Notes under the pieces: model-generated | The model's input: the letters and a program-made list of their open reading frames with translations, nothing else | Database searches by the model: none | What the model was told of the DNA's origin: nothing | Made by a program: the position numbers and the translations under genes | Part shown: piece by piece, positions 1 through 24,000 of the stretch | How positions within the stretch are numbered: position 1 is the stretch's first letter | How the letters are laid out: each line of letters opens with the position of its first letter | NCBI GenBank assembly: GCA_038748225.1 | Contig: JBCDJC010000040.1 | Coordinates: 1-24,000 of the forward strand | DNA from: Cyanobacteria bacterium P01_H01_bin.26 | GTDB taxonomy: Bacteria > Cyanobacteriota > Cyanobacteriia > Phormidesmidales > Phormidesmidaceae | Direction of reading: 5' to 3' | DNA: 24,000 nucleotides

Positions 1-151
1 AGACTTTAGACCAGTTTTTGTATTTTCTCGAACGTCCCCTTAGAACTGCCCTTGTGACACTGCATCCATTACCTAATTTTCAGCTAAAAAAGCTGCGTTG
101 AGAAAATTTCTTCTCTATGCATTAATGATAGCTGAAACCCTCGCTATCAAA

Positions 152-211
152 CGGAGAGGGGGGGTTTCGAACCCCCGATGAACCGAAGCCCATAATAGAT
201 TTCGAGTCTAT
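152..211 (-). tRNA. Partial tRNA-Ser(CGA)-like sequence covering only the anticodon arm through the 3' acceptor strand; possible att-site remnant or pseudo-tRNA
   Basis: Read on the minus strand. Anticodon arm ATAGA-CTCGAAA-TCTAT (211-195, anticodon CGA). Long variable region. Canonical T-arm GGGGG-TTCGAAA-CCCCC (176-160). 3' acceptor strand CCTCTCC plus discriminator G (159-152). No matching 5' acceptor strand (GGAGAGG) or D-arm was found at higher coordinates. Instead, an 11-bp inverted repeat (207-217 / 229-239) abuts it. Confidence 0.45.
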
Positions 212-346
212 AAAGGCGGTAGTTAAAAGCCTTTATAGATAAGGGTTTTAGAAATCTACTTAGTTCGTTTCCCCAGAACTTCCCCCAGGTGGATCTATTC
301 TACACTGCTGGTTTCCTGGGCTGAGTGGGGGTGAGTGGTTATGGCT

Positions 347-727
347 TTAGTATTCGCGGATGGTGAAGATCTGCTGACTGGATTTGGGTTGGTTTTGCTT
401 TAGAACCCTTATAAGGCGATTGGTGAGGCTGGTTTGGGTTTCTAAGTAGGTGTGTAAAGTCTGGACCTGATCGGTGTAGTTACGGTCGTCTTTGCAGATG
501 ATGATGCCGTTGTGGTTGATATTACTGCGGTAGAGCTGAATGAAGTCTTGGCGGTTGAGGGTGATGACGACTCGATTATTTTGGGTGGCGTAGGTTAGGA
601 CGTCTGCGTCGGGGATGCCTTGGTTGGCCTGGCCTGCGTCGTAGGAGGTGAGGACGTTGTAGCCGAGGTTGCGAAGGAGGACGACCATGTCGATGGGGAA
701 GTTTTCGTTGGAGTAGAGGTCAACCAC
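347..727 (-). CDS. DUF5615-family PIN-like (Mut7-C-type) putative toxin
   Basis: 126-aa ORF. N-terminus LYSNENFPIDMVVLLRNLGYNV and DADVLTYATQNNRVVITLNRQDF match the DUF5615 pattern. The GTG start overlaps the stop of the upstream DUF433 gene by 8 nt, giving the classic DUF433/DUF5615 pairing. Confidence 0.8.
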   Translation of the reverse strand: MVDLYSNENFPIDMVVLLRNLGYNVLTSYDAGQANQGIPDADVLTYATQNNRVVITLNRQDFIQLYRSNINHNGIIICKDDRNYTDQVQTLHTYLETQTSLTNRLIRVLKQNQPKSSQQIFTIREY

Positions 728-1052
728 GGGCTAGGTCGTCGGTGTCATCGGTGGAGATGATTTGGTCGATTTCGTGTTGGTTGTCTTGGTAGTAGGCCCA
801 GGCGGCATCGAGGTCGGCGGGGATGAGACTGGGGTAGTTGCGGAGGAGTTCTTCGGTATTGGCTCCTTGTTGATGGAAGGATACGAGGGTCCAGACGGGG
901 ATACGGGTGTTGCGGATGCGGGCGTGGCCACCGCAGACGCCGGGGGTTTTCTGGATAGTGCGGGCTTGGAGTTTGGTGCGCAGCAGCTTGTTTTCCTCGG
1001 GGGTGAGGGAGTCGATGACTTGGATAAGGGAGTCGATCAGCTGGGTGTTCAT
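720..1052 (-). CDS. DUF433-domain putative antitoxin
   Basis: The C-terminal 110 aa of the 173-aa ORF (MNTQLIDSLIQ...GVCGGHARIRNTRIPVWTLVSFHQQGANTEELLRNYPSLIPADLDAAWAYY) match DUF433. I chose the internal ATG at 1050-1052. The longer N-terminal extension is low-complexity and overlaps the upstream gene's 3' end. Confidence 0.8.
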   Translation of the reverse strand: MNTQLIDSLIQVIDSLTPEENKLLRTKLQARTIQKTPGVCGGHARIRNTRIPVWTLVSFHQQGANTEELLRNYPSLIPADLDAAWAYYQDNQHEIDQIISTDDTDDLARG

Positions 1053-1120
1053 GGGATACTCCACAGCACTAGTTTGATTGGGTGTATTGCTATGTATGGC
1101 TTTCAAATGATAACGGGATT

Positions 1121-2107
1121 TTATGGAGCCTGGGGCGCTGGTGGTTGAGTCCGTGGTCCATTGGGGCCGATTTCTAGGTGCCATTCGGGGTGGTTTTGGA
1201 TGGCGGTACGGACGCCTTTGCGGCAGGTGGGATTTTGCCAAAGCATCTGGTAGCGCTGTAGTCGCTGGTCTGGGGTTTCCTCATTGAGGGGAATGGGGGT
1301 GAGACGTTGTTCAACTTGGCGCTGGCTTTCGAGCCATTGCAGGTATTCGGTGTAGAGGCGATTGCCGTATTTACGGATCCAGCCTTGAGCGGCGCTTTGT
1401 TTGGAGGCGGGTGGCTCAGGGAGTCGGGGTATTTTGTGTCTTATTACAAAGGCGAAAAAATCGGGGTCGTCCTCGGCGGAAAAGTCCACCCATTGCTGAG
1501 GTCCGGGAAGTGATGCCTCACCCGTTTGAGAATGCTCAGGTGCATCTAGGGATAGCGTGATTTCTTGGCTATTGGACTGCTCTAGCTCTGAGGAAAGCGA
1601 AGCGATTTTCTCTCTCTTTTTTAAAGAAGAGTTGGAAGGAAGTTGAGAAGGATCTGGGGAATTGGGAAATGCTTGCTGGGATTCGGTTTTGGCGACTGAC
1701 TGTGTCTGAGTTGTCTCAGGGTGTGACAGATCGATCGCTCTAGGTGACAGACCTGTCACAGGTGAGTCAATTTGACTCAGGGTGGGAACGCGCAGATTAA
1801 CGCTACCTTTAATATGTTCTTCTAGCTTGTCGTTGGCGATCAATTCGGCTTTGGCTCGATAAAAGGTACGACGGTTGATGTGCCATTCGCGGCAGAACTG
1901 GGAAACGTTTTCGACACGGAACCACCAGCCTTGTTTTCTGAGGGCAAGGATGAGGTGGTAGAGGTACCCAGCGGGAGTGTAGAAATGGTCGAGCCAGTTT
2001 TGGTGGACGGCCTCTGGGGTGAGTCTGAGGTGTGAGCGGGTAGTGTTTTTTGCAGGCTGCAGACTCTGTCCTCCGTCGTAGGCACTCGGAGAATTTTCTG
2101 TCATCAT
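1121..2107 (-). CDS. Hypothetical winged-helix DNA-binding protein; possible plasmid replication or maintenance protein
   Basis: Long ORF with the HTH-like stretch WWFRVENVSQFCREWHINRRTFYRAKAELIAN. Start placed at MMTENS (2105-2107) because a strong hairpin occupies 2128-2158. The functional call is only by analogy to plasmid-borne wHTH proteins. Confidence 0.6.
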   Translation of the reverse strand: MMTENSPSAYDGGQSLQPAKNTTRSHLRLTPEAVHQNWLDHFYTPAGYLYHLILALRKQGWWFRVENVSQFCREWHINRRTFYRAKAELIANDKLEEHIKGSVNLRVPTLSQIDSPVTGLSPRAIDLSHPETTQTQSVAKTESQQAFPNSPDPSQLPSNSSLKKREKIASLSSELEQSNSQEITLSLDAPEHSQTGEASLPGPQQWVDFSAEDDPDFFAFVIRHKIPRLPEPPASKQSAAQGWIRKYGNRLYTEYLQWLESQRQVEQRLTPIPLNEETPDQRLQRYQMLWQNPTCRKGVRTAIQNHPEWHLEIGPNGPRTQPPAPQAP

Positions 2108-2182
2108 AGGACTAGTTAAATTTACGGATGCCCCGGAGCTGTGCAAGGCGTGGGGCATTTTTTTATGGAATTTGCTGGATAG

Positions 2183-2353
2183 CTAGGCGGCTCGTTCTTG
2201 GCGGTTGAGCAGGCTTTCGAGGGCTTCCTCAATCAGGTCTGAGAGTGAGCGTTTTTGTTGGATTGCGCTGATTTGTGCCCGCTGCTTAAGCTCGGGCGTC
2301 ATGCGGATAGTGAGGTTTTGCCGAGGGGGGTTCGGCTGAGGGGCGCTTTTCAT
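2183..2353 (-). CDS. Ribbon-helix-helix (CopG/Arc-like) small DNA-binding protein, 56 aa
   Basis: Not in the ORF track because it is under 60 aa. My translation is MKSAPQPNPPRQNLTIRMTPELKQRAQISAIQQKRSLSDLIEEALESLLNRQERAA. NLTIRMTPEL forms the beta-strand, followed by two helices, which is typical of RHH. It is transcribed divergently from the XRE gene. Confidence 0.6.
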   Translation of the reverse strand: MKSAPQPNPPRQNLTIRMTPELKQRAQISAIQQKRSLSDLIEEALESLLNRQERAA

Positions 2354-2462
2354 GACCGATGCATAAATCTAATTTGTCCGACTGATCAATCATGTTAATT
2401 ATGAGTGATTATTTGGTCAAGCAATTATGTGATGTCTGGCTTTATTATTTGGAGGTCAATCT

Positions 2463-2936
2463 TTGAAAGTTCGTAAAAAGTCGGCTGTAGCGTTTGTGGA
2501 CGAAGGGTTTTTGAAGCGATTGGGTGAGGTGGTGCATGAAATTCGTGGCGATCAATCGCAGCGGCAGTTTGCGCGGACGATGCAGGTGTCGCAGTCTACG
2601 GTGCAGCAGTGGGAGAATGGTCGAAATGTGCCGAGTTTGGAGAATTTGGAGAAGATTGCTCGGTTGAAGGGGATGCTGGTAGAGGATTTTATTGCTTATC
2701 TGTATGGTCGTAGCCATGGGCCGACGCGAACTGACATCATGGCGCGGGTTGGGGTGATGAAGGCAGAGGATTTTGGTCAGATCTTGCATATTATTGGGGA
2801 TCGGCTTGCGCCGCCTGCTGAGGAGAAGCCGCCGGGAAAGCCGAAAGCCAAGAGTAAGAAGACATCCGCAAAGAAAGTGCGGGTGCCATTAACGCTGGAG
2901 TTAAGTAAACGTACGGAAATGAATTCTGGAGGATGA
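2463..2936 (+). CDS. XRE/Cro-C1-type HTH transcriptional regulator with a lysine-rich C-terminal tail
   Basis: RGDQSQRQFARTMQVSQSTVQQWENGRNVPSLENLEKIARL is a canonical HTH_XRE motif. TTG start preceded by GGAGG (2451-2455). Only a 10-nt gap to the next gene. Confidence 0.8.
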   Translation: MKVRKKSAVAFVDEGFLKRLGEVVHEIRGDQSQRQFARTMQVSQSTVQQWENGRNVPSLENLEKIARLKGMLVEDFIAYLYGRSHGPTRTDIMARVGVMKAEDFGQILHIIGDRLAPPAEEKPPGKPKAKSKKTSAKKVRVPLTLELSKRTEMNSGG

Positions 2937-2946
2937 AGCAAGTTTT

Positions 2947-3273
2947 ATGACTCAAAAGAAGAAACTGGCTGAATTTACATTGGCAGATGGGGAGACCACT
3001 TTTTTAGTGGAGGTGCCTGAGCCGATTAATGAAGATGTAGTAGAAGAAGTTTCTGTCTTGGATGAGCCTCTACTCAAGGCTAAGGAATCATTTGAGGCGG
3101 CCTTGGATAAAGTGATTCCAGTGGCGTCTGCGGCCATGGGTAGGTTAAAGAAAGCTTCGGCAGACGAGGTAGAGGTGAAATTTGGCCTAAATCTGAGTGC
3201 GGATGCTGGGGTGATTTTTTCGAGTGTGGGTAGCGAAGTGACATTTGAGATCACGATGAAGTGGGGAAAATAG
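2947..3273 (+). CDS. Small Trypco2-like (trypsin co-occurring, CU044_2847-like) protein
   Basis: 108 aa. C-terminus VEVKFGLNLSADAGVIFSSVGSEVTFEITMKWGK matches my memory of the trypsin-co-occurring domain 2 family. It sits 14 nt upstream of a trypsin-like protease gene. Confidence 0.7.
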   Translation: MTQKKKLAEFTLADGETTFLVEVPEPINEDVVEEVSVLDEPLLKAKESFEAALDKVIPVASAAMGRLKKASADEVEVKFGLNLSADAGVIFSSVGSEVTFEITMKWGK

Positions 3274-3287
3274 GCAGATAGAACTCT

Positions 3288-5117
3288 ATGGCAGACGGTG
3301 GTAGGAGACTAGATCAGGCTTATAAGTGTGCGATCGCACGCATCCACGGCAAAAGTAACAAGGTGATTGGTACTGGCTTTTTGGTGGACGGTGGTGTGAT
3401 TACCTGCGCCCATGTGGTTCGGGATGCGCTACGGCTGGGTCGCGGTCAGACGCCTGCCCAGGGCTCTAAGGTTATGATTAGCTTTCCGTTTTCTGTATCA
3501 AAGCGACCGATATCGGCTGAGGTAAAAATTTATCGATACTACAAAGAAGAAGACCAGCACCGGGAAGACGTAGCAGGACTGATTTTATTGGAGCCTTTGC
3601 CGGAGAGAACCAGCCCTATCCGACGGATTGAAGGTTATGGTCTGGAAAATTCCTTTCGAGTGTATGGATTTCCTGAGAAGCGAGCAGCTGGGCGAGAGGC
3701 GACGGGACGGTTTATGACCGATCTGGCGGACGGTCTAGTGCAGATTATTGGTAAGGATGGGTTTTCGATTCAGGCTGGTTTTAGTGGTTCTGCAATCTGG
3801 GATGAGCAGGTCGCTGCGGTGGTTGGGATGACTGTGGCGGTGGAGACGGAGGAACAGAACTCGGATATTGGATTTATGGTTCCAGCTTTGCCGCTGGTGG
3901 AGGTGCAGCGAAAGTTAGAATGTTTGGTGTTGGAGTATTTGCTAACGGTAGACGACGAGGGGCTGGCGGCGCAGATAAACGCAGCGACTGCCCAAGCCTA
4001 TGGGCTGAGTTGCCCTGATGGCTGGATAGTGCCTGACGGCATTGAATCAAAGTTAATCGGTCTGCAAGATGTGCAACTGGCTGAAAATGAGTATGAGGCC
4101 ATTTACCGATTCGCAGCTTTGCTAACCCAGCCTGAGCTAGGTCTGGAGCAAGACCTACGGGACCGGATTCAACAATGGGTGGAGCCCAAGGTTGAGAATT
4201 TCCAGAATTTATTAGACCAGGTTCAAGCTCAGCTGGCTGATCTATCAGAAAGCCAAGAGACTGATGCAGAGTCTTTATTACTGATTACGGTGAAGCCTGT
4301 TTCTGGAGATGAATATCCGGTACAGGCTCTGTTTATGCCAGATGTAAGTCAGTATCAGCCTGAGTTTGGCATGGGTGGACAACCGGTACAGGCTCCGAAA
4401 GCTAATAAATTTGGCGAGAATGTGACAGCCGACACCTTATCAAGTTTGGTCCGTGCCTGTGTTGCGGAAGTGACCCAGAAGGCCCCTCAGAGCCTGATGA
4501 TTCATCTGATTTTGCCATTGGATTTAATTCATCAGACGTGCGATCGCACCATCATTGAAAAAGCAGCCTATGATTTTCTGCCTGATGTTTGCATCGGCAT
4601 GCAATACCGCTTTGTAGTTCGCATAGCAGAGCGGCTGGAGCCGCAGCTGTGGAATCTCTTTAGTGTGAACTGGCAAAAAAAATGGACAGCACTACAAAAA
4701 CTGGCAGCAGGTAAGGGATGTAAAGTATTTATTCCAGGTGACAGTTTAGACCCTAAGACGGCCTTATTCTCAAAGCTCAACCATACCGATAGTTTGGGCC
4801 TAAAGCTAGCCAGTGTTTGTAACAATGCTTCCTACCGTGACATTTTTGGATCGGTGATTGCTGCGGGGGTACCAGCAGCGATTTGGTTACGGTCGGATGA
4901 GTTTTCCGATGGACTGGTGGCTATGGATGAAATCGACGGTCTACTGACCTGTAAAATTGCTAGGCTACCGCAGGCAATCCAGCAGGCTCGCTCTGATGCT
5001 ATGGCCGAGGCTGAGGATGCTCACATTGGTCATCATCTGTCTTTTTTATGGGATGACCCTACGCTCATTCCACCCAGTGCCCATCCCAATAATCAAATGT
5101 CTCTTGGAATGAAATAA
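3288..5117 (+). CDS. Trypsin-like serine protease fused to a VMAP-type (vWA-MoxR-associated protein) C-terminal region
   Basis: The N-terminal ~200 aa carry candidate catalytic-triad contexts: GTGFLVDGGVITCAHVV (His), EDVAGLILLE (Asp), GFSGSAIWD (Ser). The remaining ~400 aa are non-catalytic and lie immediately (2-nt gap) upstream of a MoxR ATPase gene, as in ternary vWA-MoxR-VMAP systems. Confidence 0.8.
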   Translation: MADGGRRLDQAYKCAIARIHGKSNKVIGTGFLVDGGVITCAHVVRDALRLGRGQTPAQGSKVMISFPFSVSKRPISAEVKIYRYYKEEDQHREDVAGLILLEPLPERTSPIRRIEGYGLENSFRVYGFPEKRAAGREATGRFMTDLADGLVQIIGKDGFSIQAGFSGSAIWDEQVAAVVGMTVAVETEEQNSDIGFMVPALPLVEVQRKLECLVLEYLLTVDDEGLAAQINAATAQAYGLSCPDGWIVPDGIESKLIGLQDVQLAENEYEAIYRFAALLTQPELGLEQDLRDRIQQWVEPKVENFQNLLDQVQAQLADLSESQETDAESLLLITVKPVSGDEYPVQALFMPDVSQYQPEFGMGGQPVQAPKANKFGENVTADTLSSLVRACVAEVTQKAPQSLMIHLILPLDLIHQTCDRTIIEKAAYDFLPDVCIGMQYRFVVRIAERLEPQLWNLFSVNWQKKWTALQKLAAGKGCKVFIPGDSLDPKTALFSKLNHTDSLGLKLASVCNNASYRDIFGSVIAAGVPAAIWLRSDEFSDGLVAMDEIDGLLTCKIARLPQAIQQARSDAMAEAEDAHIGHHLSFLWDDPTLIPPSAHPNNQMSLGMK

Positions 5118-5119
5118 CG

Positions 5120-6154
5120 ATGGCTGAAAAAGCTAACTGGCGAATTTTCCAGGGAAACCGAAAGCCCCAACAGGATGGGGACTATATCACCAAGCATCTG
5201 CCAGATCCGCCGGGATGGCGGCCCTTTGGTGGTGAGCACGCTGACAGTGTGGCCACTCTGAAAAAGCAGCAACGCGGGGCCACGTTTCAGGCAACGGATG
5301 ATGAAATCGATATGGTGAACGCGGCGTTGTATCTGCGGAGACCGTTGTTGATTACAGGCAAACCTGGCACTGGTAAAACGTCTTTGGCCTATGCAGTAGC
5401 CCACGAGCTTAACTTAGGCGAAGTACTATACTGGCCCATCACCACCCGTACTACCCGAAAAGAAGGACTTTATAGCTATGACGCTATTGCCCGTTTGCAA
5501 GATGCGCAGCTGGAGCGAGAAAAAGACATTGGCAGCTACATTACCCTTGGCCCTCTGGGTACCGCTCTGTTGCCAACGGACCACCCAAAGCGGCCACGGG
5601 TTTTATTGATCGATGAGATCGACAAGAGTGATATTGATCTCCCCAACGACCTGCTGCACCTGTTTGAAGATGGAGAGTTTGATATTCCTGAGGTGCTGCG
5701 GATGGCGGAGACACTTAAGGAGTCTGACACCACTGTGAAGATCCGTACAGCCTACAGTGAGCCGGACGAAACTCAGTTTGTAGAAACCCAGACGGGGCGG
5801 TTTCGCTGTGGGGCATTTCCTTTTGTGGTGTTGACCAGCAACGGTGAACGAGACTTTCCACCTGCATTTTTGCGGCGCTGTCTGCGGCTGAATATGGGTG
5901 AGCCAGATCCAGCGCGGCTCAAGAAAATTGTGGAAGCTCATCTAGGTCTGGACCTGGACGATAAGGATAAGGTGGACGCTGCCGAGGAACTGATTAAACA
6001 ATTTTGCCAGCGAGCGAAAAAGGGTGACCTGGCTACAGACCAGCTGCTGAATGCAGTGTATTTTGTGACACGGGAGCGGGTACCGGAGCAAAAAACACGG
6101 GATGCCCTAGTGGCTAAGCTGATGAAGTATCTCTCGAGTACTGAGGATGCATGA
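5120..6154 (+). CDS. MoxR-type AAA+ ATPase
   Basis: Walker A LITGKPGTGKTS, Walker B VLLIDEIDKSD, and downstream PPAFLRRCLRL. The stop overlaps the start of the next gene (ATGA at 6151-6154). Confidence 0.9.
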   Translation: MAEKANWRIFQGNRKPQQDGDYITKHLPDPPGWRPFGGEHADSVATLKKQQRGATFQATDDEIDMVNAALYLRRPLLITGKPGTGKTSLAYAVAHELNLGEVLYWPITTRTTRKEGLYSYDAIARLQDAQLEREKDIGSYITLGPLGTALLPTDHPKRPRVLLIDEIDKSDIDLPNDLLHLFEDGEFDIPEVLRMAETLKESDTTVKIRTAYSEPDETQFVETQTGRFRCGAFPFVVLTSNGERDFPPAFLRRCLRLNMGEPDPARLKKIVEAHLGLDLDDKDKVDAAEELIKQFCQRAKKGDLATDQLLNAVYFVTRERVPEQKTRDALVAKLMKYLSSTEDA

Positions 6155-9100
6155 GGTCTGATCGCCGTCCTGTCAAAGACCCTCAGGGAGTGGATGGATT
6201 TACCACGCTGTTGCGTCAGGCGGGGGTAGACTTTGGTGTGGAGGACCTGGCTGATGCCCTGTGGTTAGCCAAGTTTGTGGATGATCCAGGGGTAGATGAG
6301 GCCATACAGGCTGATGATCCAAATAAAGAGCAAGAAGGTCCCACTGTTCGCGAAGAATATTTAGAGCCTGAGGAAGACCTGGATCAGGATAATACGGCCC
6401 AGCTGAGCTTACCGTCGACTCAGGCAAAATCTCAAGGTGGCGAGAAGCCAGACGGTATCCCGATCAAGGCTCCAGCAGCCCCGGCACTGAGAATACGGCT
6501 AGACCTATCACGGGCGCTGCGACCATTGCGACGTATGGTGGACTCACCAGGTCGATTGATGTTTGATGAAGCGGCCACGGTAGAACAGATTGCCGATCAA
6601 CAGATTTGGTCGCCAGTGATGAAGCCTGCGCCAGAGCGATGGTTAGATGTGGCACTGGTGGTGGAAGAAACTCAAGCACTGTCAGTATGGAAAGAGACCA
6701 TTACCGAAGTGCAAACCCTGCTAGAGCGGCAGGGAGCTTTTCGGCAGGTGACCACCTGGCGACTAAAAGAACAAGGGGGTAAGTTGGCCCTGTTTCAACA
6801 TTGGCGGCGACCAGGTCAGCGACCTCGGCAGGCTAAGGACCTGTGGGATCCGTCTGGGCGGCGGTTGATTTTGTTGTTGAGTGATTGTACGTCAGTGGCC
6901 TGGCACGATGGCTCCATATTGACCTGGCTGCAAACCTGGAGCAAGCGCGCCCCGACTGCCATGATGCAGCTATTGCCCGAGAGGTTGTGGTCTCAGACAG
7001 GGCTGGGAGGGGGAGTGCCAGTGCAGCTAGGGGCCATTGAACCTGGCTGTGTAAATGAGCGACTGATGATGACCTATCGGTTACCAATCTACAAACAGTT
7101 ACTGGCAGGGATAGATACAGCAGACCGTGTGAAGTTACCCGTTGTGACTTTGCAGGCTCAGCCCCTGAAGCAGTGGGCCAAAGTGGTGGCAGGCAGTGGT
7201 GAGAGCTGGGCCACAGGCATGGTGTTTGATGGGGGAGAGAAGAAAAGAGAAGAGATAGTAGATAAAGGCCAAGGGATAGGCAAAATAGAGCCAGCACTAC
7301 GGGTGCAGCGGTTTCGGATGACGGCGTCGTTGATGGCGCAGGAACTGGCGGGGCTGATGTCCGTGGCTCCGGTAAGTCCCCCCATTGTGGATTTAATCCG
7401 GCAGACGCTGTTGCCTAGGGCGGAGCCGGTGCATGTGGCGGAAGTGTATATGGGAGGGCTGATGGAGCCCTCGCAGGCTAATGACCAGAGTGAAGTGACC
7501 TATGACTTTGATGATGAGGTGCGCAAGCTGTTGGCGAATTCAGTACCTCGGTCGGTGTCAAAGCATGTGTTAAATGCGGTGTCGGCTTACATCTCAGAGC
7601 GGTTGAATTTGAATACCCGCAGCTTTGAAGCGTTGCTGAGCGTTGACTTTGGAGATGATGTTGAAGCGGAGGGAATGGTGGTGCCCTTTGCCAGGGTAGC
7701 GGAACAAACCCTAAGGCGGATGGGGCGAGAGTATGCGGCGATCGCAGATCGAATACAGACGCGACCAAAGGTAGCATTACCGTCTGTTGAAGGGGATGCG
7801 AGTAATTGGGTGCCTCTATTACAGACATTCACGTTTAGAGAGGCGATGGTTGTTTTTGAAACTCAGTCAGAAACAACAGTAGAAAGGTCGTTAGAGGTGG
7901 CAGAGCCTGACGATGTAGAAGACGAAATTCAACGCTATGGGTTAACGCCTCGTGAAGCCGAGGTGTGGCGTTTGCGTAGGCAAGGACTTACTCATCAGGA
8001 AATCGCCCAGGAACTAGTTATTACAGCTAATACGGTTAAAAAACATGTCAATAATATTTTGTCTAAACAGCAGCTTGCGAGAGTACAGTCCAATGACGAT
8101 AATAAGCGTTATAGCTTAACTTCCCGTGAAGCAGATGTATGGCAGTTACGTCAGCGGGGAGCGACCTATCAAGAAATCGCTCAAGAACTGTTTATTTCAG
8201 TAAATACAGTCAAAAAACATCTCAAGAGTATTTTGGCTAAACGGCAATTCGTAGAGAAAAAAGAAGAACTAGCTGCTGAAAGTCAGCGATACGGATTTAC
8301 AGAGCGTGAGGCAGCCGTGTGGGAGCTGCATCAGTTTAATCATAACAAAGAGGAAATTGCTAAAGAACTTTACATTACTGTTGATACCGTTAGAAAGCAT
8401 TTAAGGAATATTCAAGCCAAACGTGAACAGGTTGAATCTCTCGGCGAAGATATGCGCTTTGAAAGATTCTCCTTTGAAACTGCTTACATAACTCTTGAGA
8501 AGACTGATGAGCAATCGCCGGAGCTGTTAATCACCTATCAAGAAAGTCATGGGAGGCAGTATATTGAAGGCCTAGGGAAAGACATTGAACTCCCAATGGT
8601 GTTACTTTCTGGTGGAACATTTGAAATGGGCTCGCCGGAGGATGAACAGGGATATGATCCTATGGACGGTCCACAGCATGTGGTTAGGGTACCTTCCTTC
8701 TTTATAGCCAAGTATCCTATTACTCAAGCTCAGTGGTGTGTGATTGCTGCGATGCCGCAGGTGAATCGTGAACTGGAGGCTGACCCGTCACATTTCAAGG
8801 GAGACAATTGCCCTGTTGAGAGTGTGAGCTGGTTTGATGCAGTAGAGTTTTGTGCGCGTCTCTCTAACCATACGGGGCGCGAATATCGCTTACCCACCGA
8901 AGCTGAATGGGAATATGCCTGTCGTGCCGGAACAACAACTCCATTCCATCTTGGTGAGACTATTACGGCAGACCTAGCAAATTATAATGCCACTGAAACT
9001 TTTGGTTCCGGTCCTGAGGGAGAATATCGAGAACAAACAACCGATGTAGCAAGCTTCCCAGCCAACGCCTTTGGCCTTTATGACATGCACGGCAATGTGT

Positions 9101-9348
9101 GGGAATGGTGTTTAGACCACTGGCATGACAACTATGAAGGGGCTCCTACCGACGGTAGTGCTCGGATAGACCCTAGCAAGAGTAACAAAAAAGACTCTGA
9201 CGAGAGCAAAAACCGTGTGCTGCGTGGCGGTTCGTGGTACATCTATCCTGAGGACTGCCGGTCGGCGGCCCGCAACTCCCTTACCCCGGGCGACCGCAGC
9301 AGCTCTAACGGTTTTCGGGTAGTGTGTGGTTCGGCGAGGACATCTTAG
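6151..9348 (+). CDS. vWA-type partner of MoxR. Architecture: SAV_2336-like N-terminal region, vWA-like region, three LuxR/GerE HTH modules, and a C-terminal FGE-sulfatase (CLec-fold) domain bearing DGR VR1
   Basis: N-terminus LLRQAGVDFGVEDLADALWLAKFV. vWA-like strands LDVALVVEETQ and RRLILLLSDCTSVAW. Three ~49-aa repeats with the (Q/K)RY.LT.REA.VW...EIAQEL.I..NTVKKH pattern (7930-8076, 8104-8250, 8284-8427). FGE-sulfatase motifs GGTFEMGSP, RLPTEAEWEYACRAGT, HGNVWEWC, LRGGSW, GFRVV. Confidence 0.8.
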   Translation: MRSDRRPVKDPQGVDGFTTLLRQAGVDFGVEDLADALWLAKFVDDPGVDEAIQADDPNKEQEGPTVREEYLEPEEDLDQDNTAQLSLPSTQAKSQGGEKPDGIPIKAPAAPALRIRLDLSRALRPLRRMVDSPGRLMFDEAATVEQIADQQIWSPVMKPAPERWLDVALVVEETQALSVWKETITEVQTLLERQGAFRQVTTWRLKEQGGKLALFQHWRRPGQRPRQAKDLWDPSGRRLILLLSDCTSVAWHDGSILTWLQTWSKRAPTAMMQLLPERLWSQTGLGGGVPVQLGAIEPGCVNERLMMTYRLPIYKQLLAGIDTADRVKLPVVTLQAQPLKQWAKVVAGSGESWATGMVFDGGEKKREEIVDKGQGIGKIEPALRVQRFRMTASLMAQELAGLMSVAPVSPPIVDLIRQTLLPRAEPVHVAEVYMGGLMEPSQANDQSEVTYDFDDEVRKLLANSVPRSVSKHVLNAVSAYISERLNLNTRSFEALLSVDFGDDVEAEGMVVPFARVAEQTLRRMGREYAAIADRIQTRPKVALPSVEGDASNWVPLLQTFTFREAMVVFETQSETTVERSLEVAEPDDVEDEIQRYGLTPREAEVWRLRRQGLTHQEIAQELVITANTVKKHVNNILSKQQLARVQSNDDNKRYSLTSREADVWQLRQRGATYQEIAQELFISVNTVKKHLKSILAKRQFVEKKEELAAESQRYGFTEREAAVWELHQFNHNKEEIAKELYITVDTVRKHLRNIQAKREQVESLGEDMRFERFSFETAYITLEKTDEQSPELLITYQESHGRQYIEGLGKDIELPMVLLSGGTFEMGSPEDEQGYDPMDGPQHVVRVPSFFIAKYPITQAQWCVIAAMPQVNRELEADPSHFKGDNCPVESVSWFDAVEFCARLSNHTGREYRLPTEAEWEYACRAGTTTPFHLGETITADLANYNATETFGSGPEGEYREQTTDVASFPANAFGLYDMHGNVWEWCLDHWHDNYEGAPTDGSARIDPSKSNKKDSDESKNRVLRGGSWYIYPEDCRSAARNSLTPGDRSSSNGFRVVCGSARTS
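9220..9338 (+). repeat. DGR variable repeat VR1 (last 119 nt before the RTS-stop of the vWA/FGE-sulfatase gene)
   Basis: Aligns without gaps to 10914-11032 and 12018-12136. Apart from one third-position difference from the TR-like copy in codon 22, differences fall only at positions 1-2 of 13 codons. Confidence 0.85.
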
Positions 9349-9473
9349 CCCTTTGCGCTTGTTCACTTTTGCCCTGTTCATATTTTGCATTATTTTTTCT
9401 TTTTATAAAGAAAATGAGCTGAAGTTGCGAGGCTCATGGCATTGTTTGAGAACGTTGGCTAGAGGCTGGGCGT

Positions 9474-9875
9474 ATGAAAAAAGAGTTGCCTATTGTGCAA
9501 AAGACCTACGACCTGCTGAAGTGGTATGTGCCGATTTTGAATAAGCTGCCTCGTGAGCATAAGTTTTTGCTGGGGGACCGAATGATTACAGGGCTATACG
9601 AACTTATGGAAGGACTGGTTTTGGCGCGATACAGCTCAGACAAACTGCCTCGACTCCAGGTGTTAAACAGTCGGTTGGATCTGCTGCGGCATCAGACTCG
9701 TCTGCTGCTGGACTTTGAGCTGATGTCTGTGAAGCGCTATGAGTATGCTGGGCAGTTGCTGAATGACATTGGCCGAGAGCTGGGCGGTTGGATACGACAG
9801 CAGCGGGCAAAGGCAGCATGGAACGCTACGGCAACCTCTGGCCCGATATCATTGCCTTTGAAAATCTGCTGCTAG
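9474..9875 (+). CDS. avd: Avd-like accessory variability determinant (four-helix-bundle, 23S rRNA IVS protein family)
   Basis: YDLLKWYVPILNKLPREHKFLLGDRM and IGRELGGWIRQQ match the four-helix-bundle/Avd pattern. It lies directly upstream of, and overlaps by 58 nt, the RT start. Confidence 0.85.
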   Translation: MKKELPIVQKTYDLLKWYVPILNKLPREHKFLLGDRMITGLYELMEGLVLARYSSDKLPRLQVLNSRLDLLRHQTRLLLDFELMSVKRYEYAGQLLNDIGRELGGWIRQQRAKAAWNATATSGPISLPLKICC

Positions 9876-10881
9876 CGGCCCGTAAAGCCCAGCGAGGCAA
9901 ACGCTATCAGCCCAATGTGCTGCAGTTAACTACCACCTGGAAACAGAACTGCTGGCGCTGCACACCGAGCTGACGACTAAAACTTATGCACCAGGTCCGT
10001 ACTACACCTTCGACATTTATGAACCTCAGCCGCGCCTGATCTCAGCCGCGCCCTACCGGGACCGGGTAGTGCACCATGCCCTATGTGAGCACATCATGCC
10101 GATTTTTGAACGCACTTTCATTGCTGACTCTTATGCCAACCGGCTGGGCTATGGTGTCCACCGCGCCCTGCGGCGGTTTATTGGCTTTGCACGGTCCAGC
10201 CGCTACGTGCTACAGTGCGACATCCGAAAATACTTCCCCAGCATTGATCATGAAATTCTAAAAACCAGGCTACGGCGGAAGCTTAAGTGTCCTGATACTC
10301 TCTGGCTAATCGATACCATCATTGACCATAGTAATGAGCAAATTCCGGTACATGAGCTTTTTCCAGGGGATGACCTACTAACGATGCTAGAGCGGCGACG
10401 GGGGTTGCCCATTGGTAATCTGACCAGTCAGTTTTTTGCCAATGTTTATCTGAATGGCCTGGACCATTTTGTCAAAGAGCAGCTGCGGGTGAGAAAGTAC
10501 GTCCGTTATGTGGATGACTTTTCGCTCTTTAGCGATGACCGTGCCTTTTTGGCCGATGCTCGCCTGGCCATAGAAGACTTTCTTGCAGATATTCGCCTTA
10601 AGATTCACCCGGTAAAAAGTCAGCTGTTTGAAACCCGTTATGGAGCTAACTTTCTGGGATTTCGTATACTGCCCGACCGCATTCGTGTGCGTAAAGAAAA
10701 CCTGCGCAGGGGCAAACGACGATTACGACAGCTGCAGGCCGATTATGCCAACGGTAGGCTAAGCCTGGCGGACCTGGATCGTTCGATACAGAGCTGGTTG
10801 GCCCACCTGAACCATGGCGATACCTGGCAGTTGCGTAAACAGATCTTTGCTGACCTTGTGTTTACCCGCTATTGTGGATAG
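9818..10881 (+). CDS. DGR-type reverse transcriptase interrupted by an apparent 1-nt frameshift near 9926-9928 (possible pseudogene or sequencing error)
   Basis: N-terminus [36 protein letters not shown] lies in one frame (9818-9925). It continues as [53 protein letters not shown] in the adjacent frame, which is open from 9886. DGR hallmark [16 protein letters not shown] and catalytic YVDD are both present. Confidence 0.9.
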
Positions 10882-10913
10882 GCAAGGCAGTAAAGGCGGG
10901 GCAGGCACCCCGA

Positions 10914-11032
10914 CTGCGTGGCGGTTCGTGGAACAACAATCCTGAGAACTGCCGGTCGGCGATCCGCGGCAACTCTTCTCCGGGCGACCGCTACTTCGAT
11001 CTCGGTTTTCGGGTAGTGTGTGGTTCGGCGAG
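10914..11032 (+). repeat. RT-proximal template-repeat (TR)-like copy of the 119-bp repeat; chimeric or atypical
   Basis: Starts 32 nt after the RT stop. Hot codons 7, 8, 9 and 12 are AAC AAC AAT AAC, as expected for a TR. Codons 17-30 carry non-adenine differences from both VRs. The 3' flank diverges from the shared VR flank immediately after GGCGAG. Confidence 0.65.
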
Positions 11033-11234
11033 CACTCTTCACGAGGTGAGAACTGATGGATGGGAATCTATTGGGAGGGCGTCAGAAGAGTCCAGACCTG
11101 TTCCGGTGATGCTGGTGACAGCATCCGAATATAAAATCGGGTTGGGCAAGCCTGGTAAGCTTAGCTGAACGGTTACCCAACCCACCCAATTCGTTTTTTG
11201 GAAGCGCCCCAAAACGGGAGCCTCTGCGGATACT

Positions 11235-12146
11235 ATGGCAGCACCACCCGAAACTAAACCACAGCTAGTCGTTCGCTATCGAGACCGTACAGCTCAGTTT
11301 TTTACCGAAGATGATCTAGCGCTAACAGCGGAGCAGACAGCTCTAGAAATGGTGCTTATTCCTGAGGGGGAATTTATGATGGGCTCCCCTCAAGATGAGC
11401 AAGGGCGGGATTTATATGGTGAAGTGCAAGACGACTACAAAGGTGTTGATGTAGAAGGCCCTCAGCACCTGGTGAGGGTGCCTTCCTTCTTTATTGGTAA
11501 ATACCCGGTAACCCAGGCCCAATGGCGGGCAGTGGCCGCTCTACCCCAGATAGAGCAGGAGCTTGAGCCAAACCCGTCCAGCTTTAAGGGAGACAATCGC
11601 CCGGTAGAGCAAGTCAGCTGGCACGATGCGATGGAGTTCTGCGCGCGGCTACAGAAGCATACAGGGAAGCCCTATCGTTTACCTAGCGAAGCTGAATGGG
11701 AATATGCCTGTCGGGCAGGCACGACTACGCCATTCCACTTTGGCACATCGATCACAACAGATTTAGCCAATTATTCTGGAACCGATTATGAATACGGAGG
11801 TAGAACCTTTTCAGGGGCCTATGGCAATGGTCCTCATGGTGTTTATCGAGAAGAAACTACAGATGTGGGAAGTTTTGCGATCGCAAATGCCTTTGGTCTC
11901 TATGACATGCACGGCAACGTCTGGGAATGGTGTTTAGACCACTGGCACAAAACCTATGAAGAAGCTCCTAAAGATGGTCGCGCATGGATATCCTCTGGCG
12001 AGAGTGAATTGCGCGTACTGCGTGGCGGTTCGTGGTACGGCAATCCTGAGTTCTGCCGGTCGGCGTTCCGCGACGACTATACCCCGGGCGACCGCAGCGA
12101 CAATAGCGGTTTTCGGGTAGTGTGTGGTTCGGCGAGGACATCTTAG
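11235..12146 (+). CDS. Free-standing FGE-sulfatase (CLec-fold) domain protein; second DGR target carrying VR2
   Basis: 303 aa. A close paralog of the C-terminal ~290 aa of the 6151-9348 product (GPQHLVRVPSFFIGKYPVTQAQW, RLPSEAEWEYACRAGTTTPFH, HGNVWEWCLDHWH, LRGGSW...GFRVVCGSARTS). Confidence 0.9.
   Translation: MAAPPETKPQLVVRYRDRTAQFFTEDDLALTAEQTALEMVLIPEGEFMMGSPQDEQGRDLYGEVQDDYKGVDVEGPQHLVRVPSFFIGKYPVTQAQWRAVAALPQIEQELEPNPSSFKGDNRPVEQVSWHDAMEFCARLQKHTGKPYRLPSEAEWEYACRAGTTTPFHFGTSITTDLANYSGTDYEYGGRTFSGAYGNGPHGVYREETTDVGSFAIANAFGLYDMHGNVWEWCLDHWHKTYEEAPKDGRAWISSGESELRVLRGGSWYGNPEFCRSAFRDDYTPGDRSDNSGFRVVCGSARTS
12018..12136 (+). repeat. DGR variable repeat VR2
   Basis: Gap-free alignment with VR1 shows 17 differences, all at codon positions 1-2 of 10 codons. 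The following 42 nt are also 37/42 identical to the VR1 flank. Confidence 0.85.
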
Positions 12147-12291
12147 CCCTTTGCACTTGCTCTCTTGTGCCCTCTTCACCCATAATATTTTTATGCCCTC
12201 AAAAAATAAAAACATAAGCTAACCTGACGAGATTAGTGCGGTATTAGCAGTGCTTTGTCCGTTACTATTTATCAGCGCTAGCCTACCCCAT

Positions 12292-12738
12292 TTACCAAGG
12301 CAACCACTTTCGCGTTTGCTTCGAAGTCTGCTCAACAGACGCCAAAATTCGACTATTCACCTCATCCTGAGATTCTCCACCAATCGTCCCAATCTGCCGA
12401 TCCAACTCATTGGCCGCCAACGACTCATTCACCATATAAGCCTCCTGGGCAGGCTGGGGTAACGTATCCCGCCGACCTTTTTTGCCGCCGGTCTCCCGAT
12501 ACAGGTCATTCACCGTGCAGCCAAACAGCTCTTTCGTCTGAGTCACAGCGGCCTGTTCATATATATCGCCTGTACCGCCATTCTCCTTAATCGACTTATT
12601 AAACCGCCGATTTACCAGCGCTCCATCTACACGCCTACGCGGCGGAATAAGCGCCTGGGAGTTTCCGCTCAACTCTAATTGGGAGGCAGTCTCTTCCTGG
12701 TTGGGAGCCTCGTTCTTCCACCAATTCAAAAAAGCCAT
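12292..12738 (-). CDS. Hypothetical protein (may be the C-terminal part of a frameshifted larger gene)
   Basis: 148-aa ORF. It overlaps the upstream ORF by 104 nt. No family recognised with confidence. Confidence 0.5.
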   Translation of the reverse strand: MAFLNWWKNEAPNQEETASQLELSGNSQALIPPRRRVDGALVNRRFNKSIKENGGTGDIYEQAAVTQTKELFGCTVNDLYRETGGKKGRRDTLPQPAQEAYMVNESLAANELDRQIGTIGGESQDEVNSRILASVEQTSKQTRKWLPW

Positions 12739-13186
12739 GGGCTTCGTTCTGTTCCTGGGGTGTAAATTCTAAAAGTTGTTCCAAACCGGTTTTGATCAGC
12801 TCTAGACCATCGGGATACATCAAAAAGGCATCCAGAATCTCGTGCCGATACTCATAGTCCCAACGGTCTGGGGTGAAGTTAAAACTGTTTAACACCAGCA
12901 TGTAGGCATCTAAACAGCTTTCGTAGCTGGCCTGGGCTGAGAAGTGAGCCAATGCCTTAATCCAGGTGACCTTATAGCGACGGTCCCCAAACTGTTTGAC
13001 ATCTTGAACGTAGTTTTGGGGCTGCGTCACCACACCACTGGCCTCGTTAAACCGGGTCCAGGCGTTCCAAACTCGTTTTTTTAGCTCGGGCAGCTTCATT
13101 GTGACGTCAGTTGGCTTTGGCTCTAGGATACCGCTAGTTTTGGGATTGCCATAGCGGTTTGAGAATAATTGTTTAACATTACTCAT
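12635..13186 (-). CDS. Hypothetical protein
   Basis: 183-aa ORF. Its start overlaps the stop of the DUF3368 gene by 8 nt, so they probably share an operon. No family recognised. Confidence 0.5.
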   Translation of the reverse strand: MSNVKQLFSNRYGNPKTSGILEPKPTDVTMKLPELKKRVWNAWTRFNEASGVVTQPQNYVQDVKQFGDRRYKVTWIKALAHFSAQASYESCLDAYMLVLNSFNFTPDRWDYEYRHEILDAFLMYPDGLELIKTGLEQLLEFTPQEQNEAHGFFELVEERGSQPGRDCLPIRVERKLPGAYSAA

Positions 13187-13664
13187 CAGCTTGCTGTTTG
13201 AGCAACTGGACTAAACTCTCAGAAAGCCATAGGCCAGCATTTTGGAGGGCTTGAATGGGTTCTGAAACAGATGAAATAATGCCCCTGCGTTTGGCAAGTA
13301 CGATTATCCCACCTGTTCCCAGAGTGGGGATTTTGAGGCTCACAGCACAGCGACGAGCGGCAGCGTCATCGAGGAGAGCGGTGTAATCAGAGTGGGTCAG
13401 GGCATAGCTAATGACTTCTGACTCACCGGCTCCGAGATCCCAGGCCGATACTTTTGGGTCGGTAGTGATGGTTGCCAGTCGGTTGGCCCAATTAGCTTGA
13501 GGTAAGCTTTGGGCTGCAATGTCCTCTTTGCAAGCGGTTACTTCAAACCACACGGCAGGCGGGACGTTTACCTGGCCGAATAGCTGAGGCAATAAATCAG
13601 CGAGCTGGCTTTTGTAGAGGGTAATCAGAGGCGATGCATTGATGATGACGTGTTTAATCGGCAT
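13179..13664 (-). CDS. DUF3368-family PIN-like nuclease (putative toxin)
   Basis: VIINASPLITLYKSQLADLLPQLFGQVNVPPAVWFEV, DLGAGESEVISYAL and GTGGIIVLAKRRGII match the DUF3368/PIN pattern. Paired with the UPF0175 gene upstream. Confidence 0.8.
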   Translation of the reverse strand: MPIKHVIINASPLITLYKSQLADLLPQLFGQVNVPPAVWFEVTACKEDIAAQSLPQANWANRLATITTDPKVSAWDLGAGESEVISYALTHSDYTALLDDAAARRCAVSLKIPTLGTGGIIVLAKRRGIISSVSEPIQALQNAGLWLSESLVQLLKQQADE

Positions 13665-13908
13665 TACTGAGTTCTTTGATCAAGTCAGCTTCGGTGTATT
13701 GGAAGGGGGATACCTGGTAGCGGGAAAGTGCCTGAATGAAGTCAGCACGGGTAAGCCCTGCGATTTCGGCAGCTTTTCCTTGGGAAACTTGTTCCAGTTC
13801 GTACCATTTGACAGCGGCGGCGATGCGCATTTCTTGGGCAAATTCCTCAGGGGTTTTGCGTAGGGCTGAGAAAGCAGTATCAGGGAGGTTGAGGGTAATG
13901 CTGGTCAT
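13654..13908 (-). CDS. UPF0175-family putative antitoxin
   Basis: 84 aa. FAQEMRIAAAVKWYELEQVSQGKAAEIAGLTRADFIQALSRYQVSPF is typical of UPF0175. 11-nt overlap with the DUF3368 gene. Confidence 0.8.
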   Translation of the reverse strand: MTSITLNLPDTAFSALRKTPEEFAQEMRIAAAVKWYELEQVSQGKAAEIAGLTRADFIQALSRYQVSPFQYTEADLIKELSNAD

Positions 13909-14048
13909 GGGAATTAGTTTGCGGGGTGTGGGTCTATGCTAACGGACCTAACCCTAAGCTTTTAAGTCTTTGTTAGGAGTGGTATTTATGGCCTGTTGCA
14001 GTTTGGGGTGAGTGATCGCAAATTTCTCCTGGAGCAGTGAATTTGGGC

Positions 14049-14621
14049 TCACGGTTGGCCCCCTTCCATGCGGCGCTGTTTTAGATGACCGTAGGTGTCC
14101 AGCTCGGCCTGGATTTCTAGCTTGTAGCGCATAATGCCCCGGCGTTGACCGGTGGCTTTAAATGAGGCCAACTCTGCGTCTGAGAAGTCAGCTTCGGTAA
14201 CGGCTAGCTGATCGACAAAGTTTTCCAGGTCGGCCAGCTCGGCGGCGATGGACTGCTGCATTATGCCGTTTTGGGTTTGGCGGAGGGCCAGGGCACTACT
14301 AACGCTATCGGGCATGAGCTCCCCTTCAATTACTCCGGCATTGCTCCATTCGTGGGCATAGCGGGCCTTGGTATTGGCGACCCATTGGGTACGGTCAGCA
14401 TGCCTGACTCGACTAAATTCATCAAACAGTGTCCGTGCCAGCTCGGTATAGGTGGAGCCTTGTTTTAGCAGCGGTTCAGGGGCCACCTGCACAATCCATT
14501 GAAACCAGCGATTGCGGATGGTGGCATCGCTTACCCCCAGTTGTTCGCCTAGCTGTACGGCTGTGTATGAGCCCTGTTTTGTTGCCGTTCGATCAACGGA
14601 CAAATTAGGTATATCATTCAT
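14049..14621 (-). CDS. Hypothetical HTH-containing protein
   Basis: ORF with the probable HTH YTAVQLGEQLGVSDATIRNRW. I chose the ATG at 14619-14621 (MNDIPNL), which is preceded by AAGGA, over the upstream GTG. Confidence 0.6.
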   Translation of the reverse strand: MNDIPNLSVDRTATKQGSYTAVQLGEQLGVSDATIRNRWFQWIVQVAPEPLLKQGSTYTELARTLFDEFSRVRHADRTQWVANTKARYAHEWSNAGVIEGELMPDSVSSALALRQTQNGIMQQSIAAELADLENFVDQLAVTEADFSDAELASFKATGQRRGIMRYKLEIQAELDTYGHLKQRRMEGGQP

Positions 14622-14801
14622 GGCGTAATCCTTGTATTTAAAGGGTTCTAGCACCGTTCACCCGCTGTTCGTGGCACGTTCAGCAGATGCTCGAATATGT
14701 ACAGTACAAGTGTACGGATAAGTTCAGGATAATTCAATAGCTGTATTGCAAAAACTTTGGTTCTAGGTAGCTGGTGGGGTAGTGAACGAGAAACCGGACA
14801 A

Positions 14802-15338
14802 ATGAGAAAACAAGAGACAGATTTCCCGGTTTCACAGCTGATGGAGCGCTATGGTCTGGTGCGATCGCAGGTCTACACCCGCATTAATGCGCTCAAAGTA
14901 CAAAATCCTGAGCTGGCTCCATTTAGAGCAGGGGTACGTTCCTATGTCAGTGAAACGGTACTGGCCTGTCTTGATGAAGTCCATCGGCTGATTAATGAGG
15001 AAGGGCTGACCACTGGGGAAGCGGCTAATCTTGTGGCGGGTAGCTTAGACCGGTCGGCAGCGGACAGCACCGAACAAGAAGATGATATGTCCGGTGTGGC
15101 CTCTCCCCAGGAGGCTCCCTTGATGGCGCTGCGGCGAGTGTTGCAGGCAGAACCCCTGGCCCGTTATGACCTGTTGGATAAGCTCGCAGAGCGGGGATGG
15201 CGATTGCCTACCCGTGAGTTGGCCCTGTTGTTAGGGATGGAAGAACTGACGAGGGAAGCGTTTGAATGCTATGGCTATCGGTTTACCCGAGGGGATGAGG
15301 GTGACCTGGAGATTTCCTGGCGGGTGGAGAAACTTTAG
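14802..15338 (+). CDS. Hypothetical HTH-containing protein
   Basis: ORF read from the first ATG (MRKQETDFPVSQLMERYGLVRSQVYTRINAL, HTH-like). Divergent from 14049-14621. Confidence 0.55.
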   Translation: MRKQETDFPVSQLMERYGLVRSQVYTRINALKVQNPELAPFRAGVRSYVSETVLACLDEVHRLINEEGLTTGEAANLVAGSLDRSAADSTEQEDDMSGVASPQEAPLMALRRVLQAEPLARYDLLDKLAERGWRLPTRELALLLGMEELTREAFECYGYRFTRGDEGDLEISWRVEKL

Positions 15339-15545
15339 GAGGCTATTTGAATAGCTGGCTATCTAGATAGTTAGATGCTTAAGATGTTCTGCTAGCTGAG
15401 CGGAGCCAAAGCTACACCCTACCAGCGCCCCGTTCGACTCTGCTCAGGGGACGCTTATTCCCTAAGGTGATAGCTTTCAAAGGTCATGGCTATCTAAACA
15501 GCCAGATAGTCAGCTATTTAGATATTCAGACAGCTGACTAACCAG
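15339..15545. promoter_or_regulatory. Candidate partition site (parS/parC-like palindromic iterons) upstream of parA
   Basis: GGCTATTTGAATAGC (15340-15354). GGCTATCTAGATAGTT (15357-15372), containing the 12-bp perfect palindrome CTATCTAGATAG at 15359-15370. GGCTATCTAAACAGCCAGATAGTCAGCTATTTAGATA (15488-15524). Confidence 0.45.
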
Positions 15546-15591
15546 CGATGGAATGTCGGTGTAGGCTAGCTGCCAGGCTACTGGTTTTGCT

Positions 15592-16227
15592 ATGAGAATC
15601 GCCATTGTCAGCTTAAAGGGCGGGGTGAGTAAATCGACGCTGTGTGTGAATATTGGGGCGGCGCTGTCAAAGCTGGGCCGTTCGGTGGTGGTGGTGGATG
15701 CGGACCCCCAGGGTTCGATTAATGATTGGGCTACGATTCGCGATGAGGTGTCGAGACCGCCGTTTACGGTGCTGGCGGCGGCCAGGAAAACGCTGAATCG
15801 AGATATTGATGCGTTGCAGGGCAGCCATGATGATTGTTTGATTGATACGCCAGGGCGGGCGGAGGCGATTACGTTGGCTGCGATCTCAGCGGCGGATTTG
15901 GTGTTAATCCCCATCAGTCCATCGTCCTATGACCTGTGGGCTGCTGAGCAAACTTTAGAACGGATGGACCCGATTCGAGCGATCTACACTGACATTAAGA
16001 TTGCCTATGTGGTGAGTAAAGCGGTGGTGGGGTCTTCGTTGGATCGGGAGTTGCGCCAGGTGATTAAGGGGATGGAAGGTGACTTGCTAAAAACGGTGGT
16101 GCATCAGCGGGTGGCGTTTCAGCGCTGTGCCGATGGGGCCACTATCTACGAACTGAAGGATGAAAAGGCCCAGCGAGAGGTGACTAATCTGACTAAGGAA
16201 ATTCTGAAACTGATGGGGGTTGGCTAA
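15592..16227 (+). CDS. parA: ParA-family partition ATPase (small, type Ib-like)
   Basis: Deviant Walker A MRIAIVSLKGGVSKST, then VVVVDADPQGS and CLIDTPG. The stop overlaps the downstream start (TAATG at 16225-16229; a single shared base, 16227). Confidence 0.9.
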   Translation: MRIAIVSLKGGVSKSTLCVNIGAALSKLGRSVVVVDADPQGSINDWATIRDEVSRPPFTVLAAARKTLNRDIDALQGSHDDCLIDTPGRAEAITLAAISAADLVLIPISPSSYDLWAAEQTLERMDPIRAIYTDIKIAYVVSKAVVGSSLDRELRQVIKGMEGDLLKTVVHQRVAFQRCADGATIYELKDEKAQREVTNLTKEILKLMGVG

Positions 16228-16514
16228 TGCCGCAACCGAGACCCAAACGGGATGCTAAGGCGATTGAGCAGTTGATCAATGCGGCCTCAGACGATGGGGC
16301 GGATTTAGGTCCGAGGGTACCGGTGTCGAAAGGGGTGGGTAAGAACAAACGCCCGGATTATCAGAAGCTGTTGGTTTATATTCCGGTGGATCTGCACAGG
16401 GCGCTGAAGCGGGAGGCATTTGATAGTGATGGGGATGTGGATATGAGTGATATCATCGCTGAGCTTTTGGCGGAACGGTATCAGGTGAATTTGGATCGGC
16501 TGATATCTAGATAG
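16227..16514 (+). CDS. Small ParG-like ribbon-helix-helix centromere-binding protein (ParB functional analogue)
   Basis: 95 aa, directly coupled to parA. C-terminus LLVYIPVDLHRALKREAFDSDGDVDMSDIIAELLAERY has an RHH layout. Confidence 0.65.
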   Translation: MPQPRPKRDAKAIEQLINAASDDGADLGPRVPVSKGVGKNKRPDYQKLLVYIPVDLHRALKREAFDSDGDVDMSDIIAELLAERYQVNLDRLISR

Positions 16515-16556
16515 CTAGACAGTTGGATATCTGGCTATTTGGATAGTTGGCTAAGC
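16501..16556. repeat. Second cluster of the par-associated iteron family
   Basis: TGATATCTAGATAGCT (palindrome TATCTAGATA at 16504-16513) and GGCTATTTGGATAGTT (16532-16547). The latter is 13/15 (over its first 15 nt) and 14/16 identical to the copies at 15340 and 15357. Confidence 0.4.
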
Positions 16557-16765
16557 AATGTTGGGGTATCAGTTGAGGGTGGAATAGCGTTCTCAGCACC
16601 TGACTATGCGGTTTCCTTAAAATTTGTAGCAGTCTATTCGCCAGTCAGGAAGAGCGTTTGAGGGATTGCTCAAAAGTTTTTATAGAAAAGCATGCATAAT
16701 TATATGTTTTTACAATAGTATGTAGATATCGATTTTGAATCGGTGTCGGTAATGAGGTTGGTGTT

Positions 16766-17140
16766 ATGCCTGCCAAGAAGAAGAAAGATCCTGATAATAA
16801 GGATCAAAAACCAGTACGCATCTCAGCTATAGATGAAGATGTTCTCACGGCGCTGTTGGGACGTGAGCTATATGGTCTGGAGATTTTGGATCAGTTGAAT
16901 CTGGATCGTCCTAGTGAGCTGAAGTTTGGCAGTTTGTATCCGGCGCTGAATCGTCTTGAAAAGAAGGGATTGGTGTCCTGGAAATGGGGCGATGAGGTGG
17001 ATGAGTCAGGGGGTGCTCGGCGCAAGTATTACAAAGTGACTGGGTTAGGGGTGAGATCTTTAAGGGCGGTACAAGAATATCGAGCCGCACTGGCGCAGCG
17101 AGCGGGGCAGGCTCCGGCTATGTGCGGAGGAGGGACTTGA
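16766..17140 (+). CDS. PadR-family transcriptional regulator
   Basis: LYGLEILDQL...FGSLYPALNRLEKKGLVSWKWGDEVDESGGARRKYYKVTGLG is a canonical PadR wHTH. Confidence 0.85.
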   Translation: MPAKKKKDPDNKDQKPVRISAIDEDVLTALLGRELYGLEILDQLNLDRPSELKFGSLYPALNRLEKKGLVSWKWGDEVDESGGARRKYYKVTGLGVRSLRAVQEYRAALAQRAGQAPAMCGGGT

Positions 17141-17141
17141 G

Positions 17142-18425
17142 GTGGACAAACGGATTAAGCGTACGCTTCGGAAACTATGGCGAGATCGATCGCTGATTAG
17201 CATTGGTGGTCTATTAGTTTTTGGATTTTCTGCCTTACAGCTACAAAGTCTTTTTAAGAGCCGTTCTGTATATCCTTCATGGGTTTTGGACTATTCTTAT
17301 TCAGTTGAGATACTGGTGCATGAGAATGGATCTGAAGAAGAACTAAACAATGCTATCCAAGAGATTTACAAAATCTCACAAGAACGCAACTTACAACGCA
17401 CTCGGATAGTTTTTGAAAAATTAGAGTGGGCTCGGGCTCAGGGGCTGACTTTGGATCTGGCTTTGGATCTGGCTCTGGTTCAGGATTTGGGTCAGGCTCG
17501 GGATCTGGCTCGGGATCTGGCTCGGGATCTGGCTCGTGTTCTGGTTCAGACTTGGGATCGGAATGGGGTTTGGGCTTGGACTCTGGCTCTGGATCAGGAG
17601 CGGGATCAGGCTCGGGCTTTGGATCTGGCTCTGGCTCAGAATCAGGCTCTAGCTCTGGCTCTGGCTCAGGATCTGGCTCTAGCTCGGGTTCAGGCTCAGA
17701 CTAGGGATCAGGATTGGGCTGTGGCTCAGGTTCAGGCTCTAGCTTTATCTCGGGCTCTGGCTCAGGATTTGGCTCAGGATTTGGCTCAGGATTTGGCTCT
17801 GGCTCAGGATTTGGCTCTGGCTCAGGATCATGATCAGGCTCAGGATTTGGCTCAGGATTTAGCTCAGGATTTGGCTTGGGCCAAGGCTCAGAATGTGCTT
17901 CAGGATTTGGCTGTGGCTCAGGATCAGGCTCTGGCTCAGGATTTGGCTCGAGTATCTGACCTGGCTGACGAATTGGTGAAGCTCTTGAATCAGGCTAACA
18001 ACACTCTACTCGTATTCGTCATAGCAACAGAGTTAGAAGAAACTCATGGGTTCACACTACAACATGGAAACACCTTGACAACTCTCTTGAGCCGTGAGCC
18101 TAATCGTGTCCGTACCTTAATGCAGTCAGGAATTTTATTGGGTGCATCAACCATAGTACTGTTCGGTTTGTTAGTGACACTTACCAGGCTCAAAAGAGTG
18201 CCTAACCTACCACGTACCGCCAATCTTATCGCCTTTCTTCCAGAAGAATATGTTGCGGAGCTGGGATACTTACAACGCCGCTTAAGGAAAACAAATAAGT
18301 CTCCCTGGCAAATTCGACGACGGCTGATGCACGAATTTGTCTTTCTACTCTGGGTGCATTACATCCAAGTACAGCTAGATAATCTGTTTTTAGGTTCCAA
18401 CCAAGATCACACTATTGACGACTAA
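17142..18425 (+). CDS. Membrane-anchored protein with a long (A/L)(Q/R)DLA-type low-complexity helical repeat region; PadR-coupled
   Basis: GTG start 1 nt after the PadR stop. Predicted TM segments [17 protein letters not shown] and [18 protein letters not shown]. About 180 aa of DLALDLA / [13 protein letters not shown] / [13 protein letters not shown] repeats. Confidence 0.7.
17428..17970 (+). repeat. In-frame degenerate tandem repeat (6/12/18-nt periodicity) inside the 17142-18425 CDS
   Basis: Includes three perfect tandem 12-mers CTCAGGATTTGG (17761-17796), further copies at 17803, 17839 and 17863 (one-mismatch variant at 17851), and interspersed CTCTGG units. Confidence 0.85.
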
Positions 18426-18464
18426 GTTTCAAATCCCCTTGCTACATACCGAGGAGTAAACCTA

Positions 18465-18674
18465 ATGTTTTGCCGTCACAAACGACCGATGCCCACACCA
18501 CCTACACCAGAACCTGACAGTCTAGAATTTAATCTCCGTCTCTCTGGCCCAACAATCGTTAAATTGTTATCTATAGCAGTGGCAATACTATGTGGCTCTG
18601 GTGTACTTGTACATAACACATCTAACATCACACCTATAACCCCATCACCTCCAACGATGCAAACAACTCCATAG
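18465..18674 (+). CDS. Hypothetical small single-pass membrane protein
   Basis: 69-aa ORF with GAGGAG 7 nt upstream of the ATG and one hydrophobic segment, IVKLLSIAVAILCGSGVLV. No homology recognised. Confidence 0.35.
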   Translation: MFCRHKRPMPTPPTPEPDSLEFNLRLSGPTIVKLLSIAVAILCGSGVLVHNTSNITPITPSPPTMQTTP

Positions 18675-18713
18675 AGGGACAACAACCATTTTGGACTATC
18701 AAATGTCAGTTAA

Positions 18714-19414
18714 TCACCATTGAATCTCCTTAAATCGTTCCACATTCAGAGCTGTGTAGCGTTCCGTGTTTTTAATATCCCGATGTCCCATCCACTCCTG
18801 AATAAGACGAGTATCAAACCCTTGATTGGCAAGATGATAACCACAGGCATGGCGCAACATATGGGGATGTACCTTGAACGGTAGGTCAGCCAGCTCGCCA
18901 CATCGCTTTACTAAGCTAGCAATGCCATAGGACGTAATATCAAGTCAGATTGAATAACCACAATATACGACCAGATGAAATAAGCTGTAAGCCTTGTGAA
19001 TTCAGGACTGTGCAGAAATTCATATTGTGGGCTTTCTCGACGACTTGATATAATATGTGTCCCCCGCTCACTGGGAAACAGATATTGCCCAGGTGCAACA
19101 ACTTTGAGACTAGCCAACGCCGCTAGCTCATCAGCCTTGAGCGGATGCACACCGCTTTTACTGCCTTTCAACCGCTTGATATTGAGCAAACTATCATCCA
19201 TCAGCACAGTATCCCAACGCAGAGAGGCCGCTTCACTGGCCCTTAATCCATGGCGATACATCAACAACAATAATGTGAGATCGCGAATAGAATACCGCCC
19301 TCTATTTTCAGCCGAGTCCATTAGCCGTTGCATCTCATCCGCCGTTAGATACTCACGACTGCGATACTGACTATTTTTTCCTCGCTTAAAATTAGCTGTG
19401 CTGGTTTGCAGCAT
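18714..19414 (-). pseudogene. Small tyrosine recombinase (FimB/FimE/Xer-like integrase family) disrupted by a 116-bp insertion
   Basis: N-terminal frame runs to ...LFPSERGTHI. The C-terminal part, (I)TSYGIASLVKRCGELADLPFKVHPHMLRHACGYHLANQGFDTRLIQEWMGHRDIKNTERYTALNVERFKEIQW, lies in another frame. Deleting 18937-19052 restores a single 585-nt (194-aa) ORF with HxxR and the catalytic Tyr. Confidence 0.8.
18938..19052. mobile_element. MITE-like insertion with 10-bp perfect terminal inverted repeats
   Basis: TIRs ATATCAAGTC (18938-18947) and GACTTGATAT (19043-19052). A second internal inverted pair, CCACAATAT / ATATTGTGG, allows a long hairpin. No coding capacity. It sits in an AT-rich target where the TSD is ambiguous (TA or TAT). 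Confidence 0.65.
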
Positions 19415-19433
19415 CGTTTGAATCCAGATTCCC

Positions 19434-19469
19434 TAACTGACTAAATTACAAGTATAAATTAGTCAGTTA
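19434..19469. repeat. 36-bp near-perfect palindrome immediately upstream of the recombinase start
   Basis: TAACTGACTAA (19434-19444) and TTAGTCAGTTA (19459-19469) are perfect 11-bp inverted arms. The 14-nt centre is itself mostly self-complementary and contains TATAAAT. Confidence 0.8.
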
Positions 19470-19573
19470 ATAAACGAGTTTTCAAGGGTTTGGCTCAAAC
19501 GCCCAAAATACGTCGATGTCTATTGAGAATTGACCCTGGCAAAATTCAACTGTCACATGGGGCCTAACTCAAT

Positions 19574-19676
19574 GTTTGTAAGTGTTTACACGGTTAACAG
19601 CGTTTACAGTTTCGGCGACAAAGGAAATAGCCCACGTCTTACCCGGCAACCGTTAACGCTGTCTACACTGTTTACA
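19574..19676 (+). promoter_or_regulatory. Array of GTTTACA-like direct repeats plus two GTTAAC palindromes upstream of an RHH gene (candidate operator)
   Basis: GTTTGTA 19574, GTTTACA 19584, GTTTACA 19602, GTCTACA 19661, GTTTACA 19670. GGTTAACAGCG at 19592-19602 and CGTTAACGCTG at 19651-19661. The array ends 2 nt before the ATG at 19679. Confidence 0.5.
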
Positions 19677-19678
19677 CT

Positions 19679-19891
19679 ATGAGCAAGCCCATCGCTTCTG
19701 CCCGGATTCCCCATAGTTGGCATGACCAGATATGTGCGATCTCAACCGAAACCGATCAAATGCCAAGTGATGTGGTTAAGGAAGCAATTGGTCTATACCT
19801 GGAGAAAACTGATCCAGACAATGTGAACTCAATGGCACGACGACTCAATGCCCTAGAAAAGCAAGTAAGAAAGCTGGTGCAACTGGTTTGA
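19679..19891 (+). CDS. Ribbon-helix-helix (CopG-like) DNA-binding protein
   Basis: 70 aa. ASARIPHSW forms the beta-strand, followed by HDQICAISTETDQ and PSDVVKEAIGLYLEK helices. Confidence 0.7.
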   Translation: MSKPIASARIPHSWHDQICAISTETDQMPSDVVKEAIGLYLEKTDPDNVNSMARRLNALEKQVRKLVQLV

Positions 19892-20174
19892 CAAGCTCTC
19901 TTTCAAGTTCGGGCTTTGGGTGGAGGTTGACCATAAACGTAAGCCATTTGCTTTGGGTAGTGACACATTGCTAATGATAGCCCATCTTGAGAGGTTTTAA
20001 GCTCATAGCAATCGGTCAGAGAGATTACTCATCCTCTGTTTTACTGAACGACAAAACTACTTGAGGAAATCCGATGCTAATTGAGCAATTAATTCTCAAC
20101 GTACTGGTTGAAATTATTAAAATGACCATCGTAGCTGCCCTGCAATGGATGGGCCGTCAAGCAATTACCAAGGC

Positions 20175-20531
20175 TTACGCTGCCTTTGGAAAGAAGACCA
20201 GAGGAGACAACTTAAAATACTCGGACAATCTAGAGACGTGGTCGTGAGTCAGCTCTTCTTTACCAGTCAACACCGCTTGTAACGTCGCTTCTGATTCAAA
20301 TACATTCACGAGGTCACGATAGCGAAAGTTCCGTTCCGTGAGCAATGTCTGAAATGCCTCCAGCCCATGAATATCAGAGATTTCACCATCCTCGCTGATT
20401 TGCGATCGCTCTGAATTTAATCCTTGGTTAAACCACGAGTCAGTCAACTGGCTCAGCAGCTTATCCAAAAGATGGTCAGAAATAGCCATCCCTAAATAGG
20501 AGGAGATCGAAATTAAAACCTGTAACCACAT
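20175..20531 (-). CDS. HigA-like HTH protein, second tandem paralog
   Basis: C-terminus RDLVNVFESEATLQAVLTGKEELTHDHVSRLSEYFKLSPLVFFP parallels KDLVPIFKTESIVSAILNGKRKFTVEHIQKLADYFKIAPTAFFP of the adjacent gene. The start is uncertain (alternative ATG at 20489). Confidence 0.6.
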   Translation of the reverse strand: MWLQVLISISSYLGMAISDHLLDKLLSQLTDSWFNQGLNSERSQISEDGEISDIHGLEAFQTLLTERNFRYRDLVNVFESEATLQAVLTGKEELTHDHVSRLSEYFKLSPLVFFPKAA

Positions 20532-20556
20532 AACTCTTGTCGTGATTAACGCTTAG

Positions 20557-21009
20557 CTAGATATCGTTTACTGGGAAAAAGGCTGTGGGTGCGATCTTGA
20601 AGTAGTCTGCTAGCTTTTGAATATGCTCAACCGTAAACTTACGTTTGCCATTCAAAATCGCTGAAACAATCGACTCCGTCTTAAATATGGGCACCAAATC
20701 CTTTTGCCTTAACCCACGTTCCTCAATCAACGCCTCAAGCAGTTCAACGCCATAGATGTCCTTAATCTGCACCGCCTTCTGCTCATACTCATGAACTAAT
20801 GAACCCAAGACACTGAGGTAATCAACCTCGTCATCGGTTAACTGTGATTGATCCAACAGAGCATCAATCATACGCTGTGTTGCAACGGCCTCAGCTTCTG
20901 ATGTGATTGGGCGAGGTGGAAACTCCGTCAGCAGCTCAAGATATGTTTTCGAGCTTTTCGCTCGTCTTTCATGAACCATAATCAGCCCGCCCATAAACTT
21001 TGCGGACAT
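20557..21009 (-). CDS. higA: HigA-type antitoxin (HTH, COG5499-like)
   Basis: YLELLTEFPPRPITSEAEAVATQRMIDALLD plus a C-terminal HTH. Immediately downstream of higB. The true start may be the ATG at 20979 (MVHERR), which gives an 11-nt overlap with higB. Confidence 0.8.
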   Translation of the reverse strand: MSAKFMGGLIMVHERRAKSSKTYLELLTEFPPRPITSEAEAVATQRMIDALLDQSQLTDDEVDYLSVLGSLVHEYEQKAVQIKDIYGVELLEALIEERGLRQKDLVPIFKTESIVSAILNGKRKFTVEHIQKLADYFKIAPTAFFPVNDI

Positions 21010-21241
21010 ATATTTTTTGATATTTAAAATCTACCCAGGTTTCGACCAGGCAGTCACCCTTATTGGTCTGAAAAGTGACGAACCGCCCTGTTTTCTGGGC
21101 ATCTGGAAATGCTTGGCAGAGATCATCAAAATCTTGCCAGTAGCCTACGGACACAACTTTGAACCAAAGTTGCAGTCCACGTTCATGATCAGAGTTGGCC
21201 TTGAGATATGCCTCAAGGCAAGACATATTGATGATGTGCAT
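20969..21241 (-). CDS. higB: HigB-family mRNA-interferase toxin
   Basis: MHIIN...LQLWFKVVSVGYWQDFDDLCQAFPDAQKTGRFVTFQTNKGDCLVETWVDFKYQKIYVRKVYGRADY matches the HigB_toxin pattern. Confidence 0.85.
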   Translation of the reverse strand: MHIINMSCLEAYLKANSDHERGLQLWFKVVSVGYWQDFDDLCQAFPDAQKTGRFVTFQTNKGDCLVETWVDFKYQKIYVRKVYGRADYGS

Positions 21242-21745
21242 ATCTTGAACTCGAACAAGGAAATAGTGGTGAACAAATCCTTGCGAGGAGTATCAAGACC
21301 AACGCGTGTTTTCGGTGTCGCGTAGATTTAACTATTAAAGCTGATAGCTAAAGTGGCTGACTTCGCGACGTGACCGACACAAGAGGATCTATGTTTTCGT
21401 TTTCGTTTAACTATTCTGATGCTTGTATGAGCAGCAGAGATAGTATTCAGGTAACGAGTGTAGATAATTCTAGTGTCGGCAAACATCGCGAACAGCCTCG
21501 ATAGGTTCCTCGACAACATTGTCTAGTCCTAATAAAGGGCAATCAAATTACGCAATGTTTACCTTTTAATCTAGGGAACAAAGGTAAACACTTAAACTCA
21601 GTAATGCATAGCTAAGTTTAGTGAACTGTGAAAACATATTAGCAAATTGCGAATTTTGTTGCAACCTCGCGCAAGATCAGTGCGCCTATTTCTAAGGTGT
21701 ACCACGTTTTTGATATTCCCAGGGCCTCTCTCTATAAGGGGTTGA

Positions 21746-21991
21746 TCATACTCCTGTCGGTTGCTCCTTAGCTATTTCCTCTGCACGAAGCAATACATCT
21801 GGTTGTAGGCAGCTGTCCGAATACGCCCCATAGTGATAGGCCATCCCATCCATCACCATTTGAGAATTAAGGTGAATCTCTGAACCATCAGGACGGATAA
21901 CAAACAGGTCTGCCACTGTGCGGCCATAGCGGTCTTTCTCAATCGGCACCACCCCAATAGACCCATCACCCTGAGCGACTAGCGATCGCAA
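21746..21991 (-). pseudogene. Thermonuclease (staphylococcal nuclease-like) fragment truncated at the N-terminus
   Basis: DRYGRTVADLFV...GSEIHLNSQMVMDGMAYHYGAYS resembles the C-terminal half of SNase homologues. No ATG is present, the N-terminal OB-fold half is missing, and the C-terminal end looks short. Confidence 0.6.
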
Positions 21992-22067
21992 ATGCTCCTA
22001 CACCTCAATCCCCCCGGCTGATCTATTTCAGGCGAATCCGTCCCGAAAAATCTAAGTTTCAGCGATA

Positions 22068-23966
22068 TTACGTGAGTCGCTTGACCCAGAGGGGAGCCAG
22101 ATCGCGGTGACCGGCAAAGGCCTTGACATAGACGGCTTTTACAGAGCGCTCACCAAAGTTAGCCGTCCCCTTTGTAAAGACCTGCTGAGCCCCATCGAGA
22201 TAGGTCGGGATAATCAGCCCACGGGCATAGGCCAACACTTTTTTACACTCCGCTTCAGACTGCCCATTGACCACCACGCGACTGTTATCGGCCAGGCGCA
22301 ACGTGCCTCTAACAGAGCCCTTCGTATAGGCCGGAAACCGAAACCTATACCCCGGCTGAACCATTGACCGGGGATGGGGGATGTGCATCGCCCACCGGCT
22401 AGAGCCCCCCTCGGTTGGAGCCCACAACACAATCAGCTGAGCATGGGTCTGGACCTTGGTTTCCCACACCATCGGGGTGGCGGCTGTGGTCTCTGGCGGA
22501 CACTTCACCTGAGCCCATAGCTGGTTGGTCGCCTCTGATAGGGTTTCCAAGGCTCGATAGAGTCCGGCTAACCCGGAGCCAGTCCAAGGCAACAAAGACG
22601 GGGTGGTATCCCCACAGGCGGTCAGATTGAGGGTAGCCACACCTGAACTTTGAAAGTGAGCCTGAATTGCCTCTACCTCGGTGAGTAGGTGTTCAAGGGT
22701 GAGGGCGTTTAGCTCACAGCAGGGCCGTTCAGGGTTGGGGTTGAGCGTTGGCCCAGTGATGGGTTGGAGTCGTGGCTGAGGCAGATTATCGGGGACCGGT
22801 GGGTCCTCATACTTGGGCGGTCCTCCCCTGGGCAGTGTCGGATAGTCACCTGAATCAGGTGTGAGGTCATCTGGCCCCGTTAGGGTAGGCGGCTGACCCA
22901 TGGGGTCTCTGAGGCGACGGGGCGAGTAGTTCGTCGGATTGACTCGCGGTGCTGCTGTCGTCCCGGATGGCCCCCGACTCGGCTCAGGGGTATCAAAATT
23001 GGGATACTGTCTGGGGGGCTGAAAGGGCTCTGTGTTTCTGTCTGAAAAGGTGACACGTGTAAAGCCGACGTGGGGGCTAAACACGGGCGATAGTTGCCCA
23101 TCGCTGGCGCGCAGATGAAAGCCACGGGTGATGGGGAGTTCCGGGCAGTTATTGTTGGGGGTGGTGTCTGCATTTTCAATCGCATAGGGGGGTGGCCCGG
23201 CCTGTTCCCAGGTGTAGGGTCGGTTGGTTCGGTGCACCGGCTGACAGATATTGGTAATGGCCGACCAATCTACCGTAAAGGCTAAGGTCACCCCAGATTG
23301 ATAGCCCTGGGGGTTGCGCTCTCCCTGGAGTAAATTGCCCAGCTGCCGACCGAGCCAGCCACCCACAAGGGACCCACCCAGGGCACCAACGGGTCCCAGG
23401 CTGGCCCCCAGCGCTCCCCCCAGCATCGAGCCCGCCACATCCCCGATTTCATCCAACGGGTTATTGGTGGGATCCAAAATAGCATTCGCGACGTTGTAGG
23501 CATCGATGGCGCTGCCCAATGCACCGGCCACCTGAGCGCCGCGTCTGAGGGCCTGCTGGGCCGTGATTCGGGGTGCAACCGCCTTGGCTTCTGCCGCTCG
23601 TCGGCTGGCTTGATTCGCCAGCTCATCCGCAAAGCGGTCTAAATCTGCCTCCGAGAGATTATCCAACCCTCGTTCAAATGTCTTGATATCGAAGGCATCG
23701 TCGGTCGTTTCATAGCCACGCAAGGCCGCCGCATTCTGACGCACGTTGGCATAGTCAAACGACTGCGCACTGTCTATCAGGGATTGAGTACTCGCATGGC
23801 TCGGTCGGCTATCGAGATACGGGTTCGACACGGGCGGAGGGGCCGTGGTCGCTGACCTCGGGACCATCGTGCCATCCACCAGGTCATACACAATCGTCCC
23901 ATCCAGGAACGGATTGTACTCCAGCGGTTTTAGGTCTAGAACCGGGAGGGTATTGTCAACCGGCAT
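22068..23966 (-). CDS. Large hypothetical protein with a glycine-zipper segment and a proline-rich linker
   Basis: 632-aa uninterrupted ORF with AGGAGG 6 nt upstream of the ATG. Contains GDVAGSMLGGALGASLGPVGALGGSLVGGWLG and a ~120-aa Pro-rich stretch. No family recognised. Confidence 0.75.
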   Translation of the reverse strand: MPVDNTLPVLDLKPLEYNPFLDGTIVYDLVDGTMVPRSATTAPPPVSNPYLDSRPSHASTQSLIDSAQSFDYANVRQNAAALRGYETTDDAFDIKTFERGLDNLSEADLDRFADELANQASRRAAEAKAVAPRITAQQALRRGAQVAGALGSAIDAYNVANAILDPTNNPLDEIGDVAGSMLGGALGASLGPVGALGGSLVGGWLGRQLGNLLQGERNPQGYQSGVTLAFTVDWSAITNICQPVHRTNRPYTWEQAGPPPYAIENADTTPNNNCPELPITRGFHLRASDGQLSPVFSPHVGFTRVTFSDRNTEPFQPPRQYPNFDTPEPSRGPSGTTAAPRVNPTNYSPRRLRDPMGQPPTLTGPDDLTPDSGDYPTLPRGGPPKYEDPPVPDNLPQPRLQPITGPTLNPNPERPCCELNALTLEHLLTEVEAIQAHFQSSGVATLNLTACGDTTPSLLPWTGSGLAGLYRALETLSEATNQLWAQVKCPPETTAATPMVWETKVQTHAQLIVLWAPTEGGSSRWAMHIPHPRSMVQPGYRFRFPAYTKGSVRGTLRLADNSRVVVNGQSEAECKKVLAYARGLIIPTYLDGAQQVFTKGTANFGERSVKAVYVKAFAGHRDLAPLWVKRLT

Positions 23967-24000
23967 TGCACCCTCCTTAGGCCGTAAAGCCCGGTGGCAG

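Follow-up and report, generated by a model that had tools for sequence, protein, structure and literature searches.

A probable VMAP-type vWA-MoxR ternary conflict system joined to an apparently broken DGR cassette in a marine cyanobacterium

In cyanobacteria and gammaproteobacteria, about 80% of VMAP-ternary systems are reported to occur with a DGR, FGS being fused to their vWA component (Kaur et al. 2020; PMC7159879), and DGR targets of the vWA+CLec type accompanied by MoxR, trypsin-VMAP and Trypco1 have also been described (Doré et al. 2024; PMC10907252). In the system-defining paper, as summarised in the second, VMAP is proposed as the sensor and the vWA-fused domains as the effectors, a polarity opposite to the one proposed below. 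As the earlier note had supposed, no experimental test of any VMAP-type system was found in the literature searched, and PADLOC has no model for such systems, so we infer both that the system serves in defence and in what order its steps occur.

The window (the whole stretch of DNA analysed, 24,000 nt) carries, all on the + strand, genes for XRE-HTH, Trypco1, trypsin-VMAP, MoxR and vWA–3×LuxR–FGE proteins; avd, RT, a template repeat and a further FGE target come next. The first five form a tight co-directional series (2463-2936, 2947-3273, 3288-5117, 5120-6154 and 6151-9348), with gaps of 10, 14, 2 and -4 nt, exactly as first described. Profiles and gene order bear out the initial identification of a ternary system of VMAP type whose vWA component is DGR-diversified. 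The locus belongs to a marine filamentous-type cyanobacterium and is a cytoplasmic vWA-MoxR ternary conflict system of VMAP type with a DGR cassette physically attached; this reading as a whole, with the mechanism and the state of the DGR set out below, we consider moderately probable. None of the locus proteins, the vWA protein included, has a TM-like segment, which with the presence of HTH modules points to the cytoplasm.

The XRE-family HTH protein (2463-2936; 157 aa, TTG start; Pfam HTH_3, 2.8e-11) is a lineage-specific head of the cluster: its gene is conserved, at 89-98%, in L002-L004 alone, which are the loci nearest to the window, and searches of loci further out did not detect it. The small protein that follows (2947-3273; 108 aa), at first thought Trypco2-like, belongs instead to trypsin-co-occurring domain 1, Trypco1 (PF19493, 2.9e-23, 82.8 bits, cut-off 24.6; NCBIfam CU044_2847_fam, 66.8 bits), a homologue of which precedes the VMAP gene in 26/63 related loci. 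The VMAP protein (3288-5117; 609 aa) comprises a trypsin-like serine protease domain (aa 1-200), VMAP-M1 (aa 233-335; PF19963, 3.4e-14, 53.9 bits) and VMAP-C (aa 368-591; PF20028, 1.5e-28, 100.7 bits). As a single sequence it matches Trypsin_2 below the Pfam gathering cut-off (5e-5, 24.4 bits); the trypsin assignment is upheld by the triad H42/D94/S166, invariant in 17 family members, and by a family profile that matches Deg/HtrA, Spl and V8 proteases in PDB at 4e-8. Judged by its identity to the L003 gene, 94-98% over aa 1-200 versus 54-68% over aa 201-609, the VMAP gene is a mosaic.

The MoxR-clade AAA+ ATPase (5120-6154; 344 aa; AAA_5, 2.3e-10, 41.1 bits, cut-off 22) has Walker A (GKPGTGKT, aa 80) and Walker B (LLIDEID, aa 162) motifs, and the top PDB matches of its AF2 model (pLDDT 77) are NorQ and CbbQ (E 2.8e-9, TMt 0.68), in agreement with its original assignment. 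Its sequence is 100% identical to an NCBI 'MoxR family ATPase' from the MAG Cyanobacteria bacterium P01_H01_bin.26. The vWA component (6151-9348; 1065 aa) begins with a SAV_2336-type vWA N-terminal region (aa 31-485; SAV_2336_NTERM, 5e-124; NCBIfam NF041121, 414.7 bits, cut-off 200); Pfam reports no VWA domain there. The best PDB match of an AF2 model of aa 1-550 (pLDDT 78.8) is NorD of the NorQD complex, a weak match (E 2.7e-3), followed by further weak matches to vWF A1, CMG2 and an integrin I domain; the vWA call also holds. Three tandem LuxR/GerE HTH units (7933-8451; aa 595-649, 653-707 and 713-767; GerE, 90.2 bits, three stretches) separate this region from a C-terminal FGE-sulfatase/C-type-lectin fold (aa 816-1058; FGE-sulfatase, 7e-56, 190.2 bits). 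The domain ends in VR1, and this C-type-lectin (FGE-sulfatase) tip is the first DGR target.

The composition of related loci was surveyed in 80 cyanobacterial neighbourhoods (upstream counts over 63, downstream and cassette counts over 58), in which the MoxR-VMAP-vWA order is near-universal. MoxR and VMAP lie upstream of the vWA gene in 61/63 and 62/63 loci, a downstream FGE domain is found in 52/58, and 22/58 have avd or RT no more than 10 kb away, each of these 22 also having the FGE domain. With the vWA N-terminus alone as query, FGE-sulfatase was present in 96/120 homologues. The order vWA-FGE, avd, RT, TR and FGE target also occurs in L003, L006, L012, L016, L030 and L077, among others, and its range extends from Leptolyngbya-like genomes to Trichodesmium. 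Adonisia turfae, the closest relative in culture, differs from the window in having the operon without a cassette and an S8 peptidase as C-terminus in place of LuxR-FGE. A chance juxtaposition of MoxR operon and DGR cassette might be argued from Adonisia and from the fact that only 22/58 loci have avd or RT so near; however, VR1 lies inside the vWA gene itself, and the FGE counts, the gene order shared between distant genomes and the association reported by Kaur et al. already contradict this idea, which we regard as scarcely credible, and the adjacency is accordingly taken as non-accidental, as first proposed.

The mechanism we favour draws on this anatomy, on MoxR-vWA pairs of the NorQ-NorD and CbbQ-CbbO type and on the model of Doré et al. 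2024 (PMC10907252). The hypervariable CLec tip would bind an intracellular invader ligand, and the vWA domain would present the ligand-bound state to a MoxR hexamer, which would use ATP to remodel the complex through VMAP-C. This would license the VMAP trypsin domain, with Trypco1 as adaptor or inhibitor; the protease would then cleave host or partner proteins, and the LuxR HTH module may be released as a transcriptional output. Under the reverse polarity of Kaur et al. (PMC7159879, as summarised in PMC10907252), VMAP would sense, and MoxR-activated trypsin would cleave the vWA protein, freeing LuxR-HTH plus the hypervariable FGS as an invader-binding effector, dominant-negative or sequestering. 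Sister loci diverge most in VMAP-M/C (54-68% identity against 94-98% for the flanks), which fits a conflict surface, and the modules fused to vWA are swapped among close relatives (S8 peptidase in Adonisia, LuxR-FGE here). However, binding a ligand through a programmable tip that a DGR rewrites suits a receptor better than an effector, both the cleavage site and the release are hypothetical, and FGE/CLec domains have no known toxic activity; this polarity is possible, but we hold it to be the weaker choice.

The three LuxR units in the target protein and the XRE regulator that opens the cluster could also be read as a tunable signalling or transcriptional regulator not directed at invaders, in which the diversified ligand-binding domain and LuxR HTH adjust gene expression in response to signals from the environment or from kin ('regulatory pathway tuning'). 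Regulatory roles have been proposed for DGR targets of cyanobacteria (Vallota-Eastman et al. 2020; PMC7517822), and no defence phenotype is known; a text search of that paper returned no mention of MoxR, trypsin or LuxR. HTH modules are, however, absent from most family members (LuxR in only 3/58 surveyed loci), the constant partners are the protease, Trypco1 and MoxR, and at the LuxR position relatives have modules characteristic of conflict systems (TIR, NACHT, kinase or S8). A purely regulatory role is therefore distinctly improbable, and a ligand-gated conflict system is retained as the preferred reading.

Downstream of the operon, avd, RT, a template-like repeat and a second FGE target are all present as originally listed, but the RT is split and the repeat is not a canonical TR. 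The avd gene (9474-9875; 133 aa; NCBIfam DivGenRetAVD NF033474, 1.8e-40, 137.4 bits, cut-off 80; PF22296) has lost its stop codon (TGA to TGG), adding 18 residues to the 115 aa of the L001 Avd. The DGR-type RT (9818-10881; RVT_1, 1.7e-17, 64.3 bits), with YVDD and GNLTSQ motifs, is disrupted by a 1-nt deletion (TTT to TT) at ~9926 into a 51-aa N-terminal ORF and a 270-aa remainder, while the orthologue is intact in L001 and L003 (354 aa). In a separate Logan assembly of run SRR22824304, with contigs 100% identical to window positions 2812-6163 and 9327-11599, the RT is likewise split (51 + 261 aa) and all three DGR lesions (RT, avd stop, TR) are reproduced; because both assemblies derive from one read set, a systematic read error at the frameshift is formally possible. 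The second target is a stand-alone FGE-sulfatase/CLec protein (11235-12146; 303 aa; FGE-sulfatase, 3e-56, 191.3 bits).

A 120-nt repeat is present in three copies: VR1 (9220-9339), 3′-terminal in the vWA-FGE gene and with variable codons between 9238 and 9308; TR (10914-11033); and VR2 (12018-12137), likewise 3′-terminal in the second target gene. A 20-nt core of the repeat has three matches in the window versus none in 100 shuffles. By alignment, the middle copy sits at the orthologous TR position and has an IMH*-type 3′ end, yet it is not a canonical TR, being adenine-depleted (17 A versus 29 in the sister TR). It differs from the sister L001 TR at 14 positions, 12 of them L001 adenines (p = 3e-7), all confined to positions 55-89, with adenines replaced by G, T and C; at the altered positions the codons of all 15 aligned outgroup TRs are rich in A, AAC or AAT for the most part. 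This pattern shows that the 3′ half of the TR has itself been overwritten by adenine-mutagenised sequence, through either mis-targeted retrohoming or VR-to-TR gene conversion.

Both VRs retain what aligns as the imprint of an older A-rich TR. Against the window TR, VR1 has 23 mismatches (9 at TR adenines) and VR2 has 19 (8 at adenines), compared with 17 (14 at adenines) and 15 (13 at adenines) against the L001 TR. In 17 related loci, 88-100% of TR-VR mismatches are at TR adenines, a share that stays <60% in every repeat pair of the window. The lineage-specific G71 and T87 are common to both VRs and the present TR. Since the VRs fit the older TR and share these two bases with the present one, homing probably still took place once the sister lineage had split off, and ended before or when the TR changed. 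None of the new non-adenine bases of the present TR (positions 55-89) is found in either VR, which counts against later homing because such bases are copied faithfully, especially beside the IMH end; neither VR has been written by the cis DGR since the TR changed.

With RT frameshift, avd stop loss and TR adenine loss, the cis DGR appears dead, and the statement that the sensor 'can be rewritten' does not apply to this genome. The DGR might still function if the frameshift were a read or assembly error or were bypassed, or if diversification occurred in trans, the odd TR then being a second, differently programmed template. Diversification in trans of vWA-CLec targets from a TR and RT elsewhere is documented in Thiohalocapsa (PMC10907252), an intact cassette beyond the 24 kb in view could serve both VRs, and the vWA, MoxR and VMAP genes are intact. 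However, two assemblies (of the same read set) agree on the RT deletion, three independent lesions coincide, the VRs lack the new TR bases, and degenerate cassettes are common in the family (avd without RT in 6/22 loci; an RT stub in L040; no TR found in the related locus L074), making a working DGR unlikely. If the cis DGR is indeed broken, the receptor repertoire is now fixed, barring a second DGR that works in trans.

Compared with known systems, the kind of locus is ordinary. The suggestion that it may be undescribed is superseded by Kaur et al. 2020 (PMC7159879) and Doré et al. 2024 (PMC10907252), who describe the system type, and the three-LuxR combination is not new either: the triple-LuxR vWA protein is intact in a public MAG (L003), and a public MAG contig ~90% identical over 16.5 kb has the same architecture intact, three LuxR modules included. 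More distant vWA relatives have one LuxR unit at the same place, and vWA-LuxR-FGE proteins with a single module occur in at least six protein clusters. Set beside these cyanobacterial relatives, the window locus is unusual in its mode of decay alone.

Five co-directional orfs occupy the 5′ part of the locus (2463-2936, 2947-3273, 3288-5117, 5120-6154 and 6151-9348), with spacing of 10, 14, 2 and -4 nt, as the earlier note had described, and profile searches bore out nearly all of the domain labels that it had assigned. The first (XRE gene) matches HTH_3. The second, previously read as a Trypco2-like small protein, is Trypco1 instead (PF19493, 82.8 bits), Trypco2 being unmatched. The third encodes the 609-aa VMAP protein, with a trypsin-like N-terminus followed by VMAP-M1 (PF19963, 53.9 bits, cut-off 25) and VMAP-C (PF20028, 100.7 bits, cut-off 27), and the fourth a MoxR ATPase matching AAA_5 (41.1 bits, cut-off 22), in which Walker A and Walker B are intact. 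The MoxR sequence is 100% identical to that of MAG Cyanobacteria bacterium P01_H01_bin.26, which makes this MAG the most likely source of the window. The last encodes the 1065-aa vWA component, which matches NCBIfam SAV_2336_NTERM (414.7 bits, cut-off 200) and also contains three GerE units and an FGE-sulfatase domain; no Pfam VWA domain was called in it. The absence of TM-like segments from all of the proteins, together with the HTH modules, indicates that the system is cytoplasmic. Rfam and tRNA scans across the window gave no matches, and promoter and terminator scans gave counts at or below shuffle expectation, uninformative on the limits of the operon.

The Trypsin_2 match in the protease gene is sub-threshold. 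However, the catalytic residues H42/D94/S166 are invariant in an alignment of 17 trypsin-VMAP family members, and a profile of this alignment matches PDB chains of Deg/HtrA (4e-8, the best score), Spl, V8 and trypsin. Structures of the other components were predicted after PDB sequence searches had proved uninformative (no match with full-length VMAP or the vWA profile, generic AAA+ only for MoxR). The 13 best PDB matches of the ATPase AlphaFold model (pLDDT 77) are all NorQ or CbbQ MoxR ATPases (E 2.8e-9; TM 0.68 on the target), with dynein and McrB next. For residues 1-550 of the vWA component (pLDDT 78.8) NorD is the first PDB match, followed by vWF A1, CMG2, integrin I domain and CLCA1 VWA; scores are weak throughout (best E 2.7e-3). 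The trypsin, MoxR and vWA assignments therefore hold on fold and profile evidence, the NCBIfam match and gene order. The locus has the anatomy of a VMAP-ternary system, with MoxR, a vWA component and VMAP-M/VMAP-C, plus the trypsin N-terminus and Trypco1.

In the vWA component, profile searches found no receiver or autoinducer-binding domain accompanying the three GerE HTH units, and matches to NarL, CsgD and MalT are confined to the HTH and far under family cut-offs. C-terminal modules of vWA homologues vary (FGE, S8, kinase, NACHT, TIR, GerE). A single GerE unit between vWA and FGE is found in at least six protein clusters (47-56% identity), and the triple version in related loci L001, L002 and L003, of the window's own clade. 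The triplicated LuxR unit is a minor, lineage-specific elaboration of a known kind of locus.

Relatives were surveyed by scanning one genome per species (406 loci), keeping the best 80 and limiting counts to loci with enough flank. All name-classified loci among these best 80 of 406 are cyanobacterial. In the same set, the gene immediately 5′ of vWA encodes MoxR in 61/63 loci, a VMAP homologue is found upstream in 62/63 and a Trypco1 homologue in 26/63, while an FGE domain is present within 3.5 kb downstream in 52/58 and avd or RT within 10 kb in 22/58, all 22 with FGE. When databases were searched with only the N-terminal part of vWA, 96 of the best 120 proteins had an FGE-sulfatase domain; the remaining 24 are for the most part truncated, or bear S8, kinase, NACHT or different modules. 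The gene order vWA-FGE, avd, RT, TR, stand-alone FGE target reappears in genomes ranging from Leptolyngbya-like ones to Trichodesmium erythraeum. This conserved order and the frequency of FGE argue that operon and DGR are not accidentally adjacent, in keeping with the link proposed in the earlier note. In a plasmid collection, the only matches were two short ones to FGE. Among VMAP loci the cassette seems often to have been lost in part: avd is found without RT in 6/22 loci (best 80 of 406), L040 has an RT stub and L074 an RT without detectable TR. Nine loci (L007, L011, L019, L027, L032, L040, L047, L072 and L074) keep two FGE targets, but their cassettes are reduced to a fragment of avd, a stub of the RT, or an RT that lacks a recognisable TR.

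Downstream of the operon, avd (9474-9875; NF033474 DivGenRetAVD equivalog, 137.4 bits, cut-off 80) is followed by an RT region (9818-10881) that matches RVT_1 and keeps the YVDD and GNLTSQ motifs, and then by the 303-aa second target (11235-12146), which matches FGE-sulfatase. Exact-sequence look-up of this protein and of the 1065-aa vWA protein found no match. A 120-nt repeat is present in the window in three copies: VR1 (9220-9339), TR (10914-11033) and VR2 (12018-12137); its 20-nt core has three matches in the window and none in 100 shuffles. VR1 and VR2 each stop 9 nt short of the stop codon of an FGE-sulfatase domain, and hypervariability is confined to the CLec tip. 3′ of the common GGTTCGGCGAG, both VRs have GACATCTTAG and TR has CACTCTTCAC (IMH/IMH* asymmetry).

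Two sister loci show what this cassette has lost. L003, in MAG Cyanobacteria bacterium P01_A01_bin.15 (JBCCAQ010000013.1), has ~90% nt identity to window 1-16537, and L001 is ENA contig ERZ1740070 NODE_1322. Both share the window's gene order (XRE, Trypco1, 3× LuxR units, both targets and downstream genes), but their RT is unbroken (354 aa), their avd ends at the usual stop, and their TR is canonical and A-rich, with adenines accounting for 88-94% of mismatches. By comparison, the window RT is broken by a 1-nt deletion at ~9926 (CAG TTT AAC to CAG TTA AC), leaving a 51-aa stub and a 270-aa remainder, and change of the avd stop from TGA to TGG adds 18 residues and alters RT codon 2. Two Logan contigs, from an independent assembly of SRR22824304, match window 2812-6163 and 9327-11599 at 100% identity and reproduce the lesions, which are therefore not artefacts of one assembler. 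With the RT frameshift, the loss of the avd stop and a non-canonical TR, the DGR in cis appears, from its sequence, to have decayed. The earlier note was right that avd, an RT and a VR on the FGE-sulfatase end of the vWA protein are present, but an intact RT and a canonical TR are not, and the lesions had been missed.

In 17 related loci, TR adenines account for 88-100% of TR-VR mismatches. With the TR of the window itself, they account for only 9/23 (VR1) and 8/19 (VR2), while with the orthologous sister TR the values are 14/17 and 13/15. Differences restricted almost wholly to adenines are thus not seen with the present TR but existed historically, since the same VRs fit the sister TR at adenines. 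The resulting non-A-to-N counts per target are 14 (VR1) and 11 (VR2); the highest per-target count in Wu et al. 2018 is 11.

The discrepancy lies in TR itself. Window and sister TRs have 14 differences, all at positions 55-89, where AAC AAC AAT ACC CCG GAC GAC CGC AAC AAC AAC AAC of the sister corresponds to GGC AAC TCT TCT CCG GGC GAC CGC TAC TTC GAT CTC in the window. Of these, 12 are at adenines of the sister TR (29 A in 120 nt; hypergeometric p = 3e-7), substituted by G, T and C. All 15 more distant TRs have A-rich codons, mostly AAC/AAT, where these changes lie, which makes the state seen in the window the derived one. The possibility that 10914-11033 is a remnant third VR was rejected, as its flanks are 94-99% identical to those of the sister TR and the TR-type 3′ end is kept, identifying it as the orthologous TR rather than a stray VR. 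Ordinary drift or deamination was also rejected as the source of changes that are A-specific, to G, T and C, and clustered in 35 nt. G71 and T87 are common to both VRs and the window TR (A and C in the sister), and none of the new non-adenine bases of the window TR is found in either VR.

This pattern suggests that, after the window and sister lineages split, homing may have continued in the window's lineage until the 3′ half of TR was replaced by adenine-mutagenised sequence, with presumably no homing since. That TR was overwritten in this way, whether its own cDNA retrohomed in spite of the IMH*-type end or a VR served as donor in gene conversion, is a tentative explanation, with a probability a little short of even. 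If correct, the locus would be a natural before-and-after case of a retroelement that has ruined its own template; failure of this kind would leave the receptor repertoire frozen and could account for some of the ‘non-A-to-N’ TR-VR differences in survey catalogues. The sequences are direct evidence that a TR can lose adenines in an A-to-N pattern, and such cassettes would be overlooked or misinterpreted by DGR-finding pipelines that need A bias in the mismatches. The ‘before’ state is kept in L001, a 92% identical contig, whose TR is matched by that of L003; the L001 contig was the sole match when metagenomes were scanned with the 3′ end of TR. This adenine-depleted TR, with its ‘before’ state in a sister genome, is the most interesting residue of the locus.

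Other parts of the system also differ between close relatives. In L001 (2032-2655) and L002 (6068-6691), metagenome contigs of separate samples, codon 208 of the vWA gene carries a common CAA to TAA nonsense change; the orthologous window region is 6151-6774, and the window vWA gene is intact. L001 keeps an intact DGR cassette; the contig of L002 stops at VR1. Three states thus exist within ~90% identical DNA (operon intact and DGR dead in the window, the entire system intact in L003, vWA nonsense in L001/L002), showing the speed at which parts of the system decay and recombine. Window 3900-5300 (VMAP aa 201-609 and the first ~60 MoxR codons) has only 60-68% nt identity to L003, compared with 93-98% on either side, and protein identity drops from 94-98% in the trypsin domain to 54-68% in VMAP-M1/VMAP-C. 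The VMAP-M/C module looks to have been replaced by recombination: the sister carries an allele different from the window's, common to L002, L003 and Adonisia, and the mosaic boundary, which is sharp, is reproduced by an independent assembly (L083). FGE-sulfatase domains outside the VRs (window 8500-9350 and 11250-12150) have 78-87% nt identity to the sister, versus 93-98% for the remainder of the operon. In the closest cultured relative, Adonisia turfae CCMR0081 (L004; NZ_QXHD01000003.1, 6306-12700), XRE-Trypco1-VMAP-MoxR have 91-97% protein identity except for VMAP, and the vWA N-terminus 83%, but the vWA C-terminus is an S8/S53 peptidase rather than LuxR-FGE. Neither avd nor RT lies within 10 kb in this locus, and a separate FGE-sulfatase gene lies just downstream (13233).

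Genes downstream of the second target (12292-16514, both strands) look like mobile or plasmid-type maintenance functions, including a DUF3368 (PIN-like)/UPF0175 pair (13179-13908) and a ParA/CbiA ATPase (15592-16227), identified by synteny with called genes of L001; a DUF433 protein is encoded upstream (720-1241). Synteny with the sister MAG stops at ~16537. Beyond this, a PadR regulator gene and a 427-aa orf with no Pfam match (16766-18425, + strand) are found, the middle of the latter consisting of a degenerate 12/24-nt tandem array (17403-17966; ~30 units of ‘DLAQ/ALAQ’ type) between hydrophobic ends. A 167-aa Phage_integrase-family orf (18911-19414, - strand) matches its profile over just the initial ~107 of 172 positions and probably represents a truncated tyrosine recombinase; it lies in a region of lower GC (0.44 vs ~0.51). 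Strong positive + strand GC skew (0.29-0.34 per kb) is seen in window 1-4000 and 16000-18000 irrespective of gene orientation, and skewed regions contain spurious long antisense orfs (e.g. 2445-2789 and 2952-3254, - strand).

A role in biological conflict, as an anti-invader response, is predicted for the system; the parts and their conservation, the intact protease triad and the NorQ-NorD-like character of ATPase and vWA component are directly evident. An invader-derived ligand would be bound by the CLec tip, leading the vWA-MoxR couple to remodel VMAP, via VMAP-C and at the expense of ATP, and thereby to license the trypsin domain. Trypco1 might act as adaptor or inhibitor, and the LuxR units might tether the sensor to DNA or, once released, provide a transcriptional output. 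The reverse polarity, with VMAP as the sensor and modules fused to vWA as the effectors, is put forward by Kaur et al. and is considered the less probable, at about one chance in four. A purely regulatory locus, as the HTH units might imply, is less likely than a conflict role since most relatives lack any HTH.

VMAP-ternary systems, Trypco1/2 and the VMAP-M/C regions were defined by Kaur, Burroughs, Iyer & Aravind 2020, eLife (PMC7159879), who found ~80% of the cyanobacterial and gammaproteobacterial systems to be DGR-associated, the vWA component usually to be fused straight to FGS, and cyanobacterial FGS to combine with at least 10 other domains, all N-terminal to it. The window shares with these systems the MoxR, vWA component and VMAP trio, a trypsin VMAP with a Trypco gene, a C-terminal FGS on vWA with extra domains N-terminal to it, and a DGR nearby; it differs in that the extra domains are three tandem LuxR HTH units and the DGR is decayed. 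The article mentions HTH domains in general but not LuxR, and LuxR, GerE and FGS entries are absent from the accessible portion of its text supplement. In Doré et al. 2024, PNAS (PMC10907252), DGR loci 4, 5 and 7 of Thiohalocapsa sp. PB-PSB1 have a vWA+CLec target beside MoxR, trypsin-VMAP and Trypco1, the diversified protein is proposed as a sensor, and the genome also contains ‘degenerate’ loci whose machinery is missing or pseudogenised, as well as targets served in trans. This host is a gammaproteobacterium, however, and its targets have tandem CLec or NACHT/phosphodiesterase inserts, not LuxR; term searches of this paper found no TR degeneration by adenine loss. The suggestion that the domain combination may be undescribed is superseded by these two papers and by the vWA-LuxR-FGE clusters. 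MoxR, trypsin and LuxR are not mentioned in the text of Vallota-Eastman 2020, PADLOC has no model for these proteins, and no experimental studies of VMAP-type systems were found in the searchable literature. The locus is real, correctly read and of a known kind, with a broken diversifier. It is a further well-resolved case of the immune systems with programmable receptors that have been proposed for multicellular bacteria, and it opens no new question by itself; the intact sister locus would be the better object for experiments.

The first experimental support found for the ‘ternary threat sensor’ idea comes from the Esr threat-sensing pathway of Schaalia odontolytica (bioRxiv 10.64898/2026.09.08.750141), which also has a MoxR-vWA pair downstream of a variable sensor, but is of beta-propeller type and surface-located, with kinase/FHA and Esx secretion output and without VMAP or DGR. 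NorQ-NorD and CbbQ-CbbO, the source of the best structural matches for the ATPase (NorQ, CbbQ) and vWA region (NorD), likewise have an AAA+ gene adjoining a vWA gene. The function of these pairs is the maturation or reactivation of metabolic enzymes; they lack a VMAP, a protease and a hypervariable domain, and are remote in sequence (13-18% identity). The DGRs of Bordetella phage BPP-1 (Mtd) and Treponema denticola (TvpA) share avd, RT, TR, a 3′ VR on a C-type-lectin-fold gene, AAC/AAT-rich template codons and the IMH/IMH* difference at the repeat 3′ end, while in the window the target is cytoplasmic and belongs to a protease/ATPase system, and the number of targets is two. In BPP-1, adenine mutagenesis of TR is known only once IMH* is replaced by IMH, whereas the window TR bears the signature of adenine mutagenesis and yet keeps its IMH*-type end.

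Follow-up and report, generated by a model that had tools for sequence, protein, structure and literature searches.

Three tandem LuxR/GerE-type helix-turn-helix units in the variable cargo slot of a predicted vWA subunit from a retroelement-linked cyanobacterial VMAP system

The window analyzed here is a stretch of 24,000 nt from a cyanobacterial contig. Its ORF at 6151-9348 on the plus strand encodes a 1065-aa protein that contains three LuxR/GerE helix-turn-helix (HTH) units starting at aa 594, 652 and 712. The genes of the locus and the segments of this protein are as follows.

2463-2936, plus strand: XRE-type HTH gene, the first of the operon (Pfam HTH_3, E=2.8e-11), found at the same position in L002 and in the congener genome G091
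2947-3273, plus strand: Trypco1 (trypsin co-occurring domain) protein (Pfam PF19493, 82.8 bits)
3288-5117, plus strand: VMAP subunit with trypsin-like peptidase, VMAP-M1 and VMAP-C (VMAP-C 100.7 bits; VMAP-M1 53.9 bits; Trypsin_2 24.4 bits, just under the cut-off of 27.6)
5120-6154, plus strand: MoxR-like AAA+ ATPase (Pfam AAA_5 and AAA; weak bpMoxR match), overlapping the next gene by 4 nt
6151-7905, plus strand: vWA-type chassis, aa 1-585 (NCBIfam SAV_2336_NTERM, NF041121, 415 bits against a 200-bit cut-off over aa 31-485)
7783-7929, plus strand: acidic linker at the module junction, predicted to be disordered, aa 545-593 (pLDDT <50 over aa 545-587; net charge -11, pI 4.1)
7930-8085, plus strand: HTH unit 1, aa 594-645 (best GerE stretch aa 598-639, profile positions 3-44 of 57; unit HMM 107 bits; net charge +5; pLDDT 75-94)
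8104-8259, plus strand: HTH unit 2, aa 652-703 (unit HMM 110 bits; net charge +6; aligns with the VraR/LiaR DNA-binding domain)
8284-8439, plus strand: HTH unit 3, aa 712-763, the most divergent (unit HMM 108 bits; net charge 0; C-terminal flank QVESLGE)
8440-9348, plus strand: beta-hairpin extension and FGE-sulfatase/C-type-lectin-fold domain with a variable C-terminus (Pfam FGE-sulfatase, 190 bits over aa 816-1058)
9474-9875, plus strand: bAvd accessory protein of the linked diversity-generating retroelement (Pfam bAvd, 72 bits)
11235-12146, plus strand: second FGE-sulfatase target gene, free-standing (Pfam FGE-sulfatase, 191 bits)

Judged from its sequence and gene context, the 1065-aa protein is assigned as the vWA component of a cyanobacterial ternary conflict system of VMAP type (Trypco1, trypsin-VMAP protein, MoxR ATPase and vWA protein) that is linked to a diversity-generating retroelement (DGR). 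To our knowledge, only comparative genomics has so far described VMAP ternary systems and the DGR-diversified lectin sensors of multicellular cyanobacteria. The preliminary description of this DNA had placed the protein in a vWA/MoxR system, and the trypsin/MoxR/vWA operon of VMAP type bears this out. Gene set and order follow those of VMAP ternary systems with cyanobacterial vWA-FGS proteins and DGRs, namely Trypco1, trypsin-VMAP, MoxR and a vWA protein whose cargo varies and which ends in an FGS/CLec domain, then bAvd, RT and a second FGS target (PMC7159879, PMC10907252). HTH domains are already counted among the effectors of vWA components, in which FGS is always C-terminal and extra domains lie N-terminal to it (PMC7159879). 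Those named are CRP-like wHTH and "different HTH domains", with no LuxR array, whereas the cargo in the present protein consists of three tandem LuxR/GerE HTHs (PMC7159879). Our literature search for LuxR HTHs coupled to DGR targets, or for HTH_VMAP-M9, found no specific paper. The RT reading frame here falls short of that in G091 by about 94 codons.

The SAV_2336_NTERM match identifies the chassis, at the level of sequence, as a vWA component of the SAV_2336 type, and an AF2 model predicts that aa 125-360 adopt an alpha/beta fold and that aa 380-537 are helical. At the other end of the protein, Foldseek matched the FGE-sulfatase/lectin domain to PvdO, FGE and TvpA of T. denticola (2y3c). The HTH array sits between this C-terminal domain and the chassis, so that the earlier placement of the units between a vWA region and a diversified sensor domain agrees with the profile matches at aa 31-485 and aa 816-1058. 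According to the model, cleavage or flexibility would more plausibly reside in the acidic linker (aa 545-593), N-terminal of unit 1.

Translation of 7930-8427 reproduced exactly the three unit sequences of the preliminary description. The units start at nt 7930, 8104 and 8284, which gives the spacings of 174 and 180 nt, and units 1 and 2 are identical at 31/49 residues. Unit 3 shares 25/49 residues with unit 1 and 26/49 with unit 2; at the nucleotide level the identities are 72% (units 1 and 2), 59% (1 and 3) and 61% (2 and 3). Pfam GerE (PF00196) matched the 1065-aa ORF in three separate stretches with E=6.2e-26 and 90.2 bits against a cut-off of 23.5 bits, and scored 100 bits on the 166-aa HTH fragment alone; this match is well beyond chance. 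Every unit reached 105-114 bits with the unit HMM. The LuxR/GerE identity proposed earlier is thus confirmed by the GerE profile, with which the PDB and fold matches agree. The units also matched Sigma70_r4_2 (53.5 bits) and Sigma70_r4 (51.9 bits), but a reading as sigma-70 region 4 was rejected because GerE outscores the sigma models and region 2 is absent. A NarL/FixJ response regulator was likewise rejected, since the Response_reg receiver is absent and NCBIfam response-regulator models match through the HTH part only and far under their cut-offs. Further matches were to the C-terminal part of PADLOC "CARF3--CARF" models, which presumably represents the HTH of CARF-HTH regulators, and to the "CAP repeat" of 8vd6 in the PDB sequence search; the sole paper citing this structure concerns computational protein design, and the match was set aside as irrelevant.

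The array forms a basic island (net charge +7, pI 9.7) within an acidic protein, and its recognition helices retain the TV(K/R)KH motif, with basic residues still occupying the positions that would read DNA. In alignment to NarL, the residues equivalent to K188/V189/K192, which we take to be the base-contacting positions of that protein, are K/K/N in unit 1, K/K/K in unit 2 and R/K/R in unit 3. Unit 3 has lost the net positive charge and the QG turn, and may therefore not contact DNA.

The best PDB sequence matches of the units were the DNA-binding domains of VraR, LiaR, NarL and GerE. The AF2 model of the HTH region has pLDDT values of 80-96, and single modelled units superpose on LiaR, NarL-DNA, GerE and VpsT at 0.6-1.4 Å over 42-48 residues with 45-55% identity (Foldseek probability 1.00). 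Each unit is accordingly modelled as a tri-helical scaffold with an HTH core of LuxR type. The GerE matches reach only profile positions 3-44 of 57, positions 45-57 being absent, and each unit is thus a three-helix core lacking the usual fourth helix. In NarL and GerE, this C-terminal helix is the dimerisation helix. No folded-back fourth helix was present in any unit of the AF2 models; instead, the recognition helix of unit 2 continues into the next unit in both models, and that of unit 1 does so in one of the two. The linker between units 2 and 3 is helical in both models, whereas that between units 1 and 2 is helical only in the fragment model and of low confidence at full length. The models thus conflict on the rigidity of the latter linker, and the relative placement of the domains is of low confidence (pTM 0.43-0.45).

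The units share with NarL (1JE8), LiaR (4WUL), VraR, GerE (1FSE) and VpsT the scaffold helix, the HTH core and the TV(K/R)xH motif of the recognition helix. They differ from them in having neither a receiver or ligand domain nor a fourth helix, and in standing as three copies per chain rather than as a homodimer. The closest free-standing relatives are "HTH transcriptional regulators" of 200-230 aa with the signature QRYGLT..VW..NTVKKH, which end just past the recognition helix. Two of them are encoded in the source genome G000 (C108, 207 aa; C363, 222 aa), further examples being P0172 and P0179, and the units are 55-64% identical to the same-subtype regulators of that genome. By sequence comparison, this truncated LuxR subtype in its free-standing form appears to serve small cyanobacterial regulators as their C-terminal output domain. 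These regulators have the signature (QRYGLT..REaeVW..NTVKKH) and the abrupt end in common with the units but carry one HTH each, whereas the module is triplicated in the 1065-aa conflict-system subunit. Their N-termini look PAS-like by eye, yet gave no Pfam match, and a PAS assignment was dropped.

The preliminary description regarded one LuxR-type HTH per polypeptide as the norm. The relatives do carry a single copy, but tandem LuxR-like arrays exist in unrelated proteins. We found tandem LuxR/sigma-4-like arrays in P0130 (three GerE domains), in P0133 (a WXG100-like domain and four GerE domains) and, with 5-12 units, in proteins of 600-7700 aa. They resemble the present protein in having several HTHs of the superfamily in one polypeptide, but their contexts are unrelated, none having a vWA or FGS frame, and their units are mostly full four-helix GerE or generic HTH_23-like domains, unlike the three-helix units described here.

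We then examined the distribution and history of the triplet. It was present in the source genome and one congener, that is, in 2 of the 151 genomes of the order, and on two metagenome contigs. Intact triplet ORFs encode 1065 aa in G000 and 1061 aa in G091, where the whole locus is intact, RT included, and a premature TAA at codon 208 is common to two of the four known copies, both metagenomic. Given this stop and the shortened RT frame of the source genome, the locus may be decaying. Across the array, dN/dS was 0.15-0.20 in all three lineage pairs, compared with values above 1 over the variable region (aa 1021-1065), and each unit is 83-96% conserved between lineages. All three units are under purifying selection in three diverged lineages. 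As to whether the triplet is conserved among homologues, it is selected in three lineages but has this narrow distribution.

Seven homologues of about 50% identity (P0008-P0012, P0015 and P0025) carry a single HTH at the same position. These vWA-FGS proteins share the chassis, the slot, the HTH subtype and its flanks with the 1065-aa protein and differ in having one copy instead of three. The N-terminal flank of unit 1 and the C-terminal flank of unit 3 (QVESLGE) match the flanks of their single HTH, a pattern that points to internal tandem duplication of one ancestral HTH as the origin of the triplet. The low identity among the units (25/49 to 31/49) suggests that the triplication is old. Because the relatives carry one HTH, the triplet is a variation, specific to its lineage, on a variable slot that was already known.

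The slot itself is modular. The chassis is 83% identical to that of P0013 from Adonisia turfae only up to aa 585, after which P0013 has an S8 peptidase; in other homologues, the cargo is TIR_2, NACHT, EVE or HTH_VMAP-M9 (PF26355). Some HTH occupied the slot in 38 of the 123 homologues, of LuxR type in 10 and of M9 type in 32, with both types in four. Carriers of HTH_VMAP-M9 share the chassis and the slot, but the M9-type HTH is absent from the 1065-aa protein: there was no precomputed PF26355 match for the near-identical P0005 and P0006, and an HMM built from six M9 segments did not match P0002. With hhalign, the LuxR-type and M9-type HTHs were linked over 22 core columns only. No multi-copy M9-type array was found among the 123 homologues, in which all M9-type HTHs are single. 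With a triplet of narrow distribution, and one LuxR HTH, an M9 HTH or other cargo elsewhere, the array differs in copy number from an occupant common in this slot and does not represent a new design. These results indicate that the LuxR triplet is a variation inside a catalogued architecture, and no new kind of system.

The preliminary description had envisaged a tri-partite direct repeat as the binding site, and none could be tied to the protein at any scale. A repeat search of 2100-3300, which spans the upstream region of the operon, and TRF on the 24,000-nt window both detected no tripartite direct repeat, and the 87 triple repeats (period 9-24) that TRF found in the whole 5.48-Mb genome share no consensus and lie outside contig C40. 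The last 110 nt upstream of the XRE gene are nearly invariant across three lineages and contain four ATTAT motifs. This conserved region cannot be assigned to the LuxR array, because the sequences are too similar and an XRE repressor is encoded there.

Judged from sequence, the triplet probably gives the VMAP system a DNA-binding output. The identity and fold of the domains, the history of the duplication, the selection on the units and the modularity of the slot rest on the analyses above; DNA binding, a target site and a trigger or release step are inferred along the following lines. The conserved chassis (aa 1-585) is followed, across the acidic linker predicted to be disordered, by an exchangeable cargo, in this case the three HTH modules and then the diversified FGE/C-type-lectin domain. 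The HTH array would serve as DNA-binding output or anchor. Canonical LuxR proteins gain multivalency by dimerising; three covalently linked HTHs could supply it in place of dimerisation, and the array might contact two or three neighbouring sites in the major groove. Capture of a ligand by the lectin domain, remodelling by MoxR and/or cleavage by the VMAP protease in the acidic linker would expose or release an HTH3-lectin fragment; this fragment would bind DNA and thereby alter transcription or obstruct the target DNA. Release by the trypsin-like VMAP protease is the general published model. We lean slightly towards this explanation as a whole, that is, a DGR-linked VMAP vWA subunit with a duplicated HTH array as DNA-binding output or anchor, exposed or released upon triggering. 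A more far-reaching version, which we consider unlikely, is a transcription factor or DNA clamp in which a DGR-reprogrammed lectin-fold receptor is fused to a three-HTH array reading a composite, possibly direct-repeat, site and is licensed by MoxR and trypsin, for example via removal of an autoinhibitory acidic linker that mimics DNA. If this version were true, evolution could tune the DNA affinity or specificity of cyanobacterial immune sensors through the HTH copy number in this slot.

The array might alternatively act as a DNA tether or co-sensor, holding the complex at the nucleoid or at foreign DNA entering the cell so that ligands are sampled there, or making DNA binding part of the trigger, with the VMAP trypsin as the effector. 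In the published alternative model, sensing falls to the vWA-CLec protein and the effector role to the VMAP protein (Doré et al. 2024, PMC10907252); the HTHs lie directly N-terminal of the sensing domain, and the array is basic and, in the models, looks DNA-competent. However, close relatives fill the slot with domains typical of effectors or of signalling (S8 peptidase, TIR_2, NACHT), and the nearest free-standing HTH relatives are output domains of small regulators; we therefore regard a tether as rather unlikely. LuxR modules fused to a diversified domain offer a concrete experimental handle for choosing between the "effector release" and "sensor" models, and the natural one-copy and three-copy variants lend themselves to a comparison of what the number of HTHs does.

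Two further explanations do without DNA binding by the array or without a function for its copy number. The units could act through protein contacts, either as a decoy that mimics host LuxR regulators or sigma region 4 to bait invader proteins, or as an adaptor that links the chassis to the lectin domain. Their secondary matches to Sigma70_r4_2 and Sigma70_r4, their identity to host regulators of the same subtype and the decoy-like inactive domains discussed for such systems (PMC7159879) are consistent with this, but the GerE score of 90 bits far exceeds the 52-54 bits of the sigma models, the DNA-reading residues and basic charge are kept rather than relaxed, and no partner is known, all of which makes such a role very unlikely. 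Equally improbable is a triplication that is close to neutral, a lineage-specific event in a decaying locus that adds no function beyond that of a single HTH. The rarity of the triplet within the order, the premature stop of the two metagenomic copies, the shorter RT frame of the source genome and the charge-neutral unit 3 would fit such a history, yet the units of this old duplication have stayed conserved between lineages at low dN/dS, and the locus of the congener has remained wholly intact.

The three HTH units lie in a 1065-aa protein encoded within an operon whose genes are all co-directional, from 2463 through 12146.

Genes of the operon (window coordinates, all on the same strand)
2463-2936, XRE-HTH gene
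2947-3273, Trypco1 gene
3288-5117, trypsin-VMAP gene, containing VMAP-M1 and VMAP-C
5120-6154, gene for a MoxR-like AAA+ ATPase
6151-9348, 1065-aa ORF
9474-9875, bAvd gene
11235-12146, second FGE-sulfatase gene

Within the 1065-aa protein, SAV_2336_NTERM, the vWA-type domain of such systems, matched aa 31-485 (415 bits), the GerE/LuxR profile matched three separate stretches (90 bits), and the FGE-sulfatase profile matched aa 816-1058. The preliminary description had reported three tandem LuxR/GerE-type HTHs of about 49 aa at 7930-8427. Both the profile match and the translation bore this out exactly: the units begin at aa 594, 652, and 712 (nt 7930, 8104, and 8284), spaced 174 and 180 nt apart, with pairwise identities of 31/49 (units 1 and 2), 25/49, and 26/49.

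We modeled aa 560-820 with AF2 from an alignment of the three triplet-bearing sequences, and pLDDT ranged from 80 to 96 across the array. In each unit, a short pre-helix (QRYG) leads into a scaffold helix followed by the helix-turn-helix, and every recognition helix runs into the pre-helix of the following unit. A full-length model (60-sequence alignment) gave the same connection between units 2 and 3, with a low-confidence linker between units 1 and 2. By Foldseek, single units superposed on the DNA-binding domains of LiaR, NarL (DNA-bound), GerE, and VpsT (rmsd 0.6-1.4 Å, 42-48 residues, 45-55% identity), and phmmer against PDB sequences returned the same proteins. The Pfam match covers GerE positions 3-44 of 57, here and in single-HTH relatives, ending after the recognition helix. 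The folded-back fourth helix, which forms the dimer interface on DNA in NarL and GerE, was absent from both models. At the positions aligned with NarL K188, V189, and K192, which we take to be base-contacting, the units carry K/K/N, K/K/K, and R/K/R, respectively. The array forms a basic island (net +7, pI 9.7) within an acidic protein, unit 3 being charge-neutral; the linker ahead of the array (aa 545-593) is strongly acidic (net -11) and predicted to be disordered. PADLOC 'CARF3--CARF' models, presumably for CARF-HTH regulators of type III CRISPR, also match the HTH units (7858-8259, aa 570-703) with their C-terminal part; such regulators may be a precedent, from a defence system, for joining a sensor to an HTH.

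Among the 120 best whole-protein homologues, the triplet was found only in two metagenome proteins, P0005 and P0006, which share 86-88% identity with the query. In seven homologues at ~50% identity (P0008-P0012, P0015, and P0025), the corresponding position holds a single HTH of the units' subtype. The sequences flanking this single HTH match those at the two ends of the array, EIQRYGLT on the N-terminal side of unit 1 and QVESLGE on the C-terminal side of unit 3, which indicates that the triplet arose through internal tandem duplication. Identity between units (45-55%) is as low as that between units and single HTHs, each unit is 83-96% conserved between lineages, and a maximum-likelihood tree of the units did not resolve the duplication order. 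Of 151 genomes surveyed in the order, only this one and a congener, G091, have the triplet; G091 has the same operon with intact ORFs of 1061 aa and, for the RT, 364 aa. Conservation of the triplet thus extends to these two genomes and P0005 and P0006, whereas other relatives have a single HTH or other cargo. In a partial protein from Leptolyngbya ectocarpi (P0144, G068:C204), the vWA chassis is followed by one LuxR HTH, by a second segment that weakly resembles an HTH, and by a C-terminus that differs and is truncated; this could be either an intermediate or an alternative cargo.

The position following the chassis (aa 1-585) is modular. The Adonisia turfae protein P0013 shares 83% identity across the chassis (window 6151-7905), beyond which an S8 peptidase takes the place of the HTH triplet and FGE-sulfatase/C-type-lectin (FGS) domain; homology breaks off within the linker predicted to be disordered, in what by sequence is a clean cargo swap. 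This chassis match suggests that the window's host is close to Adonisia or Leptolyngbya ectocarpi. Other homologues carry TIR_2, NACHT, EVE, or PF26355 (named HTH_VMAP-M9 in the gene table) in the slot. In a census of 123 homologues with purpose-built HMMs, 38 had an HTH there: LuxR-type in 10 and M9-type in 32, with both in 4. An HTH in this slot was already known, since Kaur et al. (PMC7159879) assign HTH domains to the effector module of the vWA component in VMAP ternary conflict systems; the window protein differs in its LuxR triplet, which is the new variant. According to the same study, cyanobacterial FGS pairs with at least ten other domains, each always N-terminal to it, and diversity-generating retroelements (DGRs) are linked to ~80% of the VMAP-ternary systems in cyanobacteria and gammaproteobacteria. 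Our literature search on LuxR HTHs in DGR targets and on HTH_VMAP-M9 returned nothing specific. This genome also encodes a second SAV_2336-type vWA-FGS paralogue, of 902 aa (C67, L004:1426-4134), in whose slot Pfam detected neither an HTH nor any other domain.

The closest free-standing relatives are cyanobacterial proteins of 200-265 aa, annotated as 'HTH transcriptional regulator' or 'response regulator transcription factor', in which an N-terminal domain without family assignment precedes the same QRYGLT..VW..NTVKKH HTH and the protein ends right past the recognition helix. Two are encoded in this genome, C108:618-1241(-) (L006, 207 aa) and C363:57-725(-) (L007, 222 aa); both carry the truncated LuxR HTH of the array units and likely represent its source family. 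A PAS domain considered for their N-terminus was unsupported by Pfam. The module thus resembles an output domain from small one-component regulators, which favours a DNA-binding role. Tandem LuxR HTHs proved less unusual than the preliminary description assumed: searching 1.84 billion representative proteins with the 166-aa array fragment revealed many with 2-12 units of this superfamily, including P0130, which has three complete GerE domains, and P0133, where four GerE domains follow a WXG100-like N-terminus.

Nei-Gojobori dN/dS of the array was 0.15-0.20 in all three lineage pairs, near that of the chassis, and exceeded 1 in the C-terminal variable region. When 7930-9348 was compared with the triplet loci on metagenome contigs L001 and L002, synonymous divergence varied ~30-fold within the gene (dS between the window and L001 rises from 0.03 for HTH1 to 0.97 for the FGS domain), which indicates a recombination mosaic. 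The orthologues of 6151-6774 (L001:2032-2655 and L002:6068-6691) do not differ over the first 207 codons and share a premature stop at codon 208 (CAA to TAA); beyond these 207 codons, dS between them is 0.24-0.83, and L001 is otherwise G091-like from codon 209 on. Their N-terminal part looks like a recombined segment bearing the stop.

What the array does was judged for each reading separately, and the probabilities need not sum to one. With modest confidence, we infer that it serves as a DNA-binding output or anchor, its target and trigger being likewise inferred; covalent triplication would stand in for the missing dimerisation helix, and release or unmasking would take place where the modules join, in the acidic disordered linker. 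The analysis itself establishes the domain identity, fold and duplication history of the units, the selection on them, and the modularity of the slot. In the model of Kaur et al., as far as the summary by Doré et al. (PMC10907252) gives it, the VMAP peptidase cuts the vWA protein after MoxR action, freeing effector domains; Doré et al. themselves regard the vWA-CLec protein as sensor and the VMAP protein as effector. A tether to the nucleoid or to foreign DNA appears unlikely, and a protein-interaction or decoy module is more doubtful still. Neutral duplication in a decaying locus is just as improbable, as the purifying selection on the array and the intact G091 locus argue against it.

The preliminary interpretation was partly supported: the LuxR/GerE HTHs are genuine, but searches of the operon upstream region, the window, and the genome found no tripartite direct repeat that could be linked to the protein as its operator. 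The ~110 nt upstream of the XRE gene (2350-2462), likely a promoter and operator, contain four ATTAT motifs (AATTATGAGTGATTATTTGG ... AATTATGTGATG ... TTATTATTTGG); with only ~7 differing positions among three lineages, this near-invariant region could not be assigned to the HTH-array protein as its target. Elsewhere in the window, ORF 17142-18425 contains a long imperfect 12/24-nt tandem repeat, TGGCTC-rich and of about 21-31 copies, at 17452-17966.

Follow-up and report, generated by a model that had tools for sequence, protein, structure and literature searches.

Three copies of a 119-nt repeat lie on the plus strand of the window (the whole 24-kb stretch of DNA analysed here), at positions 9220–9338, 10914–11032 and 12018–12136, and the question that they raise is which copy is the donor and how does a donor come to be variable itself? 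Alignment with MAFFT gives 119 columns with no gaps, in agreement with the three gap-free copies described by the initial annotation, and 95 of these columns are invariant. The 24 variable columns are spread over 13 codons (7, 8, 9, 12, 17, 19, 20, 21, 22, 27, 28, 29 and 30 in the frame CTG CGT GGC), where 13 occupy the first position, 10 the second and one the third, the C/T in codon 22 that had been named as the sole exception; chance would place at least 23 of 24 columns outside third positions with P = 7.7e-4. This frame is the true reading frame of the open reading frames at 6151–9348 and 11235–12146, both of which end 10 nt past their repeat copy, and the 13 codons correspond to high-entropy positions among 67 homologues (3.0 bits versus 1.1 bits elsewhere). 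The two outer copies, VR1 (9220–9338) and VR2 (12018–12136), are set apart by 17 nt spread over 10 codons; the earlier list of variable codons is exact in the alignment. The middle copy mismatches VR1 at 22 nt and VR2 at 18 nt, varies at the same codons and mostly carries a base other than adenine at its mismatch sites. A repeat search of the window recovered the same family of three copies and no fourth.

Together the three repeats make up the template and both target copies of a cyanobacterial-clade diversity-generating retroelement (DGR), which is chromosomal or plasmid-borne. The locus is identified as a DGR because it encodes an Avd equivalog and a DGR-type reverse transcriptase (RT) with the motifs IGNLTSQ and YVDD, and because the VRs lie at the 3′ ends of two genes for FGE-sulfatase/CLec targets, in line with the TvpA-type variable proteins of CLec fold proposed from the initial reading. 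All features named here are on the plus strand. A Trypco1 adaptor-domain gene (2947–3273; Pfam PF19493, E 2.9e-23) opens the upstream conflict-system operon that is the context of target 1, and after it comes a gene for a trypsin-like peptidase joined to VMAP-M1 and VMAP-C, a vWA-MoxR-associated protein (3288–5117; Pfam VMAP-C 1.5e-28, VMAP-M1 3.4e-14, Trypsin_2 5.3e-5). This protein is a putative effector, and its gene is strongly diverged from that of the sister genome (59–67% nucleotide identity at 4022–5000). The next gene, for a MoxR-like AAA ATPase (5120–6154; Pfam AAA_5 2.3e-10, with a weak bpMoxR match; dN/dS versus the sister 0.044), has a stop codon that overlaps the start of target 1. 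Target 1 (6151–9348, 1065 aa) joins a SAV_2336-type N-terminal domain (NCBIfam NF041121 SAV_2336_NTERM, 414.7 bits) and LuxR/GerE HTH repeats (GerE 6.2e-26) to a C-terminal FGE-sulfatase domain of CLec type (residues 816–1058, Pfam 7e-56) that carries VR1, and is the putative sensor of the Trypco1, trypsin-VMAP and MoxR conflict system. Downstream lie an intact avd (9474–9875; Pfam bAvd 5.8e-20; NCBIfam NF033474 DivGenRetAVD equivalog, 137.4 bits against a cutoff of 80; dN/dS versus the sister 0.023), a disrupted RT gene (9818–10881), the middle repeat copy, and target 2 (11235–12146, 303 aa; Pfam FGE-sulfatase 3.1e-56), a short CLec-only paralogue that carries VR2.

Target 2 matches PvdO (7.5e-35) and Treponema denticola TvpA (1e-22) among PDB sequences, and its AF2 model (pLDDT 81.7) matches TvpA, an FGE-type CLec protein (PDB 2Y3C), in Foldseek with TM scores of 0.66/0.71 and an rmsd of 3.3 Å. 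The RVLRGGSW...C...PG...GFR motifs of the VR align and the variable codons occupy homologous positions, whereas identity is only about 24%, the window proteins are nearer to PvdO (5HHA) in sequence, and target 1 has the added HTH and SAV_2336-N domains. At the level of the whole element, the closest likeness is to Lineage 4 of Wu et al. 2018 (PMC5758913), which is clade 5E of Dore et al. 2024 (PMC10907252) and is also treated by Vallota-Eastman et al. 2020 (PMC7517822). The window RT is 64–76% identical to those of 79 loci (Nodosilinea, Nostoc, Scytonema, Microcystis and others), and these share the order target-avd-RT-TR-(target), with the template repeat (TR) just past the RT stop, FGE-sulfatase targets of which one is a long multi-domain protein and the other short and CLec-only, and an association with a MoxR ATPase, Trypco1 and a trypsin-VMAP protein. 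The DGR is a typical representative of a known family apart from two things: its TR lacks 11 adenines in codons 19–30, and its RT gene is frameshifted.

The middle copy (10914–11032), 33 nt past the RT stop, is identified as the TR because its flanks are the same as those of the pristine TR of the sister genome (L002) and because the covarying RNA of the family follows directly on its 3′ side; its position also matches that of the TR in 68 family loci, drawn from 186 RT relatives as those with a TR just past the RT stop. The sister locus (13 kb) is syntenic and holds a complete, clean cassette, with an RT 97% identical to the window RT. Its two VRs agree with its TR at every site that is not an adenine and mismatch it at adenines in 7/7 and 17/17 cases, and the median share of TR-VR mismatches at TR adenines in the 68 family loci is 0.93. 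In the window this share falls to 9/22 for VR1 and 8/18 for VR2 (0.41–0.44). The initial annotation had called the variation exactly the footprint expected from adenine-targeted mutagenesis; set against the present TR that description fails. Three-way variation had been read as variation of the VRs, and corruption of the donor copy had been overlooked.

Where the corruption lies is apparent from comparison with the sister. Across 10783–11261 the two genomes differ at 14 nt, all within 10968–11002 (repeat positions 55–89, TR codons 19–30), with no differences in the 185 nt before and 259 nt after this tract (444 nt), as against a synonymous divergence of 0.36 in the RT. Twelve of the 14 differences fall at sister adenines (P=3.6e-7). 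Measured against the inferred ancestor, the TR has 11 changes at adenine, which remove 11/28 template adenines, and one at a non-adenine (C66T); all are unique to the present TR. None of the 10 adenines on the 5′ side of the tract has changed, compared with 11 of 16 within it (Fisher p=7e-4), and the spectrum (6 A>T, 3 A>G, 2 A>C) is similar to that of the VRs, in which the corresponding counts are 5/10 and 8/16 for VR1 and 6/10 and 6/16 for VR2. Among 62 family TRs, the AAC-AAC-AAY block is absent from the present TR only, and of five closely related locus pairs compared only the window and its sister show divergence of the variable part far above that of the flanks. An adenine-specific, polar pattern with a VR-like spectrum points to loss in a burst and not by drift.

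Restoring the ancestral template, as reconstructed from one sister genome and the family consensus, also restores the expected footprint: VR1 differs from it at 14 sites, 13 of them adenines, and VR2 at 12 sites, all adenines. On this pattern both VRs were written from a template with AAY at the 13 codons, which bears out the earlier proposal that the element diversified two targets in the past. The remaining VR1 difference, T50C, and C66T in the TR tract are two non-adenine changes that sit uneasily with an overwriting of the template by cDNA. At two positions where the sister reads A and C, every window copy has G71 and T87 instead, which puts template and VRs in register ahead of the burst. 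Neither VR1 nor VR2 carries any of the 11 bases newly acquired by the TR, and at 14 of 23 non-adenine mismatches the VR base is still the ancestral A. Neither VR has been rewritten since the burst.

The remaining parts of the cassette are in unequal condition. The RT gene has lost one T (TTT to TT at 9926–9927, codon 37), so that the upstream frame reaches a stop about 15 codons on; in three-frame translation one frame runs through ten residues (letters not shown) to ...NVLQ and the next continues as NYHLETELL...YVDD...TRYCG*. This deletion is the sole indel relative to the sister across 9457–11240. Synonymous divergence of the RT from the sister is 0.36, and 3′ of the frameshift dN/dS is 0.044, with 63 of 77 differences at third positions. 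The remainder of the gene has thus been under strong purifying selection, and the frameshift is therefore recent. The structured non-coding RNA 3′ of the TR (11032–11183) is intact and 100% identical to that of the sister. Over 36 family loci, 42 pairs in seven helices are predicted, with 94.6% of cells paired versus 29–44% when partners are slid, and with compensatory changes at 32 pairs, a result equalled in 0 of 500 shuffles. An Rfam search with this RNA gave no match. By analogy it is likely the counterpart of the 'spacer' RNA of Bordetella phage BPP-1, which recruits RT-Avd and primes cDNA synthesis.

The BPP-1 DGR (Mtd/avd/TR/brt) resembles the window element in its adenine-specific transfer from TR to VR, the presence of Avd, a VR at the 3′ end of a gene for a CLec-fold protein, a structured RNA 3′ of the TR, and a constant GC-rich 3′ segment in TR and VR after which the sequences diverge (IMH versus IMH*) (PMC3240598, PMC12875486). 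In the window the VR1/VR2 repeat runs on to 9380 and 12178 at 84% identity; in the TR copy the likeness breaks off directly past position 119. The VR1 flank (9339–9380, including the stop codon) and the VR2 flank (12137–12178) are homologous to each other and not to the TR flank, and are candidate extensions of the IMH, the target-recognition sequence. Unlike BPP-1, the window has two targets, its TR lies downstream of the RT and not between avd and brt, and the GC-rich hairpin looked for 3′ of its VRs was not found. Moreover, the BPP-1 TR 'remains unchanged' (PMC3240598), whereas the window TR has changed.

We hypothesize, from these base changes, that the template was probably overwritten by adenine-mutagenised information, that is, by cDNA entering TR DNA, and that the element is now frozen. 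By the family and BPP-1 paradigm, RT-Avd would bind a transcript of the TR and the downstream structured RNA, reverse transcription would proceed with random misincorporation opposite adenines, and the cDNA would replace the homologous VR at the 3′ end of both FGE-type C-type-lectin target genes. In the event proposed here, mutagenised cDNA would have entered the TR in place of a VR. Homing has a variable 5′ boundary set by homology and a 3′ end fixed at the IMH (PMC5758913, PMC3240598), and integration into the TR would likewise have been anchored at the constant 3′ end, with a crossover back to the resident TR sequence between codons 17 and 19; this would have erased the 11 adenines of the tract, which is limited to the 3′ two-thirds of the mutable part. 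Against this proposal, the 3′ flank of the TR (IMH*) is identical to that of the sister; no sequence change accounts for the TR as a recipient, and the event would therefore have been an off-target or recombination-mediated accident.

An alternative hypothesis is that the TR was corrupted by homologous VR-to-TR gene conversion of RecA type, for which we would allow roughly one chance in a handful. The exact blocks common to all three copies (18, 13, 12 and 30 nt) could support such recombination, the corrupted tract is bounded by shared blocks, and the final pattern, a single tract with changes at adenine sites only, would be identical to that left by cDNA. However, the changed tract positions match VR1 at 0/11 and VR2 at 2/11. 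As the tract matches neither VR, and as a donor that was later rewritten would hold the new TR bases, the donor would have to be a third, unseen VR; neither the window nor the sister locus of 13 kb holds such a copy. A protein search for a VR with the residues of the corrupted tract returned only seven candidates, all TR-type pseudo-ORFs, a result that speaks neither for nor against such a donor. Our view of the genome covers the 24-kb window, and a further VR or a trans-acting DGR outside it is possible. The latter bears on an improbable reading in which the middle copy is a decayed duplicate and the VRs were written in trans by an intact TR and RT elsewhere in the genome. There is precedent for DGR components that act in trans and for degenerate loci (PMC10907252), and the local RT is frameshifted. 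This reading is opposed by the orthology of the local cassette to the complete, clean cassette of the sister, whose VRs fit its own TR at every site other than an adenine, and by the lineage markers G71 and T87 that the window VRs share with the local TR; the polar, adenine-specific burst in the local TR would still need a cause.

Could the corrupted tract and the frameshift be artefacts, the one a chimera of TR flanks with reads of VR variants and the other a sequencing error? The DNA comes from a metagenome-assembled genome, 119-nt repeats readily give rise to assembly errors, and a Logan contig of the locus (L001) breaks within VR1 at 9327. That same contig (SRR22824304, 2273 nt), however, is identical over 9327–11599, with the TR allele and the deletion included, so that both features rest on two assemblies, possibly from one sample. 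A chimera would need switches in both the 13-nt and the 30-nt shared block, the 5′ part of the middle copy keeps the TR-specific AAC AAC AAT..AAC, the tract fits neither VR, and loss of a T from TTT is atypical as a short-read error, all of which makes an artefact very unlikely. Still harder to credit is an intact TR paired with a low-fidelity, 'non-canonical' RT that also mutagenises other bases. Non-A-to-N changes occur in 23% of surveyed DGRs and are commoner among those of the cyanobacterial lineage, reaching at most 11 per target (PMC5758913), but the 14 of 23 non-adenine mismatches with an ancestral A in the VR compare with an expectation of about one third, mismatches are confined to codons for which the sister and 61 other family TRs have AAY, and the sister element has all its mismatches at adenines. 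Ordinary divergence, whether of paralogous segments under diversifying selection or by neutral drift of the TR in a dead element, has next to nothing left to recommend it: selection for amino-acid change would act at codon positions 1 and 2, and the RT has diverged appreciably from that of the sister at synonymous sites, but the middle copy lies in a non-coding context, and neutral drift after death of the element would strike non-adenine sites (91/119) and flanks alike and would not spare every adenine on the 5′ side.

The cDNA overwrite that we favour has a counterpart in synthetic DGR systems, where TR self-mutagenesis, 'preferentially eliminat[ing] dA from the TR', is documented (bioRxiv 10.64898/2026.07.21.739853). 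In engineered DGRec and related systems, mutagenised cDNA recombines into the TR, and adenines and mutagenic capacity are progressively lost (bioRxiv 10.64898/2026.07.21.739853, 10.64898/2026.06.12.731847), an end state the same as that of the window TR. These engineered systems work in E. coli through a heterologous single-strand annealing protein and have no IMH-based targeting, whereas the event in the window would be natural, with one polar tract in a native cassette and an unchanged IMH*. The degenerate natural DGR loci of Thiohalocapsa PB-PSB1 (PMC10907252) likewise have RT or TR pseudogenised or missing beside conflict-system targets, but decayed by transposon or MITE insertion and replacement, in contrast to the point frameshift and adenine-specific template corruption seen here. 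After the overwrite the element would have stopped, by the RT frameshift or otherwise, leaving its two VRs frozen.

Alignment of the three 119-bp repeat copies at 9220-9338 (VR1), 10914-11032 (the middle copy, taken as template repeat, TR) and 12018-12136 (VR2) proved gap-free, as the initial annotation had described, with 95 of 119 columns invariant. In the frame CTG CGT GGC GGT TCG TGG, all 24 variable columns fall in the 13 codons it had listed (7, 8, 9, 12, 17, 19, 20, 21, 22, 27, 28, 29 and 30), and the described confinement of variation to codon positions 1 and 2 with a single exception was borne out (13 first, 10 second and one third position, the C/T of codon 22). That 23 or more of the 24 should miss the third position has a chance probability of 7.7e-4. 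Between VR1 and VR2 there are 17 nt differences, spread over 10 codons, and the list of their variable codons was correct throughout. Each VR forms the 3' end of its coding gene, with the stop codon 10 nt beyond the repeat, such that target 1 (6151-9348, 1065 aa) ends with VR1 and target 2 (11235-12146, 303 aa) ends with VR2; the ancestral variable codons are of the AAY type (AAC/AAT). A repeat search of the 24-kb window returned these three copies as one family, with neither a fourth copy nor another true TR. All three share one constant, GC-containing segment of 29 nt without a difference, and past it the sequence of the VR flanks (GACATCTTAGCCC...) departs from that of the TR flank (CACTCTTCACGAG...); these 3' ends are candidates for an IMH and a non-identical IMH*. 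No GC-rich inverted repeat or terminator-like site follows either VR (DNA folding z = -0.47 and -0.07), and a GC-rich hairpin downstream of the IMH, the sequence at the 3' end of the VR, is found in only 34% of diversity-generating retroelements (DGRs) and is not universal (PMC5758913).

Between the two targets lie avd (9474-9875; Pfam bAvd; NCBIfam NF033474 DivGenRetAVD equivalog, 137.4 bits against a cutoff of 80) and, adjacent to it, an RT gene running from an ATG at 9818 to 10881, whose translation shows both DGR-type motifs, IGNLTSQ and YVDD (Pfam RVT_1, 1.7e-17). The TR starts 33 nt past the RT stop. Relatives of this RT in DGR cassettes number 186, and the loci encoding the best 80 of them were used for family comparison; these are nearly all cyanobacterial with RTs 64-76% identical, plus one sister at 97%, and 68 of the 80 hold a TR-VR pair in which the TR follows the RT closely. 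As judged from sequence, RT identity and cassette architecture place the element in the cyanobacterial DGR clade (Lineage 4 / clade 5E), and it is a member of that clade in every tested respect except adenine bias. Exact-sequence look-ups of targets 1 and 2 returned no record, and the target 2 protein cluster has a single member; target 2 matches a protein of MAG P01_H01_bin.26 at 100% identity.

In a canonical DGR, each TR-VR difference lies at a TR adenine. Measured against the present TR, the adenine footprint asserted in the initial annotation does not hold, as TR adenines account for 9 of 22 differences in VR1 and 8 of 18 in VR2. Over the 68 family loci, the median share of mismatches that sit at TR adenines is 0.93, which puts the window at the far low end of the distribution. 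When 62 family TRs were compared by codon, only the window TR was found to lack the codon-19 AAC plus the AAC-AAC-AAY block before GGT TTT. At the other loci of low adenine bias (L021, L036, L075, L023 and L053) non-A mismatches occur at scattered positions, often within the constant 3' segment, and the AAY blocks of every TR are kept.

Why, then, does this template depart from its family? The syntenic sister locus L002 (MAG P01_A01_bin.15) aligns with 3822-16534 at 89.7% nucleotide identity and has an uninterrupted RT and a pristine TR that reads AAC AAC AAT .. AAC .. ATC CGC AAC AAC AAT ACC CCG GAC GAC CGC AAC AAC AAC AAC, from which its two VRs differ at 7/7 and 17/17 adenine sites. The window TR reads AAC AAC AAT .. 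AAC at codons 7-12 and GGC AAC TCT TCT .. TAC TTC GAT CTC at codons 19-30. Since the TR flanks are the same in the window and L002, the middle copy is the orthologous TR. Across the 479 nt of 10783-11261 the two loci show just 14 differences, all of them in 10968-11002 (repeat positions 55-89, codons 19-30), and 12 of the 14 are adenine in the sister (P=3.6e-7); for comparison, RT synonymous divergence from L002 is 0.36. Divergence between the window and L002 reaches 18.7% in the variable part versus 1.6% and 0% in the flanks, and among five closely related family pairs such an excess is seen in this pair only. A metagenome scan with the TR 3' junction yielded a single contig (L082); it belongs to the sister lineage, shares the pristine TR and the VR1 of L002, and so carries no population signal for the window lineage.

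The remainder of 10783-11261 is 100% identical to L002, a stretch that takes in the last 33 RT codons, the RT-TR linker, the TR and ~230 nt downstream. This identity reflects either very strong RNA-level constraint extending into the RT 3' end or recent exchange of the segment between lineages.

Two bases, G71 and T87, are common to all three window copies, where all three sister copies carry A and C, and they mark ordinary template divergence copied into the VRs. The ancestral window template, TR0, was taken as the sister TR corrected at positions 71 and 87. Relative to TR0, VR1 shows 14 differences (13 at adenines, plus T50C), VR2 shows 12 (12/12 at adenines) and the present TR shows 12 (11 at adenines, plus C66T), with template adenines reduced from 28 to 17. 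Of the 23 non-A mismatches, 14 have the ancestral A still in place in the VR. The claimed adenine footprint thus stands when read against TR0, and the further claim that two different targets were diversified in the past is upheld, since VR1 and VR2 each differ from TR0 almost only at adenines. The weak bias towards adenines of the present TR is explained by its secondary corruption and is not a sign of another element type.

The changes in the TR are unevenly placed. All 10 adenines at repeat positions 19-49 were spared and 11 of the 16 at positions 55-89 were changed (Fisher p=7e-4), whereas VR changes fall on both sides of the same split (5/10 plus 8/16 and 6/10 plus 6/16). The TR change spectrum (6 A>T, 3 A>G and 2 A>C) is similar to the VR spectrum. 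The 3'-anchored form of the tract, with its end between codons 17 and 19, leads us to favor integration of mutagenised cDNA into the TR. We hypothesize that this is a natural case of DGR self-homing, in which the element's own template was hit by adenine mutagenesis in one 3'-anchored tract with IMH*, the sequence at the 3' end of the TR, left unchanged, and we give this reading an even chance of being correct. The TR 3' flank, the candidate IMH*, is identical to that of L002, which indicates an accidental event and not IMH* becoming IMH. An experiment swapping IMH* for IMH was reportedly described by Doulatov in 2004.

An alternative hypothesis is that the tract was copied into the TR from a VR by gene conversion, and the sequence outcome of such an event would be identical. 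However, the tract matches VR1 at 0/11 and VR2 at 2/11 of the changed sites, so the donor must be a third, unseen VR, and a protein search for a VR with the new TR residues gave seven candidates, all TR-type pseudo-ORFs and hence an uninformative set. The need for such a donor makes gene conversion unlikely, if still worth weighing. Gradual change in an active element was rejected, as it would have been copied into the VRs, and none of the 11 new TR bases is present in either one. Neutral decay after element death was rejected as well, as it would strike the 91 non-adenine sites and the flanks, neither of which was struck. The idea that the middle copy is a remnant third VR was rejected, being at odds with homology that ends at the repeat boundary, a position 33 nt past the RT stop as in 68 family loci, orthology to the pristine L002 TR and the family RNA next to it.

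In the normal operation of such an element, a transcript of the TR and the downstream structured RNA would recruit RT-Avd, as suggested by the family and the BPP-1 paradigm (PMC3240598, PMC12875486). By the same analogy, cDNA synthesis would begin from the TR 3' end with misincorporation opposite adenines, and the cDNA would replace the VR, joined at a fixed 3' point within the constant segment and at a variable 5' point that depends on homology (PMC5758913). A partial homing event with the TR itself as recipient would then leave a 3'-anchored tract ending between codons 17 and 19. The sharing of G71 and T87, together with the absence of the 11 new bases from the VRs, places template and VRs in register before the adenine-specific hits; one or a few such hits in the TR 3' part would have followed, and no homing would have occurred after the TR was corrupted.

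Smaller departures are also seen elsewhere in the family. Several TRs (L033, L075, L070, L010, L014, L017, L036 and others) show isolated A-to-N changes in AAY codons that are conserved elsewhere, with codon 7 as ATC, TAC, GGC, GAC or GCC, and in L033 codons 19-20 read GAC TAC and the VR matches the TR at these variant codons. Such single variants, with the VR following the TR in L033, suggest that small-scale adenine template editing may recur in the clade. In addition, ~70 genomic copies of a transcribed DGR ncRNA element have been described downstream of a related RT in Nodularia spumigena CCY9414 (PMC3610870), a hint that insertion of the clade's RNAs outside VRs is possible, with a bearing on how cDNA could reach the TR.

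The RT of the window carries a lesion of its own. One T has been lost from TTT at 9926-9927 (codon 37, VLQ-F-NYHLE), the sole indel relative to L002 in 9457-11240, and the shifted frame runs into a stop ~15 codons on. No start codon reopens the downstream RT frame before 10069, which is past a conserved segment; with the frame broken at codon 37, the RT is probably non-functional now. Past the lesion, 63 of 77 differences from L002 are at third positions and dN/dS is 0.044, which argues that the lesion is recent. A Logan contig from SRR22824304, a run that may share its reads with MAG P01_H01_bin.26, is identical to 9327-11599 and carries both the T deletion and the corrupted TR. What is shown for this locus is its parts list, the writing of both targets at adenines, the corruption of the template and the RT frameshift.

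A structured RNA lies directly 3' of the TR (11032-11183, ~150 nt). In 36 family loci it comprises 42 pairs in seven helices, 94.6% of cells being paired versus 29-44% with partners slid, and with compensatory changes in 32 pairs, values that 0 of 500 shuffles reached. The structure is real, and the covarying RNA is shared by all family loci, with a homologous stretch after the TR in L003-L081. No part of the window matched an Rfam family, the region around the TR not even at E<=1, and no tRNAs were found in the window. This RNA is probably the cyanobacterial counterpart of the BPP-1 spacer RNA.

Both targets end in an FGE-sulfatase domain of the CLec fold with a C-terminal VR, the Mtd/TvpA class. 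Target 1 combines an NCBIfam SAV_2336 N-terminal region, LuxR/GerE helix-turn-helix repeats and a Pfam FGE-sulfatase domain (7e-56, residues 816-1058), and target 2 consists of FGE-sulfatase (PF03781, 3.1e-56). A PDB sequence search with target 2 matched PvdO (7.5e-35) and TvpA (1e-22) with the VR motifs aligned. The AF2 model of target 2, built with 67 homologues, has a pLDDT of 81.7 and a pTM of 0.84, and Foldseek assigns it a probability of 1.00 to 5HHA, 2Y3C and FGEs; superposition on TvpA (2Y3C) gives TM-scores of 0.66/0.71 at an rmsd of 3.3 Å. Across the 67 homologues the 13 variable codons (residues 268-270, 273, 278, 280-283 and 288-291 of target 2) have an average entropy of 3.0 bits versus 1.1 bits elsewhere. 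This high entropy and the alignment of the positions with the TvpA VR lend indirect support to the idea that the variable residues may cluster on one exposed ligand-binding face.

Directly upstream of target 1, co-oriented and abutting it, are a Trypco1 gene, a gene with Trypsin_2, VMAP-M1 and VMAP-C domains and a gene for an AAA_5/bpMoxR MoxR-like ATPase, whose stop overlaps the target 1 start. A MoxR ATPase, a VMAP effector and an adaptor are thus syntenic with a DGR target, the conflict-system context described for cyanobacterial DGRs by Dore et al. (PMC10907252), who also describe a long multi-domain target paired with a short CLec-only target. No vWA domain was found; residues 1-600 of target 1 have no Pfam match and its N-terminus is named SAV_2336_NTERM by NCBIfam, and Dore et al. 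(PMC10907252) note for many targets of this type that an N-terminal extension stands where vWA would be. Within 4022-5000 the trypsin-VMAP gene is 59-67% identical to L002 (dS 1.46, dN 0.28), and the start of the target 1 FGE domain (8622-8822) is ~69% identical, set against 92-98% in neighboring genes. This mosaic of sequence divergence suggests recombination or fast evolution of effector and sensor.

Other features were noted on the contig. Three 31-nt repeats (ATTTGAATAGCTGGCTATCTAGATAGTTAGA-like) at 15345-15375, 16489-16519 and 16521-16551 flank a ParA-type ATPase with a small downstream ORF (15592-16514). The arrangement resembles a partition cassette and raises the possibility that the contig is a plasmid or an integrated element. 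Putative toxin-antitoxin pairs stand on either side of the DGR region at 347-1241 (-) and 13179-13908 (-), comprising DUF433 with DUF5615/Mut7-C-like and UPF0175 with DUF3368. A 427-aa ORF at 17142-18425 (+), which had no match in Pfam, holds in its middle third a degenerate 12/24/30-nt tandem array (17452-17966) that encodes DLAQ/DLAR/ALAQ repeats with hydrophobic segments on both sides, and a truncated phage-integrase-family ORF lies at 18911-19414 (-).

A two-FGE-target DGR beside a MoxR/VMAP system is a routine member of the described cyanobacterial clade, and what merits attention is the state of the element, a natural, sister-controlled example of an altered template. TR DNA has been described as unaltered in natural DGRs (PMC3240598, PMC10907252), non-A-to-N mismatches (maximum 11 per target) have been put down to RT infidelity or unrelated mutation (PMC5758913), and natural DGR decay has been described as by transposons (PMC10907252). 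TR self-mutagenesis that removes adenines is known from engineered systems, where it is a nuisance (bioRxiv 10.64898/2026.07.21.739853, 10.64898/2026.06.12.731847), and TR variants between Treponema strains are known, though with no analysis of this kind. In the limited set of papers searched, no account of natural TR self-mutagenesis was found. Detectors requiring a high TR-VR adenine bias would miss or misread such loci, and some of the non-A-to-N mismatches in surveys may reflect a changed template. If the self-homing model is true, the one-way rule of transfer from TR to VR would be leaky in nature and discrimination between donor and recipient could fail, and self-erasure of template adenines would be a route to loss of diversifying capacity and to DGR death.

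Follow-up and report, generated by a model that had tools for sequence, protein, structure and literature searches.

In the diversity-generating retroelement (DGR) encoded by a 24,000-nucleotide stretch of cyanobacterial DNA (the window, by which the whole stretch that was analysed is meant), the 3' part of the template copy (TR) has very probably been overwritten by an adenine-mutagenised DGR product, whichever of two routes delivered it. The best reading is that mutagenised cDNA, or less likely a variant of a variable repeat (VR), replaced a 35-nt tract of the TR shortly before or around the time at which the reverse transcriptase (RT) was inactivated by a frameshift. On this best reading, the locus is a rare natural case of a DGR damaging its own template while dying, as seen in one lineage and one sequencing run.

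Gene content and repeat structure of the DGR

Pfam assignments and repeat alignment in the 24-kb window give the order VMAP-MoxR-target1/VR1-avd-RT-TR-spacer-target2/VR2, and the locus is a canonical cyanobacterial DGR in an unusual state. A Trypco1 gene (2947-3273) lies beside a plus-strand gene (3288-5117) for a VMAP protein with a trypsin-like peptidase domain (Pfam VMAP-C, VMAP-M1 and Trypsin_2), a conflict-system neighbour of the DGR target. This gene is followed on the same strand by one for a MoxR-like AAA ATPase (5120-6154; Pfam AAA_5, AAA and bpMoxR), which is kept upstream of target 1 in all relatives examined. Components of a VMAP/MoxR ternary conflict system (MoxR ATPase, VMAP with Trypsin_2, and Trypco1) are present by the DGR target, and the cassette belongs to the described clade of cyanobacterial DGRs that are linked to such systems (PMC10907252, PMC5758913). 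Target gene 1 (6151-9348, plus strand) encodes 1065 aa, compared with 1061 aa in the ortholog, with a LuxR-type HTH and a C-terminal FGE-sulfatase/CLec domain (Pfam GerE and FGE-sulfatase). These were its only Pfam matches; no vWA domain was detected in this protein with Pfam, and its N-terminal ~590 aa are without a Pfam match. The accessory gene avd (9474-9875, plus strand; Pfam bAvd PF22296, E = 5.8e-20) precedes the RT, and target gene 2 (11235-12146, plus strand) encodes a 303-aa FGE-sulfatase/CLec protein (Pfam FGE-sulfatase, E = 3e-56). Both target genes and avd are intact, the FGE-sulfatase matches reach the C-terminus in both targets, and VR1 and VR2 end 8-10 nt upstream of the target stop codons.

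The repeat is present in three in-register copies on the plus strand, namely VR1 (9220-9338) at the 3' end of target 1, the chimeric TR (10914-11032), and VR2 (12018-12136) at the 3' end of target 2. A repeat search combined with a 3-mismatch scan of the invariant block revealed no fourth copy in the 24-kb window. A first-pass annotation had counted 22 mismatches between the TR and VR1, 13 of them at non-adenine TR positions, and 18 between the TR and VR2, ten of them at non-adenine positions; an independent recount reproduced these numbers exactly, and the non-adenine mismatches sit at the same TR positions against both VRs. Codons 7, 8, 9 and 12 of the RT-proximal copy, which had been read as AAC AAC AAT AAC, also agree with the sequence; further 3', codons 19-22 are GGC AAC TCT TCT and codons 27-30 are TAC TTC GAT CTC. 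In seven related cyanobacterial DGRs, comprising the orthologous locus, L010, L011, L014 and the plasmid DGRs of Fischerella, Nostoc and Anabaena, only 0-1 non-adenine mismatches were found in the VR body. The relatives from the plasmid collection are distant (65-68% identity) and served as baseline DGRs. Since these seven show essentially adenine-only mismatches, the window is a genuine outlier.

The copy at 10914-11032 is the TR

The copy at 10914-11032 lies directly after the RT, in the slot that the TR occupies in every relative. Alignments distinguish the 3' end of TRs, GAGCACTCTTCAC, from that of VRs, GAGGACATCTTAG, and the window copy keeps the TR-type, IMH*-like end GAGCACTCTTCAC, identical to that of the orthologs. 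Immediately 3' of it, at about 11030-11183 on the plus strand, is a conserved structured spacer RNA, presumed to be the element for RT recruitment and priming; it is 100% identical to the orthologs, and 18 of the 48 pairs in its seven-DGR consensus structure are backed by compensatory changes. No Rfam family matched anywhere in the window, this spacer RNA included. Because the copy shares its flanks, its TR-type 3' end and its spacer RNA base for base with the ortholog, it is taken to be the true TR. No change from IMH* to IMH was found in the window TR, the flanks of which are identical to the canonical ortholog, and a search for a BPP-1-type DNA hairpin downstream of the VRs returned nothing beyond shuffled controls.

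Three readings of this copy had been offered in the first-pass annotation. An orphan VR, with the real TR elsewhere, is rejected for 10914-11032 on the orthologous TR slot, the GAGCACTCTTCAC end and the spacer RNA. An unusual DGR mechanism found no support and was rejected as well, all relatives being canonical. The remaining reading, template corruption by self-homing or by VR/TR recombination, is supported by a canonical ortholog TR at the syntenic position.

An orthologous locus polarises the change

A pattern scan of GTDB species representatives recovered a sister locus with the same gene order (L002; JBCCAQ010000013.1, from the MAG 'Cyanobacteria bacterium P01_A01_bin.15') and one VR in a distant Elainellales MAG (L003), with no other match. 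Over 7.8 kb the sister locus and the window share 90.1% identity, and the sister locus encodes an intact RT of 354 aa from the ATG, equal in length to the intact RT P0001. Its TR reads AAC AAC AAT..AAC..ATC CGC AAC AAC AAT ACC CCG GAC GAC CGC AAC AAC AAC AAC, and both of its VRs differ from this TR at adenines only. The TR and VRs of the sister locus, together with RT P0001, recur in four assemblies from other samples (L004/L006, L005, L007 and L008), such that a canonical TR with an intact RT was seen in five assemblies in total.

Base by base, the only differences between the window and the sister locus over 10783-11261 (479 bp) are 14 substitutions, every one of which lies in 10968-11002; flank identity around the TR extends for 185 bp on the 5' side and 259 bp on the 3' side. 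At 12 of the 14 positions the ortholog has an adenine. Two of the substitutions (10984 G and 11000 T) are common to both window VRs and therefore pre-date the TR event. Once these are removed, 12 TR-private changes are left, 11 of them at ancestral adenines (10968, 10969, 10974, 10975, 10977, 10992, 10995, 10996, 10998, 11001 and 11002) and one, 10979 C>T, not at an adenine. These 12 are private to the window lineage against the sister locus, the reconstruction and the TRs of two outgroups (L011 and L010; RT ~83% identical), which have AAY at the altered codons and which indicate that ATC at codon 17 and ACC at codon 22 are ancestral.

The reconstructed ancestor reads AAC AAC AAT..AAC..ATC CGC AAC AAC AAT ACC..GGC GAC CGC AAC AAC AAT AAC. 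Adenine-to-N changes from it account for 13 of 14 differences in VR1, all 12 in VR2, and 11 of 12 in the present TR. Mismatches to the VRs are thus confined to adenines, with a single exception in VR1, when the inferred ancestral TR is used as template, but not when the present TR is. The earlier claim that one ancestor could explain all three copies holds, with the amendment that this ancestor carried 11 AAY codons plus ATC and ACC rather than 13 AAY codons. The lone exception that had been placed at the third position of codon 22 falls away, since ACC is ancestral there, and the exceptions are instead 10979 C>T in the TR and 10963 T>C in VR1. Likewise, an altered tract is present as had been proposed, although it starts at codon 19 (10968) and not at codon 17 (10962), where ATC is ancestral. 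The comparison with orthologous loci suggested at that stage yielded an ancestral-type TR in the syntenic slot, with identical flanks and with adenines at the changed positions, which bears out the central proposal that the 3' part of the RT-proximal copy was adenine-mutagenised and its 5' hot codons spared.

Extent of the mutagenised tract

In the intact 5' part of the TR (10914-10967, plus strand; AAC AAC AAT ... AAC ... ATC), 10 of 10 adenines are unchanged, and in the tract (10968-11002, plus strand) 11 of 16 are mutated (0/10 versus 11/16, Fisher p = 7e-4). Were 12 substitutions placed at random in the 119 nt, the probability that at least 11 would fall on adenines is about 2e-7. The tract abuts the 3' invariant block, and its sharp 5' boundary falls in an invariant block; the sequences that are identical in TR and VRs on either side measure 18 nt (5') and 30 nt (3'). 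All tract codons are NNY. The proportion of tract adenines mutated (69%) is at the upper end for one pass and leaves room for several events or for a VR donor.

Adenines in the hot codons have fallen from 24 to 13 as a result of these changes, with codons 19, 21, 22, 28 and 30 now fixed and codons 27 and 29 half-fixed. The suggestion that corruption of the template would largely disable further diversification was overstated, in that 13 of 24 hot-codon adenines remain and the 5' codons are still diversifiable. The silencing lesion is the RT frameshift at 9926-9927, which the first-pass annotation of this finding had left out, and not the change to the template.

The reverse transcriptase is frameshifted

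From its ATG, the RT spans 9818-10881 on the plus strand. Three-frame translation shows that the loss of one T breaks the frame, with TT at 9926-9927 where the ortholog has TTT, and that a stop at 9971-9973 closes an N-terminal fragment of 51 aa (9818-9973). The remaining 317 aa (9928-10881; Pfam RVT_1) are in a shifted frame and include the YVDD motif, and restoring the missing T gives a full-length RT with YVDD. This is the sole RT indel relative to the sister locus. The RT is 97% identical to the intact P0001, and its best homologs are thousands of cyanobacterial DGR RTs. The frameshift is private to the window lineage, and beyond it the RT shows no decay. An excess of amino-acid replacements on the window branch, as relaxed selection would produce, was looked for in the RT and not found (3 versus 2, polarised with three outgroups). 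With no such excess of lineage-specific replacements, the inactivation looks recent, and replacement counts date it no more closely than that. It should be noted that a sequencing error at the frameshift is possible in principle, but a T run of 2-3 nt is not error-prone and two assemblies agree. Indirect evidence, namely VRs incompatible with the present TR and a frameshifted RT, speaks against current diversification activity.

Assemblies that carry the window lineage

A Logan assembly of run SRR22824304 includes a 2273-bp contig (L001) identical to window positions 9327-11599, RT frameshift and chimeric TR included, and a second contig identical to positions 2812-6163. The first base of contig L001 coincides with the point beyond which VR1 and VR2 have no more 31-mers in common, and a Logan contig of the sister lineage (L008) breaks off at precisely the point from which its own TR and VR1 have a 31-mer in common. 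Because L001 crosses the TR unbroken, the behaviour of the assembler would suggest that no competing path with a canonical TR existed in SRR22824304. The GenBank assembly of the window and the Logan assembly may come from the same data. In exact-protein look-ups, the window Avd and MoxR proteins were found only in run SRR22824304, target 2 had no record, and no independent sample of the window lineage was recovered. A metagenome scan with the TR-specific 3' flank returned only one contig, from the sister lineage.

Self-homing of cDNA as the preferred route

Of the two routes by which a DGR product could have reached the TR, self-homing of cDNA is somewhat favoured. An ancestral TR would have templated both present VRs, after which adenine-mutagenised DGR sequence would have taken the place of the 3' section of the TR's own variable region (10968-11002). 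The likeliest source would be the element's own cDNA, whose synthesis is primed in the spacer and proceeds 3'-to-5' along the TR RNA. Such cDNA would normally be installed at a VR from its 3' end, with a variable, homology-dependent 5' junction; at the TR, this junction or the end of a truncated cDNA would have fallen in the invariant block TGCCGGTCGGCGATCCGC, and the upstream AAY codons would for that reason have escaped. At about the same time, the 1-nt deletion in the RT would have ended activity, although the order of the two lesions may have been either.

Homing starts at the 3' end of the VR, and its 5' junction needs short homology only (PMC3240598, PMC5703328). The polarity of the tract, which abuts the 3' invariant block, would be as expected for homing that starts 3' and ends at a homology-dependent 5' junction. 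Judged by sequence, the footprint, an adenine-specific single tract with a sharp 5' boundary and with flanks and spacer unaffected, also resembles that expected of cDNA installed at TR DNA, and cDNA-driven self-mutagenesis of a TR has been shown in an engineered system (bioRxiv 10.1101/2025.03.24.644984). In the 3'-most codons, 27-30, each VR disagrees with the present TR at positions where the TR has no adenine. Given these mismatches and the start of homing at the 3' end of the VR, neither VR has been re-templated since the TR changed.

Several observations can be set against self-homing. The 3' end of the TR is unchanged, such that no change in cis explains the mis-targeting and a rare off-target event is needed. 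The C>T change at 10979 did not affect an adenine. The window lineage is represented in assemblies of a single sequencing run only (SRR22824304), and a trans-acting second DGR or a remote VR donor is possible outside the 24-kb window.

Alternative explanations

Were the tract to have come instead by VR-to-TR gene conversion, a diversified VR would have supplied it by homologous recombination between the invariant blocks; the tract would still be DGR-made, but installed by host recombination and not by cDNA. This route, the main rival, is conceivable though on balance unlikely. The donating VR might have existed only transiently, on a different genome copy within a polyploid cyanobacterium, or might belong to a third target at a distance, and the route would accommodate blocks identical in TR and VRs at both edges of the tract, codons that are all of the VR-typical NNY form, and the non-adenine change at 10979, which could be an ordinary mutation inherited from the donor. 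Low-level background recombination between TR and VR also occurs in engineered systems (PMC12875486; bioRxiv 10.1101/2025.03.24.644984). However, such recombination is described as infrequent and homing as independent of RecA (PMC12875486), and identity blocks of 18 and 30 nt are very short for RecA-type exchange. The present VRs are not the donor, since they match the tract at no hot codon block and neither could have been re-diversified afterwards from the corrupted TR, and no donor VR carrying the tract was found in the window, in 17 further loci or in viral contigs. Another possibility, highly improbable, is that the copy at 10914-11032 is an orphan or degenerate VR and that an intact TR elsewhere, with or without another RT, serves VR1 and VR2. 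In favour of it, neither VR can have been templated by the copy as it stands today, DGR components that act in trans have been described, as have degenerate loci (PMC10907252, PMC5758913), and the search for copies in the source genome covered the 24-kb window. Yet the copy stands after the RT and before the spacer RNA, in the TR position of the orthologs and of all relatives, and not at the end of a target gene; it has the TR-type 3' end and 185 bp (5') and 259 bp (3') of flank identity, only three copies exist in the window, and the GTDB species-representative scan found no extra copy of the pattern in the sister genome.

An assembly artefact, in which a VR variant from a heterogeneous population was threaded between the flanks of a TR that is in truth canonical, is very improbable. 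Long blocks identical in all three repeats, the heterogeneity that metagenomic VRs can show, and the recovery of the lineage from one run would each make such an error easier. Against it, two TR-specific markers, AAC at 10947-10949 and C at 11033, are separated by only 87 nt, a distance below normal read length, and contig L001 matches the window over its full 2273 bp and crosses the TR unbroken. A canonical-TR allele in the sample would, as the assembler is understood, be expected to produce a branch at 10968; the intact RT P0001 was not found in run SRR22824304; and the RT on the same contig has a separate lesion of its own, in keeping with an element in decay. It is scarcely credible that the DGR simply decayed neutrally after its death, or that an RT of low fidelity introduced non-adenine changes into the VRs, as is usually supposed for non-A-to-N mismatches in cyanobacterial DGRs. 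The RT is indeed frameshifted, and non-A-to-N mismatches occur in 23% of DGRs and are frequent in cyanobacterial Lineage 4, for which Wu et al. suggest lower RT fidelity (PMC5758913). However, the changes are confined to 35 nt in a 479-bp stretch that is identical elsewhere, adenines account for 11 of the 12 sites, the RT is without other decay, and the non-adenine mismatches occupy the same TR positions against both VRs. Both drift or decay and VR-side infidelity were rejected on the ortholog comparison, which puts the changes on the TR side and not on the VR side.

Implications

In the working model of DGRs, information flows one way, from an invariant TR to the VRs, with IMH versus IMH* guarding the template. 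The window locus, where an orthologous canonical TR gives the direction of change, contradicts this invariant-template model in a natural setting, and it shows one way in which a DGR can degrade, by loss of template adenines from the hot codons together with an RT frameshift. Because the TR is non-coding, the tract is an unselected record of mutagenesis output. The locus also offers a testable alternative to 'low RT fidelity' as the source of non-A-to-N mismatches, for which the diagnostic is that the non-adenine mismatches fall at the same TR positions against all VRs. Further, the sister strain with an intact RT (run SRR22824269 or MAG JBCCAQ01) makes the natural rate of TR self-mutagenesis directly measurable.

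A wider generalisation, and a rather doubtful one, would be that DGR templates are not immutable in nature and that a DGR's own mutagenised cDNA occasionally homes into the TR as a regular route to DGR loss. If this were true and the RT survived, the template and the accessible repertoire would evolve, with new non-adenine codons spreading to all VRs, and template self-editing could explain some of the non-A-to-N mismatches that 23% of DGRs have been found to carry. Two sites hint at self-editing of this kind. Position 10984 of the window is G in the TR and both VRs and A in the sister lineage and the outgroups, and the first hot codon of the Fischerella plasmid DGR is GGC in the TR and both VRs and AAC in its relatives.

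Comparison with known systems

The order VMAP-MoxR-target-avd-RT-TR-target is that of the filamentous-cyanobacterial DGRs assigned to Lineage 4 by Wu et al. and to clade 5E by Dore et al. (PMC10907252, PMC5758913), with which the window also has in common FGE-sulfatase/CLec targets with a 3' VR and an AAY-rich TR followed by a conserved spacer. Unlike those DGRs, the window TR is missing 11 adenines in a 35-nt tract, both VRs differ from the TR at non-adenine positions, and the RT is frameshifted; and unlike the VMAP/MoxR-linked members of clade 5E, target 1 is without a detectable vWA domain.

Degenerate DGR loci with a pseudogenised or missing RT or TR are known (PMC10907252, PMC7517822). 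As in Thiohalocapsa PB-PSB1 (PMC10907252) and the remnant in Anabaena sp. 90 (PMC7517822), a disabled RT lies beside intact targets in the window. In those two loci, transposons or deletions did the damage, and at every non-adenine site the VRs agree with a TR located elsewhere, whereas the window TR is in place but rewritten at adenines. Many non-adenine TR/VR mismatches are likewise a feature that the window shares with catalogued DGRs, in which non-A-to-N mismatches number at most 11 in one target and have been attributed to RT infidelity or integration errors (PMC5758913). Unlike those cases, it is the window TR that changed and not the VRs, and its counts, 13 and 10, equal or exceed the published maximum.

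A natural adenine-rewritten TR is apparently undescribed; the first-pass annotation had known of no described case of template corruption, and a literature search, incomplete in its coverage, likewise found no description of a natural adenine-mutagenised TR. In Bordetella phage BPP-1, a swap of IMH* for IMH reportedly gave TR self-mutagenesis in work by Doulatov et al. in 2004. In the DGRec system in E. coli, as in the window, changes in the template DNA are adenine-specific and consistent with cDNA installed at the TR (bioRxiv 10.1101/2025.03.24.644984). The window case differs from both in that it is natural and involves neither recombineering functions nor a change from IMH* to IMH, and in that it covers the 3' part of the TR only and is fixed in the assembled population.

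Lesion of the reverse transcriptase and state of the variable repeats

The reverse transcriptase (RT) gene of the window (9818-10881) lacks one T at 9926-9927, where it reads TT and all orthologs read TTT, and is thereby frameshifted. Apart from this frameshift the gene is intact, and it retains the YVDD motif. Judged from the sequence, it is this frameshift at 9926-9927, on which the earlier note is silent, that would inactivate the diversity-generating retroelement (DGR) of the window.

In the sister lineage, which carries the orthologous locus, both variable repeats (VR1 and VR2) are unchanged among assemblies L002, L005, L006 and L007, which come from four different samples. The DNA surrounding these identical repeats differs by up to 2.6%, and both the RT and the template repeat (TR) are intact. 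Because the repeats are identical across four samples despite an intact RT and TR, it seems that, in this clade, either diversification is rare or the variable repeats are under strong selection.

Codon 24 of the repeats (window 10984; also 9290 and 12088) is GGC in the TR and both variable repeats of the window, GAC in the sister lineage, and GAG or GAT in the outgroup loci. Similarly, the first of the adenine-rich hot codons in the DGR of a Fischerella plasmid (L015 6883-6885) is GGC in the TR and both variable repeats and AAC in relatives. It is possible that both codons represent older edits of the template that were passed on to the variable repeats.

Elements flanking and crossing the template repeat

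Directly 3' of the TR lies a structured RNA, about 150 nt long (11030-11183), that is also present in the outgroup loci L010 and L011 and in four further related loci (L014-L017). It is conserved among the DGRs of cyanobacteria: 18 of its 48 predicted pairs show compensatory changes, and lineages 10% diverged in other regions share it at 100% identity. No Rfam family matches it; presumably, it is the spacer or priming RNA of this DGR clade. A small conserved stem-loop with a GGGG..CCCC core (approximately 10887-10917) marks the 5' edge of the TR.

An ORF of 98 aa with a TTG start (10872-11168) crosses the TR in the codon frame of the variable repeats and weakly matches FGE-sulfatase (E = 1.8e-4); the ortholog keeps this frame open too (L002 6058-6354). 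The ORF is most likely not a gene but a by-product of the TR having arisen from coding sequence.

Repeats within target 1 and in an ORF at 17142-18425

Target 1 contains a direct duplication of 152 nt with 74% identity (7921-8246), which corresponds to the two LuxR/GerE-type HTH modules of this protein. In L006, the gene call for target 1 is split in two (207 and 790 aa).

Another ORF (17142-18425; repeat core 17412-17965) comprises about 45 tandem units of 12 or 18 nt that encode (A/L)(Q/R)DLA-type repeats, flanked by hydrophobic segments, and has no match in Pfam. The array appears to vary in length, since gene calls in the equivalent region of sister loci are far shorter (53-191 aa).

Genomic neighborhood

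Beside the DGR, the region 12292-19414 carries genes of types common on mobile elements, namely a toxin-antitoxin-like pair (UPF0175/DUF3368), an ATPase of the ParA type (15592-16227), and a fragment of a tyrosine integrase (18911-19414). The locus may be plasmid-borne or lie within an integrated element; related DGRs are found on plasmids of the cyanobacteria Fischerella, Nostoc, and Anabaena 90.
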